Position numbers and translations under genes: made by a program
Part shown: positions 1 to 32,000 of the stretch, piece after piece
How the letters are laid out: each line of letters begins with the position of its first letter
Position numbering within the stretch: the stretch's first letter is position 1
Notes under the pieces: generated by a model
Databases searched by the model: none
Told to the model about the DNA's origin: nothing
Seen by the model: only the letters and a program-made list of their open reading frames with translations
NCBI RefSeq assembly: GCF_001306055.1
Contig: NZ_LGHJ01000014.1
Location: 30,001 to 62,000 of the forward strand
Length of the DNA: 32,000 bases
From: Bellilinea caldifistulae
GTDB lineage: Bacteria; Chloroflexota; Anaerolineae; Anaerolineales; Anaerolineaceae
Direction: 5' to 3'

Positions 1-1257
1 CTGGCAGCCAGTCATGAGCATGGGATTTACCGAAGCCAGGATTATGGCACTACCTGGCAGGCAGCCAATTCGGGAATCAGCGACCTTTCCGGGCGGGCAG
101 TGGTTTTTGACCCGCGCGGCCGGATTGCTTATCTGGGGGTGTGGCATCGCACCGGCGAGTTCAAAACGCTCAACGGTGGGGATGGCTGGATCTTACAATC
201 CAACGGCCTGACGGGTTCAAAAATTTACGATCTGGTGGTCAACCCCCATAACCCCGAGCAATTGCTGGCGGCTACCTTCATGATGAATTTTTCGGATACC
301 GAGCGCGGGGTGGCGCGCAGTGACAACGGCGGCGAGCTGTGGGTCAAATCCGGCTTACAGCCGTATTTTATCTACACGGTGGCGGTCAATCCGTTCAACG
401 GCAATGAGATGCTGGCCGGTACGGTGGATTACGGTGTTTTCCGCTCGACGGACGGCGGTAAAAACTGGATTGCCCGCAATGAGGGTTTAATCAACGCAAC
501 CGTCACGCATCTGACTTTCGATCCGAATTTACCGCAGGTCTGGTATGCTGCCGTGCAGGGACGGGGGGTGTGGCGTTCGCCGGATGGCGGAAACCACTGG
601 CAACCGTTCGGCGAGGGGCTGGAAACCACGAGCGTTTACAGCCTTGCCTGGGAGGGACAAGACTCCCGGCGTATTCTTGCCCTCACGCCGGCTGGCTGGA
701 TGGCAGCGGATAGTGACGGAGAAGGGACATGGGAAGCGGTTGAGCCGACTCAAATAGCGGTGGATGAGATGACTTACCGGTCTTTTACGGACTGGCAGGA
801 GTACCAACCGCCAAAGCCGGGGTTTGAATTTGAGGTGCACCCCAGCCGGTCGGTTCAACCTGTCCTGAACGGAATGTCCCTTCCTGGTAACGGTGTCATG
901 AGTGACGCATTGCCGGTTGATGTGAGGATTTACACTTTGCTTCAAGCCCCGTTAGAAGGCTGGCTGGCTGGGACGAGCGATGGGATTTATCAACGAGAGA
1001 GCGGGGCTGCCTGGCAACCAGTCGGTTTGCAGGGGCAGACGGTGGTGGGGCTGGCGATTGATCCGCTTCGCAGAGATTGGATTGTGGCTGTTACCCCATC
1101 CCAAATCTGGTTGAGCCGGGATGCTGGACGTACCTGGCAGATGCAGGATGCCGGCATGCCCCTGGACGGCATTCAAGGGGTCTGGTTTAACCCGCAGGGA
1201 CGTTTGTTGGTCAGTCTTGTTCACCGCGGGCTGCTTTGCCTTGACCGGCCATGGTGA
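1..1257 (+). CDS. BNR/Asp-box repeat beta-propeller protein (5' end lies upstream of the window)
   Basis: Frame 1 is open from base 1. The translation LAASHEHGIYRSQDYGTTWQAANSGI... runs into the listed 100..1257 ORF without a stop, so the GTG at 100 is internal. There are five Asp-box-like motifs (x-x-D-x-G-x-x-W): RSQDYGTTW, RSDNGGELW, RSTDGGKNW, RSPDGGNHW, SRDAGRTW. They are spaced as in sialidase/Ycf48-type propellers. Confidence 0.75.
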   Translation: MAASHEHGIYRSQDYGTTWQAANSGISDLSGRAVVFDPRGRIAYLGVWHRTGEFKTLNGGDGWILQSNGLTGSKIYDLVVNPHNPEQLLAATFMMNFSDTERGVARSDNGGELWVKSGLQPYFIYTVAVNPFNGNEMLAGTVDYGVFRSTDGGKNWIARNEGLINATVTHLTFDPNLPQVWYAAVQGRGVWRSPDGGNHWQPFGEGLETTSVYSLAWEGQDSRRILALTPAGWMAADSDGEGTWEAVEPTQIAVDEMTYRSFTDWQEYQPPKPGFEFEVHPSRSVQPVLNGMSLPGNGVMSDALPVDVRIYTLLQAPLEGWLAGTSDGIYQRESGAAWQPVGLQGQTVVGLAIDPLRRDWIVAVTPSQIWLSRDAGRTWQMQDAGMPLDGIQGVWFNPQGRLLVSLVHRGLLCLDRPW

Positions 1258-1270
1258 CCGCTGCGATACG

Positions 1271-1675
1271 TTATTTGCGCATACGCTGGATTTTTTCTGC
1301 CAGTCGTTCGTCGAACCGGCTGCGATCCATCAGAAAGCGCTCGTGTTCACCTTCGGCGATCTTCTCGATTTCATCCCACGCCTCAACCTTGAAACGCAAC
1401 CGGCGGCCGTCCACTTCCATTAACTCGGCGCAGAATCGCACCTGCATGCCGACCGGTGTGGCGGCCAGATGGCGGATGTTGATGCACGTCCCTACGCTGC
1501 CTTGATTTTCTTTGAGGTAAGGCAGAAGAGATTGATGGGCGGTGCGTTCCAGATAACCGACCAGTCGCGGAGTGCTCAAAACGGGGGGAAAGCCCTCGCC
1601 GGCAGAAAAACGAGCGGTATCGCTTTCCTGAACGGTGATGGTCAATTCAGCCTTCAAGCCGGGTTGTATACTCAT
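1271..1675 (-). CDS. Hotdog-fold thioesterase (fluoroacetyl-CoA-thioesterase-like family)
   Basis: 134-aa ORF. The size and the motif ...GSVGTCINIRHLAATPVGMQV... followed by a long C-terminal strand region are typical of small hotdog thioesterases. GAGGAG Shine-Dalgarno (reverse complement of 1683-1688) lies 7 nt upstream of the ATG at 1675. Confidence 0.65.
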   Translation of the reverse strand: MSIQPGLKAELTITVQESDTARFSAGEGFPPVLSTPRLVGYLERTAHQSLLPYLKENQGSVGTCINIRHLAATPVGMQVRFCAELMEVDGRRLRFKVEAWDEIEKIAEGEHERFLMDRSRFDERLAEKIQRMRK

Positions 1676-1824
1676 GATTGGCTACTCCTCATCGTTTATT
1701 TTGTGCAGGTGAGATCACTGGCTTTATTTTACCGGAATCCGATTGTGCGCGGGATTTTGGCGCTAAAAAAGTCGGAATCACAAAAGTTTTACAAAGTCAT
1801 AACACAGCCAGACTTTGAAAGGTT

Positions 1825-1830
1825 TATAAT
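1825..1830 (+). promoter_or_regulatory. Candidate -10 element (TATAAT) for the ferritin gene
   Basis: Perfect TATAAT 44 nt upstream of the ferritin ATG, in a 198-nt AT-rich divergent intergenic region. No convincing -35 (ACACAG at 17-nt spacing). Confidence 0.25.
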
Positions 1831-1873
1831 AAATTCAGGTACGTAAAATCCGATTCACAAAGGAGAGGAAAAA

Positions 1874-2380
1874 ATGCTCAGCAAACGTTTACTTGACGAA
1901 ATGAACACGCAGATCAAGCTGGAGCTGTACTCCGGCTATCTGTACCTGGCAATGTCGGCTCACTTTGACGAGGCCAATTGGGGCGGTTTTGCCAAATGGC
2001 TGAAACTGCAGGCCAAAGAAGAGCAAGAACATGCCCTGAAATTCTACGAGTACATTCACGACCGCAACGGCAAAGTGACTCTTCAGGCGATTGATGCACC
2101 GCCCAGCCAGTTTGGCACGCCGGTTGAGATCTTCGAAGAAGTCCTCCGCCACGAGCAGTCGGTGACGGCACGCATCAACCTGCTGTACAGCATTGCCGTT
2201 GAAGACAAGGACTATGCCAGCCAGGAATTCCTCAACTGGTTCGTCAAAGAACAGGTGGAGGAAGAGAAGAACGCTACCATGGTGCTGGACTGGCTGAAAG
2301 CCGCGGGTGACTCGGTCAATGCCATGTTCCAGATCAATGCCATGCTGGGCCAGCGTGAGGACGAGGAAGAAGAGGATTAA
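1874..2380 (+). CDS. ftn: Ferritin (bacterial non-haem ferritin family)
   Basis: 168 aa. The N-terminus LLDEMNTQIKLELYSGYLYLAMSAHF... and the ferroxidase-centre pattern ...QAKEEQEHALKFYEYI... are classic Ftn. AAGGAGAGG SD at 1860-1868. There is an unusual acidic tail, REDEEEED. Confidence 0.9.
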   Translation: MLSKRLLDEMNTQIKLELYSGYLYLAMSAHFDEANWGGFAKWLKLQAKEEQEHALKFYEYIHDRNGKVTLQAIDAPPSQFGTPVEIFEEVLRHEQSVTARINLLYSIAVEDKDYASQEFLNWFVKEQVEEEKNATMVLDWLKAAGDSVNAMFQINAMLGQREDEEEED

Positions 2381-2400
2381 GTTAAACCAGAGAGGGCAGG

Positions 2401-2598
2401 ATGAACGCCCAAAATTCTGCAACTGCTAGCGAGCAGTCACCCCAAAAAAAGAACAACACAATCTGGATCATCGTGCTGGTACTTCTAGCACTGATGCTGT
2501 GCGCCTGTCTGGCGGTGATTGTGCTGCTGGGGCTATTCGGCCCGGTAGTGGGAAACGTATTTTCCAATATCATTCTGACTGCTGAACCGCTGCCTTAA
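2401..2598 (+). CDS. Small membrane protein (hypothetical, one TM helix)
   Basis: 65-aa ORF 20 nt after the ferritin stop, with GAGGG 4 nt before the ATG. Hydrophobic stretch IWIIVLVLLALMLCACLAVIVLLGLFGPVV. It is followed by the intrinsic terminator at 2625, so it is probably co-transcribed with ferritin. No recognisable family. Confidence 0.45.
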   Translation: MNAQNSATASEQSPQKKNNTIWIIVLVLLALMLCACLAVIVLLGLFGPVVGNVFSNIILTAEPLP

Positions 2599-2624
2599 GT
2601 GGAGATGCCATCAGCGGAAAATTT

Positions 2625-2658
2625 CACGGCGGGGGTCACCCGCCGTGATTGTTTTTTT
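2625..2658 (+). terminator. Rho-independent terminator after the ferritin/small-protein unit
   Basis: Perfect 9-bp GC-rich stem CACGGCGGG (2625-2633) / CCCGCCGTG (2639-2647), with a 5-nt loop GGTCA, followed by ATTGTTTTTTT (T7 run at 2652-2658). Confidence 0.8.
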
Positions 2659-2668
2659 CGACAAAACC

Positions 2669-2697
2669 TTGTTTTTAGATGGGGTTTTTAGTAAAAT
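2669..2697 (+). promoter_or_regulatory. Candidate sigma70-type promoter for the rhodanese-SufE pair
   Basis: TTGTTT (2669-2674), a 17-nt spacer, then TAAAAT (2692-2697). It lies 34 nt upstream of the ATG at 2731. Confidence 0.4.
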
Positions 2698-2699
2698 AT

Positions 2700-2713
2700 A
2701 TGATAAATATCAT
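2700..2713. promoter_or_regulatory. Palindromic candidate operator ATGATA-AA-TATCAT
   Basis: Perfect 6-2-6 inverted repeat immediately downstream of the candidate -10 and upstream of the GGAGG SD (2721-2725). This is a classic repressor-operator position. It loosely resembles AT-rich Fur-family half-sites (TGATAAT). Confidence 0.35.
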
Positions 2714-2730
2714 CTAAATTGGAGGATAAT

Positions 2731-3588
2731 ATGGCCGAGTACGCACACCCGGAATTTCTGGTTGAGACCGAATGGGTTGCCCAGCACCTCGATGATCCCA
2801 GCGTGCGGATTGTCGAGTCGAATGAGGATGCCCTGCTGTATGATACCGGTCATATCCCCGGCGCGGTGCGGGTGGACTGGTTTACCACACTTCAGCACCC
2901 GGTGCGGCGCGACTTTTTGACCAAAGAGGAATTTGAGGCTTTGTGTTCCAGCCTGGGTATTTCCAATGATACGACGGTGGTGTTTTACGGCGATAAGAGC
3001 AACTGGTTTGCGGTGTATGCGTTCTGGCTGTTTGAATATTACGGACATGAAAAACGTAAAGTGATGAATGGCGGGCGCGCCCGCTGGATCGCCGAAAACC
3101 GTCCGTTGACGACCGAGGTGCCTTCTTACCCGCCCACCACATATCGCGCCAAAGAACCGGACGCCAGCATCCGGGCTTTCCGTGATGATGTCATGCGCCA
3201 CATTCAAGAGCGTTTGCCGCTGGTAGATGTGCGCTCGCCTAAGGAGTACACCGGTGAACTACTGCACATGCCCGGCTACCCGCAGGAAGGCGCTCAGCGC
3301 GGTGGTCACATTCCCGGTGCGGTGAACATTCCCTGGGCGCAGGCCGTAAATGAAGATGGCCGCTTTAAATCACCTGAGGAATTGCGACAACTCTACCAGA
3401 GCCGTGGCGTCACCCCGGACAAAGAGATTATTGCCTACTGCCGGATTGGCGAGCGTTCCTCGCACACCTGGTTTGTGTTGAAGTACCTGCTGGGTTATCC
3501 CAAAGTCCGTAACTACGATGGCTCGTGGACGGAATGGGGCAACCTGGTGGGTGCCCCGATCGAAAAAGGCGAGGGGAGCCAGGTGTGA
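2731..3588 (+). CDS. Thiosulfate/3-mercaptopyruvate sulfurtransferase (tandem rhodanese domains)
   Basis: The start is moved from the track's TTG at 2719 to the ATG at 2731, which has GGAGG 5 nt upstream. Two rhodanese domains. The active-site loop [12 protein letters not shown] and the C-terminal [10 protein letters not shown] are typical of SseA/CysA-type sulfurtransferases. Confidence 0.88.
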
Positions 3589-4022
3589 ACGTCAACCTGC
3601 CACCTCGTCTGGCTGAAATCGTCAGCGATTTTGCGGAGTGCGAAGGGCGGGAAAAGCTGGAGTTGCTGCTGGATTATGCGCGCCGCTTCCCCCCGCTTCC
3701 TGCCGAATTCAATGCCGATTCGGATGCCGAAGACGTGCCGGAATGTATGACCCCGGTACGGATGAGCGCCAAATTGACCAACGGACGGCTGACCTTCGCC
3801 TTCGATGTGCCGGCCGAATCCCCGACGGTACGCGGCTATGCCATGATCATCATGGAAGGACTGAACGAAACAACGCCGGAGGAGATTTTAGCCATTCCGG
3901 CGGAGTTTTATTTGCAGATGGGCCTGCAGGATGTGCTGACCGCTCAGCGCCTGAACGGCATGGCTGCCATTCTGGCGCATGTCAAACGACGGGCAGCCGA
4001 GGCGTTGGAGAAAACCGACTAA
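3585..4022 (+). CDS. SufE/CsdE-family sulfur-acceptor protein
   Basis: The likely start is the GTG at 3585, which overlaps the rhodanese TGA (GTGA, 3585-3588), with GAGGGGAG at 3571-3578. The N-terminal part of the track ORF (3525-3584) lies inside the rhodanese gene. Sequence ...[25 protein letters not shown]...VPECMTPV...[19 protein letters not shown] matches the SufE fold pattern, including the conserved Cys. Confidence 0.8.
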
Positions 4023-5200
4023 ATCACGCCCAGTTTTTTGCCGACTTTTGCAAATGCTTCCAGCCCCTTGTCCAGATCATCCCGGCTATGGGAGGCGGAG
4101 ATCATCACACGGATGCGGGCTTTGCCGCGCGGTACGGTGGGGAAGCCAATCGCCATGGCAAAGACATTTTCTTCAAACAGTTCGCGGCTGAATTGCTGGG
4201 CTAACGGTGCTTCGCCCAGCATGATCGGCGTTATGGGGGTGACGCTTTTACCGGTATCAAAGCCCAGTCGTTTCATCTCGGCTTTGAAATAGCGGGCGTT
4301 TTCCCACAGGCGATCAACCAGATCGGTGGATTCTTCGAGTAAATCCACCGCGGCTATGGCGGCGGCCACATCCGGCGGGGTTACAGCGGAGGAAAACAGG
4401 AACGGACGTCCGCGCTGGCGCAGCCATTCCACAATCAGTGGGTCGCCGGCAACCACACCACCGACCACCCCAAAGGCTTTGGAGAGCGTGCCGACCTCCA
4501 CATCCACTTTGCCGTGCAGGTTGAAATGATCCACGATGCCGCGTCCGCCTTTACCCATGACCCCTTCGCCGTGGGCATCATCCACCATCAACATCACCCC
4601 GTGCTTGCTGGTTACTTCGTAAATTTGATCCAGCGGGGCAATGTCGCCATCCATGCTGAATACCCCGTCGGTGACGGCCAGGGCGCGGCGGTACTTGCCT
4701 TGATTTTCGAGAATCACCCGTTCCAGATCGGTCGGGTCACAGTGGGCGTAGCGGATGATCGGCGCGCCGGAAAGCCGGCAGCCATCAATGATGCTGGCGT
4801 GGTTCAATTCGTCGGAAAAAATGACATCTTCTTTGCCGACCAGCGCCGGAATGGTGGCAAGGTTGGCGGTAAAGCCGGACTGAAAGGTGATTGCTGCCGG
4901 TACTTTTTTGAAAGCCGCCAGCCTTCTTTCAAGTTCAAGGTGGATTTCCATCGTTCCGGCAATGGTGCGTACCGCTGCCGGTCCAACACCGTACCGGTCG
5001 AGAATCTCGCGGGCGGCTTCGATCAGGCGCGGGTGGTTGGCCAGCCCTAAATAATTATTGGAGCAGAAGTTCAGCACCCTTTTACCGTCCACAATCAGCC
5101 AGGCGCCTTGCGGCGAGCCAATCGTGCGGATGCGATTGTATAAGCCGTTCTCTTTGAGCCCTTCGATCTCTTGCTGGATCCAGGTTAAACGTTCGGTCAT
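4019..5200 (-). CDS. kbl: Glycine C-acetyltransferase (2-amino-3-ketobutyrate CoA ligase), PLP-dependent alpha-oxoamine synthase
   Basis: The start is set at the ATG at 5200 (MTERLTW...), with GAGGTGG upstream. The protein resembles E. coli Kbl end to end as I recall that sequence: [53 protein letters not shown] (PLP Lys), [31 protein letters not shown]. BioF-type activity cannot be excluded. Confidence 0.85.
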
Positions 5201-5254
5201 TGCCACCTCTTTTTGGAATTGGGAATGGGGAATTTGCAGGGACACTTTATTTCA

Positions 5255-6889
5255 TTATACCCCTTCCGTATCATCCGCTCCAAGATACCCCAGCCGTGTG
5301 AGTTCGGCGAGGATGGCTTTTTTTGCGGATGGCCGGATAAGCACCAGGCGGGGGGAAATTTCTTCGATGATATGGCGATTGAGGCGGCTTTTACGCAAAG
5401 CGGCCAGAATAGCGGGGTCTTCTACCCGCAGCAGCATGGCCTGCTGCAGGCGTACCTGAACACCATGCTGCTCCCAGCGCTCCACTGCTTGAAGTAGAGC
5501 CGGCGGCAGAGGATCTGCAACGGCTTTACGCAATAAACCGATCAGGTGGGCGCTGCGCAGTCCCTGCTGACGGGCGCGTTCCAGTGAAGAGGGGGTGATC
5601 TGATAGCGGTATGTGTCCGAATCGCCCGGAAGCCAGTGACAAAAACGGGCAATTTGATAGCGGAGGCTGCGGGGTGCCCGGCGTTCCACCTGAATGATAC
5701 CCTCACTGTTGACTCGGGTTGCGCCGGTTTCCTCTGGCAATCCGGCAGGAGGCCGGTTATTGAACAGGGCTTCGGCCCAGGCCGAAAAACGAAAAGCCAG
5801 CGGGGGAGTCTGGCTGTCACGGCTTGCCAGATCCATCCACCCCAGCCAGTGCAGCGGCGAAGTAATCAGGTAATTCAACAAAGCGCCGTCCACTTCATCC
5901 CAGCATTCAAAGCCGCGCAGGTACTGTCCGTCGCTGTACCGGCGGATGAACCACGAGTCGTAATCACCTGCCGGGCGTTGGAAATCGGGTTGTTCGTGCT
6001 TAACAGCCGTGATGAATGCCCGCAGGTCCCACCAAACTTCCGCCGGGAGTGATTGCAGTAAAGCCAACACGCGCTGGCGGGTTTGAAGGGGATCGTTGCG
6101 CCATTCCCCTTCAAAAGCCAGACCGGGCAGCATTCGCAAATCGTTATAAGCGGTTGAATTCAGCCAGGCCTGTGCCAGATTCAATAAGGCGGCCGCCCGT
6201 TGTGTTTCAAGGAACTGGCGCACCCGTTCAGGCACCGGCTTGTCGTGTTCATCTATCAAACCGGCGGCTACCAGCAAGCCGCGCAAATCGCGCACTGGCA
6301 GGTGGATATGAGGCGCAATCTCGGCTTCGTCCATGCCGATTCGCATCCCGGCCAGGAGGGTGCAGGCATCATCCAGTACCCGGTCGCTGACCGGTATCTC
6401 AACCGCGTAATCCTGAGGGAAGGCAGCCTGTCCCAGTACCGGTGGGGGAGGTGCATCGGGGTCCGGCAGTAAACGGACAAGATCATCCGGTATGTAGGCA
6501 AATTCTTGCGGTTCGGGCGGCAGGTTGAGGAAGGCTTTGCCGATCAGAGCGCGGTACCACAACATTTCGGCAGGAGAAATGGGATTGAGATCGGGCCTTT
6601 CGCGGTCGCGGCGGCCAATCCCAAAGGTGCGAATTTCGCCGTATTTGCGGCTGAACAATCCCCAAGGCAGGCGTCCCTGATGCACCCGCAGGTCTTGAAA
6701 GGCACGCCGGGCGCTCTCCGGCAGGCTGGCAATGATTTCTTCGATCAGCGGCCGGTCTAGCATGGCTTGAATGAGTTCCGGCAGGGCGTGGTGAACATCG
6801 CGGGCTTGGAGTTCCAACCCCCACAATCCGGCTACCATTTTGAGGAAACCGAGGTCATGACCTTGCAGGGTGTGAATCAATTCGGGCAT
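5255..6889 (-). CDS. Hypothetical 544-aa protein; the C-terminus resembles the XPB/Ssl2 N-terminal (Helicase_C_3-type) domain, with no helicase core
   Basis: Long uninterrupted ORF sitting between DagK (stop 6899) and kbl (start 5200) on the same strand. The C-terminal segment ...VQVRLQQAMLLRVEDPAILAALRKSRLNRHIIEEISPRLVLIRPSAKKAILAELTRLGYLG looks like the domain found N-terminal to XPB helicases and in actinobacterial helicase-associated proteins. No Walker motifs are visible. The family assignment is tentative. Confidence 0.5.
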   Translation of the reverse strand: MPELIHTLQGHDLGFLKMVAGLWGLELQARDVHHALPELIQAMLDRPLIEEIIASLPESARRAFQDLRVHQGRLPWGLFSRKYGEIRTFGIGRRDRERPDLNPISPAEMLWYRALIGKAFLNLPPEPQEFAYIPDDLVRLLPDPDAPPPPVLGQAAFPQDYAVEIPVSDRVLDDACTLLAGMRIGMDEAEIAPHIHLPVRDLRGLLVAAGLIDEHDKPVPERVRQFLETQRAAALLNLAQAWLNSTAYNDLRMLPGLAFEGEWRNDPLQTRQRVLALLQSLPAEVWWDLRAFITAVKHEQPDFQRPAGDYDSWFIRRYSDGQYLRGFECWDEVDGALLNYLITSPLHWLGWMDLASRDSQTPPLAFRFSAWAEALFNNRPPAGLPEETGATRVNSEGIIQVERRAPRSLRYQIARFCHWLPGDSDTYRYQITPSSLERARQQGLRSAHLIGLLRKAVADPLPPALLQAVERWEQHGVQVRLQQAMLLRVEDPAILAALRKSRLNRHIIEEISPRLVLIRPSAKKAILAELTRLGYLGADDTEGV

Positions 6890-6898
6890 AGAGGGGGA

Positions 6899-7837
6899 TC
6901 AATCGGATTTTGGAATATTCATGCGTATAGCCGCAGGGATCGCCTGAACACGGATCTGGCGGATGGTCGAATCCAGTCCGGCGTAGATTTCACCATCGGT
7001 ATGAATGTACAGCGGATGATCCGAGACCAGTTCCAGATTCTGGAATCGCCCGTGGCAGGCATACGAAAGACGTTGATGGGTGCCCTGCATGACGAATGGA
7101 ATGGTGTAGAACATTTGCAGGCGGGAAATCTGGCGGATGCCGAGGTAGTCCAGTTTGCCATCGCGCGGGCTGGCCTGGGGGGCAACCCAAAAGGCTCCAC
7201 CTTCACGCCGTCCGTTGCACAGCACCAGCATCAGCAGACGATCCTGCCAGTGTTTGCCATCTTGAACCGCCTGTAACCCGAGCGGCGTGTGATTAAAGAG
7301 AATGGTCTGTAAAGCCGAGAAGAAGTAGATCAAAAATCCACGCACCCAGCGGATGCGGCGCGAGCGGATGTTGACAACGGCATCAAACCCGATGCCCAGT
7401 GTATTCGTCCAGTATTCAGTGTGACCGCGGTCATCCTCGATCCGGGCGATGTCCACTTCGCCAACCGTTCCATCCAGCGCCAGTTTGAGGGCTTCCACCG
7501 GGTCGGTTGGAATGCTCAGGCTGCCGGCCAGATCGTTGCCGGAGCCGACCGGGATGATGCCCATCACCGGGCGTTGTTCGGGCGGCAGTTGCATTAAGCC
7601 GTTCACCACTTCGTGAACGGTGCCATCACCGCCCATGGCAATCAGTTTATGGCAGCCCTGCGTGGCAATTTGGTGGGCCAGTTCAATGGCGTGGCGCGGG
7701 TAAGCGGTGAACACCCATTCTAAATGGGACGAAGGCGGGGAAATTTCTTGCAAACGCGCAGCAACGGCGCTGGCTTTGGTTTGATTGGCATGCGGGTTGC
7801 ACAGAATCACAGTCTTAGAGGACATCATGGCACTCAT
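6899..7837 (-). CDS. Diacylglycerol-kinase-family lipid kinase (YegS/BmrU/DagK type)
   Basis: The hallmark GGDGTVHEVVNGL motif, plus IIPVGSGNDLA and GIGFDA. The start is uncertain among the ATGs at 7837/7828/7825 because there is no clear SD. Confidence 0.85.
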   Translation of the reverse strand: MSAMMSSKTVILCNPHANQTKASAVAARLQEISPPSSHLEWVFTAYPRHAIELAHQIATQGCHKLIAMGGDGTVHEVVNGLMQLPPEQRPVMGIIPVGSGNDLAGSLSIPTDPVEALKLALDGTVGEVDIARIEDDRGHTEYWTNTLGIGFDAVVNIRSRRIRWVRGFLIYFFSALQTILFNHTPLGLQAVQDGKHWQDRLLMLVLCNGRREGGAFWVAPQASPRDGKLDYLGIRQISRLQMFYTIPFVMQGTHQRLSYACHGRFQNLELVSDHPLYIHTDGEIYAGLDSTIRQIRVQAIPAAIRMNIPKSD

Positions 7838-7924
7838 CTGGATGTGGACGGGATGCGCTTGATTATACTCAATTCACCCAACGATATTGTAAGGTCAAAA
7901 GCCATTCTCGGCAGCAGGATTGCG

Positions 7925-7952
7925 TTGTGAATGAGCGTACATTTGTTATAAT
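7925..7952 (+). promoter_or_regulatory. Candidate sigma70-type promoter with extended -10 for the signalling island
   Basis: TTGTGA (7925-7930), a 16-nt spacer, then TGT-TATAAT (TG at 7944-7945, TATAAT at 7947-7952). It lies 34 nt upstream of the ATG at 7986. Confidence 0.45.
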
Positions 7953-7985
7953 TCTTTCAGACTTTCTCGTCTTCCGAGGCTGCAC

Positions 7986-8801
7986 ATGGCATTACGGGGC
8001 AATCTGCGCGATTTTTCCATCACCCAACTCCTCAATCTGATCAATCTGGCGCATAAAAGCGGTACTCTGGTGATTGAAGGCACCAGCGAAGTTGCTCAGA
8101 TTACCTTTCGGGAAGGAAAACTGGCCTATGCCCAGATTGGCAGCGAGGAGAACGATCTGGCAGCCATCTTGCAGCGCAGCCGTAAAATCACACCCAATCA
8201 GGCGCGGGTCATTCGAGAAAGAACCCGGAAGATGAGCGATAAGGAAGTCGGTCTCTTGTTGATCAATGCCGGTTACCTGACCCAGAAAGATATTTTGGAA
8301 AGTGTACAGAATTATTGTGTGGATGTCGTCCGCCGTTTGTTTACGTGGGTGGAGGGTTCGTTTAACTTCAACCCGGATCAATTAACCCCCGATGGTAAGA
8401 TTCCGGTGCGCATTGACCTGGAGAACCTGATTATCGAGGGTTCACGCCAGTTGCGCGAATGGGAGCAGCTGCAGGAAGAGATCCCCAGTCTGGATATGGC
8501 ACTCAAATTTACCGAGCGCCCGGGTACCAACATCCGCAACCTGAACCTGAGTTTGGAAGAATGGCGGGTGGTGCGTTACGTCAACCCAAAGAATACCATC
8601 CGGCAAATTGCACACGCCACCAAAATGAACGATTTGGAAATCCGCCGGGTGGTATATGCCTTGTTACAAGCCGGGTTAGTGGAACTTGTCCGCCCGGGCG
8701 GTGTGCCGTTGGGCGGAATGGTGCGTCCGTTTCAGACCACCAATAAGCAGGAGCAGGTATCTCTGCTCAACCGTTTGATCAACAAGATTCGCTCGATCTA
8801 A
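7986..8801 (+). CDS. DUF4388 (PATAN)-domain protein with a C-terminal winged-helix-like region
   Basis: The N-terminus LRGNLRDFSITQLLNLINLAHKSGTLVIEG..ITFREGKLAYAQ matches the DUF4388/PATAN signature (G-x-L-x-D-F-s-l-x-x-l-L-q-l-l...k-t-G-x-L). C-terminal segment: EEWRVVRYVNPKNTIRQIAHATKMNDLEIRRVVYALLQAGLVEL. Confidence 0.7.
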   Translation: MALRGNLRDFSITQLLNLINLAHKSGTLVIEGTSEVAQITFREGKLAYAQIGSEENDLAAILQRSRKITPNQARVIRERTRKMSDKEVGLLLINAGYLTQKDILESVQNYCVDVVRRLFTWVEGSFNFNPDQLTPDGKIPVRIDLENLIIEGSRQLREWEQLQEEIPSLDMALKFTERPGTNIRNLNLSLEEWRVVRYVNPKNTIRQIAHATKMNDLEIRRVVYALLQAGLVELVRPGGVPLGGMVRPFQTTNKQEQVSLLNRLINKIRSI

Positions 8802-8824
8802 ACCCTGTTTCCTAAGGAAGCACG

Positions 8825-9364
8825 ATGCAGACAGTCAAAATTGTAGTTACCGGGCCATTCAATGCAGGCAAGACCGAATTCATCCAATCCGTCAGCGAGA
8901 TTGATGTGGTCTCTACCGAACGAAAGATTACCTCGGCCGCCGAAAAGGTGAAGGAAAGCACCACCGTCGCATTGGATTTTGGCCGTATTACGGTTGACGA
9001 TGATCTGGTGTTGTATTTATTTGGAACGCCCGGACAGAAACGGTTCGATTTCATGTGGGAAATCCTCTCCGAAGGGATGCTCGGGTTTGTGGTCATGGTG
9101 GACAGTACCCGCCCGGAAACCTTCCGCGAAGCGCGCACTATTTTGGAAACCTTCCGGGCGTATGCTCCTACCCCTTACGTGGTGGCAGCCAATAAGCAGG
9201 ATTGCAAAGACGCATGGGACATTGAGGATATGCGGCTGGCGCTGCGACTGGATCCTAAAGTTAAACTGCTCTCGTGCGTTGCCAAAGATAAAGAAAATGT
9301 CAAAAAAGTCCTGCTGGAATTGCTCTACAGCATTCTGGAAGAGATGGGGGAGGGTAATTCGTGA
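8825..9364 (+). CDS. Small Ras-superfamily GTPase of the MglA/CvnD type (COG2229-like)
   Basis: P-loop GPFNAGKT (aa 10-17). G3 is FGTPGQ (Thr in place of the Ras Asp, Gln retained), as in MglA/CvnD-type proteins. G4 is NKQD (aa 123-126). 179 aa. AAGGAAG SD precedes the ATG. Confidence 0.85.
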   Translation: MQTVKIVVTGPFNAGKTEFIQSVSEIDVVSTERKITSAAEKVKESTTVALDFGRITVDDDLVLYLFGTPGQKRFDFMWEILSEGMLGFVVMVDSTRPETFREARTILETFRAYAPTPYVVAANKQDCKDAWDIEDMRLALRLDPKVKLLSCVAKDKENVKKVLLELLYSILEEMGEGNS

Positions 9365-9387
9365 GCCAACGGGGGAGTTAAACCAGC

Positions 9388-10191
9388 GTGTCATCCATTA
9401 CGACTGATCAGGGCATCCTTCATTACGAAGTCTACGGTCGCGGCAAACCGGTTATTTTGCTCCACGGCTGGCTGGGATCATGGGGGTTGTGGCAGGAAAC
9501 CATGACCTATCTGGGTCAGTATTACCGCACCTACGCGCTGGATTTTTGGGGTTTTGGTGAATCGGGTAAAAAACTGGATACCTACGAGGTTAGTGAGTTT
9601 GTTTCGCTGGTGGACCAGTTTATGGACAAACTGGGTATCATCAGCGCGCCGCTGGTGGGGCACAGCATGGGGGGTACGGTCAGCCTTTCGGTGGCGTTGC
9701 GCTATCCTCAGCGGGTTGAAAAGGTCGTGATCATCGGCTCACCGGTGGTTGGTTCTTCGCTGGCGCTGCCGCTCAAACTGGCCGGCTGGCGGGTAGTGGC
9801 ATTCCTTTTGTTTAGTTTTTTCCCGGTTTTCCGGGCTGCCATGCGGATTGCTTCGCCGACTATTTGTCGTGACCCGCGATTCCCGGATATGATGGATCGC
9901 GATCTCTCCCGCACCACTCTCGAATCCTTTTTAACCAGCATTGCCTCACTGCGCCGCACCGACCTGCGCAATGAGATTCACCGGATTCAGGTGCCGGTGA
10001 TGGGGATGTTTGGCGACCGGGATAACATTGTCAACCCAAACCAGGGCAAAGCCCTGCAAAAGGGTTTGCCCAACGCGCGCATCGAGCGTTATCCCAATGC
10101 CGGACATTTCATCATGCTCGATGAACCTCGTCCTTTCATGCTCACCTTGAAAGAATTTCTGGATACGCCCTCGTCCAACCCTGTCCCATGA
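9388..10191 (+). CDS. Alpha/beta-fold hydrolase (paralogue 1, intact Ser-Asp-His triad)
   Basis: GTG start with GGGGGAG 10 nt upstream. HGW oxyanion region (VILLHGWLGSW). The nucleophile elbow is GHSMGG (Ser93, codon AGC at 9664-9666). Acid candidate GDRDNIV and His in NAGHFIMLDEP. Confidence 0.85.
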   Translation: MSSITTDQGILHYEVYGRGKPVILLHGWLGSWGLWQETMTYLGQYYRTYALDFWGFGESGKKLDTYEVSEFVSLVDQFMDKLGIISAPLVGHSMGGTVSLSVALRYPQRVEKVVIIGSPVVGSSLALPLKLAGWRVVAFLLFSFFPVFRAAMRIASPTICRDPRFPDMMDRDLSRTTLESFLTSIASLRRTDLRNEIHRIQVPVMGMFGDRDNIVNPNQGKALQKGLPNARIERYPNAGHFIMLDEPRPFMLTLKEFLDTPSSNPVP

Positions 10192-10760
10192 ATCCTTCTC
10201 CGCGTTTGAAATACTCCCCTGACCTTAACAGCCTTATTCTGGAAGGTTTGACCGAGTTTCTCGGTGACCAAAAGCTTGAAATGCTGCTGCAAGCCATGCC
10301 TGCTGATCGGTTGCGCTTTGACCTGGAAAGCCTGCATGAGGCATTACGGGCCGCTTATGGCAGCCAATCGGCTGCCGGGATTCTGGTGCGGGCTGGCAGA
10401 GCAGCCTTTGCGCGGCTGTTGCTGAAATTTGCTGCCGAATTGGGATTTGAAGATCAGGGTTTCCGTCTGCTGGCACCCCGCCGCAAGATGGGGGTGGCTT
10501 TGCAGAATCTGGCAGACTGGCTTCAACGGCAGGGGGCTGGTAGATTTGAGGTGCGGCGTGTGACGAACGGCTGGCAGTGGCTCCATCGGGTTGATTTTGA
10601 AGGTCAGACCGACAACAGAGCGACAATGGCCTGTCCTTTCCTGCTGGGGATGCTGCAAGAATTATCCTACTGGGTCAGCAGCGGCCGTATTCACCCCATC
10701 CGCGAGGAAGCGCATTCCCAAGGCTGCCTGCTGGAAATCGAGTCGAAACCGCTGGATTGA
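10188..10760 (+). CDS. V4R (4-vinyl-reductase)-like small-molecule-binding domain protein
   Basis: Its ATG overlaps the upstream TGA (ATGA at 10188-10191). The C-terminal pattern ...MACPFLLGMLQELSYWVSSGRIHPIREEAHSQGCLLEIE resembles the V4R signature (C-x-f-x-x-G-x-l-x-g...E-x-x-C-x-x-x-G-x-x-x-C-x-F-x-i), with one Cys position changed. Assignment by eye only. Confidence 0.5.
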   Translation: MNPSPRLKYSPDLNSLILEGLTEFLGDQKLEMLLQAMPADRLRFDLESLHEALRAAYGSQSAAGILVRAGRAAFARLLLKFAAELGFEDQGFRLLAPRRKMGVALQNLADWLQRQGAGRFEVRRVTNGWQWLHRVDFEGQTDNRATMACPFLLGMLQELSYWVSSGRIHPIREEAHSQGCLLEIESKPLD

Positions 10761-10769
10761 GAGGACCGG

Positions 10770-12047
10770 ATGCTGAAAATCATTTTACAGTGTCCCCGTT
10801 ACCTGGAACCTTTCAACGAGCGCGCCCGTGATTTGAGAATTTTCAATAAACCATTGTGGCTTCAACAGCGCGATGTGCTGGCGCCTTACACCACCCGCGA
10901 ACTGGAATTGCCCCCCGAAGCGCGCCTGCCGCAAACCGCTGAGCCGTGTATCGTTTACCGTGATAATTTGTTTTTTGACGAGGGCTTTATGCAGGCCTTC
11001 ATGCGGGAAGCCCTGCGCCGGCCGTACCCCTCACGGGCGGCGTTGTCCATCCATGACCCTGCTTTCCGGGAACATTGTTTGCCGCTTTCTACTTCCTATA
11101 CGCCGGCGGGGGATATTTATCTGGCGGATTTGTGGTACTACCCGCGCGGTCCCGAGCCGAGCGCCGAACCACTGGTGGTGGATTTGCAGGCGCGGGAAAT
11201 CGGCTATTACCATGTTCCGACTTATATGGCGAGTGAATCGGGTGATCTGGTCTATCAGGTGCCGCTGCGCAGTCTGATTGCGATTGATTCCTGGGTGCAT
11301 ATTTTCATCGCCGATACGGTGTTTGGCCTGTTTGGTCGCGGGGCGCGTTTTGAAGATCGTCTCAACCGTGATCCTTTCTTCAAACTCAGCATTCTGGCAA
11401 CCGCTTTGTATGAGGGTAAGCAGGTGCTGGAATGTTCTAAACTGGTACGGGTGGGACGCAACTGCTCGATTGACCCTACTGCCATCATTCACGGCCCCAC
11501 CACCATCGGGGATAATGTGACCATCGGGGCCGGGGCGGTGATTGAAAATTGTATCATCGGCGACAATGTCAATGTCTCACAGGGCTGCCAGTTGATGCTT
11601 TCAGTGGTGGGGGATGGCACCTTTCTGCCGTTTCGGGCCTCGTTATTCATGACCACCATCATGGATAACAGCATGGTTGCCCAAAACACCTGCTTGCAGA
11701 TGTGCGTGGTGGGGCGGAATACTTTCATCGGTGCGGGTTCCACCTTTACAGATTACAACCTGATTCCCTCACCCATCCGGGCGCGGGATGCCTACGGCCA
11801 ATTGCAGCCATCCAACCGCCCGGTGCTGGGGGGATGTGTGGGTCACAATTGCCGGATTGGGGCTGGTATGATCGTCTACCCGGCGCGGATGATCGAATCC
11901 GATGTGATTTTGTTCGCTTCCAAAGAACGGCGGGTGATTGACCGGGACATCCGCTATGAGGACAGCGATCACCATCGCTTGAAGGACGGTCATCTGCATC
12001 CACGTTTGTACCCGCGCCCCGGTGAGGCAGGCGTCGAAAGCTGGTGA
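10770..12047 (+). CDS. Left-handed beta-helix (hexapeptide-repeat) protein with a GlmU-like but degenerate N-terminal domain
   Basis: The C-terminal half has consecutive hexapeptide repeats (IHGPTTIGDNVTIGAGAVIENCIIGDNVNVSQGCQL...VVGRNTFIGAGSTF...VGHNCRIGAGMIV). The N-terminal 230 aa (MLKIILQCPRYLEPFNERARDLRIFNKPLW...) occupies the place of a nucleotidyltransferase domain. It lacks an obvious G-x-G-T-R-(x)n-K signature. GAGAGGA SD. Confidence 0.65.
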   Translation: MLKIILQCPRYLEPFNERARDLRIFNKPLWLQQRDVLAPYTTRELELPPEARLPQTAEPCIVYRDNLFFDEGFMQAFMREALRRPYPSRAALSIHDPAFREHCLPLSTSYTPAGDIYLADLWYYPRGPEPSAEPLVVDLQAREIGYYHVPTYMASESGDLVYQVPLRSLIAIDSWVHIFIADTVFGLFGRGARFEDRLNRDPFFKLSILATALYEGKQVLECSKLVRVGRNCSIDPTAIIHGPTTIGDNVTIGAGAVIENCIIGDNVNVSQGCQLMLSVVGDGTFLPFRASLFMTTIMDNSMVAQNTCLQMCVVGRNTFIGAGSTFTDYNLIPSPIRARDAYGQLQPSNRPVLGGCVGHNCRIGAGMIVYPARMIESDVILFASKERRVIDRDIRYEDSDHHRLKDGHLHPRLYPRPGEAGVESW

Positions 12048-12104
12048 GTCACTCCTTAATCCTTACAACTCCCTAACCAGACCGCCTTTGGACGGGTAAT
12101 TTTG

Positions 12105-12133
12105 TTGCCAGAAATGGCGGTTTTGCGTAAGAT
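12105..12133 (+). promoter_or_regulatory. Candidate internal sigma70-type promoter for the REC-GGDEF/kinase sub-operon
   Basis: TTGCCA (12105-12110), a 17-nt spacer, then TAAGAT (12128-12133). This implies a leader of about 100 nt before the ATG at 12241. Confidence 0.35.
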
Positions 12134-12240
12134 TAAGTGTTGTACCCGATTTCCACCGTCTGGATCCCCGGCTGGGCGGAATGGGTTACGCAAGATGCTC
12201 CGGGGGAAAGCCCATGCCTGATCTCTTGAGGGAGGCACCC

Positions 12241-13131
12241 ATGAGTAAAGCCCGCCTGTTGATTGTGGAAGATGACGTGGATATTTCCAACATGCTGCGC
12301 ATTTATTTTACCTCGCAGGGCTATGATGTGGATATTGCCCCACGCGGTTCGGATGCGCTGGAAAAGACCCGTCAGGTCATGCCCCATTTGTTGATTCTGG
12401 ATATCATGCTGCCGGATATTGACGGTTACGAGGTCTGCCGGGTGCTGCGCACCAATACCCGCACCAGCCACATTCCGGTGCTGTTCCTGACCCAGAAGGA
12501 CGAGCGCAGCGATAAACTCAAAGGTCTGGAACTGGGGGCGGACGACTACATCACCAAACCCTTTGATATCGAAGAGCTGAAACTGCGTGTCCAGAATGCC
12601 CTGGCGCGTTCCGAACGGGAAAGCCTGACCGACCCGCAAACCGGCCTCCCCTCCGGCCGGTTGATTGAGGATCAACTGCGCAAATTGATCCGTCAGAACG
12701 ACTGGGCATTTCTGGATATTCGCATCAATCACTTTGAGCCATTCAAGGATGTTTATGGTTTTATTGCCGGCAATGATGTGCTGCGGTTCACCGCCATGTT
12801 GTTGGGCGAAGTGGTGGATGAGCTTGGTACACAAAATGACTTTATCGGCCATGTTGGCGGAGATAACTTTGTCGTTTCCACGACGGCTCAGGCGGGGGCT
12901 GCCATCAAGACCCGCCTGAAAGCACGGTTCAAGGAAGAAGTACTCTCGCATTACAATTTTTTGGACCGTCAGCAGGGTTTTGTGCTGGCTCCGGGTAAAG
13001 ACGGCCAGATGACCCCCACTCCCTTTATGACTTTGGCGGTTGGTTTGGTCTCACCGCTGACCCATCAATTCGCCGATATTCGCGAAATTACCGAGATTGC
13101 TGCCGAAGAACGCCGCCGCGATTCAGTTTAG
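12241..13131 (+). CDS. Response regulator: receiver domain fused to a degenerate GGDEF domain (GGDNF)
   Basis: The start is moved to the ATG at 12241 (MSKARLLIVEDD), with GAGGGAGG at 12228-12235. REC features: DD at 11-12, the phospho-acceptor in LLILDIMLPDIDG (D54), and K in YITKPF. The GGDEF-like domain begins at DPQTGLPSGR. Its signature is GGDNF (codons GGC GGA GAT AAC TTT, 12856-12870), and there is no RxxD I-site (TQND in that position). Confidence 0.85.
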   Translation: MSKARLLIVEDDVDISNMLRIYFTSQGYDVDIAPRGSDALEKTRQVMPHLLILDIMLPDIDGYEVCRVLRTNTRTSHIPVLFLTQKDERSDKLKGLELGADDYITKPFDIEELKLRVQNALARSERESLTDPQTGLPSGRLIEDQLRKLIRQNDWAFLDIRINHFEPFKDVYGFIAGNDVLRFTAMLLGEVVDELGTQNDFIGHVGGDNFVVSTTAQAGAAIKTRLKARFKEEVLSHYNFLDRQQGFVLAPGKDGQMTPTPFMTLAVGLVSPLTHQFADIREITEIAAEERRRDSV

Positions 13132-13152
13132 GGATCGGTCAGGGATACCCGC

Positions 13153-16100
13153 ATGGTGTTTGAAAACCCGCTCATTCTGGGTGTTGTACTGGCAGGCAGC
13201 GGTTTGCTTTTTTGGCTTGCAGCTGCCGGCCTGATTCGTTGGGTATCCCGTTCCCCAAGACCGCACTCGATCCTCGTCCCGGCTGAAGAAGCGGATAATC
13301 CGAACGCCGACCCGATTTTAATTGTGGAAGCCGGTGGAAGGCTGGCGTGGATCAATTCCACGGCCCGGCAGTTGTTTGGCTTGAAGGAAGGCGAATCCGC
13401 CAATCTGGAGGGCCTCTCTCGTAAAATCCGCCCGGCAAACGCGTTGTTGAATTTATGTGCCACAGATGGCCAAACCCGCCTGATAGTTGAAGGTAAGGCC
13501 ATCGAGGCAGCTTCTCAGCGTTTACCGTTTGGTCAGCCGGAATGGAGGTTAATCACCTTTCGCTCTGGAGAAAGCGGCGGGATGATGGGCGCAGCCCAAA
13601 CCGGTCTACTGCCAGCGCAGACCTTGCAGGTTTTCCTGGACCTGACACAGGCCATGGCTGCCAGTCTGGATGTGGAGCAAACCCTGTTCTCCATCCTTGA
13701 CAATCTGGATCGTTTGGTGCCGGCCGATTTGCGCGAGATCAACCTGTACGATGAAGAAAGCCAGACTTTCATCCCCTATCGCATGCTGGCGATGGCGGAT
13801 GGCGAACGCAAACTGCTCCTGGCCAGTGAACGCTACGGCCGGGAGGAGGGTCTTTCGGGGGTCATCGCTGTCTCGCGTCAGCCATTGCTGGTGCCCGATT
13901 TGGAAAAAGCCACCGACTTAAGCACAATCCTTGACCGGCGTAAATATCCGGTTCGTTCATTTCTGGGCGTGCCGTTAGCAATCGGCGAGCAGTTCATCGG
14001 TACCCTTGAGCTGGCTTCCTTTGCCGCAGATGCCTTTCAGCCGCAGGATCGTGATCTGTTGACTTTGATTTCCGGCCAGGTGGCGGTTGCCATTCATAAT
14101 GCATTACTTTACCGGCAGGAACAACGCCGAACCGCCGAGCTGAACGGCCTGGCTCAACTGGCGCAGGCGTTCAGTTCGGTGCGCGATACGCGCGGTCTGT
14201 TCGAGCGTTTGGTCAGCGCCATTCAACCACTCGTGCGGGTACAAATCCTCGGATTTTTGCTTTATAACGAAGCCAGCCGCACGCTTCAGGCTCAGGTGCC
14301 GTTTGCCGGAATTCCCGAACAATTTTTGGAGATGTATCGGATAGCGGTGCAGCCCGGCAGTCCCCTGGAAACCGCTCTGCTGGCTCAGGATGTGCTGATC
14401 AGCGACCATGCCGCAGAAGATGAGCGCTGGATCGAACTGGGATTACAGCCCATTGCGGTTGCTGCCGGCCTGCGGGATACGGTGATGATGCCCCTCGCGG
14501 TCAGCGGGCGGGTACTGGGCTATTTGCAGGCTGCCAATCATTTGCAGGAAGGCAGCAGTTTTAATCAGGATGAATTACATTTGTTGATGATCGTAGCCAA
14601 TCAGGTTGCCCCGATCATTGATAATGCGTCTTTGTTGCAACAATCCCGCCTGCGCGCTCAACGCGCCGAAGGTTTGCGGCGGATTGCCAGCCTGTCCAGT
14701 TCAGCGGCAACCCTGGATGAGATTCTCAAGTTCTCGCTGCAGGAGCTGGTGCGCCTTTTACAGGCCGACCTGGCTGCTGTATTTCTGCTGGATCAGAACC
14801 GGGTTGTCCTGCAATTGCACCGTCCTTCTCAATATGGCGATGCGGGGGAGGTGCCGGAGCGCCTGACCCGCCTGCTGGCGGAGGATGCTCAGTTTCCGTT
14901 TACTTCGGCCGGCAGCCAGCACATCATTCAGCTCAATCAAGCGGTAGAGGAAAAACCGATTGTTCCCTTTTACCAGCAGCTGATTCAATCGTGGAGGATT
15001 GAATCGCTGATTGTCGTGCCGTTGGTGGTACGAGATGAGGGCATTGGTGAAATCTGGATTGCCAGCCGCCAGCCCAACTTTTTTGACCCGGGTGATGTGC
15101 AACTGATGGCAACAGCTGCCGGGCAACTGGCGGGGGTGGTGGAACGCAGTTACCTGCTGATGCAGACGGATGAGACTCTCCGGCGGCGGGTGGAGCAGAT
15201 GACCTCCCTGACCCGCATCACCCGCGAATTAAGCACCTCGCTGGACTTGAAGCACCTGCTGCAACTGGTGTATGACGAAGCCCTGCGTACCACGCGCGCC
15301 GATTGCGGTACCATCCTGTTCTTTGAGCTGGAACAACCACCTGAGGCGACTCCGCAAATTCGCTTTTGGGTGGGCGACCCGCCGCCGTCGCAACTTTCTT
15401 CCCTTGAATTGCAGGTGATTGCCAGCGGAATGGGTTATGTGCTGCGCGATGTGCACAACCCGGATTATTACCTGCCCCACGAAGGCGTGCAGTCGGTGCT
15501 GCTGGTGCCGATTTACCATCAAGACCGGGCCGGCGGACTGATTTGCCTGCATAGCTCGGAGAGGGAACATTTCGATGAATCGGCGATGGACATTGCCCAA
15601 TCATTGGCGGCTCAGGCGACGATTGCGCTTTCCAATGCGGTGCATTACGAAGAACAGACCCGCCGTGGTACTTTACTCAAGCGCCAGTTGGATACCCTCG
15701 CTGAGTTGTATCAGGTTTCACGCTTTTTACGCCCCAATCAACCGCTGGAAAAAGCCTTGGAAGCCATTGCCGAAGCGATTGTGGATGCCACCCCCTTCCG
15801 GGCGGTGTTGATCAGCGTCTATGATCCGGACGGTAATTGTTTGCACCGGGTAGCCCATAAGGGAATTTCGCCTGAGATGTGGGAGGAATTGCGTTCGCGG
15901 GTTCAGCCATGGCGCGGCATATTGCAGTTATGCCAGCCGGAATATCGTGTGGGGGATGTGTACTTCATCCCCGCCGACAAGCAGCCGCTGGTGCCGGAGG
16001 AAGTTCACACCATTACCGTTTTGCCCGGCAGTGAACAGCAGGGCGAGTATTTATGGAATGCTGATGATTTTCTGCTTGCGCCGTTATATGACTCCAATGG

Positions 16101-19100
16101 GGAGCCGCTGGGGTTGATCAGCGTGGACGACCCGCGCGATGCCCGGCGCCCGGACCGTCCGACACTGGATGCGCTGGAAATTTTTGCGGTGCAGGCTTCG
16201 CTGCTGATTGAAAACCACCGTCATCTGGAAAAAACCCAGACCGAATTACGGCAATTGCTTGAAGAAAATCAACAATTGCGTACCTCGGCAGAGGCAGCCC
16301 GCCAGCAAATCCCGCAGTTGCTTCAGCGTCAGGTGGAGGATCTGCTCGAAATTCGCCGCCTGTTTCGGCAGGTGGAACGGGTGCGTGCCGGATTGGAAAT
16401 TGCCGCACAGGCCAGTTTGCAGCAAAATACCCGGGCTGCGCTGATCAGCATGGGACGTGCCTTGCTGGAACATTTTGCCTTGTCCATGGCGCTGGTTGCC
16501 GAGGGGGATGCTTCCGGCGGACGTCTGATCGAGGTAATCGGCGAAATCCCTCCCGGCAGCAATCCCGAAGCGTTGTTCGGTCAGCGCAATCCACTGCGTC
16601 AGGCTTTACTGGATGGCCGTCTCATCCTTTCGCCGCAGGTGGAAGAGGATCCTATCTGGCGCGGAACTCCGCTGTTGAACGGCTTGGGCAGTCGCAGTTT
16701 TGTGGTCTTCCCGTTTGAAATTTCCTCGGAGCACCGGGCGGCGGTGATGGTTTGCGGCGCAGAACCGATGGAAGCCTTTGAAGCCGAGGACGCTCAGGTT
16801 TACGAACAACTGTGCCGGCAGGTGAGTATCAGTCTGCAGAACCTCGAATTGCTTGCTGAAACCCGCCGGCGGTTGGGAGATGTTAATTTACTGCTGGAAT
16901 TTAGCCGCAAGTTGGGCAGTCTGGATACCGGTAGCATTCTGCAGAGTCTGCTGGAAAGCGCCTTACAAGTGCTGCCATCCGCCGATGCCGGCTGGGTGGG
17001 GTTGATCGAGGAAAATGGCGGCAGGATTGTGCCCATGCATGCAAGCGGTTACACGGATGTCGAGGCTTTGCTGCAAATTCGCTACGATCCGGAGCGGACA
17101 CCACCGCCATTGCCCCTGCGGGTTGTGCAATCGGGTAATCCACTGAGGGTAAATGAGATTCATTTCGCCGCAGATTACAACCTCTCCGCCGAGGATTTGA
17201 TACGATATCAGAAAGCCAGCCGCGCAAGACTTCCGATCTCGGTACTGGTCTTGCCAATCCGCCTTGGTGAACGCTGTATGGGCGTGCTGGTGTTGGAGAA
17301 TTTCGATCAGGCCGAGGCTTTCAGCGCCGAGCATGAAAGTCTGGCGCTCTCGCTCGCTCAGCAGGCTGCACTGGCGCTGGAAAATGCCCGTCTGTTCCGC
17401 TCCATTCAACAGCGGACGGCTCAGTTACAGGCGTTAACGCAGGTCTCTTCGACGATTACTTCCAGCCTGCAAACCGATGCACTGATCGCCAGCCTGCTGG
17501 AGCAATTGCAAAAGGTGGTGCCATTCGATACGGCAACCCTCTGGCTGCGCAAAGGTGATTGGATCGAAGTCGCTGCTGCGCGCGGTTTTGATGACGATCA
17601 GGCGCGGATCGGATTGACCGCGCGGGTTGAGGATAGTATCTTGTTTCAGGAAATGAGCCGTTCAGGTCTGGCCATTTCGGTTCCGGATGTCCGCGCTGAT
17701 GCCCGTTTTACCCGCCTGCTGGTGCCGGATTATCTTTCCTGGCTGGGGATACCCCTGATTGCCAAATCCGAATTGATTGGGGTGATCGCGCTGGAGAAAC
17801 GCGACCCTGATTTTTATACGGAGGATTACATTCAGGCGGCGATGACCTTTGCCGGGCAGGCAGCGGTAGCCTTAGAAAATGCGCGCCTGTTCGAGGAAAG
17901 TCAGCGCCGGGCTGCCGAACTCGATCAACGTTCCAGCCGTCTGGCTTTGCTCAACCGCTTCTCGGCTGATTTAGGCGCATCCCTGGAGGTGCTCCCCATT
18001 CTCCAACTGACCTGTGAGCGGCTGGCGGATGCGTTGGATGTTACACGGGTTGGAGCGGTGTTGATTGACGATCAGGAGCGCCTGCTTTTGGTCACGGAAA
18101 GTCCACCGGTTGAGGATGCCCTCCCCATAACCCTGCCGGCAATCCCGCTCATCCAGCAATTACGCGATTCGCAGGGCGTGTTCAACACCGAAGATGCGGA
18201 AGCAGAAACTGGATTGGCTGAATGGCGGACGGCGTTCCTCGCCAGCCGTAAGGTGCGCGCCCTGGTGATCATCCCCCTGATCAGCGGGCAGGAAATTTCT
18301 GGCTGGCTGATGCTGCAATCCGAGCAGAAAAAGCGGTTCACCGCCCAGGAAATTGAATTGGTGCGGACGATCAGCAATCAGGCGGCAATTGCCATGCAAA
18401 ATGCCCGCCGTTTTGAAGAAATCCGTACCCTCAAAGAGGATTTGGAGCGCCGGGTAGAAGAACGCACGGCGGCGCTGAGTCGGGAGCATCACAAATCCCA
18501 GACGATGCTCAAAGTGACCACCGAACTTTCGGCCAGTCTGGATATTCATCAAGTCCTCAGCCGTTCGTTGAGTGTTTTGAATGAAGCCCTGCAAATTGAT
18601 GAAAGTCTGATCGTCCGCGATGCCGGACGGGTCGTTGTTCGGGCCGGTCAACTTCTGGAAAGTTCGGCCTCACCCGAAGGCCATACCCTCGAACACCAGA
18701 TTCACCAGTATCTGATGCGGGTCCGAAAACCGCTGTGGATTGAGGATGTCCATCTGGATTCACGCTGGCAAACCGATCCGCATCAACCACCGGCATACCG
18801 CAGTGTTGCAGCCATTCCCCTGATTCTGGGCGAAGAATCGCTCGGTACACTTATGCTGCTCCATCGCGAAAAGGGGCATTTTCAAGCGGAGCAGACCGGG
18901 TTGTTGGAAGGGATTGCCCGCCAAATTGCCATCACCCTCAATAATGCCGAATTGTTTGGTTTAATCCGCGATCAGGCTGAAAACCTGGGTGCCATGCTGC
19001 GTGATCAGCAAATCGAGGCATCCCGCTCGCGCGGTATTCTGGAAGCCGTTGCAGATGGCGTGATTGTCACGGACGTCAATCAGATCATTACGTTGTTCAA

Positions 19101-20091
19101 TGCTTCTGCCGAAGCCATTTTGGAGGTAAACAGCAACAAGGTGATCGGTAAGCCGCTCGAACAGATTGCATCGTCGTTCGAGGGGAGTGGCAGTCAGTGG
19201 ATGACGGTGATTCAGCGCTGGTCGGAGGGAAGTTATCCCTCGCCGGGCGAAGCCTACGCCGAACAGATCACCCTCAATAACGGGCGGGTGGTCGCGCTGC
19301 ATCTGGCGCCGGTCATCTGGCGCAATGAATTTCTGGGTACCGTATCCATCCTGCGGGATATGACCCACCAGGTGCAGGTGGAACGTCTGAAATCGGAGTT
19401 CATCGCCAATGTCTCCCACGAACTGCGTACCCCCCTGACTTCAATTAAGGGATATACCGATATTTTGTTGATGGGCGCTGGTGGCGAGTTGACCGAAAAA
19501 CAGGTTCACTTCATTGAAATTTTACGAGAAAACGCAGAGCGCTTGAACATACTGGTTAATGACCTGCTGGATGTCTCCCGCATTCAATCCGGTAAAGTCA
19601 TGCTTGAGGCTCAGCCGCTGGATTTGCGCCTTCTGGCCGAAGAGATTTTGGGCGAAATGCGTCAGCGTTCGGTGGAAACCGGAAAACCGATGCAGTTTTT
19701 ACTGGAAGCGCCGCCTTCCTTGCCGCATGCGCGTGGAGACCGCGAACGCACCCTGCAAATTTTACGCAGTCTGGTCAGTAACGGCTTCAATTACACTCCC
19801 GAAAACGGTCAGGTGAAGGTACGGATTTCGGCTCGCGAACATGAGGTACAGGTAGATGTCATTGACAATGGGATTGGCATTCCGCCCAAAGACCATTCCC
19901 GCATTTTCGACCGTTTTTACCGTGGTGAAAGTCCTCTGGTCATGGCAACCCCCGGCACCGGTTTGGGACTGGCGCTTTCCAAAATTCTGGTCGAAATGCA
20001 GGAAGGCCGCATCTGGTTTTCTTCCACCGGGGTACCCGGTGAGGGCAGTGTATTTTCCTTTACTCTGCCAATCTACCCTTTGGAAGGTTGA
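13153..20091 (+). CDS. Giant sensor histidine kinase (2312 aa): N-terminal TM helix, PAS-like region, ten tandem GAF domains, PAS, HisKA, HATPase_c
   Basis: TM helix LILGVVLAGSGLLFWLAAAGLI (aa 7-28). PAS-like segment ILIVEAGGRLAWINSTARQLFGL. Ten units each end in a helix of the form (Q)xAxAxxNAxL(F/Y), near aa 320, 495, 668, 832, 1022, 1232, 1414, 1580, 1752 and 1934. PAS at about aa 1950-2070 (GILEAVADGVIVTD...). H-box SEFIANVSHELRTPLTSIKGY, with His2089 at codon CAC 19417-19419. N-box LVSNGFNYTP, G1 DNGIGIP, G2 GTGLGLALSK. AGGGA SD before the ATG. Confidence 0.92.
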   Translation: MVFENPLILGVVLAGSGLLFWLAAAGLIRWVSRSPRPHSILVPAEEADNPNADPILIVEAGGRLAWINSTARQLFGLKEGESANLEGLSRKIRPANALLNLCATDGQTRLIVEGKAIEAASQRLPFGQPEWRLITFRSGESGGMMGAAQTGLLPAQTLQVFLDLTQAMAASLDVEQTLFSILDNLDRLVPADLREINLYDEESQTFIPYRMLAMADGERKLLLASERYGREEGLSGVIAVSRQPLLVPDLEKATDLSTILDRRKYPVRSFLGVPLAIGEQFIGTLELASFAADAFQPQDRDLLTLISGQVAVAIHNALLYRQEQRRTAELNGLAQLAQAFSSVRDTRGLFERLVSAIQPLVRVQILGFLLYNEASRTLQAQVPFAGIPEQFLEMYRIAVQPGSPLETALLAQDVLISDHAAEDERWIELGLQPIAVAAGLRDTVMMPLAVSGRVLGYLQAANHLQEGSSFNQDELHLLMIVANQVAPIIDNASLLQQSRLRAQRAEGLRRIASLSSSAATLDEILKFSLQELVRLLQADLAAVFLLDQNRVVLQLHRPSQYGDAGEVPERLTRLLAEDAQFPFTSAGSQHIIQLNQAVEEKPIVPFYQQLIQSWRIESLIVVPLVVRDEGIGEIWIASRQPNFFDPGDVQLMATAAGQLAGVVERSYLLMQTDETLRRRVEQMTSLTRITRELSTSLDLKHLLQLVYDEALRTTRADCGTILFFELEQPPEATPQIRFWVGDPPPSQLSSLELQVIASGMGYVLRDVHNPDYYLPHEGVQSVLLVPIYHQDRAGGLICLHSSEREHFDESAMDIAQSLAAQATIALSNAVHYEEQTRRGTLLKRQLDTLAELYQVSRFLRPNQPLEKALEAIAEAIVDATPFRAVLISVYDPDGNCLHRVAHKGISPEMWEELRSRVQPWRGILQLCQPEYRVGDVYFIPADKQPLVPEEVHTITVLPGSEQQGEYLWNADDFLLAPLYDSNGEPLGLISVDDPRDARRPDRPTLDALEIFAVQASLLIENHRHLEKTQTELRQLLEENQQLRTSAEAARQQIPQLLQRQVEDLLEIRRLFRQVERVRAGLEIAAQASLQQNTRAALISMGRALLEHFALSMALVAEGDASGGRLIEVIGEIPPGSNPEALFGQRNPLRQALLDGRLILSPQVEEDPIWRGTPLLNGLGSRSFVVFPFEISSEHRAAVMVCGAEPMEAFEAEDAQVYEQLCRQVSISLQNLELLAETRRRLGDVNLLLEFSRKLGSLDTGSILQSLLESALQVLPSADAGWVGLIEENGGRIVPMHASGYTDVEALLQIRYDPERTPPPLPLRVVQSGNPLRVNEIHFAADYNLSAEDLIRYQKASRARLPISVLVLPIRLGERCMGVLVLENFDQAEAFSAEHESLALSLAQQAALALENARLFRSIQQRTAQLQALTQVSSTITSSLQTDALIASLLEQLQKVVPFDTATLWLRKGDWIEVAAARGFDDDQARIGLTARVEDSILFQEMSRSGLAISVPDVRADARFTRLLVPDYLSWLGIPLIAKSELIGVIALEKRDPDFYTEDYIQAAMTFAGQAAVALENARLFEESQRRAAELDQRSSRLALLNRFSADLGASLEVLPILQLTCERLADALDVTRVGAVLIDDQERLLLVTESPPVEDALPITLPAIPLIQQLRDSQGVFNTEDAEAETGLAEWRTAFLASRKVRALVIIPLISGQEISGWLMLQSEQKKRFTAQEIELVRTISNQAAIAMQNARRFEEIRTLKEDLERRVEERTAALSREHHKSQTMLKVTTELSASLDIHQVLSRSLSVLNEALQIDESLIVRDAGRVVVRAGQLLESSASPEGHTLEHQIHQYLMRVRKPLWIEDVHLDSRWQTDPHQPPAYRSVAAIPLILGEESLGTLMLLHREKGHFQAEQTGLLEGIARQIAITLNNAELFGLIRDQAENLGAMLRDQQIEASRSRGILEAVADGVIVTDVNQIITLFNASAEAILEVNSNKVIGKPLEQIASSFEGSGSQWMTVIQRWSEGSYPSPGEAYAEQITLNNGRVVALHLAPVIWRNEFLGTVSILRDMTHQVQVERLKSEFIANVSHELRTPLTSIKGYTDILLMGAGGELTEKQVHFIEILRENAERLNILVNDLLDVSRIQSGKVMLEAQPLDLRLLAEEILGEMRQRSVETGKPMQFLLEAPPSLPHARGDRERTLQILRSLVSNGFNYTPENGQVKVRISAREHEVQVDVIDNGIGIPPKDHSRIFDRFYRGESPLVMATPGTGLGLALSKILVEMQEGRIWFSSTGVPGEGSVFSFTLPIYPLEG
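13615..18957 (+). other. Array of ten GAF-domain-coding units inside the kinase gene, split 5+5 by a coiled-coil-like insert
   Basis: Approximate unit boundaries in aa: 155-320, 330-495, 505-670, 680-835, 845-1025, then a heptad-like Q/R/E/L-rich linker (1025-1090, TQTELRQLLEENQQLRTSAEAARQQIPQLLQRQVEDLLEIRRLFRQVERVRAGLE), then 1090-1235, 1240-1415, 1420-1582, 1590-1755 and 1780-1935. Boundaries were estimated by eye from the recurring C-terminal helices. Confidence 0.7.
19384..20076 (+). other. HisKA + HATPase_c catalytic core of the giant kinase
   Basis: H, N, G1 and G2 boxes are all present and canonical (see the CDS entry), so the kinase is predicted to be catalytically competent. Confidence 0.85.
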
Positions 20092-20097
20092 GTGGAA

Positions 20098-20478
20098 ATG
20101 GCGAAAATTTTAGTGGCTGAGGATGAAAAGGATATCCGTGACTTGCTCTCATTTACCTTGCAATTTGCCGGTCACACTGTGATTACCGTGAACAACGGGG
20201 AGGAAGCCTGGCAGGCTGCTCCCAGCGTCATGCCGGATTTGATTTTAATGGATGTGCGCATGCCGCGAATGACCGGTTATGAGGCCTGTCAACGCATCAA
20301 AGCCGACCCGCAAACCGCTCACATTCCGGTGGTGTTTCTCTCTGCCAAAGGGCAGGAAGCCGAGATTCAACAAGGCCTGCAAGCCGGCGCCAGCGAGTAC
20401 CTGCTGAAGCCCTTTGCGCCGGATGAGCTGACCCGCCGGGTGGCAGAATTGCTGGAACGCTTTGCCCAAAAGAAGTAA
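20098..20478 (+). CDS. Single-domain CheY-like response regulator
   Basis: The ATG at 20098 (MAKILVAEDEKD) lies 6 nt after the kinase TGA (20089-20091), with GGAAGG 10 nt upstream. The track's GTG at 20092 is an alternative. Phospho-acceptor in LILMDVRMPRMTG. Conserved S (FLSAKG) and K (YLLKPF). No output domain. Confidence 0.9.
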   Translation: MAKILVAEDEKDIRDLLSFTLQFAGHTVITVNNGEEAWQAAPSVMPDLILMDVRMPRMTGYEACQRIKADPQTAHIPVVFLSAKGQEAEIQQGLQAGASEYLLKPFAPDELTRRVAELLERFAQKK

Positions 20479-20480
20479 CC

Positions 20481-21266
20481 ATGAGCGCAATCCTGATTGA
20501 GCAAGATATCATTCACTATGAAGTACTGGGACGCGGCCGCCCGATTCTCTTTTTACATTCGTGGGTCGGTTCGTGGCGCTACTGGATTCCGATGATGCAG
20601 GCCGCTTCGGTCGGTTATCGGGCTTACGCGCTGGATTTGTACGGTTTTGGCGATAGCGCCAAGAATCGCCAGTACTCGCTGGAAGCGCAGGCCGGTCTGG
20701 TTGAGGCTTTTCTGGAAAAACTGGGGATTGGCAGGGTGGCGATTGTTGGACACGGATTGGGGGCACTGGTTGGCCTGCTGTTTGCGCTGCGCCATCCGGG
20801 GGTGGTGGATCGCGTGATGGCAGTCGGTTTTCCGCTGGATGAAACCATGATCAGCGGGCGGCTACGCAATACCTCACCGGTTGATCTGGCAGAAAGCATG
20901 CTGGGCAAGACGCCGCTCAGTGAGCCGGTTACTACCGATGCCGCCAAGACCGATCCGGCGGCGATTGTCGGTTCACTCAGTGATGTGGTGCTGCAATATG
21001 CAGGTGGTTTATGGGCGAAGTTAAACACGGCCTGTCTGCTGGTGCACGGCAACCGCGATGCACTGGTGCAGCCACCACGGCTGGACCAGATTGAAAAATT
21101 GCCGGAACACGCCCACCTGATTCAATTTGAAGAAGGCGGTCATTTTGTCATGCTGGACGACAGCAGTAAATTCAACCGGCTGATGAACGATTTTCTGAGC
21201 CTGCCTTCGGGAGAAAGCCCGCAGCAATTGCAGTTGAAGGAAGAATGGAAGCGCCGCGTGCGCTGA
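20481..21266 (+). CDS. Alpha/beta-fold hydrolase paralogue 2, nucleophile Ser replaced by Gly (predicted pseudo-hydrolase)
   Basis: It starts 2 nt after the CheY stop. The N-terminal ~110 aa align clearly with the 9388 gene (ILIEQDIIHYEVLGRGRPILFLHSWVGSWRYW vs ITTDQGILHYEVYGRGKPVILLHGWLGSWGLW; YALDLYGFGDS vs YALDFWGFGES). The nucleophile elbow reads GHGLGA (Gly92, codon GGA at 20754-20756) instead of GHSMGG. The Asp (HGNRDALV) and His (GGHFVMLDD) positions are retained. Confidence 0.8.
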   Translation: MSAILIEQDIIHYEVLGRGRPILFLHSWVGSWRYWIPMMQAASVGYRAYALDLYGFGDSAKNRQYSLEAQAGLVEAFLEKLGIGRVAIVGHGLGALVGLLFALRHPGVVDRVMAVGFPLDETMISGRLRNTSPVDLAESMLGKTPLSEPVTTDAAKTDPAAIVGSLSDVVLQYAGGLWAKLNTACLLVHGNRDALVQPPRLDQIEKLPEHAHLIQFEEGGHFVMLDDSSKFNRLMNDFLSLPSGESPQQLQLKEEWKRRVR

Positions 21267-21323
21267 TGCTTGCAAATTTCCGCCGCGGGGTATCAATGGC
21301 AGGGAACGCAAACCCGACTCCGG

Positions 21324-22190
21324 TTATGTCAGTTGTGGTTTCACCAGTTCCTGAAAAGTTTTCAGACAGCGTTCGCGTTCTCCCTGCGTTTCGGCGTTAC
21401 AGGAGAAAATCACCACATCCACCCCGGCCTGGCGGTAAGCCTGTAACTGTCCGGCAATTTGCTCCGGCGAACCGCTGAAGGGCTGATCCGGTTGGGGATT
21501 GGAGGAAAACTCAAGCCGGGCGCGCATACACACCATAAAAGGGCGGTTGAGCAACAACGGGCGCACCGATTCGAGTGCGGAGCGGATTTGTTCGACTGGC
21601 TGAGTGTTGGGATGCCAGCCGTCGGCGTAATACACCGCTCGTTTGAGCGCGGTGGGCGAGTCACCGGCGACCCAGATTGGCGGTCCGCCGGGTTGAACGG
21701 GGGGCGGCGAAAGCACAACCTTTTCAAACCGGTAGTAAGTGCCGGAAAAGGAAATTACTTTGCCGCCCCGCCAGAGAGTACGCAACACTTTCAAGGCTTC
21801 GTCCATGCGCTTGCCGCGGTTGTGAAAATCGTAACCCAAATTGGCATATTCCCCCTCTGACCAGCCAATGCCGGCGGCCAGAATCACGCGTCCACCGCTG
21901 AGTGCGTCCAGCGTGGCAAGCTCTTTGCCGATTTCCAGCGGGTTACGCTGAGGCAGCACCAGCGCCGAAATTCCCAACCGAATCCGTCGCGTGCTGGCAG
22001 CCAGATAACTGAGGGTGGTGATGGCTTCGAAGATATGGCCGAATCGCTCGGCATCCGCCTGTGGGAGCGCCAGATGATCGGTGACCCAAATCGAGTCAAA
22101 ACCCAATTCTTCGGCTGCCAGCGCGGTATCGAGGATGCTCAGACGGGTTGCGTTTTTGCCGTAGGTCGGCAGGACGACGCCAAACTTCAT
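21324..22190 (-). CDS. Luciferase-like monooxygenase (LLM) family, F420-dependent-oxidoreductase-like
   Basis: MKFGVVLPTYG...LGFDSIWVTDHL...RIRLGISALVLPQRNPLEIGKELATLDALSGGRVILAAGIGW is the typical LLM-class TIM-barrel pattern. Its ATG lies 3 nt after the M32 stop (TAA-GCG-ATG), so the two genes are probably co-translated. Confidence 0.8.
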   Translation of the reverse strand: MKFGVVLPTYGKNATRLSILDTALAAEELGFDSIWVTDHLALPQADAERFGHIFEAITTLSYLAASTRRIRLGISALVLPQRNPLEIGKELATLDALSGGRVILAAGIGWSEGEYANLGYDFHNRGKRMDEALKVLRTLWRGGKVISFSGTYYRFEKVVLSPPPVQPGGPPIWVAGDSPTALKRAVYYADGWHPNTQPVEQIRSALESVRPLLLNRPFMVCMRARLEFSSNPQPDQPFSGSPEQIAGQLQAYRQAGVDVVIFSCNAETQGERERCLKTFQELVKPQLT

Positions 22191-22193
22191 CGC

Positions 22194-23696
22194 TTAAAAA
22201 CCGTAAATATCGCGGTATTTGGTGTTGAGGTAACGGATATACGGCTGCGGATCAATTTTCGAACCGGTGACTTTTTCCACCAGTTCCTGCGGTTCGTACT
22301 TAGACCCGTGCCGATGGATTTTCTCCCGCAGCCAGCCCAGTAGCGCCGAAAACTCGCCGCGCTCAATCTGTTCTTCCAGATTGGGGATGTCCTGCTGAAT
22401 TTTTTCCCACAATTGCACCGAAATCAGATTGCCCAGCGCGTAGGTGGGGAAGTAGCCGATCATCCCGCCTGACCAGTGGATGTCCTGCAATACGCCGAGA
22501 CTGTCGTTCGGAGGGATAATTCCGAGGTATTCTTTCATGCGGGTGTTCCACGCTTCTGGCAGGTGTTTAACCTCCAAACTGCCTTCCATGAGAGCGATTT
22601 CCAGTTCAAGGCGCAACATGATGTGCAGGTTGTACGTGGCTTCGTCGGCCTCAACCCGAATGAAAGACGGTTCAACTTTGTTGATGGCCTTGTAAAAAGC
22701 CTCCAGGCTGACGTTGCCCAGTTGCTGGGGGAAGTACTCCTGCAGGCGCGGGTAGAAGAAGCGCCAGAAGGCGCGCGAACGCCCGACCAGATTCTCCCAC
22801 ATTCTAGACTGGGACTCGTGAACGGCTAATGAAGCCGCTCCGCCTAACACGCTGCGGCGGTATTTCCAGTCAATCCCCTGCTGGTAAAGGGCGTGGCCGG
22901 TCTCGTGCATGGTGCCGAACAGGGCTGAGGGGAGTTGATCTTCAATGACGCGGGTGGTGATGCGTACATCGCGGATACCAAAACTGGTAGTGAAAGGATG
23001 TGCGGAACGATCCTGCCGGCCGGCCTGCCAGTCATACCCAAAGCGAGTGGCGACTTCGACTCCAAAATCCCACTGTTTTTTATCGTCATATTTGAGATGC
23101 AGGAACGAATCATCTACCTGTGGGCGGGAAGCTATCGCTTGAATCAGTTCAACCTGTTGGGGGCGCAGCCGGGCGAAAATTTGCTGCACTTCGGCGGTTT
23201 TCAGGCCCGGCTCAAAATCATCCAGCAGAGGGTCATAAACATGGTCGTAAGGGGCAAAGTAACTGGCGTACTCGCGGCGCAATTCCACAATTCTTTCGAG
23301 ATGCGGCTGAAAGAGTCCGAAATTCGACTCACTGCGAGCCTGAACCCAGGCGCCCTGTGCCATGGTCGTCACACGGGCGTATTCGGCAACTTTTTCGGCC
23401 GGTACGCGGGTTTGTTTATCATATTCGCGTTTGGCCAGTTTGATCAGGCGGGCGTCATCCGAATCGGGGTCGAGGGTCTGGGCATAGGGTACCAGCTCGT
23501 CCAGCAATTTGCCCATCTCATCCGAAGTCGCCATCTCATGCACCAGCCGCGAGAGAGTGGCCATCTGTTCACCGCGTTCTTCCGCGCCTTTGGGGGGCAT
23601 GTAAGTTTGCTGATCCCATCCCATCAGGGCGCCGATCATCGAAAGATCCCAAATGGTGGCCATTTTTTCTTTGAGGAGGTTTAATTTTTCCTGCAT
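22194..23696 (-). CDS. Carboxypeptidase Taq-type metallopeptidase (family M32)
   Basis: HETGHALYQQG (HExxH), SAHPFTTSFG (HPF motif), DIHWSGGMIGYFPTYALGN and IRVEADEATYNLHI are the M32 signatures. 500 aa. AAAGGA SD. Confidence 0.9.
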   Translation of the reverse strand: MQEKLNLLKEKMATIWDLSMIGALMGWDQQTYMPPKGAEERGEQMATLSRLVHEMATSDEMGKLLDELVPYAQTLDPDSDDARLIKLAKREYDKQTRVPAEKVAEYARVTTMAQGAWVQARSESNFGLFQPHLERIVELRREYASYFAPYDHVYDPLLDDFEPGLKTAEVQQIFARLRPQQVELIQAIASRPQVDDSFLHLKYDDKKQWDFGVEVATRFGYDWQAGRQDRSAHPFTTSFGIRDVRITTRVIEDQLPSALFGTMHETGHALYQQGIDWKYRRSVLGGAASLAVHESQSRMWENLVGRSRAFWRFFYPRLQEYFPQQLGNVSLEAFYKAINKVEPSFIRVEADEATYNLHIMLRLELEIALMEGSLEVKHLPEAWNTRMKEYLGIIPPNDSLGVLQDIHWSGGMIGYFPTYALGNLISVQLWEKIQQDIPNLEEQIERGEFSALLGWLREKIHRHGSKYEPQELVEKVTGSKIDPQPYIRYLNTKYRDIYGF

Positions 23697-23714
23697 GGGT
23701 GATCCTTTCTCTAT

Positions 23715-23749
23715 AAAAAATTTGAGCGGGGATTGGATTTGCCCCGCTC
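23715..23749 (-). terminator. Probable rho-independent terminator downstream of the dehydrogenase gene
   Basis: On the minus strand: GAGCGGGG, a 10-nt loop (CAAATCCAAT), CCCCGCTC, then AAATTTTTTAT. It starts 16 nt after the stop at 23765. The 3-A spacer before the T6 run, and the M32 start only about 20 nt further on, make it possibly a partial terminator. Confidence 0.55.
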
Positions 23750-23764
23750 CATTCTACCGAAAAA

Positions 23765-24706
23765 TCAGGCAACTTTCCAGCGTAACGGCTCGCCTTTGAG
23801 GGCGGCCAGCACCTCGCTGGCAATGTCCTCGGCGGCGCGCCCCTGCGCCTCAACGGTTTGCGCTCCGATGTGCGGCGTGCAGACCACACGGGGGTGTTTG
23901 ACAAGGGGAGTAATCCCCGGCGGTTCGGCTGCAAATACATCCAGTCCGGCCCCCGCCACCTTGCCGGACTCAAGGGCCGCCAGCAAGGCCTCTTCGTTGA
24001 CAACCCCGCCGCGGGCTGCACAGATGAAATACACGCCGTCTTTCATTTTGGCGAAGGCATCCGCATTGATCAAATCCCGGGTGGTGTCATTGAGGGGGGT
24101 GTGAACGGTGATGATGTCGGACTGTTCTAAAAGCTCATCGAGTGTGGATGAACAACCGCAACGCTGTTCAATTTCCTCGCGTGTACGCAGAGGGTCATAG
24201 GCGATGACGTTCATTTCGAAGGCACTGGCGCGCTGGGCCACCGCCGAGCCGATCCGCCCAAAACCAATGATACCGAGGGTTTTGCGCCACAATTCGCCGC
24301 CTTCCAGTTCTTTTTTCAGCCATTTCCCTTCTTTCATGCCGGCATCGGCACGCGGAATTTCACGCAAGACCGCCAGCATCAGCCCGATGGTCAATTCGGC
24401 AACGGCGATGGTGGTGGCAGTCGGGGAATTGACCACCGTTACCCCTTTGGCTTTGGCGGCATTGAGATCAATGTTATCTACCCCAACACCGGCACGCCCA
24501 ACCACTTTGAGGTTTTTTCCCGCTTCAAAAACGGCCGGGGTCACCTTGGTGCGTCCGCGTACGATCAGCGCGTCATAATCACCGACAACTTGCAATAATT
24601 CCTCCGCCGAAATACCCGAACGGTTATCCACTCTGGCAAATTGCCGCAAGATGGCCTGCCCGTTTTCTTCCAATCCATCGGTCAGCAGCACTTTCCATTC
24701 ACTCAT
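23765..24706 (-). CDS. D-isomer-specific 2-hydroxyacid dehydrogenase, D-3-phosphoglycerate-dehydrogenase-like (short form, no ACT domain)
   Basis: The start is moved to the ATG at 24706 (MSEWKVLLTDGL), with AAGGAG upstream. NAD-binding GIIGFGRIGSAVAQR, and the catalytic-region motifs ...AARGGVVNE... and TPHIGAQT. Confidence 0.85.
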   Translation of the reverse strand: MSEWKVLLTDGLEENGQAILRQFARVDNRSGISAEELLQVVGDYDALIVRGRTKVTPAVFEAGKNLKVVGRAGVGVDNIDLNAAKAKGVTVVNSPTATTIAVAELTIGLMLAVLREIPRADAGMKEGKWLKKELEGGELWRKTLGIIGFGRIGSAVAQRASAFEMNVIAYDPLRTREEIEQRCGCSSTLDELLEQSDIITVHTPLNDTTRDLINADAFAKMKDGVYFICAARGGVVNEEALLAALESGKVAGAGLDVFAAEPPGITPLVKHPRVVCTPHIGAQTVEAQGRAAEDIASEVLAALKGEPLRWKVA

Positions 24707-24849
24707 GACAGATACTCCTTTTTCCGTCGAAGTTGGGATTCTGGGAATGCGGGGATAACCCCCTGACATTGTACCTTAAGAAAACCATTCGATTGTGGAA
24801 TTGGTATGAAAATCATCCACCAAACCTGACAAAACTCCCCCAGCGGCGG

Positions 24850-25302
24850 TTAGCGATCCAATTCCTCAACCAGTTTGAGGCAGGCATCATCGGTTGGGTT
24901 GGGCTGGTAGGAGGTGTTGAACCAGGCTTGCAGGATTTCACGGGCTACCGCTTCGCTGGTCAGGCGCAGTGAAAGGCAGAGGATATTGGCGTTGTTCCAG
25001 AGCCGCGCACCGCGCGCCGTTTCGGCATCCGCACACAGGGCCGCCCGCACACCACGCACTTTGTTGGCTGCCAGGCTGACCCCCGTGCCGGTCCAGCAGA
25101 ACAAGATGCCTTCGTCAGCATTGCCCGCGGCGACTTCCTCCGCGACGCGCCGGGCGACCACCGGCCAGTAATGCTGCGGTTGACCGGGCGGATCTTCCGG
25201 ATTGGGGCCGTAGTAAACCGGCGAGTGCCCCATCTTTTCCAATTCCCGGAGCACCACGCCAACGACGTGATGGTACTCATCTGCGGCTACCGCTACCTTC
25301 AT
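24850..25302 (-). CDS. rpiB: Ribose-5-phosphate isomerase B / sugar-phosphate isomerase (RpiB/LacA/LacB family)
   Basis: 150 aa. MKVAVAADEYHH..., GILFCWTGTGVSLAANKVRGVRAALC and NNANILCLSLR match the RpiB pattern (Cys-containing active-site loop). AGGAGG SD (reverse complement of 25309-25314). Confidence 0.8.
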   Translation of the reverse strand: MKVAVAADEYHHVVGVVLRELEKMGHSPVYYGPNPEDPPGQPQHYWPVVARRVAEEVAAGNADEGILFCWTGTGVSLAANKVRGVRAALCADAETARGARLWNNANILCLSLRLTSEAVAREILQAWFNTSYQPNPTDDACLKLVEELDR

Positions 25303-25332
25303 GGCTGACCTCCTGTGTTAAAATTGCGTCTG

Positions 25333-26025
25333 ATGCACTTTTCCTTGCATTCCCGATTACTCCGTTCCGAGCCGGTGCGCCGCTGCCGGCTGACCGAATG
25401 CCGCGCTGCCTGCTGCTTGCACGGCGTTTGGCTGGATTGGGAAGAATGGCAGGAAATCCTCCTGTACGCGCCCTTAATCATACCGCATATGCCGGTTGAT
25501 TTGAATGATCCACGCGGGTGGGTGGATGGCAGAATTGAGGACGACCCATTTACCCCCAGCCGGCGGGTGATTCATAGCCGGGTGCTACCGGATGCCAGCC
25601 ATTATGGGGGCACAGCCTGTGTCTTTTTAAGGGATGATTACAAATGTGCCTTGCAGGTGGCGGGTGAGCAGGCCGGCCTGCATCCGTGGCGCTTCAAACC
25701 GTTTTACTGCATTCTCCATCCGCTGGATTTGAACGAGGACGGCCGGATTACGCTGGATGAAACGGATGCGCTGTTAAGTGAGCCCGGCAGTTGTCTGCGC
25801 CCCTCAAACGAAACCGCGCTGCTGTTGCAAATCTTTAATGAAGAATTGCGTTATCTGTCGGGCGGACGGGGCTGGCAGGCTTTATTCGCGGAGGTCAGCG
25901 AAATTGATAAACCAGCACGCCCGGCTGATTCGTCACCAGATACAACCGGTCATCCTGACCAAATGCCATGCCAAAGGCGACACCGGGGACAGGCAGGGTG
26001 CGCAGATACTGACCATCCAGATTGA
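25333..26025 (+). CDS. Cys-rich DUF3109-like protein (start uncertain; 3' tail overlaps the convergent NHL gene)
   Basis: The pattern C-x-L-x-x-C-x-x-x-CC-x-x-G (RCRLTECRAACCLHG) is followed by GGTACVFL..DYKCALQ and KPFYCILHPL, as in DUF3109-type proteins. The track's GTG at 25315 sits directly on the rpiB SD, so I prefer the ATG at 25333. The last ~40 codons (25895-26025) look non-conserved and low-quality, and they overlap the NHL gene end. Confidence 0.5.
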   Translation: MHFSLHSRLLRSEPVRRCRLTECRAACCLHGVWLDWEEWQEILLYAPLIIPHMPVDLNDPRGWVDGRIEDDPFTPSRRVIHSRVLPDASHYGGTACVFLRDDYKCALQVAGEQAGLHPWRFKPFYCILHPLDLNEDGRITLDETDALLSEPGSCLRPSNETALLLQIFNEELRYLSGGRGWQALFAEVSEIDKPARPADSSPDTTGHPDQMPCQRRHRGQAGCADTDHPD

Positions 26026-27421
26026 ATATCATAATCCCTTTAATGTCGCTGACGTAGATTCTTCCCTGTGAATCCACCTGAATGGCGTTGATGGCACGAA
26101 ACTGGTTGACGGCATCGCCGCCGCTGCCAAAGCGGTTGAGAAACTTGCCCTCCGGTGAATACTTGAAAACTCCTTCCGTGAAACTGCCCGCCAGGTAAAA
26201 ATTACCCAGGCCGTCACCGCTCAGATAAGCCGTTAGTTCGCTTTCACCGGCTACGTTTTCAATGGCATGTTTGACCATCCACTCCACCTCGCCGTTGGCG
26301 TTCAGCAGGGCTAAGTCATCACCGTTGGCAACAATCCCAATTTTGCCGGTGCTGGTGAGAAAGACCTGCTGGATGGAAGTCCGTTCCAGTTGAATGGGCG
26401 GCAACGACGAACCGTCGGCCACATTCCGACGGTAGATGGCGCCATCATGGACGATGTGCAGGATGCCATCGCGACTGACGGCTAGCGAGAAAATTGTCGG
26501 TTTGTTTGATGTGCTGGCTTGGGGAGTGCCTTCCTCAATCCAGAGGTTGAGAAAATTACCCTGCGGGTCGAACTGCTGAATCCGCCCGCTGCGGTAATCA
26601 CTGACATAGATGTTGCCCTGCGGATCAACCGCAATGTGGCGCGGATCGTCGAAAGAGCCGTTACCGATGCCTTCCTTTCCAAAGGAAAGAACAACCCGTT
26701 CCCGTCCAAACGGGTTAACGGTCAACCACCAGCTTTCCAGGGGGCCGCCATCCGAGACGAGCGCCCAAAACACAATTCCAACGGTCAACAATGATACAAG
26801 GGAAATAATCAGGAAGGTCAGGCAACTGCTGAACGCAAAAATGGATGCAGCGCCTTTGGCAATTCTGGCTGTTTGTTGATTGTTCAATGGGGTGGGTTGC
26901 TCCATCAGGCGGGAGGCCAACCGCATGGCGGCTACAGCCCGTTGAGCGTCCTCTGCTCCGGCGCCTGTGATTTGACGATAGAGTTGCAAGGCCTGGTCTT
27001 CTTGACCCTTGTTGAGTAATTGCATGATTTGATTGGCGTCTTCACCGCTGAGGGTGAATGTCTGGCTGGAAAAGCGGTTTTCAACCTCACCGATTTGTAC
27101 AATTTGCCCCTGTTCCATCTGGGCAACCACCCGGCGGGCTTCCGGGCCATCCATGGCAAGTTTCTCCATCAATAGCTGGACGGCTTCTTCCACGCGGCCG
27201 GCACGGGTTAATTCGGCGGCTTCCCGCACTGAAACGGCTAACTCCGGCAGATTGAACAGACTCTCCGCCGGGCTGAGTGCCGGTTCAGTGGAAGCAGATC
27301 GCCGTAGTTCCGGGGGGACAATTACCGAGGAAAGGCAGTAAGTACAGGAAATGACCCCCTGCTCGCGGTCGGGTTCTTGCAGGGGTGCGCCGCAACTCGG
27401 ACAGTGAAAGGTTTTACTCAT
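25895..27421 (-). CDS. Membrane protein: N-terminal zinc ribbon, two L7/L12-C-terminal-like helical motifs, one TM helix, extracytoplasmic NHL-repeat beta-propeller
   Basis: The start is moved to the ATG at 27421 (MSKTFHCPSCGAPL...CTYC), with GAGGG upstream. The track's extension to 27622 lies inside the icd-like gene in another frame. Helical motifs: VEEAVQLLMEKLAMDGPEARRVVAQM and EDQALQLYRQITGAGAEDAQRAVAAM. TM helix: AASIFAFSSCLTFLIISLVSLLTVGIVFWALV. NHL-like blades: FDDPRHIAVDPQGNIYVSDYRSGRIQQFDPQGNFL, ...INAIQVDSQGRIYVSDIKGIMIFNLDGQYL. Confidence 0.8.
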   Translation of the reverse strand: MSKTFHCPSCGAPLQEPDREQGVISCTYCLSSVIVPPELRRSASTEPALSPAESLFNLPELAVSVREAAELTRAGRVEEAVQLLMEKLAMDGPEARRVVAQMEQGQIVQIGEVENRFSSQTFTLSGEDANQIMQLLNKGQEDQALQLYRQITGAGAEDAQRAVAAMRLASRLMEQPTPLNNQQTARIAKGAASIFAFSSCLTFLIISLVSLLTVGIVFWALVSDGGPLESWWLTVNPFGRERVVLSFGKEGIGNGSFDDPRHIAVDPQGNIYVSDYRSGRIQQFDPQGNFLNLWIEEGTPQASTSNKPTIFSLAVSRDGILHIVHDGAIYRRNVADGSSLPPIQLERTSIQQVFLTSTGKIGIVANGDDLALLNANGEVEWMVKHAIENVAGESELTAYLSGDGLGNFYLAGSFTEGVFKYSPEGKFLNRFGSGGDAVNQFRAINAIQVDSQGRIYVSDIKGIMIFNLDGQYLRTLPVPGVAFGMAFGQDDRLYLVTNQPGVLVYQFR

Positions 27422-27434
27422 TCTTACCCTCGCT

Positions 27435-28877
27435 TTATTCCCCCTGTCCCAATGAATAGGCGCGCTGCCCCTCAAAGGTGTAGAGGTTTTCGGTTTTGAT
27501 GATCTGAAAACCGGCTTCATGCAATCGGTTGAGCAATGCAAGAATCCGGCGGTAATCCACTTCCTGATCGGCGGTGAAGCGACAGCGCCAGTGGTCTGTG
27601 CAGAAGGTTTCGGGAAAGCCACCGGGGTACACTTTGACGCCGCGGTTGGTGATCAACCGCAGGGGCAGCTCAGGTAGCGTCAGATCCGAGAGACGCCCGC
27701 CGAGTACATCCGGATTACGGCCGGGCTCGTTCCAGTCCAGAAAGATGTCCACCCCCACCAGCTGTTTGCAGCAAGGTGGAGCGCTCTGCAGCGGCGGCAT
27801 TTGAACGCCGCCGCTGTGGAAATGAGCCGGCGGCAGGATTTGAGGCAACTGTCCCAACCGCTCGATGACCGCCCGGGCAAATTCCTGGGTGCCGACCCGT
27901 TTTTGGCTGATGCCGAGGCGGTAAATATCAATGGTGTGGATGCCATCCTCCAATGTGCGCAACCAGGCGTTATGGATGTGTTCGGCGGTTTCGGCTAACC
28001 CCACATGCACCAGCATTTGGACGGCGGCTTGCAACAGGCCGGAGGGGTTGGCAATTCCTTTTCCGGCAATGTCCGGCGCCGAGCCGTGAATGGCTTCGAA
28101 CATGGCGAAATCTCGCCCCACATTCGCGGAACCGGCCAGTCCAACCGAACCGGCCACCTGAGCGGCCACATCCGAGAGGATATCCCCATACAGGTTGGGG
28201 GTTACAATTACATCCAGTACTTCCGGTTGAGCGGCCACCCTTGCCGTACCGATATCTATGATCTGGTGATCGGCTTGAATATCGGGGTATTCGGCGGCAA
28301 TCTCGTTGAACAGACGGTGAAAAAGGCCGTCGGTGATTTTCATAATGTTGTCTTTGGTCATGCAGGTTACTTTGCGGCGGCCGTATGCACGGGCATATTC
28401 AAAAGCGTAGCGAATGATGCTTTCGCTGCCGGGGCGGCTGATGAGTTTGAGGACCTGGGTCATCTCGGCTGTCTGCTGGTACTCGATGCCGCCGTACAGG
28501 TCTTCCTCGTTCTCACGGATGATGACCACATCCATGCCGGGAAAGGCCGAAGCGACAAAAGGCGCGTACGCTTTACACGGGCGGATATTGGCAAACAATC
28601 CCAACGATTTCCGCAGGGTTACGTTGACGCTCTTGAATCCACTGCCCTGCGGCGTGGTGAGGGGCGCTTTGAGCAGCACGCGATTGCGCCGGATGATTTC
28701 CCAGGCCGAGTCGGGAATGCCGGAAGTGATCCCCTGACGGTAAATTTTTTCCCCGATTTCGATTTCATCATAAGCCAGGGTGGCGCCGGCAGCTTCCAAT
28801 ATGGTCAGCACAGCATCCATGATCTCCGGTCCGATTCCATCGCCGCGCGCAATGGTGATGCGTTGTTTTTCGCCCAT
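27435..28877 (-). CDS. Isocitrate dehydrogenase (isocitrate/isopropylmalate dehydrogenase family) with a ~135-aa C-terminal extension
   Basis: ITIARGDGIGPEIM, SVNVTLRKSLGLFANIRPC, IIRENEEDLYGGIE, NLYGDILSD and GSAPDIAGKGIANP are the beta-decarboxylating dehydrogenase motifs, closest by eye to IDH (NAD-IDH-like). 480 aa versus about 340 for the core fold. AAGAGGA SD. Confidence 0.85.
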   Translation of the reverse strand: MGEKQRITIARGDGIGPEIMDAVLTILEAAGATLAYDEIEIGEKIYRQGITSGIPDSAWEIIRRNRVLLKAPLTTPQGSGFKSVNVTLRKSLGLFANIRPCKAYAPFVASAFPGMDVVIIRENEEDLYGGIEYQQTAEMTQVLKLISRPGSESIIRYAFEYARAYGRRKVTCMTKDNIMKITDGLFHRLFNEIAAEYPDIQADHQIIDIGTARVAAQPEVLDVIVTPNLYGDILSDVAAQVAGSVGLAGSANVGRDFAMFEAIHGSAPDIAGKGIANPSGLLQAAVQMLVHVGLAETAEHIHNAWLRTLEDGIHTIDIYRLGISQKRVGTQEFARAVIERLGQLPQILPPAHFHSGGVQMPPLQSAPPCCKQLVGVDIFLDWNEPGRNPDVLGGRLSDLTLPELPLRLITNRGVKVYPGGFPETFCTDHWRCRFTADQEVDYRRILALLNRLHEAGFQIIKTENLYTFEGQRAYSLGQGE

Positions 28878-29034
28878 CGTCTATCCTCTTTGGCAAGAAT
28901 TGTATAGGGTAATGATAACGGTTTTCCGGCAAAATTTCCAACTCTTGTTAGGAAATTAATTGCTTTAGATTTAATCCGAATTTTGCAGGTTATTTGTAAG
29001 TGTTAAAATCCTAACCCCCCTTATAATTGGAGGT

Positions 29035-30126
29035 ATGAACCTTTTCAGGAATAGAGGGTTTCTGGTCAGGTGGTTTTTGGGGGGCGCGCTCCTCCTGCCA
29101 GCAGTGATCCTGCTGGCGGGCTGTGGTGAGCGGGGGGTGCCCGGATCGTGGCTGCTGACCCCGATTGATCAGCCAGTGGTGATCAGCGCCACTTTGCCGC
29201 CGCCCGCCGAAACGGCTACCTTCCCACCAGTCCCAACCGACACACTTCCGCCCCCAACCATGGAGGCTGAGGTCACCGCAACGCCTGAACCGACCCTGAC
29301 CTTCACCGCAACTGCCAGCGCCACCCTGCCACCCACGGTTGAAGGTACGCCAACCTTTGGCCCCAGCCCGACCCGGACGCGCACCCCCACCCGGACGCGT
29401 TTTCCAACCCGTACCCCTACCCCCAGCCGTACTCCCACCGTCACCCAAACGCCTACTCCGCCGCTGGCATTCATGCGGATTCAAAAACCGGGACCTTATT
29501 CCAAAATATCCTCTCCCCTGCAGGTGGAGGCGCTGGTCAGCCCGGGTGAGGATGGTTATGTCTATGTGGAGTTGATTGGCGAAGATGGGCGGGTGATCAC
29601 TCGCCAGGCGTTGGATTACCGCTCGTTTATGAACCGTTACTTTTATATCAACCCTCAGGTGCCATTTGAATTGAATACAGCGGCCGAAACGGCACGGCTG
29701 GTGGTGCGTGTGCAGGACCGTTTTCAGCGTCCCACCTACCTCTGTTCGGTAGAGGTGGTACTGATGCGGCTGGGCCGGAGTGAGATAACTGCGCCGCAGA
29801 TTGTGCAGGAACCCTACGTGGTGCGATCGCCGCGCGAAGGAGCAGTCATCAGCGGGGGAGTGCTGCGGGTGACGGGACTGGCGCGGCTGGTCAATGACCG
29901 CCCGTTGATTTTCGAACTGATTGACGAAAGGGGGCAACTGGTCAGCAATGCCGTAATCGAACATTCCCAGCCGTACGGCGACCTGAGCCATGTCCCCTTT
30001 GAGGTGTTCATACCCTATTCGGTCGAGCAGGACACCCCGGTTCGACTGGTCATTCGCCAGGAATCGGCTACCCGCATCCCCGGCACGGTCTGGCTTTCGA
30101 GTATGCTGCTAACCCTCCAGCCTTAA
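29035..30126 (+). CDS. Lipoprotein with a Pro/Thr-rich linker and two Ig-like (Gmad2-type) domains
   Basis: Signal peptide with lipobox LLAG-C (Cys30, codon TGT at 29122-29124). Pro/Thr-rich region at aa 54-143. Two similar modules follow (ISSPLQVEALVSPGEDGYVYVELIGEDGRVI and VVRSPREGAVISGGVLRVTGLARLVNDRPLIFELIDERGQLV), which resemble the Gmad2 Ig-like domain. TGGAGG SD. Confidence 0.75.
   Translation: MNLFRNRGFLVRWFLGGALLLPAVILLAGCGERGVPGSWLLTPIDQPVVISATLPPPAETATFPPVPTDTLPPPTMEAEVTATPEPTLTFTATASATLPPTVEGTPTFGPSPTRTRTPTRTRFPTRTPTPSRTPTVTQTPTPPLAFMRIQKPGPYSKISSPLQVEALVSPGEDGYVYVELIGEDGRVITRQALDYRSFMNRYFYINPQVPFELNTAAETARLVVRVQDRFQRPTYLCSVEVVLMRLGRSEITAPQIVQEPYVVRSPREGAVISGGVLRVTGLARLVNDRPLIFELIDERGQLVSNAVIEHSQPYGDLSHVPFEVFIPYSVEQDTPVRLVIRQESATRIPGTVWLSSMLLTLQP
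29368..29463 (+). repeat. Low-complexity coding repeat (PTRTRTPTRTRFPTRTPTPSRTPTVTQTPTPP)
   Basis: Imperfect tandem ACCCGGACGCG/ACCCGTACCCC-type units encode P-T-R/P-T-P repeats inside the lipoprotein linker. They generate the R/G-rich antisense shadow ORF at 29011..29991. Confidence 0.8.
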
Positions 30127-30848
30127 TCGCTGGTCAATTTTTGAAAGCGCGGCACACCGCGCAGATCATTCAGGTCAGGGTCCTGGCGGCACCATTCTAC
30201 CAGGTGCGGGTCAAGCTGAAGGGCTTCTTCCAGCAAATCCAATGCCCGGTCAAACTCACCGCCACCGGTCAACAGGCAAGCCAGATCATAAAGAAGTAAG
30301 GCGCGGCTTGCTCCCAGCTCCGCGAGGGAGGAAACCCATTGCAAGGCTTCCTCTTGAAGGGAGGAAGCCCGCGGGAGGTCATTCAACTTTCGATAGGTAT
30401 GCACAAGATGCTGAATGACATGAATGTAACCGTTTCCTAGAATGTAGGAAAGGAGCGGAGTACCTTTGCGCCATTCAAAACGGTGAGGGTCAGTGAGGTC
30501 TTCATCCTCGAAACGGTTGAGAGCCTCCTTTACGGCGTTCATGGTGCTTTGGGCTTCTCGAAGCAGAGCCGCCAGGGGAATGTGTTGTTTGTCAAAATAT
30601 ACTTCACGGTTGACCTGATCATACGGGGGGTAAGAGGGCGGTGCTTGATTCCGGAAGGCGTAAGCCAGGGTTTCGACCATTCGCTGCCGCCAATAGGTGG
30701 TGTGTGCCAGCGAGTCTTTGGGAGACCAGTTTTCAAAAGTGCCTTCGGCGCTTCGTTCTCCTTCGCTGAGACTTTCAATCAGGTCCATCTCGGCCTGATA
30801 AGCCCTTTGCAGAAGGGTTACAATTTTTTGAACCAAATCTTTACCCAT
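30123..30848 (-). CDS. ClbS/DfsB (DinB-like four-helix-bundle) domain protein fused to a C-terminal TPR-like region
   Basis: N-terminal ...FENWSPKDSLAHTTYWRQRMVE...GNGYIHVIQHLVHTYRKL resembles the ClbS/DfsB (DUF1706) and DinB-like pattern. The C-terminal ...LLYDLACLLTGGGEFDRALDLLEEALQLDPHLVEWCRQDPDLNDLRGVPRFQKL is TPR-like. Confidence 0.55.
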   Translation of the reverse strand: MGKDLVQKIVTLLQRAYQAEMDLIESLSEGERSAEGTFENWSPKDSLAHTTYWRQRMVETLAYAFRNQAPPSYPPYDQVNREVYFDKQHIPLAALLREAQSTMNAVKEALNRFEDEDLTDPHRFEWRKGTPLLSYILGNGYIHVIQHLVHTYRKLNDLPRASSLQEEALQWVSSLAELGASRALLLYDLACLLTGGGEFDRALDLLEEALQLDPHLVEWCRQDPDLNDLRGVPRFQKLTSD

Positions 30849-30877
30849 ATAATCCCCTTTCTGGGGGTGTTGGAAAC

Positions 30878-31297
30878 TTACTCTCCAATGATTTTAACCA
30901 GCACACGTTTACGCCGGCGTCCGTCGAACTCGCCGTAAAAAATTTGCTCCCATGGGCCAAAATCCAATTTACCGTTGGTGACCGCTACCACCACCTCTCG
31001 TCCCATGATTTGTCGTTTAAGGTGGGCGTCGGCGTTATCTTCGCCGGTGTTGTTGTGCCGGTACTGGCTGATCGGTTCGTGGGGGGCCAATTGTTCCAGC
31101 CAGCGCTCGTAATCATGGTGCAGGCCGGGTTCATCATCGTTGATGAACACCGAAGCGGTGATGTGCATGGCATTCACCAGACACAACCCTTCCCGAATGC
31201 CGCTTTCACGCAAGCAATCTTCCACCTGTGAGGTGATGTTGACGAAGCCGCGCCGGCTGGGGAGGTTAAACCAGAGTTCTTTGCGGTAGGACTTCAT
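30878..31297 (-). CDS. yjbQ: YjbQ/UPF0047 family protein (secondary thiamine-phosphate synthase)
   Basis: 139 aa. [12 protein letters not shown]...[27 protein letters not shown]...[40 protein letters not shown] is the highly conserved YjbQ pattern. Confidence 0.88.
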
Positions 31298-31315
31298 GAC
31301 CTGTTCCTTTCCTTT

Positions 31316-32000
31316 CTACGGCAGGTTCTTGCGCCGCTGCAGGAAGATTTCCTGAGCGTTGATTGCCGGTTCACCTTCGGCTGGTTTCAGCCGCTTGTAG
31401 GTGCCGTCGGGGTTCATCAGGCGGGCTTTGACGTTATCTGCCAGATAGAGGGTGAGAATGTCCTCGTAGATGGTACGGATCATGCGTTTGTCTTCAATTG
31501 GGAAGAGTACTTCCACACGCTGATTGAGGTTACGCGGCATCAAGTCGGCACTGCCCATATAAATTTCTTCGTCGCCGTTGTTGTGAAAGTAGTAAATTCG
31601 GCTGTGTTCCAGAAAACGCCCCACAATACTGATGACGCGGATGTTTTCGCTCAAGCCTTTAATGCCGGGCCGCAGGCAGCAAATGCCGCGCACAATTAAA
31701 TCAATTTTAACTCCGGCCTGTGAGGCGCGATACAGCCATTCGATGATGGGTTGATCCACCAGTGCATTCATCTTGAAAATGAGATGCCCGTTACCGTACT
31801 TTTGCTGATGTTCGATTTCGCGGGCAATCATCGCTTCGAATTGTTTTCGTAGATTAATGGGGGCTACCAGAAGTTTGCGGTAGTCCTCTTTCAGGGAGTA
31901 GCCGGTCAGGTAGTTGAACAGGTCGGTGGCATCGGCGGCGATTTCATCATCGCAGGTGAACAACGAAAGGTCTTCATACACCAATGCGGTAATGTGATTG
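31316..32000 (-). CDS. ppk1: Polyphosphate kinase 1, C-terminal part (5' end beyond the window)
   Basis: The reading frame stays open to base 32000 (…NHITALVYEDLSLFT…), so the TTG at 31984 in the track is internal. DLFNYLTGYS, VKIDLIVRGICCLRPG, VGRFLEHSRIYYF and GSADLMPRNL..RVEVLFPI are PPK1 C-terminal (PLD-like) domain signatures. Confidence 0.9.
   Translation of the reverse strand, partial: NHITALVYEDLSLFTCDDEIAADATDLFNYLTGYSLKEDYRKLLVAPINLRKQFEAMIAREIEHQQKYGNGHLIFKMNALVDQPIIEWLYRASQAGVKIDLIVRGICCLRPGIKGLSENIRVISIVGRFLEHSRIYYFHNNGDEEIYMGSADLMPRNLNQRVEVLFPIEDKRMIRTIYEDILTLYLADNVKARLMNPDGTYKRLKPAEGEPAINAQEIFLQRRKNLP

Follow-up and report, generated by a model that had tools for sequence, protein, structure and literature searches.

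Nine open reading frames (ORFs), all on the forward strand, lie together in the window (the whole 32,000-nucleotide stretch of Bellilinea caldifistulae DNA that was analyzed). The region is a real, strongly conserved, and uncharacterized signaling gene cluster of filamentous Anaerolineae, in which the genes for a Ras-like GTPase switch and its unusual partners mostly precede those for a giant sensor kinase with its pair of receivers. Spacings between consecutive genes (g1 to g9) are 23, 23, −4, 9, 193, 21, 6, and 2 nt, and housekeeping genes on the opposite strand flank both sides, in agreement with an earlier interpretation of this DNA (the sequence-only reading).

6899-7837, − strand: DagK/YegS, left flank, beside Helicase_C_3 (also −)
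7986-8801, + strand: g1, PATAN (DUF4388) protein, 271 aa (PF14332, 8.8e-27)
8825-9364, + strand: g2, MglA-family Group 5-type small GTPase, 179 aa (ATP_bind_1, 6.7e-20; Ras, 2.5e-12)
9388-10191, + strand: g3, alpha/beta hydrolase, 267 aa (Abhydrolase_1, 9.5e-33)
10188-10760, + strand: g4, divergent V4R-family protein (H-NOX/V4R/Bet3 fold), 190 aa (structure model, Foldseek, and orthologs)
10770-12047, + strand: g5, nucleotidyltransferase-like (NT-like) N-domain and left-handed beta-helix (LbH) C-domain, 425 aa (Hexapep, 3.7e-15; LbH_EIF2B; GMPPB_C)
12241-13131, + strand: g6, receiver (REC) and degenerate GGDEF domain (GGDNF), 296 aa (Response_reg, 5.5e-28; GGDEF, 4e-10)
13153-20091, + strand: g7, membrane-anchored histidine kinase, 2312 aa (GAF array, PAS, HisKA [SHELRTPL], and HATPase)
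20098-20478, + strand: g8, stand-alone CheY-like receiver, REC only, 126 aa (Response_reg, 6.1e-30)
20481-21266, + strand: g9, pseudo-hydrolase, 261 aa (Abhydrolase_1, 1.3e-23)
21324-22190, − strand: luciferase-like (LLM) oxidoreductase, right flank, beside M32 carboxypeptidase (also −)

The ORF list gives longer starts for two of the nine genes (12181 and 20092); for g6, ortholog alignments and a conserved GGGAGG ribosome-binding site favor the start at 12241.

Domain content and evolutionary constraint

All nine domain assignments of the sequence-only reading are upheld. The GTPase g2 carries the motifs GPFNAGKT (G1), STTV (G2), GTPGQ (G3), and NKQD (G4), which fit the definition of MglA Groups 2 to 5 (PMC4316618). 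In the ortholog alignment GTPGQ is invariant and G2 contains Thr-Thr; the arginine finger position is occupied by Thr. Across all relatives g2 is 81 to 100% identical (dN/dS of 0.000 to 0.017, compared to 0.05 to 0.22 for flank genes), and in relatives g1 is 65 to 97% identical (dN/dS of 0.02 to 0.05), with a weak winged-helix-like signal at its C terminus (HTH_9, 1.6e-4, below the cutoff). Neither Roadblock/MglB nor DUF742 was detected among 23 scanned ORFs of the window, these nine included, and the window contains no type IV pilus or division genes.

The hydrolases g3 and g9 are paralogs (29% identity over the full length, E of 4e-41). In g3 the Ser-Asp-His triad is intact (GHSMGG, the second Asp in GDRDN, and AGHF) and is kept in 18/18 aligned orthologs, while in g9 the nucleophile Ser is replaced by Gly (GHGLGA), with the His retained and the Gly kept in 7/7 orthologs. 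Neither showed a specific sequence affinity, the best PDB matches being to generic members of the haloperoxidase, epoxide hydrolase, and C-C hydrolase family; g3 matched the BchO model weakly (3.3e-13, far under the cutoff). The description of the cluster as bracketed by this pair is loose, as hydrolase 1 is the third gene.

No Pfam match was obtained for g4 itself. Its designation as V4R-like is nevertheless backed by the orthologs of L007 and L010, which score above the Pfam V4R cutoff, and by Foldseek matches of its structure model (pLDDT of 76) to H-NOX (TM of 0.57 to 0.59), MopR/PoxR sensor domains, and Bet3/TRAPP subunits. No other cluster gene evolves as fast as g4 (dN/dS about 0.26, range 0.25 to 0.29), and purifying selection on it is approximately 10-fold weaker than that on the GTPase. 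Members of the wider g4 family retain the group of Cys residues that characterizes V4R zinc sites, but most of the Cys ligands are lost in the Bellilinea clade. There is no invariant His in the family alignment and thus no conserved candidate for a heme ligand. Hydrophobic ligands are bound by proteins of the V4R and H-NOX fold (PMC10933270).

The N-domain of g5 is missing the GxGTR signature, and its fold matches to RmlA, KdsB, CobY, and GMPPA/B are weak (E > 0.01; low-confidence model, pLDDT of 57). Its length is exactly 425 aa in 110/120 homologs among the matches listed and 424 to 428 aa in the remainder, with 76 to 98% identity (dN/dS of 0.01 to 0.05).

Among the phosphorelay proteins, g6 conserves the receiver Asp, Thr, and Lys (dN/dS of 0.01 to 0.05) and is without an RxxD I-site; its GGDEF motif is degenerate in 14/14 sequences (GGDNF, GGDSF, GGSHF, GGENF, or GSDSF). 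The sequence-only reading described g7 as a 10xGAF kinase. The GAF array is present, with nine solid domains and one marginal one, and an N-terminal transmembrane helix must be added to that description. Ortholog lengths range from 1204 to 2314 aa, varying with GAF number. The phospho-acceptor residues of g8 are kept in nine sequences (dN/dS of 0.02 to 0.09).

Promoters, a shared 8-mer, and a hairpin

Five candidate regulatory features were located upstream of g1 and in the 193-nt gap between g5 and g6.

7887-7894, no strand assigned: TTGTAAGG, 8-mer, candidate operator, ~57 nt upstream of the g1 −10 element
7925-7952, + strand: P1, candidate promoter of genes 1 to 5 (TTGTGA, 16 nt, TATAAT; top scan match, 10/12 plus TG)
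12061-12068, no strand assigned: CCTTACAA, reverse complement of the P1 8-mer, common to both promoter regions
12081-12104, + strand: terminator-like short GC hairpin followed by a U-run, end of unit 1 (covariation)
12105-12133, + strand: P2, candidate internal promoter of genes 6 to 9 (TTGCCA, 17 nt, TAAGAT; 9/12 in scan)

Both promoters had been named in the sequence-only reading, and both sites are phylogenetically conserved; as consensus matches they do not stand out, the scan returning 8 sites versus 8.1 in shuffles. P1 has an extended −10 element, TGTTATAAT, at 7944-7952, and its TTTGTTATAATTC is identical in 6/7 aligned loci, whose flanking proteins are 50 to 60% identical (L023 deviates). 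P2 is conserved in L001 to L004 and L012, with near variants in L022 and L032. The TTGTAAGG 8-mer occurs at an equal distance from g1 in L002 to L006, L012, and L016; in L005 the left neighbor is a transposase and not dagK. Its count in the window is 3 versus 0.64 expected. The inverted copy, 14 nt past the g5 stop and 37 nt ahead of the P2 −35 hexamer, is kept in L001 to L003 and L012, with one mismatch in L004. Stems of the hairpin vary in sequence with pairing retained in L001, L002, L004, and L012; in the window sequence it is weak, its fold not significant versus shuffles, and it is absent from the consensus terminator scan. The hairpin and the conserved internal promoter are predicted to divide the cluster into two transcription units, genes 1 to 5 (unit 1) and genes 6 to 9 (unit 2), with one hydrolase paralog in each.

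Conservation and linkage among relatives

Approximately 15 lineages were compared. Gene order extends beyond the source genome, with the complete nine-gene order found in six lineages, including Longilinea arvoryzae. A multi-GAF kinase and REC adjoin the GTPase genes, in some cases rearranged, in 11 of the 14 lineages informative for this adjacency, a count made over loci that carry genes from the set 1 to 5. The proposed evolutionary link between the GTPase genes and the GAF-kinase phosphorelay is thereby borne out. Three altered arrangements keep the adjacency: L007 reads g1-g2-g4-HK-REC, L010 has lost g5, and L031 has lost g4 and carries extra genes. Genes 1 to 5 are ordered in every long locus except L010 and L031, and they occur alone in three lineages (L005, L017-21, and the cultured Anaerolinea, L035), so that the phosphorelay is either dispensable there or encoded elsewhere. 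The minimal forms L007 and L011 are without g3, g5, and g6, and the smallest variants retain only PATAN, GTPase, and V4R. Even this core is not invariant, since g4 is lost in L031 and the GTPase genes are lost in L025 and L027, where a V4R gene is still present.

In many loci synteny extends to the helicase/DagK and LLM/M32 flanks, so that simple vertical inheritance accounts for part of the adjacency; in L032 and L035 the left flank has changed and the cluster is still present. Taken together, these genes form a modular system with functional links and not a mobile island. The idea of one functional unit does not stand in the sense of a discrete obligate unit, given the occurrence of genes 1 to 5 alone and the split at the hairpin and promoter.

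Proposed working and comparison with known systems

On balance, and with modest confidence, we favor an Anaerolineae-specific elaboration of the MglA Group 5/PATAN switch, encoded in two transcription units that lie side by side in the same orientation and are probably co-regulated. Every protein-protein contact, ligand, and output in this model is what we infer; gene identities, active-site states, selection, linkage, and cis-element conservation were observed as described above. Unit 1 encodes a PATAN adaptor, a GTPase without an arginine finger and without the usual MglB/Roadblock GAP, an intact hydrolase, a V4R small-molecule-binding protein, and an NT-like/beta-helix protein that has lost its NTP-binding signature. 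Unit 2 encodes the GAF-array kinase, two likely receivers (one REC-degenerate GGDEF and one REC only), and the Ser-to-Gly pseudo-hydrolase. The V4R protein and hydrolase may read cytoplasmic small-molecule status for the GTPase side, as the GAF array may for the kinase side. The kinase would phosphorylate both receivers, one of which might target the PATAN adaptor and the GTPase in trans, by analogy with cyanobacterial PatA-type regulators, which link PATAN and REC in cis by fusion. Whether the GTPase is bound to GTP or GDP would then determine how active the PATAN output is or where it is located; an envelope, motor, or division machine of the filament is the likeliest candidate for that output. 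Signals could be integrated via both a GTPase switch and a branched relay.

It is possible, though rather doubtful, that the region holds two independent systems, an operon for GTPase, PATAN, and V4R and a GAF-kinase two-component operon of the ordinary kind, which are neighbors only through vertically inherited Anaerolineaceae gene order. The conserved promoter of unit 2, the terminator-like hairpin, the three lineages with unit 1 alone, and the likewise syntenic flanks are all consistent with such independence. However, kinase and REC remain beside the GTPase genes after gene loss (L007, L010, and L011) and despite foreign insertions (L031), the cluster persists where the left flank differs, one 8-mer lies upstream of both promoters, and the hydrolase and pseudo-hydrolase paralogs are divided between the units. 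An unlikely reading is that unit 1 serves mainly as an operon for small-molecule or cell-envelope metabolism (hydrolase, GlmU-like nucleotidyl/acyl-transferase, and BchJ-like V4R carrier) whose enzymes the GTPase and two-component system only regulate. The complete triad of g3 and its weak BchO score, the resemblance of g5 to GlmU, GMPPB, and RmlA-type enzymes, and hydrophobic ligand binding by V4R/H-NOX folds would fit this, but the g5 N-domain is without GxGTR, no further biosynthetic gene is conserved in the cluster, minimal variants drop g3 and g5 and retain PATAN, GTPase, and V4R, and constraint is strongest on the GTPase and PATAN proteins rather than the enzymes.

The sequence-only reading called the region an island, a term supported in the sense of a gene cluster but not of horizontal acquisition. 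GC content of the cluster (0.51 to 0.575) is no different from that of the remaining window, and GC and skew are flat, so "island" is valid only in the former sense. A mobile or anti-phage defense island, suggested by the opposite-strand flanks, the weak PADLOC matches, and the transposase adjoining the cluster in L005, is already disfavored and highly improbable: the PADLOC matches came from receiver domains only, with no defense family beyond generic REC; chromosomal context is constant across loci with flanking proteins 41 to 59% identical; and purifying selection is extreme.

As an elaborated Group 5/PATAN switch, the cluster has its closest precedent, overlooked by the sequence-only reading, in catalogued Group 5 MglA modules (Wuichet and Sogaard-Andersen 2015, PMC4316618; Makarova et al. 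2006). Both have a single-domain Ras-like GTPase with GTPGQ and a G2 Thr, and a PATAN gene directly upstream; Anaerolinea thermophila ANT_06780 (179 aa, Group 5) belongs to exactly such a pair (PMC4316618 Table S2, 2015 survey). At most Group 5 loci the order is MglB>PATAN>MglA (PMC4316618), whereas this cluster is without a Roadblock/MglB gene. Its conserved partners are V4R, hydrolase, the NT-LbH protein, a kinase with multiple GAF domains, and two receivers, none of which the 2015 survey mentions (PMC4316618).

As the sequence-only reading had stated, neither the conservon nor MglA/MglB/RomR has this accessory set. The Streptomyces conservon (CvnA-D) and mycobacterial Mfp conservon (MglA Group 2) likewise cluster a GTPGQ GTPase with a histidine kinase-type protein, the two being thought to form a single signaling unit. 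In contrast, the cluster described here has neither CvnB Roadblock nor CvnC DUF742, and its kinase is a canonical HisKA/HATPase with receivers, while the conservon is without a response regulator. The Myxococcus MglA/MglB/RomR-RomX polarity module (MglA Group 1) also ties a small GTPase to response regulators (RomR, FrzZ, AglZ, and FrzS) and is the model for receiver-to-GTPase coupling. Its MglA differs in having TVPGQ, an intrinsic arginine finger, and partners encoded away from mglA, and the module is without PATAN, V4R, or hydrolase partners.

Cyanobacterial PatA-type Tax/Pix systems likewise combine a kinase and two receivers with PATAN as output; in Tax systems PATAN-REC fusions and pairing of a REC-only with a PATAN regulator are the rule, and PilB1 and PilC, two proteins of the pilus motor, are bound by the PATAN output domain (bioRxiv 10.1101/2021.06.11.447907). 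PATAN in this cluster is instead unfused to REC, differs in its C-terminal region, and has a GTPase as its partner, and the kinase is a GAF-array HisKA rather than CheA. Hydrolase-type receptors include RsbQ-RsbP of Bacillus and D14/KAI2 of plants, which may resemble this cluster in placing an alpha/beta hydrolase inside a signaling operon and in a system that includes a noncatalytic paralog; g3 and g9 differ in showing no specific sequence affinity. Compared to other V4R/H-NOX/Bet3 (TRAPPC3) proteins, g4 is stand-alone (190 aa), and it has no longin partner as in TRAPP. Whereas Asgard V4R homologs do not share an operon with a GTPase, g4 does, and this pairing of a V4R (Bet3/TRAPP-fold) protein with a Ras-like GTPase in one operon is the lead of greatest interest from the cluster.

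Gene layout and encoded proteins

A total of nine plus-strand ORFs (g1 to g9) lie at the positions proposed by the sequence-only reading, separated, as it had stated, by gaps of 23, 23, -4, 9, 193, 21, 6, and 2 nt.

Genes of the cluster in window coordinates
7986-8801, + strand: g1, PATAN protein
8825-9364, + strand: g2, GTPase
9388-10191, + strand: g3, hydrolase
10188-10760, + strand: g4, V4R-like protein
10770-12047, + strand: g5, NT-LbH protein
12241-13131, + strand: g6, REC-GGDEF protein
13153-20091, + strand: g7, GAF-kinase
20098-20478, + strand: g8, REC protein
20481-21266, + strand: g9, pseudo-hydrolase

Both flanks are on the opposite strand and housekeeping-like, again as first described, with Helicase_C_3 and DagK/YegS proteins on the left and a luciferase-like oxidoreductase and an M32 carboxypeptidase on the right. 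The remaining window ORFs that were scanned encode ferritin, rhodanese, aminotransferase, isocitrate dehydrogenase, and similar proteins. The earlier term "island" did not hold in its compositional sense: neither GC content nor skew shifts along the window, so the genes form a cluster that does not stand out in composition. A horizontally transferred island was rejected on the flat composition together with synteny, and a defence island was rejected because the PADLOC scan matched generic receiver domains only. In one related locus (L005, 7224-8386), an IS element (rve integrase and HTH_Tnp_1) stands in place of dagK directly upstream of the cluster, with the g1 promoter block intact.

Pfam and NCBIfam models directly bore out eight of the nine domain calls. 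The g1 protein carries a PATAN/DUF4388 domain (PF14332, 8.8e-27), with the start of g2 23 nt downstream, and its C-terminal part gives a weak winged-helix-like signal. Pfam found no REC domain in g1, and the receivers sit on g6 and g8, so g1 is not a PATAN-REC fusion of the PatA type. The 179-aa g2 protein is a Ras-like GTPase (Pfam Ras, 2.5e-12; ATP_bind_1, 6.7e-20) that is matched by MglA structures at 2.6e-6. Across 24 aligned sequences (the window and 23 orthologs), the G1 motif GPFNAGKT, the G4 motif NKQD, and C-V-A are kept, and the G3 motif is invariably GTPGQ (24/24), neither DxxGQ nor TVPGQ. The G2 motif is S-T-T-V, and all orthologs read xTTVA[LM]DFG, in which Thr replaces the intrinsic arginine finger beside the G2 Thr. 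GTPGQ with Thr in the arginine-finger position is the signature of MglA-family Groups 2 to 5 (PMC4316618). Roadblock/LC7 (MglB) had no match in the nine cluster proteins or the 14 other window ORFs scanned, and neither DUF742 (CvnC) nor Roadblock (CvnB) was found among the cluster proteins and other scanned window ORFs; the MglB/Roadblock coupling usual in Groups 2 to 5 is absent from the window. We assign g2 to the Group 5 type of MglA GTPases, partnered by PATAN and lacking a Roadblock GAP. The 2015 survey of this family places Anaerolinea thermophila ANT_06780 (179 aa) in Group 5 with a PATAN neighbour, records an orphan MglB elsewhere in the A. thermophila genome, and includes MglB-less PATAN>MglA pairs from Chloroflexus, Roseiflexus, and Herpetosiphon (PMC4316618 Table S2).

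The g4 protein of the window has no Pfam or NCBIfam match, and its sequence profile returned only noise against PDB chains (E > 0.5). The call "V4R-like" is nevertheless supported, at superfamily level by a fold search and also by orthologs above the Pfam V4R cutoff. An AlphaFold model built from 12 sequences (pLDDT 76, pTM 0.78) matches three structure groups: H-NOX domains (E 1e-4, TM 0.57 to 0.59), the V4R-containing sensor domains of MopR/PoxR, and Bet3/TRAPP subunits (2c0j, 7b6d, and 3cue; E 0.013 to 0.017, TM 0.49 to 0.59), the last being a likeness of fold only. Two orthologs exceed the PF02830 gathering score of 31 bits (L007, 49.5 bits; L010, 44.9 bits), and five more fall just under it (20.6 to 29.6 bits). 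An H-NOX-type heme sensor is unlikely, as the 40-sequence family alignment contains no invariant His and is invariant only in columns G64, G70, G154, and W162; the C-terminal Y-W-V-S-S-G-R also does not fit the H-NOX YxSxR motif. Profile searches place 467 representative clusters in the g4 family (~190 to 210 aa). Its wider membership has a CxxC...C...E..C...C pattern resembling the V4R zinc site, which is largely gone in the Bellilinea clade; there, the CxxC and one further Cys found in most members are lost and only C149 and C180 are left, suggesting loss of the metal site. The public name of the B. caldifistulae g4 ortholog (P0001), "type VI secretion system baseplate subunit TssF," looks wrong.

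The alpha/beta hydrolase g3 conserves its Ser-Asp-His triad. Its full-length paralog g9 (29% identity, E 4e-41) keeps the Asp and His, but its nucleophile Ser is Gly (GHGLGA) in every ortholog, leaving the catalytic triad incomplete. The best PDB matches of both are generic and showed no specific affinity to RsbQ or D14/KAI2. The g5 protein is 425 aa long in 110 of 120 homologs among the matches listed (424 to 428 aa in the others), and its C-terminal half is a left-handed beta-helix (LbH). Its structure model is poor overall (pLDDT 57; 72 to 91 for residues 1 to 130), and in this low-confidence model the N-terminal domain bears a weak likeness to sugar-phosphate nucleotidyltransferases (E 0.016 to 0.09). 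The NTP-binding loop GxGTR is absent, the N terminus starting with MLKIILQCPRYLEPFNE, and all matches to NCBIfam enzyme models are far below cutoff. The LbH half, the weak nucleotidyltransferase likeness, and the missing loop together hint at a GlmU/GMPPA/eIF2B-gamma-like scaffold that has probably lost catalysis. The public name "multidrug transporter" on g5 orthologs (P0304, P0307, and P0353) looks wrong.

For g7, the proposed 10xGAF kinase, nine GAF domains are solid and the tenth is marginal; the PAS, HisKA (8.9e-21), and HATPase (7.7e-26) domains stood, the H-box reads SHELRTPL, and there is an N-terminal transmembrane helix that had gone unnoticed. Both g6 and g8, the latter a normal stand-alone receiver, conserve the DD...D...T...K phospho-acceptor pattern. 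Together, the H-box kinase core and the Asp receivers have the sequence features expected of a two-component phosphorelay. The receiver domain of g6 is also normal, but its GGDEF domain is degenerate in 14/14 sequences (GGDNF, GGDSF, GGSHF, GGENF, or GSDSF) and lacks the RxxD I-site, with TQND at the corresponding place. An active diguanylate cyclase was rejected on the loss of GG[DE]EF in all 14 sequences and of RxxD. GAF number alone accounts for the length range of the kinase orthologs, 1204 to 2314 aa (window 13153-20091; L010 11710-15324; L007 2383-8304; L012 13052-18976; L034 12320-19264), and the GAF array thus grows and shrinks between lineages. The kinase ORF of L016 (12897-14618) is just 573 aa; it matches g7 residues 1 to 524 and lacks the kinase core. 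Either the gene is truly truncated or its GAF repeats may have been collapsed during assembly.

Recurrence, modularity, and constraint

We mapped the nine proteins and their flanks onto 35 related loci, of which 4 came from genomes, 24 from metagenomes, found through distant g4 relatives (query, an 8-sequence g4 alignment), and 7 from exact-protein look-ups. A genome scan with a close g4 alignment recovered four near relatives only and says little on breadth. Clustering of g1 at 90% identity gave 15 lineages, including that of the window.

Gene orders in related loci (L numbers)
Full nine-gene order, 6 lineages: window group, L004, L012, L016, L029, and Longilinea arvoryzae (L034)
g1-g7, or g4/g5-g6-kinase, until contig end: L032, L033, L023, L022
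g1-g2-g3-g4-g6-kinase-REC, without g5 (kinase 1204 aa, about 4 GAFs): L010
g1-g2-g4-kinase-REC, without g3, g5, and g6: L007; L011 in part
PATAN-GTPase-hydrolase-LbH, then dehydrogenase, REC-GGDEF, two extra genes, and kinase, without g4: L031
g1-g5 without the phosphorelay: L005/L006, L017-L021, Anaerolinea (L035)
Lone V4R gene by the helicase/DagK flank: L025, L027

Recurrence of at least five of the nine genes in the same order, which the sequence-only reading had proposed to count, was found in essentially every long locus, with the provision that the two halves can separate. Its view of one functional unit is partly supported: the signalling cluster is conserved and linked to the kinase but is not a fixed single block. 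PATAN, GTPase, and V4R make up the minimal core that recurs. Where sequence suffices, only L025 and L027 lack the PATAN-GTPase pair, the V4R gene lies within the GTPase operon in every sufficiently sequenced lineage except L031, and kinase and receiver are adjacent in 11 of 14 informative lineages. Conserved beside GTPase and PATAN are the V4R protein, a live hydrolase, and the NT-LbH protein; recurrently linked to them are a membrane-anchored multi-GAF kinase, two competent receivers, and a conserved pseudo-hydrolase.

L031 (12766-13851 and 14934-16689) has no V4R gene and shows three gains between its LbH and kinase genes: a Shikimate_DH-like gene, a 257-aa protein without a family match, and a separate 316-aa GAF protein. 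In L025 (9956-10561) and L027, from a lower-GC relative, the GTPase genes are gone, and thiamine pyrophosphokinase and ABC transporter genes come after the lone V4R-family gene. All cluster genes of L033 (9153-20540 on a 1.17-Mb contig) are broken into fragments; as these still share 80 to 88% identity with the window proteins, the breaks more probably reflect sequencing frameshifts than decay.

Selection was estimated against the four closest relatives, over distances at which synonymous sites are saturated (dS about 0.6 to 2.6).

dN/dS against the four closest relatives
g2 (GTPase): 0.000-0.017
g1, g5, g6: 0.01-0.05
g8: 0.02-0.09
g3: 0.03-0.07
g7: 0.06-0.10
flanking genes: 0.05-0.22
g4 (V4R): 0.25-0.29

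At larger distances, identity is 81 to 91% for the GTPase, 41 to 59% for the flanks, and 22 to 35% for g4. Both measures indicate tighter constraint on the signalling proteins than on their housekeeping neighbours, with the V4R gene evolving ten or more times faster. The V4R protein behaves as expected of a functional but fast-evolving, specificity-determining input or peripheral component. A GTPase dN/dS near zero over such saturated distances suggests a central cellular role in these filamentous anaerobes, which are abundant in digesters and sediments.

Transcription signals

Consensus promoter and terminator scans performed at chance level (8 promoter sites versus 8.1 in shuffles), and phylogenetic footprints were therefore used in their place. 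Rfam had no match anywhere in the window, so the 193-nt gap holds no riboswitch of a known Rfam family.

Conserved elements in window coordinates
7887-7894: 8-mer TTGTAAGG, about 57 nt upstream of the g1 -10 element
7942-7954: extended -10 TTTGTTATAATTC, upstream of g1
12061-12068: CCTTACAA, reverse complement of TTGTAAGG, 37 nt upstream of the internal -35 hexamer
12105-12133: conserved promoter TTGCCA-N17-TAAGAT, directly after a hairpin in the g5-g6 gap

The extended -10 is identical in six of seven aligned loci (L023 differs), and the flanking proteins of the loci that share it are just 50 to 60% identical. The hairpin in the g5-g6 gap is short and GC rich, is followed by a U-run, and varies in stem sequence between loci with pairing kept; it is weak in the window genome. 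These footprints are read as two putative transcription units, g1 to g5 and g6 to g9, with possible read-through. The 8-mer recurs at matching positions, at a comparable distance to both promoters, in L001 to L006, L012, and L016. Its first copy persists in L005 with a transposase as left neighbour, and so belongs to the g1 promoter. It may be a candidate operator common to both units. A third copy lies within the kinase gene (16961-16968). Farther upstream, a conserved GATTATAC block (7861-7868) reads TATAAT on the minus strand and is probably the -10 element of a divergent dagK promoter.

Proposed signalling logic and known systems

In the mechanism we propose, one arm of small-molecule sensing would be the V4R protein with the hydrolase and the other the GAF array, the kinase would phosphorylate both receivers, and a receiver would address the PATAN/GTPase pair in trans. 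Two precedents underlie this last link. In cyanobacteria, PATAN usually occurs in fusion with a receiver, beside a second CheY-like receiver, and serves as the output by binding the pilus motor (bioRxiv 10.1101/2021.06.11.447907), and in Myxococcus, response regulators act on MglA. The output might, with low confidence, be an envelope, motor, or division machine of the filament; a transcriptional output is also possible, given the weak g1 winged-helix signal and the common 8-mer.

Bet3/TRAPPC3 is a subunit of a eukaryotic Rab exchange factor. The persistence of the V4R gene in the GTPase operon raises the idea that this Bet3/TRAPPC3-fold protein directly regulates the nucleotide state of the GTPase, possibly in a ligand-gated manner, replacing the missing MglB. 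We regard this as rather improbable, given how fast g4 evolves and that at least one lineage does without it. If true, it would be the first conserved V4R-fold/Ras-like GTPase operon pairing in prokaryotes and a functional antecedent of TRAPP-type regulation, testable in culturable Anaerolinea, Longilinea, and Bellilinea. In Asgard archaea, small GTPase genes are generally outside operons with Roadblock, longin, or TRAPPC3/V4R genes (2024 study, PMC10933270). A V4R/TRAPPC3-fold gene in a small-GTPase operon is the arrangement reported lacking there and bears on the origin of TRAPP-like GTPase regulation.

To our knowledge, nearly all understanding of bacterial Ras-like GTPases comes from Myxococcus MglA and, in part, from actinobacterial conservons. 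The field question on which this cluster bears is the catalytic and regulatory logic of MglA Groups 2 to 5, which have no arginine finger: it is a widely conserved Group 5 system with candidate regulators in one operon, the Roadblock GAP missing, and cultured hosts, and it is repeatedly found linked with a canonical kinase plus two receivers. Literature searches (DUF4388 and GTPase; V4R and GTPase; Anaerolineae and small GTPase) returned no paper describing the cluster. The partner set of V4R, hydrolase, NT-LbH, and multi-GAF kinase is unmentioned in the 2015 survey (PMC4316618), as is a GTPase context of V4R in Podar et al. 2008. The cluster is a modular, conserved, uncharacterised signalling system. 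The Streptomyces conservon has CvnB (Roadblock) and CvnC (DUF742), neither of which is in this cluster, which is therefore not a conservon. PATAN is fused to REC in PatA-type regulators but is unfused here. Differing in the absence of the MglB coupling usual in that kind, the cluster belongs with the MglA Group 5/PATAN systems.

Follow-up and report, generated by a model that had tools for sequence, protein, structure and literature searches.

The 32-kb window analysed here (32,000 nt of Bellilinea caldifistulae, NZ_LGHJ01000014.1:30001-62000; "the window" denotes this whole stretch) appears to encode an Anaerolineae switch built from a PATAN protein and a Group 5 GTPase of the MglA family, with a V4R-family protein as input or adaptor and a link to a two-component branch. 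A probability of roughly 0.6 was given to this reading, which starts from the observed gene identities, fold, and gene order and from the way the V4R gene has stayed in place while its neighbours were lost repeatedly. The PATAN-GTPase pairing is already catalogued; its usual V4R neighbour is newly noticed here, and no prior report of a link between V4R and the PATAN-GTPase cluster was found.

Genes of the cluster

The cluster genes all lie on the plus strand. Five ORFs at 7986-8801, 8825-9364, 9388-10191 (GTG start), 10188-10760, and 10770-12047 encode proteins of 271, 179, 267, 190, and 425 aa, respectively, and are spaced, in order, by 23 nt, 23 nt, a 4-nt ATGA overlap, and 9 nt. ORF calls and translation reproduced all of the genes, GTPase motifs, and 23-nt gaps described in an earlier, sequence-only reading of this DNA. 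A promoter-like site on the same strand (7925-7952; TTGTGA, 16 nt, TG-TATAAT), 34 nt 5' of the PATAN start codon, has 10/12 matches and an extended -10 element and lies inside the sole sizeable upstream intergenic gap (7838-7985); such sites are no commoner in the region than expected by chance, so it is weak evidence for a promoter. An anti-phage defence system was ruled out, PADLOC having returned no meaningful match.

The first gene (7986-8801) encodes a PATAN (DUF4388/PatA_N) protein that matches Pfam PF14332 with an E value of 8.8e-27 (94 bits, cut-off 25), residues 4-160 being aligned over profile positions 1-122. It contains an insert of ~35 residues, and this residue/profile span fits the helical insertion already described for PATAN. 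A C-terminal winged-helix domain is probable, with an HTH_9 match of 1.6e-4 (below its cut-off) and weak MarR matches at residues 175-238. Comparison of the PATAN profile with the PDB gave no significant match, the weak ones being to the PilB N-terminal domain and MarR. The protein was also considered as a hidden Roadblock, which was ruled out by hhalign (probability 0.3%).

The second gene (8825-9364) encodes a small Ras-superfamily GTPase of 179 aa with Pfam matches to ATP_bind_1 (6.7e-20), Ras (2.5e-12), and Arf (6.6e-9) and PDB matches to Arf, Rab, and MglA (E ~1e-6). GPFNAGKT is located at residues 10-17, FGTPGQ at 66-71, and NKQD at 123-126. In G3 (F66-G-T-P-G-Q71), Thr replaces the Ras Asp, which fits MglA Groups 2-5, the groups defined by GTPGQ (Wuichet and Søgaard-Andersen 2015). 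G2 (E44-S-T46-T47-V-A-L-D-F) has Thr at the arginine-finger position and no Arg preceding the G2 Thr; G4 (N123-K-Q-D126) is the canonical [NT]KxD, and the DAR motif is not present. The [NT]KxD form of G4 occurs in Groups 1, 4, and 5, and NxFD with a DAR G5 occurs in Groups 2 (CvnD) and 3 (Wuichet and Søgaard-Andersen 2015). The window GTPase also matches, in length and in its PATAN neighbour, the 179-aa Anaerolinea protein ANT_06780, which is classified as Group 5 (Wuichet and Søgaard-Andersen 2015, Table S2). On its motifs (GTPGQ, TT in G2, NKQD), it is assigned to Group 5 of the MglA family. The earlier label "MglA/CvnD-type" is thus kept for MglA and dropped for CvnD, as G4 is NKQD, whereas CvnD-group GTPases have the NxFD/DAR signature. 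In MglA Groups 2-5, an intrinsic arginine finger is missing and is not supplied by the MglB partners either (Wuichet and Søgaard-Andersen 2015); a GTPase of this type, with the catalytic Gln kept, must therefore rely on partner proteins to cycle.

The Group 1 MglA-MglB systems of Myxococcus xanthus and Thermus thermophilus likewise have a single-domain Ras-like GTPase with Thr for the G3 Asp, and in some species PATAN proteins are encoded nearby. Unlike the window GTPase, which has TT and GTPGQ, their GTPases have an intrinsic arginine finger in G2 and TVPGQ, and MglB/Roadblock is adjacent there. The Group 5 PATAN-MglA modules of the same phylum, the Chloroflexi (ANT_06780, Chloroflexus Cagg_2798, and Roseiflexus RoseRS_2140), share GTPase length (176-179 aa), GTPGQ, TT in G2, NKxD, an adjacent PATAN gene, and the lack of MglB within four genes. 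Table S2 of Wuichet and Søgaard-Andersen (2015) had already listed PATAN next to MglA without MglB in Anaerolinea, Chloroflexus, Roseiflexus, and Herpetosiphon, so an arrangement that the sequence-only reading took to be unusual is nothing exceptional in the group. The 2015 catalogue recorded MglA, MglB, and PATAN only; V4R, hydrolase, LbH, and GAF-kinase neighbours were not described in it.

The third gene (9388-10191) encodes a 267-aa alpha/beta-fold hydrolase with a GHSMGG nucleophile elbow (Abhydrolase_1, E 9.5e-33). The fifth (10770-12047) encodes a 425-aa protein with an N-terminal region of 220 aa and a C-terminal left-handed beta-helix of the hexapeptide type (LbH; Hexapep 3.7e-15), which also matches LbH_EIF2B at 2.1e-12, below cut-off.

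A divergent V4R-family protein

Direct searches of Pfam (E up to 0.1), NCBIfam, and the PDB with the 190-aa product of the fourth gene (10188-10760), whose start overlaps the hydrolase stop codon, gave no match, and its placement came only via family profiles and structure prediction. The family consists of 467 clusters, and the profile made for the window's clade recovers 277 at E values of 1e-10 or lower. Pfam V4R (PF02830) is matched by 68 of the 103 family members sampled (best E 7e-13), and a profile search matched MJ1460 (2osd) with an E value of 0.018. An AlphaFold2 model based on a 45-sequence alignment had a pLDDT of 89 and a pTM of 0.87; an earlier 12-sequence model (pLDDT 76) had the same fold matches. 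In the model, helices are followed by strands 119-125 and 128-134, helix 149-163, and strands 171-174 and 179-185, which form a two-layer fold, with helices packed on an antiparallel sheet of four strands, as in the V4R/Bet3 superfamily. Foldseek TM scores were ~0.6 for H-NOX, ~0.5 for the MopR V4R domain, and 0.42-0.54 for Bet3/TRAPP subunits, with probabilities of 1.0 for MopR and 0.97-1.00 for Bet3/TRAPP subunits and H-NOX. By family profile and predicted fold, the protein is a standalone, divergent member of the V4R family with the V4R/Bet3/H-NOX fold. The name "V4R-like" proposed earlier holds through the family and through the V4R/Bet3-like fold found by structure prediction, and not through any Pfam or NCBIfam match of the protein itself.

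Invariant or near-invariant residues of the family are G64, R68, G70, R71, C149, G154, L156, Q157, E158, W162, and G166. In the V4R/Bet3 superfamily, two conserved GxxxG glycine doublets occur in helices alpha2 and alpha5 (Podar 2008, PMC2253512). The first helix here has G64 and G70 (Gx5G), and the second has G154 alone; its second Gly position is taken by Q157, an invariant residue in a GxLQE motif specific to this family. The haem sensor H-NOX, the best fold match, was rejected as an identity: HNOB Pfam matched 0/103 members, haem-ligand residues are missing, and the conserved columns contain neither a conserved His nor Tyr-x-Ser-x-Arg. The hallmarks of H-NOX are a proximal His and the YxSxR haem-propionate motif. 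The NCBI name "TssF" carried by a 99%-identical protein was also set aside, as it has no NCBIfam support.

The V4R domains of MopR, PoxR, and DmpR and the H-NOX sensors are ligand-sensing modules of the same fold (Foldseek probability 1.0), and the window's V4R family has the Cys/Glu pattern seen at the Zn site of MopR/PoxR. Unlike those of MopR, PoxR, and DmpR, the window protein has no AAA+ or HTH output fusion; it also has GxLQE in place of the second GxxxG and none of the haem ligands of H-NOX. The window's clade has lost one Cys of the family triad together with an optional CxxC, so metal binding here may be degenerate. V4R is homologous to Bet3, and V4R domains bind hydrophobic ligands (PMC2253512); V4R and TRAPPC3 are ligand or Zn binders (PMC2253512, PMC10933270).

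Gene order and Roadblock genes among relatives

Two samples were compared, a GTPase-centred scan of 80 species-level loci (77 of them informative) and a V4R-centred look-up of 10 unrelated contigs; all loci belong to one class, the Anaerolineae, and the gene order of related genomes is partly inherited rather than independently selected. PATAN was located immediately 5' of the GTPase gene at 80/80 species-level genome loci and at 13/13 close metagenome loci. A V4R gene was found downstream of the pair at 65 of the 77 informative loci, so the adjacency, when profiled over species, is more than a peculiarity of a single genome. Nine of the ten V4R-centred contigs placed V4R inside a PATAN-GTPase operon and one placed it beside Roadblock. 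The hydrolase was present at 59/77 loci, accompanied in most by the LbH gene, and was lost repeatedly. PATAN-GTPase-V4R without hydrolase or LbH occurred at 13/80 loci in several separate lineages, and L008 and L011 are minimal triads with no other gene on that strand. The full operon is present in the nearest relatives of L032, L058, L065, and L085, which supports independent losses. Fitch parsimony on the PATAN tree required at least seven changes in hydrolase presence and at least six V4R losses, the trees being neighbour-joining trees without support values. V4R was absent from 12/77 loci (lost in ~15% of lineages) while the GTPase was near-identical, and the switch therefore does not require it; PATAN is the invariant partner, and V4R a frequent third component that can be dispensed with. 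A metagenome scan with a divergent 196-aa GTPase returned mostly the same clade, together with distant MglA-Roadblock pairs, which were used as a positive control.

Neither Roadblock nor DUF742 was found in the 32-kb window using Pfam on all sizeable ORFs, and a Roadblock HMM run on every six-frame ORF of at least 50 aa in the window gave a best E value of 7.8. The search was sensitive enough, since the same HMM finds divergent Roadblock genes beside distant GTPases (L105, L106, and L108). The sequence-only reading had noted the lack of both genes around the GTPase, and this is now extended to the whole window. As no MglB/Roadblock gene lies within four genes of mglA, the GTPase is an "orphan" MglA by the 2015 definition, a class of 59/449 (Wuichet and Søgaard-Andersen 2015). 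In 5/80 relatives, a Roadblock-V4R-REC triple, composed of a true Roadblock, a V4R paralogue, and a receiver gene, is located upstream of the operon, ~3.3-3.7 kb 5' of the GTPase gene and 0.9 kb before the PATAN start; L007 has the Roadblock-V4R pair alone.

Possible roles of the V4R protein

In the proposed switch, the PATAN/winged-helix protein would be the obligate partner of the Group 5 GTPase and the V4R protein an input or adaptor subunit. The latter may bind a small hydrophobic ligand or metal, like other V4R, Bet3, and H-NOX-fold proteins, and its state would be passed to the PATAN-GTPase switch, directly or with a Roadblock/MglB encoded elsewhere. The co-translated hydrolase plausibly makes or removes the V4R ligand, and the switch would be wired to a two-component branch consisting of the REC-GGDNF regulator, the giant GAF histidine kinase, and the REC protein. 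What we infer here is that the proteins make contact, that a ligand is sensed, and that the signal runs in the direction given. V4R identity is 20-35% versus 82-100% over more than 500 species-level matches for the GTPase, and such fast evolution would be unusual for a subunit docked on a conserved catalytic surface.

A Roadblock/MglB encoded elsewhere has somewhat below even odds of being the real regulator of the GTPase, as in classical MglA-MglB, with PATAN and V4R as effectors or localisation factors; this is compatible with the proposed switch and not exclusive of it. Anaerolinea thermophila has an orphan MglB (ANT_03760) elsewhere in its genome besides the PATAN-MglA pair (ANT_06780), which makes a Roadblock regulator outside the Bellilinea window likely, and MglB-PATAN-MglA is the usual arrangement of Group 5 systems in Aquificae, Deinococci, and cyanobacteria (Wuichet and Søgaard-Andersen 2015). 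Roadblock is found at up to ~3.7 kb from the GTPase in the five relatives described above, but the other 75/80 have none within +/-8 kb, and the retention of V4R beside the GTPase is left unexplained. It is improbable that V4R instead works with the hydrolase and LbH protein as a unit for handling small molecules or lipids and is simply co-transcribed with the GTPase, with no direct role in the switch. The ATGA overlap with the hydrolase gene, the hydrolase-V4R-LbH order at 53/77 loci, and the hydrophobic-ligand binding known for V4R domains (PMC2253512) would fit such a unit. Against it, V4R directly follows the GTPase at the 13 loci without hydrolase or LbH and in L008 and L011, six loci keep hydrolase-LbH without V4R, and the V4R paralogue pairs with Roadblock, a GTPase regulator, and not with a hydrolase.

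The sequence-only reading had likened the V4R-GTPase pair to TRAPP and Rab, with V4R, alone or with PATAN, acting as GEF or GAP in the manner of Bet3; this is about as improbable as the hydrolase unit. In common with the TRAPP core on Rab1/Ypt1, a protein of the Bet3/V4R superfamily goes with a Ras-superfamily GTPase; the adjacency of the two genes is conserved here, the model fold matches TRAPP subunits, V4R-Bet3 homology is established in the literature (PMC2253512), and in some relatives the V4R paralogue is next to Roadblock, a fold relative of the TRAPP longin subunits. The last residue is acidic in 79/103 family members (P-hydrophobic-D/E end in 65/103), and the Bet3 C-terminus aids nucleotide release in TRAPP. 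R68 and R71 are near-invariant in the V4R family, and Group 2-5 MglA and MglB supply no arginine finger. On the other side, an Arg at the position of this helix G/R motif also occurs in Bet3. The motif may be just the alpha2 packing motif of conserved glycines found across the superfamily (PMC2253512). The Rab interface of TRAPP is formed mainly by the longin subunits Trs23 and Bet5, with a minor part for Bet3 and its C-terminus; TRAPP requires four different subunits, and a Trs23-Bet5-Bet3 subcomplex is inactive as a GEF until Trs31 joins. There is no Roadblock or longin gene in the window, so the pair is not a close TRAPP analogue. Pfam TRAPP (PF04051) matched 0/103 members, the TM scores to TRAPP subunits are low (0.42-0.54), the nearest structural matches are the ligand sensors H-NOX and MopR, and 15% of lineages with a near-identical GTPase have no V4R. 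Slightly more doubtful still is an exchange or GAP complex of V4R with Roadblock/MglB, and perhaps PATAN, as a bacterial counterpart of the TRAPP core; if true, the partnership of Bet3/V4R, Roadblock/longin, and a Ras-like GTPase would predate eukaryotes and would not be confined to Asgard archaea.

To our knowledge, no cellular role has been established for prokaryotic V4R proteins, and their sole tie to GTPase biology is structural homology to Bet3. Asgard GTPase genes generally do not share operons with those for Roadblock, longin, or TRAPPC3 proteins (PMC10933270), and the genomes of these archaea therefore do not reveal which proteins are partners. The Anaerolineae have a compact, widely conserved operon encoding V4R with a Ras-like GTPase, alongside a Roadblock-V4R pair in some species, and this operon is a testable bacterial link between the V4R/Bet3 family and small GTPases. 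Pre-eukaryotic cooperation of Bet3-type proteins with small GTPases becomes a direct biochemical question involving four small soluble proteins. V4R, the hydrolase, and the GAF kinase are added components for the uncharacterised Group 5 MglA/PATAN systems, and they bear on the question of how a Group 5 GTPase is activated without an arginine finger.

The cluster with its two-component branch also resembles the actinobacterial conservons CvnA-D (Group 2), in which a GTPGQ GTPase (Pfam ATP_bind_1) is encoded with a sensor histidine kinase and probably acts as output or switch in a kinase-linked system. CvnD differs in its NxFD and DAR motifs, where G4 here is NKQD, and CvnB (Roadblock) and CvnC (DUF742) are absent from the window, where the partners are PATAN and V4R. 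The branch begins with a response regulator (12181-13131; Response_reg 5.5e-28, GGDEF 4e-10) composed of REC and a degenerate GGDEF (GGDNF), which is encoded downstream in most loci; its true start is probably at 12241, its relatives being 296-300 aa in length. It is followed by a 2312-aa multi-GAF/PAS histidine kinase (13153-20091), identified from the ORF and from orthologues with many GAF domains; a GAF histidine kinase always comes after the GTPase, even at loci without V4R, hydrolase, or LbH. A single-domain receiver protein (20092-20478; Response_reg 6.1e-30), whose start codon abuts the kinase stop codon, and a second alpha/beta hydrolase of 261 aa (20481-21266; Abhydrolase_1 1.3e-23) complete the series, and this REC-hydrolase tail recurs in L035, L040, L047, and L097.

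Gene layout and class of the GTPase

The operon comprised five plus-strand genes, encoding a DUF4388/PatA_N (PATAN) protein of 271 aa (7986-8801; Pfam E 8.8e-27), a small GTPase of 179 aa (8825-9364; Pfam ATP_bind_1 6.7e-20, Ras 2.5e-12), an alpha/beta hydrolase of 267 aa with a GTG start (9388-10191; Pfam E 9.5e-33), a V4R-family protein of 190 aa with no Pfam match of its own (10188-10760), and a hexapeptide/left-handed beta-helix (LbH) protein of 425 aa recognized by Pfam (10770-12047). Gaps of 23 nt each separated the first three ORFs, the third and fourth overlapped by 4 nt (ATGA), and 9 nt lay between the last two. About 190 nt after the LbH gene, four further plus-strand genes extended to 21266 with gaps of 0-21 nt. 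A receiver (REC)-GGDEF response regulator (12181-13131; ORF call and Pfam) was followed by a multi-GAF/PAS histidine kinase of 2312 aa starting at 13153, a single-domain REC protein, and a second alpha/beta hydrolase ending at 21266 (the last two from Pfam), and the kinase, REC, and hydrolase genes (13153-21266) were separated by only 0-2 nt. The regulator probably lacks cyclase activity, since its motif reads GGDNF instead of GG[D/E]EF; judging from relatives of 296-300 aa, translation likely begins at M21 (12241). A promoter-like site with 9/12 matches was located upstream of the regulator at 12105-12133. The REC-hydrolase tail was seen again in four other loci (L035, L040, L047, and L097).

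All of the GTPase motifs quoted in the sequence-only reading were present in the translation. In MglA-family Groups 2-5, the G3 motif reads GTPGQ and a Thr next to the G2 Thr takes the place of the intrinsic arginine finger, and the G4/G5 motifs deviate (NxFD, DAR) in Group 2 (CvnD) and Group 3 (Wuichet and Søgaard-Andersen, PMC4316618). The window GTPase carried both Groups 2-5 marks (TT46-47 and FGTPGQ), whereas its G4 motif was not that of CvnD but the canonical form shared by Groups 1, 4, and 5 (NKQD). Table S2 of the same study lists Anaerolinea thermophila (Chloroflexi) ANT_06780, of 179 aa, as MglA Group 5 in the arrangement <MglA><PATAN>; it is equal in length to the window GTPase and has the same PATAN neighbor, and an Anaerolinea relative was 87% identical to the window GTPase. 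For Chloroflexus (Cagg_2798), Roseiflexus (RoseRS_2140), and Herpetosiphon (Haur_0845), Table S2 gives PATAN>MglA> and no MglB; it also records MglB>PATAN>MglA> in Aquificae and others, and an orphan MglB elsewhere in A. thermophila (ANT_03760). The motifs and these entries therefore bear out the MglA half of the earlier 'MglA/CvnD-type' label and not the CvnD half, and the combination of a Group 5 GTPase with PATAN and no Roadblock gene close by had already been catalogued.

Pfam scans of every sizeable ORF detected no Roadblock or DUF742 domain in the whole 32 kb, a Roadblock HMM searched against each ORF of 50 aa or more likewise detected no Roadblock, and the absence first claimed for the surroundings of the GTPase thus held for the entire window. 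The same HMM detected divergent Roadblock genes straight after distant GTPases in three metagenome loci (L105, L106, and L108). These classical MglA-MglB pairs provide a positive control, and the negative result is therefore meaningful. The GTPases of these loci were 37-43% identical to the query, from V4R-centered contig L008, and the Roadblock ORF overlapped the GTPase stop.

Family and fold of the 190-aa protein

Direct sequence searches with the 190-aa protein against Pfam, NCBIfam, and PDB matched nothing. A clade profile retrieved 467 clusters at E ≤1e-3 among 1.8 billion representatives, of which the best 150 were all standalone proteins of about 140-220 aa, and 68 of 103 sampled members individually matched Pfam V4R (best E 7e-13). 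An AlphaFold2 model based on 45 sequences (pLDDT 89, pTM 0.87) was compared with PDB using Foldseek, which returned H-NOX domains over the full length (TM ~0.6), MopR/PoxR V4R sensor domains (TM ~0.5), and Bet3-family TRAPP subunits (TM 0.42-0.54 for the final model, 0.42-0.59 for the first), with probabilities of 0.97-1.00. These folds are known relatives (PMC2253512; PMC10933270). The confident model and the structural matches thus agree with the V4R/Bet3-like fold that had been proposed; the protein nevertheless ranks as a divergent member of the V4R family and not as an orthologue of Bet3.

The family signature consisted of RxGR in a long helix, GxLQE, W162, and usually a terminal P-L-D/E. 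None of the H-NOX haem ligands is conserved in the V4R family. Its Cys pattern resembles the MopR/PoxR zinc site, but in the window's clade one Cys of the triad has been lost through a deletion of 4-5 residues, and an optional CxxC is also absent.

At NCBI, a 99%-identical B. caldifistulae protein carries the name 'type VI secretion system baseplate subunit TssF', and its annotated start lies 20 codons further downstream, giving 170 aa. No NCBIfam match backs this name, and every relative was 190 aa long, conserved at the N-terminus, and overlapped the hydrolase stop by ATGA; the name looks wrong, and so does the 170-aa start.

Gene neighborhood in relatives

The comparative evidence was drawn from one bacterial class. 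Ten V4R-family members on long contigs were picked blind to context; nine lay in a PATAN-GTPase operon, even where they were just 20-32% identical to the window protein, and one (L007) lay directly after a Roadblock gene. A GTPase-centered scan using one genome per species gave more than 500 matches, and the best 80 loci, all from Anaerolineae or unclassified Chloroflexota (GTPase identity 82-100%), were analyzed by ORF calling and HMM searches. Across these 80 species loci, in which the GTPase-V4R adjacency was profiled, PATAN was immediately upstream of the GTPase in every case. Among the 77 with enough downstream DNA, V4R was found downstream of the GTPase in 65, as part of the complete order PATAN-GTPase-hydrolase-V4R-LbH (52 loci) or of PATAN-GTPase-V4R with hydrolase and LbH missing (13 loci). 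Hydrolase and LbH were present without V4R in six loci, and in the remaining six, with neither, a GAF kinase or REC gene directly followed the GTPase (the kinase in L034, L069, and L087). V4R was thus dispensable in about 15% of lineages, PATAN was never lost, and LbH co-occurred with the hydrolase, not with V4R.

In neighbor-joining V4R and PATAN trees, which carry no support values, the stripped PATAN-GTPase-V4R loci were scattered over several places, the closest relatives of four of them (L032, L058, L065, and L085) had the full operon, and parsimony required at least seven changes in hydrolase presence and at least six in V4R presence. In two of the V4R-centered contigs (L008 and L011), the unit was a minimal one of three genes, and the gene that follows lies on the opposite strand. 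V4R therefore stays beside the GTPase when other neighbors go, which argues against its being merely part of a hydrolase/LbH unit. Within the single operon the rate contrast was striking: across the 80 loci, identity was 82-100% for the slow GTPase, as it was over the more than 500 species-level matches, 44-90% for the intermediate PATAN, and only 20-67% for the fast V4R. The hydrolase was in four ORF pieces and PATAN in two beside an intact V4R in L009 (4806-7004), and the V4R gene was broken into two ORFs in L016 (9354-9990); these are possible pseudogenes or assembly errors.

In five loci (L023, L050, L057, L074, and L085), a same-strand Roadblock gene was located about 3.3-3.7 kb upstream of the GTPase gene. 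It is genuine (Pfam Robl_LC7 5.7e-18, PDB 7f8m 2.5e-34, CvnB5 2e-8, MglB 9e-3). Immediately after it come genes for a V4R paralogue (V4R 3.9e-12) and a REC protein, and about 0.9 kb separates the end of this triple from the PATAN start (HMM/Pfam; L050:4344-6230, same strand as the GTPase). L007 has the Roadblock-V4R pair (6614-7636) with only a GT2 glycosyltransferase following. The Roadblock-linked V4Rs formed one tight clade nested within the operon V4R family in the neighbor-joining tree, and the pairing is therefore essentially one duplication event; it links the family a second time to the world of GTPase regulators.

A putative PATAN-MglA switch and its accessory genes

To the observed gene identities, fold, and conserved order we add a reading, given a probability of about 0.6, in which contacts, ligand, and signaling direction are inferred. 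The core would be a PATAN-Group 5 MglA switch, whose GTPase would need partners because it has no arginine finger (PMC4316618). V4R may be an accessory subunit that serves as input or adaptor and, like its fold relatives, most likely binds a ligand or metal; the hydrolase whose gene overlaps that of V4R would plausibly make or remove the ligand. The switch would be coupled to the REC-GGDNF/GAF-kinase branch, and a Roadblock protein encoded elsewhere likely takes part.

The stricter reading, that V4R acts as a TRAPP-like GEF or GAP of the GTPase, is unlikely. The acidic C-terminus conserved in the V4R family parallels the Bet3 tail, an intriguing likeness and nothing more; however, the Rab interface of TRAPP is formed mainly by the longin subunits Trs23 and Bet5, to which Bet3 contributes chiefly its C-terminal tail (PMC10152722), and the window holds no Roadblock or longin gene. 

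Asgard GTPase genes generally lie outside operons with Roadblock, longin, or TRAPPC3 genes (PMC10933270). Orphan MglAs have been published, as have PATAN genes in the vicinity of Group 1/5 MglA genes (PMC4316618), and full-text literature searches found no account of V4R-MglA or V4R-Roadblock gene linkage in bacteria. The operon is best described as a catalogued PATAN-MglA module with a widely conserved V4R component that was not noted before.

The N-terminal 220 residues of the LbH protein had no match, and its LbH domain scored highest against eIF2B-epsilon, GMPPB, and GlmU-type LbH models. In profile searches, a helical insertion in PATAN (residues 54-111) matched the N-terminal domain of PilB, the type IV pilus ATPase, but weakly and not significantly (E ~0.5). 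Divergently upstream, on the minus strand (4019-6889), were genes for a class I/II aminotransferase and for a Helicase_C_3 protein of 544 aa. Both recur ahead of the operon in distantly related loci (L008, L011, and the contig of family member P0283), where the intervening genes vary.

What the first reader, a model, noticed from the sequence alone, without database searches (positions are those of the whole stretch)
20481..21266. Second alpha/beta-hydrolase paralogue with nucleophile Ser replaced by Gly: an enzyme/pseudoenzyme pair bracketing the island
Seen: the products of 9388-10191 and 20481-21266 are clear paralogues over the first ~110 aa. Copy 1 has the canonical elbow G-H-S-M-G-G (AGC at 9664-9666). 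Copy 2 has G-H-G-L-G-A (GGA at 20754-20756, two nucleotide changes away from AGC, so this is not a one-base sequencing error). The Asp and His triad positions are kept in both. The middle (lid) regions differ completely. Established knowledge: the nucleophile Ser is indispensable for alpha/beta-hydrolase catalysis. Hydrolase-fold proteins can act as signal receptors: RsbQ works with RsbP in Bacillus subtilis, D14/KAI2 work in plants, and the catalytically dead GID1 is the gibberellin receptor. Inference: copy 2 is a non-catalytic ligand-binding or scaffold subunit. The pair, each closing a sub-operon, may feed a small-molecule signal into the GTPase/kinase system.
Basis: partly seen in the sequence, partly recalled or inferred. 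Interest (0 to 1): 0.68.

Follow-up and report, generated by a model that had tools for sequence, protein, structure and literature searches.

The report
Serine-less hydrolase-fold partner of giant kinase
The gene encodes a hydrolase-shaped protein that lost its catalytic serine long ago, has been conserved across a whole class of filamentous bacteria (Anaerolineae), is almost always encoded right after a giant sensor kinase and its small response regulator, and probably works as a non-hydrolysing signalling partner.

Summary
Genes 9388-10191 (ABH1, G-H-S-M-G-G) and 20481-21266 (ABH2, G-H-G-L-G-A) are alpha/beta-hydrolase paralogues. Gly92 of ABH2 sits exactly on the nucleophile elbow, and Asp193 and His221 are kept.

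This is not a strain-specific loss or a sequencing error. Gly is invariant in 120/120 orthologues and is written with all four Gly codons. ABH1 orthologues keep Ser in 120/120.

- ABH2 belongs to an uncharacterised family, assigned to Chloroflexota/Anaerolineae wherever a source names an organism. It is defined by an invariant C-terminal peptide (L-K-E-E-W-K-R-R-V-R) and a W-x-G-S-W-R-Y-W motif.
- The family is almost always encoded after a 2300-3500-aa multi-GAF histidine kinase, usually with a CheY in between.
- Family-wide, the nucleophile position is the only free residue of the elbow (G 166, S 69, A 60, T 5, D 5 of 305), while Asp and His are about 99% conserved.
- Sister clades carry 100-250-aa low-complexity inserts in the lid.

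Best reading: a non-hydrolytic accessory or adaptor subunit of the kinase relay, analogous to but not homologous with the RsbQ-PAS module. A Ser-independent His-Asp dyad enzyme remains possible. Errors in the finding: "island", "each closing a sub-operon" and "Ser indispensable".

The parts
20481..21266 (+). ABH2: a 261-aa alpha/beta-hydrolase-fold protein without a nucleophile, carrying the family's C-terminal tail
   Evidence: Pfam Abhydrolase_1 E=1.3e-23. AF2 model pLDDT 92.5. Foldseek top hits are PcaD, PFE esterase and AidH. 120 orthologues at 57-97% identity.
20754..20756 (+). GGA codon for Gly92 at the nucleophile elbow (G-H-G-L-G-A)
   Evidence: Sequence read. Invariant Gly in 120/120 orthologues. 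All four Gly codons are used in orthologous loci. Aligns with the elbow Ser of CumD and RsbQ (CumD S103 from my own knowledge; RsbQ S96 per PMC3183031).
20556..20585 (+). H26-S-W-V-G-S-W-R-Y-W35: the oxyanion-loop/helix A motif. R33-Y34 are specific to the ABH2 family; ABH1 has G-L here.
   Evidence: H26, W28, G30, W32 and W35 are present in 305/305, R33 in 304/305 and Y34 in 297/305. The genome scan used this motif as its pattern and returned 586 confirmed relatives.
21057..21059 (+). GAT codon for Asp193, the triad acid position
   Evidence: 120/120 in orthologues and 301/305 in the family. Aligns with the acid-position Asp of CumD (Asp224, from my own knowledge).
21141..21143 (+). CAT codon for His221, the triad His position
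   Evidence: 120/120 in orthologues and 302/305 in the family. Aligns with the G-H motif His of CumD (His252, from my own knowledge).
21228..21263 (+). C-terminal peptide L250-Q-L-K-E-E-W-K-R-R-V-R261, which defines the family and is absent from ABH1
   Evidence: W256 and R258 are present in 305/305, R259 in 298/305 and K253 in 293/305. It lies in the last ~20 residues, the only low-confidence stretch of the model (10-residue block mean pLDDT 66; final residue 45), so it is predicted to be flexible. It is absent in 120/120 ABH1 orthologues.
20092..20478 (+). Stand-alone CheY-like receiver with an intact acidic pocket (D11-E12, D54, K106). Its stop codon lies 2 nt before the ABH2 ATG.
   Evidence: Pfam Response_reg E=6e-30. 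Sequence. The CheY-ABH2 gap has a median of 19 nt in 84 loci.
13153..20091 (+). 2312-aa cytoplasmic-type histidine kinase with 9 GAF domains, then PAS, HisKA and HATPase
   Evidence: Pfam. An orthologous kinase lies upstream of ABH2 in about 80 Anaerolineae loci. Kinases of 3145-3502 aa precede distant family members.
12181..13131 (+). Response regulator with a degenerate GGDEF domain (signature G-G-D-N-F). First gene of module B.
   Evidence: Pfam. Sequence. GGDNF is found in 51 of 68 orthologues.
9388..10191 (+). ABH1: the Ser-bearing paralogue (G-H-S93-M-G-G, AGC at 9664-9666). It lies in the middle of module A.
   Evidence: 120/120 orthologues have G-H-S-x-G-G and none has the tail. ABH1-type proteins are the nearest outgroup of the ABH2 family.
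7986..9364 (+). Start of module A: a PATAN (DUF4388)-HTH protein (7986-8801) and an MglA/Ras-like small GTPase (8825-9364)
   Evidence: Pfam DUF4388 E=9e-27; ATP_bind_1, Ras and Arf hits. The same order is seen in L032, L067, L087 and L088.
10188..12047 (+). End of module A: a divergent V4R-like protein (10188-10760) and a 425-aa left-handed beta-helix (hexapeptide) protein (10770-12047)
   Evidence: BLASTP to the Pfam-V4R protein of L087 gives E=8e-11. Hexapep and LbH_EIF2B hits.

Best explanation
ABH2 is a non-hydrolytic alpha/beta-hydrolase-fold protein. It most likely acts as an accessory (adaptor or regulatory) subunit of the multi-GAF histidine kinase / CheY phosphorelay encoded just upstream.

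Shown: it is an intact, strongly constrained protein with the hydrolase fold. There is no side chain at the nucleophile elbow. It carries an invariant, flexible C-terminal basic peptide (L-K-E-E-W-K-R-R-V-R) and an invariant W-x-G-S-W-R-Y-W surface motif. Its gene is co-operonic with the kinase and CheY across the class Anaerolineae and in more distant relatives.

Inferred: the family's conserved job does not need covalent (acyl-enzyme) catalysis, because the nucleophile position drifts among G, A, S, T and D while everything around it is fixed. The protein works by binding. The C-terminal peptide and the WRYW surface dock it to the kinase and/or CheY. The retained Asp-His pair and the pocket either hold a ligand or are structural. 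The protein thereby modulates kinase output, in the manner of the RsbQ-PAS sensing module but without hydrolysis.

ABH1, its Ser-bearing paralogue in the neighbouring PATAN/GTPase module, is probably still a true hydrolase.
For: Position 92:
- Elbow position confirmed by the model and by alignments.
- Gly92 in 120/120 orthologues, written with four synonymous codons.
- Family-wide entropy at position 92 is 1.62 bits (G166/S69/A60/T5/D5). By contrast G90, H91, L93 and G94 are nearly invariant.
- S, A and G states are interspersed on the tree, and Ser-bearing forms are basal. This implies repeated loss without loss of the gene.

Family features:
- Tail residues W256 and R258 are present in 305/305. 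The tail is predicted to be disordered, as docking peptides typically are.
- Sister clades carry 100-250-aa low-complexity P/T/S/A/E inserts in the lid. That is hard to reconcile with a precise capped substrate pocket.

Gene context:
- The order RR-GGDEF / GAF kinase / CheY / ABH2 holds in about 80 genomes, with a median CheY-ABH2 gap of 19 nt.
- The same kinase-(CheY)-ABH arrangement holds for distant members with D, S or G at the elbow.
- ABH2-like Gly domains are fused to TIR and CHAT effector domains elsewhere. This suggests use as a regulatory or binding module.

Precedent: the RsbQ-PAS module is coupled to histidine kinases, with direct hydrolase-PAS contact (PMC3183031).
Against: - No binding partner or ligand has been shown, and a complex prediction could not be run.
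- Asp193 and His221 are about 99% conserved long after Ser was lost. Classic dead hydrolase-fold proteins often let these decay, so the dyad may still do chemistry.
- 69 of the 305 sampled family members keep Ser and could be active enzymes. The function may therefore differ between clades.
- One relative (L090) lacks CheY, and one (L067) lacks both kinase and CheY next to ABH2. The partner is therefore not pinned down.
- The 305 sequences were pooled from three searches, so the residue counts are not an unbiased census.
Confidence: 0.5

Rival explanations
1. ABH2 is still an enzyme. It uses the retained His221-Asp193 dyad as a general base, either activating water or acting as a lyase, decarboxylase or isomerase on a small molecule. 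The elbow only needs to be small. It may make or destroy a ligand for the kinase's GAF/PAS domains.
For: - Asp193 is present in 301/305 and His221 in 302/305, ranking 27th and 26th most conserved of 261 positions.
- H26 of the oxyanion loop and L93 are nearly invariant.
- Only small residues or Asp are tolerated at position 92.
- Fold members that function with a D/E-His dyad and no Ser are documented (PMC11878206).
- When position 92 is Asp, position 193 is Asn in 4 of 5 cases, which hints that the two sites interact.
Against: - The lid that should shape a substrate pocket is the least conserved region: 9% identity to ABH1, with only five invariant positions in the lid (R127, L136, A154, K156, D158).
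- In sister clades the lid is interrupted by long disordered inserts.
- No known dyad-type family is a close relative; the nearest solved structures are ordinary Ser or Asp hydrolases.
- An Asp-His pair is also kept in some purely binding members of the fold (own knowledge: neuroligins have Gly in place of Ser).
- The D92/N193 cases may be a single lineage.
Confidence: 0.25
2. ABH2 is a hydrolysis-independent small-molecule receptor. Ligand binding in the pocket changes its interaction with the kinase or CheY and so feeds a chemical signal into the relay.
For: - Same context evidence as the best explanation.
- S-to-G or S-to-A elbow mutants of solved hydrolases (AidH S102G, CumD S103A, PhaZ S102A) appear among the structural neighbours, some as substrate complexes. 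This shows that such pockets can bind without turnover.
- The Asp-His pair is retained and could hydrogen-bond a ligand.
- The RsbQ and D14/KAI2 precedents.
Against: - ABH2 is not a member of the RsbQ/D14/KAI2 family. It shows only superfamily-level similarity to RsbQ (BLASTP E=8e-10 over 116 aa; hhalign E=2.9e-13), against E=3.7e-28 to CumD.
- Lid variability and disordered lid inserts argue against one conserved ligand.
- No ligand candidate emerges from the gene neighbourhood.
Confidence: 0.2
3. ABH2 is a decaying relic or an annotation or sequencing artefact with no function.
For: - It lacks the nucleophile.
- Among the cluster proteins compared it is usually the least conserved: 52-59% identity against 70-73% for ABH1 in the same genome pairs.
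Against: - There is an intact ORF in every locus examined.
- 120 orthologues show about 70 nearly invariant positions.
- There is synonymous codon turnover at Gly92.
- Operon position and the tail are conserved across the class.
Confidence: 0.02

Closest known systems
RsbQ-PAS bipartite sensing module (B. subtilis RsbQ/RsbP and 45 homologous pairs; PMC3183031)
   Same: A stand-alone alpha/beta hydrolase of about 260-270 aa is encoded next to a cytoplasmic signalling protein that carries a PAS domain. Outputs in that family include histidine kinases and diguanylate cyclases. The hydrolase contacts the sensor protein directly. Here ABH2 follows a GAF-PAS histidine kinase in one operon.
   Different: [quoted passage not shown] ABH2 is only remotely similar to RsbQ and is closer to C-C, epoxide and enol-lactone hydrolases. 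A CheY gene usually lies between kinase and hydrolase. ABH2 has a C-terminal basic peptide that RsbQ lacks. The kinase is a 9-GAF giant.
D14/KAI2 butenolide receptors and GID1 gibberellin receptor (plants)
   Same: These are hydrolase-fold proteins used as signal receptors. GID1 works without hydrolysis (own knowledge).
   Different: D14/KAI2 are RsbQ-family proteins with an intact triad and hydrolyse their ligand. GID1 belongs to the hormone-sensitive-lipase branch and lost His, not Ser (own knowledge). ABH2 lost Ser and keeps Asp and His. No ligand is known.
Serine-less alpha/beta-hydrolase-fold proteins: CGI-58/ABHD5, NDRG proteins, neuroligins, and the DUF687 and DUF3530 families
   Same: The fold is retained, the nucleophile is replaced, and the proteins act by binding or co-activating partners (PMC11878206; PMC3069448 listed; the neuroligin Ser-to-Gly change is own knowledge).
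   Different: These are unrelated lineages. None is tied to a two-component system or has the W-x-R-R-x-R C-terminal peptide. In ABH2's family the elbow residue is polymorphic (G/A/S/T/D) rather than fixed.
Dyad-type hydrolase-fold lyases and decarboxylases (e.g. methylketone synthase MKS1; 'carboxy lyases' in PMC11878206)
   Same: There is no Ser at the elbow, yet His and an acid or amide residue are retained and the protein is catalytically active (MKS1 details are own knowledge).
   Different: No specific sequence relationship was detected. ABH2's lid is hypervariable and its context is signalling, not metabolism.
ABH1 (window 9388-10191), the in-cluster paralogue
   Same: Nearest relative family in the databases. 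45% identity over the first 120 residues. Same H-x-W-x-G-S-W motif. Same Asp and His positions.
   Different: Ser is kept in 120/120. It has no C-terminal tail and a different lid. It sits in the PATAN / small GTPase / V4R / hexapeptide module rather than after the kinase, and it is more conserved (75-94% among the top 120 hits, against 57-97% for ABH2).

Membership tests
alpha/beta-hydrolase fold superfamily (Pfam clan AB_hydrolase) | Core twisted beta-sheet flanked by helices, detectable by profile and by structure | tested here: met
   Abhydrolase_1 at 84 bits against a cut-off of 25.8. AF2 model pLDDT 92.5 with the canonical strand/helix order. Foldseek probability 1.00 and TM about 0.78 to PcaD and PFE esterase.
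alpha/beta-hydrolase fold superfamily (catalytically competent members) | Nucleophile (Ser, Cys or Asp) at the sharp turn between strand 5 and helix C (G-x-Nuc-x-G) | tested here: not met
   Gly92 occupies that turn. It aligns with the elbow Ser of CumD and RsbQ and the elbow Asp of epoxide hydrolases. Gly in 120/120 orthologues.
alpha/beta-hydrolase fold superfamily (catalytically competent members) | Acid after strand 7 and His after strand 8 | tested here: met
   D193 and H221 align with the acid-position Asp and the G-H motif His of CumD (Asp224/His252, from my own knowledge). They are present in 301/305 and 302/305 family members.
RsbQ / D14 / KAI2 family | Specific sequence relationship to RsbQ | tested here: not met
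   The RsbQ sequence was verified against 1wom. BLASTP to ABH2 gives E=8e-10 over the N-terminal 116 aa only. hhalign gives E=2.9e-13. RsbQ is absent from the best 60 PDB hits, which reach E=3.7e-28.
RsbQ / D14 / KAI2 family | Intact Ser-Asp-His triad required for signalling | tested here: not met
   Gly sits at the Ser96-equivalent position. The triad requirement is stated in PMC3183031.
RsbQ-PAS module (functional design) | Hydrolase gene adjacent to a gene for a PAS-containing signalling protein (phosphatase, kinase or cyclase) | tested here: met
   The kinase 13153-20091 has a PAS domain at residues 1958-2073 before HisKA. The operon order is conserved in about 80 genomes. A CheY gene intervenes, and whether the PAS domain is of the RsbP type was not tested.
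RsbQ-PAS module (functional design) | Direct physical contact between the hydrolase and the sensor domain | not testable with these tools
This needs pull-down experiments or AlphaFold-Multimer.
Hydrolase-fold pseudoenzymes | Loss of a catalytic residue together with long-term purifying selection on the rest of the protein | tested here: met
   About 70 nearly invariant positions in 120 orthologues. Four synonymous Gly codons. Conserved synteny.
Hydrolase-fold pseudoenzymes | Absence of any catalytic activity | not testable with these tools
   Requires enzyme assays or activity-based probes. The conserved Asp-His dyad leaves this open.
Anti-phage defence or conflict systems | Match to known defence-system protein models | tested here: not met
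   PADLOC gives no hit for ABH1, ABH2, the GTPase, the V4R-like protein or the hexapeptide protein, and only weak generic hits for the receiver and HTH domains.

The most novel reading that the evidence does not exclude
The tail-bearing hydrolase-fold family is a hydrolysis-independent regulatory subunit of the giant multi-GAF histidine kinases of Anaerolineae. Its invariant C-terminal W-x-R-R-x-R peptide and WRYW surface dock onto the kinase or CheY. Its retained Asp-His pocket reads a metabolite. In effect this would be a bacterial, two-component-linked counterpart of GID1-type receptors, one that has repeatedly discarded its catalytic serine.
Probability: 0.25. Interest if true: 0.65.

Novelty: new variant of a known kind. 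Interest (0 to 1): 0.5.

Why it matters
Hydrolase-fold proteins that signal rather than hydrolyse are important in plants (D14, KAI2, GID1) and in Bacillus (RsbQ), but few bacterial examples are understood. This family offers a natural experiment. The same operon position is filled, in different lineages, by Ser, Ala, Gly, Thr or Asp versions of one protein. One can therefore ask directly whether hydrolysis is needed for signalling.

The family also gives a first handle on the 2300-3500-residue multi-GAF kinases, for which I found no functional study in the literature searches made here. These kinases are conserved throughout Anaerolineae, a widespread group of filamentous bacteria (own knowledge). 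It also defines a new C-terminal short linear motif whose partner can be sought.

Tried and rejected
- **Sequencing error or strain-specific loss:** rejected, because Gly is invariant and uses four codons.
- **Another residue supplying the nucleophile:** the only invariant Ser residues (S2, S31) are also present in ABH1 and lie off the elbow. There is no invariant Cys.
- **Membership in the RsbQ/D14 family:** rejected.
- **Mobile or horizontally acquired island:** rejected. There is no compositional anomaly, no tRNA gene, and the flanks are syntenic.
- **Defence system:** no PADLOC support.
- **Curated family name:** NCBIfam gives only sub-threshold generic hits.
- **Promoter and terminator scan:** counts were no higher than in shuffled sequence, and only weak promoter-like sites lie before 7986 and 12181.
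- **Literature:** searches for a described family with this architecture found none. The review of prokaryotic small GTPases notes the PATAN-MglA linkage, and my term searches of it ('hydrolase', 'esterase') found no mention of a hydrolase.
- **Taxonomy of the most distant members:** not obtained. Every source name that gives an organism says Anaerolineae or Chloroflexota.
- **Context of the TIR and CHAT fusions:** the contigs were too short to be informative.
Full report

Yes. ORFs 9388-10191 and 20481-21266 (both + strand) translate to proteins of 267 and 261 residues. Both clear the Pfam Abhydrolase_1 and Abhydrolase_6 thresholds.

They align over their full length: 29% identity, E=4e-41. 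A global alignment scores 23.5 standard deviations above shuffled controls. Identity is 45% in residues 1-120, 9% in the lid (121-185) and 20% in the C-terminal third.

Copy 1 (ABH1) reads G-H-S-M-G-G with AGC at 9664-9666. Copy 2 (ABH2) reads G-H-G-L-G-A with GGA at 20754-20756.

**2. Is Gly92 really at the nucleophile position?**

Three independent lines say so.
- An AlphaFold2 model built on 28 family members (mean pLDDT 92.5, pTM 0.91) places G92 in the turn between strand 86-91 and helix 93-104. That is the classical nucleophile elbow.
- A profile of the family aligns G92 with the G-N-S-F-G-G elbow Ser of the C-C hydrolase CumD, D193 with the Asp of its G-x-x-D motif and H221 with the His of its G-H motif. 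That these three CumD residues are its catalytic triad (Ser103, Asp224, His252) is from my own knowledge.
- Single-sequence searches align G92 with the elbow Asp of epoxide hydrolases and with the VGHSVGAL elbow Ser of RsbQ, which PMC3183031 numbers S96 (the RsbQ sequence was verified against PDB 1wom).

Foldseek finds only ordinary members of the fold: enol-lactonase PcaD, Pseudomonas aryl esterase, AidH and epoxide hydrolases. No other invariant Ser or Cys is a candidate replacement. S2 and S31 are shared with ABH1.

**3. Strain-specific accident or conserved state?**

Conserved. The window is from a Bellilinea-like member of the Anaerolineae; the closest genome record has 97% protein identity.
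- All 120 best ABH2 homologues (57-97% identity) have Gly at position 92, Asp at 193 and His at 221.
- In 82 orthologous genomic loci the Gly codon is GGC 30, GGG 26, GGT 16 and GGA 10. The amino acid has therefore been held by selection through extensive synonymous turnover.
- All 120 best ABH1 homologues have Ser at the elbow: G-H-S-M-G-G in 119 and G-H-S-R-G-G in one.
- The two proteins occur on the same contigs in at least seven assemblies (matching contig lengths) and side by side in loci L017, L032 and L054.

The 'one Ser copy, one Gly copy' pairing is thus a class-wide feature.

**4.

An exhaustive profile-free search of 1.84 billion representatives and a search seeded with a distant member show that ABH2 belongs to a family with two marks that ABH1 lacks.
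- An invariant C-terminal peptide, here L-Q-L-K-E-E-W-K-R-R-V-R. It follows a poorly conserved linker and lies in the last ~20 residues, the only low-confidence stretch of the model.
- An R-Y pair inside the motif H-x-W-x-G-S-W-R-Y-W.

Counts in 305 full-length tail-bearing sequences:

| Position | State |
|---|---|
| W256, R258 | 305/305 |
| G94 | 305/305 |
| H91 | 304/305 |
| G90 | 302/305 |
| L93 | 290/305 |
| D193 | 301/305 |
| H221 | 302/305 |
| Position 92 | G 166, S 69, A 60, T 5, D 5 |

The nucleophile position is the one relaxed residue in an otherwise frozen elbow. These sequences were pooled from three searches, so the counts are not an unbiased census.

On a rough neighbour-joining tree, ABH1-type proteins are the outgroup and the basal tail-bearing members carry Ser. 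S, A and G states are interspersed in several clades. The clade containing the window is uniformly Gly.

Sister clades of 330-500 residues carry 100-250-residue low-complexity P/T/S/A/E-rich inserts in the lid. Every source name that gives an organism says Anaerolineae or Chloroflexota.

**5. Genomic context.**

The + strand cluster 7986-21266 consists of two modules.

| Module | Genes, in order |
|---|---|
| A | PATAN (DUF4388)-HTH protein; MglA/Ras-like small GTPase; ABH1; divergent V4R-like protein; 425-residue hexapeptide beta-helix protein |
| B | response regulator with degenerate GGDEF (G-G-D-N-F); 2312-residue kinase (9 GAF, PAS, HisKA, HATPase); stand-alone CheY; ABH2 |

- Gene junctions are tight. 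The ABH1 stop overlaps the next start at 10188-10191. The kinase stop at 20091 abuts the CheY start at 20092. The CheY stop lies 2 nt before the ABH2 ATG.
- Module B order is conserved in about 80 Anaerolineae genomes. The median CheY-ABH2 gap is 19 nt.
- Distant family members are likewise preceded by giant GAF kinases and usually a CheY:
  - L084: Asp at the elbow, kinase of 3502 aa.
  - L086: Ser, kinase of 3145 aa.
  - L087: Ser, complete two-module cluster including a Roadblock-like gene.
  - L089: Ser, hybrid kinase.
  - L090: Gly, no CheY.

- Module A can lie elsewhere in the genome, so the two modules are separable.
- The region has ordinary GC content and skew, no tRNA gene, and syntenic downstream genes in relatives. 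It is not a horizontally acquired island.
- ABH1 does not close a sub-operon.

**6. How it most likely works.**

*Shown.* ABH2 is a constrained, intact protein with the hydrolase fold and no side chain at the elbow. It carries a flexible, invariant basic C-terminal peptide and is co-operonic with a giant cytoplasmic-type kinase and a single-domain response regulator.

*Inferred.* The elbow residue drifts freely among small residues while the protein, its tail and its operon position persist. The family's conserved function therefore cannot depend on an acyl-enzyme intermediate. A flexible, invariant terminal peptide is typical of a docking motif. Disordered lid inserts in sister clades argue against a precisely capped substrate pocket.

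I therefore favour a non-hydrolytic accessory or adaptor subunit of the kinase/CheY relay (confidence about 0.5). The closest functional precedent is the RsbQ-PAS module, in which a stand-alone hydrolase contacts the PAS domain of an adjacent phosphatase, histidine kinase or diguanylate cyclase (PMC3183031). ABH2 is not a member of that family, and RsbQ needs its triad.

**7. Rivals.**

The main rival is that ABH2 remains an enzyme using the His-Asp dyad (confidence about 0.25).
- The pair is about 99% conserved.
- Dyad-only members of the fold exist, and CGI-58 lacks Ser (PMC11878206).
- When position 92 is Asp, position 193 is Asn in 4 of 5 sequences.

A decaying relic is excluded.

**8. Novelty and score.**

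Serine-less hydrolase-fold proteins and hydrolase-plus-sensor pairs are known kinds. I found no description or curated model of this family.

What is new:
- a polymorphic elbow with a fixed dyad;
- an invariant W-x-R-R-x-R C-terminal peptide;
- a Ser-bearing paralogue in a linked small-GTPase module;
- an obligate association with 2300-3500-residue multi-GAF kinases.

I class it as a new variant of a known kind, with interest 0.5. It is a clean, testable natural experiment on whether hydrolysis matters for hydrolase-fold signalling, but it is not a categorical surprise.

Noticed in passing
window 12181-13131: The response regulator that opens module B has a degenerate GGDEF signature (G-G-D-N-F), and only the first ~106 of 161 profile positions match. 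GGDNF is conserved in 51 of 68 orthologues. It is probably a second non-catalytic 'enzyme' domain in the same operon. Orthologues are about 296 aa, so the real start may be the ATG at about 12241.
   Followed up: partly
window 13153-20091; L084, L086, L089: The kinase has nine GAF domains (2312 aa). Its counterparts next to distant ABH2 relatives reach 3145-3502 aa. The purpose of such GAF arrays is unknown.
   Followed up: partly
window 7986-12047; L087 4-4694; L088 8573-12655: Module A combines a PATAN-HTH protein, an MglA-like GTPase, a Ser hydrolase, a V4R-like protein and a beta-helix protein whose repeat region matches the eIF2B-epsilon LbH model. L087 also has a Roadblock/MglB-like gene that the window lacks. 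The PATAN-MglA linkage is in the literature, but my term searches of that review found no mention of a hydrolase or esterase.
   Followed up: partly
proteins P0163, P0200, P0207 (relatives; loci L084, L086): Sister clades of the ABH2 family carry 100-250-residue low-complexity P/T/S/A/E-rich inserts in the lid region, with no Pfam domain.
   Followed up: partly
proteins P0133, P0165 (TIR-ABH) and P0226 (ABH-CHAT); loci L091, L092: Gly-type ABH2-like domains (36-47% identity) occur fused to TIR or CHAT (caspase-like) domains and lack the tail. A published survey notes that caspase-like domains in bacterial conflict systems always have a neighbouring alpha/beta-hydrolase gene (PMC7159879). The contigs were too short for context.
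   Followed up: partly
L067 5768-10789: This is a variant locus in which ABH2 directly follows the hexapeptide gene, with no RR-GGDEF, kinase or CheY in between. ABH1 appears split by a frameshift into two tblastn pieces at 7177-7332 and 7331-7780.
   Followed up: no
family alignment, positions 92 and 193: When the elbow residue is Asp, the acid position is Asn in 4 of 5 sequences. This may be compensatory covariation, or it may be a single lineage.
   Followed up: no
proteins P0172, P0196, P0203, P0242, P0251: A basal sub-group has the W-x-R-R motif followed by a short extra extension (…Q-R-E-[YF]-L or similar) instead of ending at the motif. One of them (L090) has no CheY between the kinase and the hydrolase.
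   Followed up: partly
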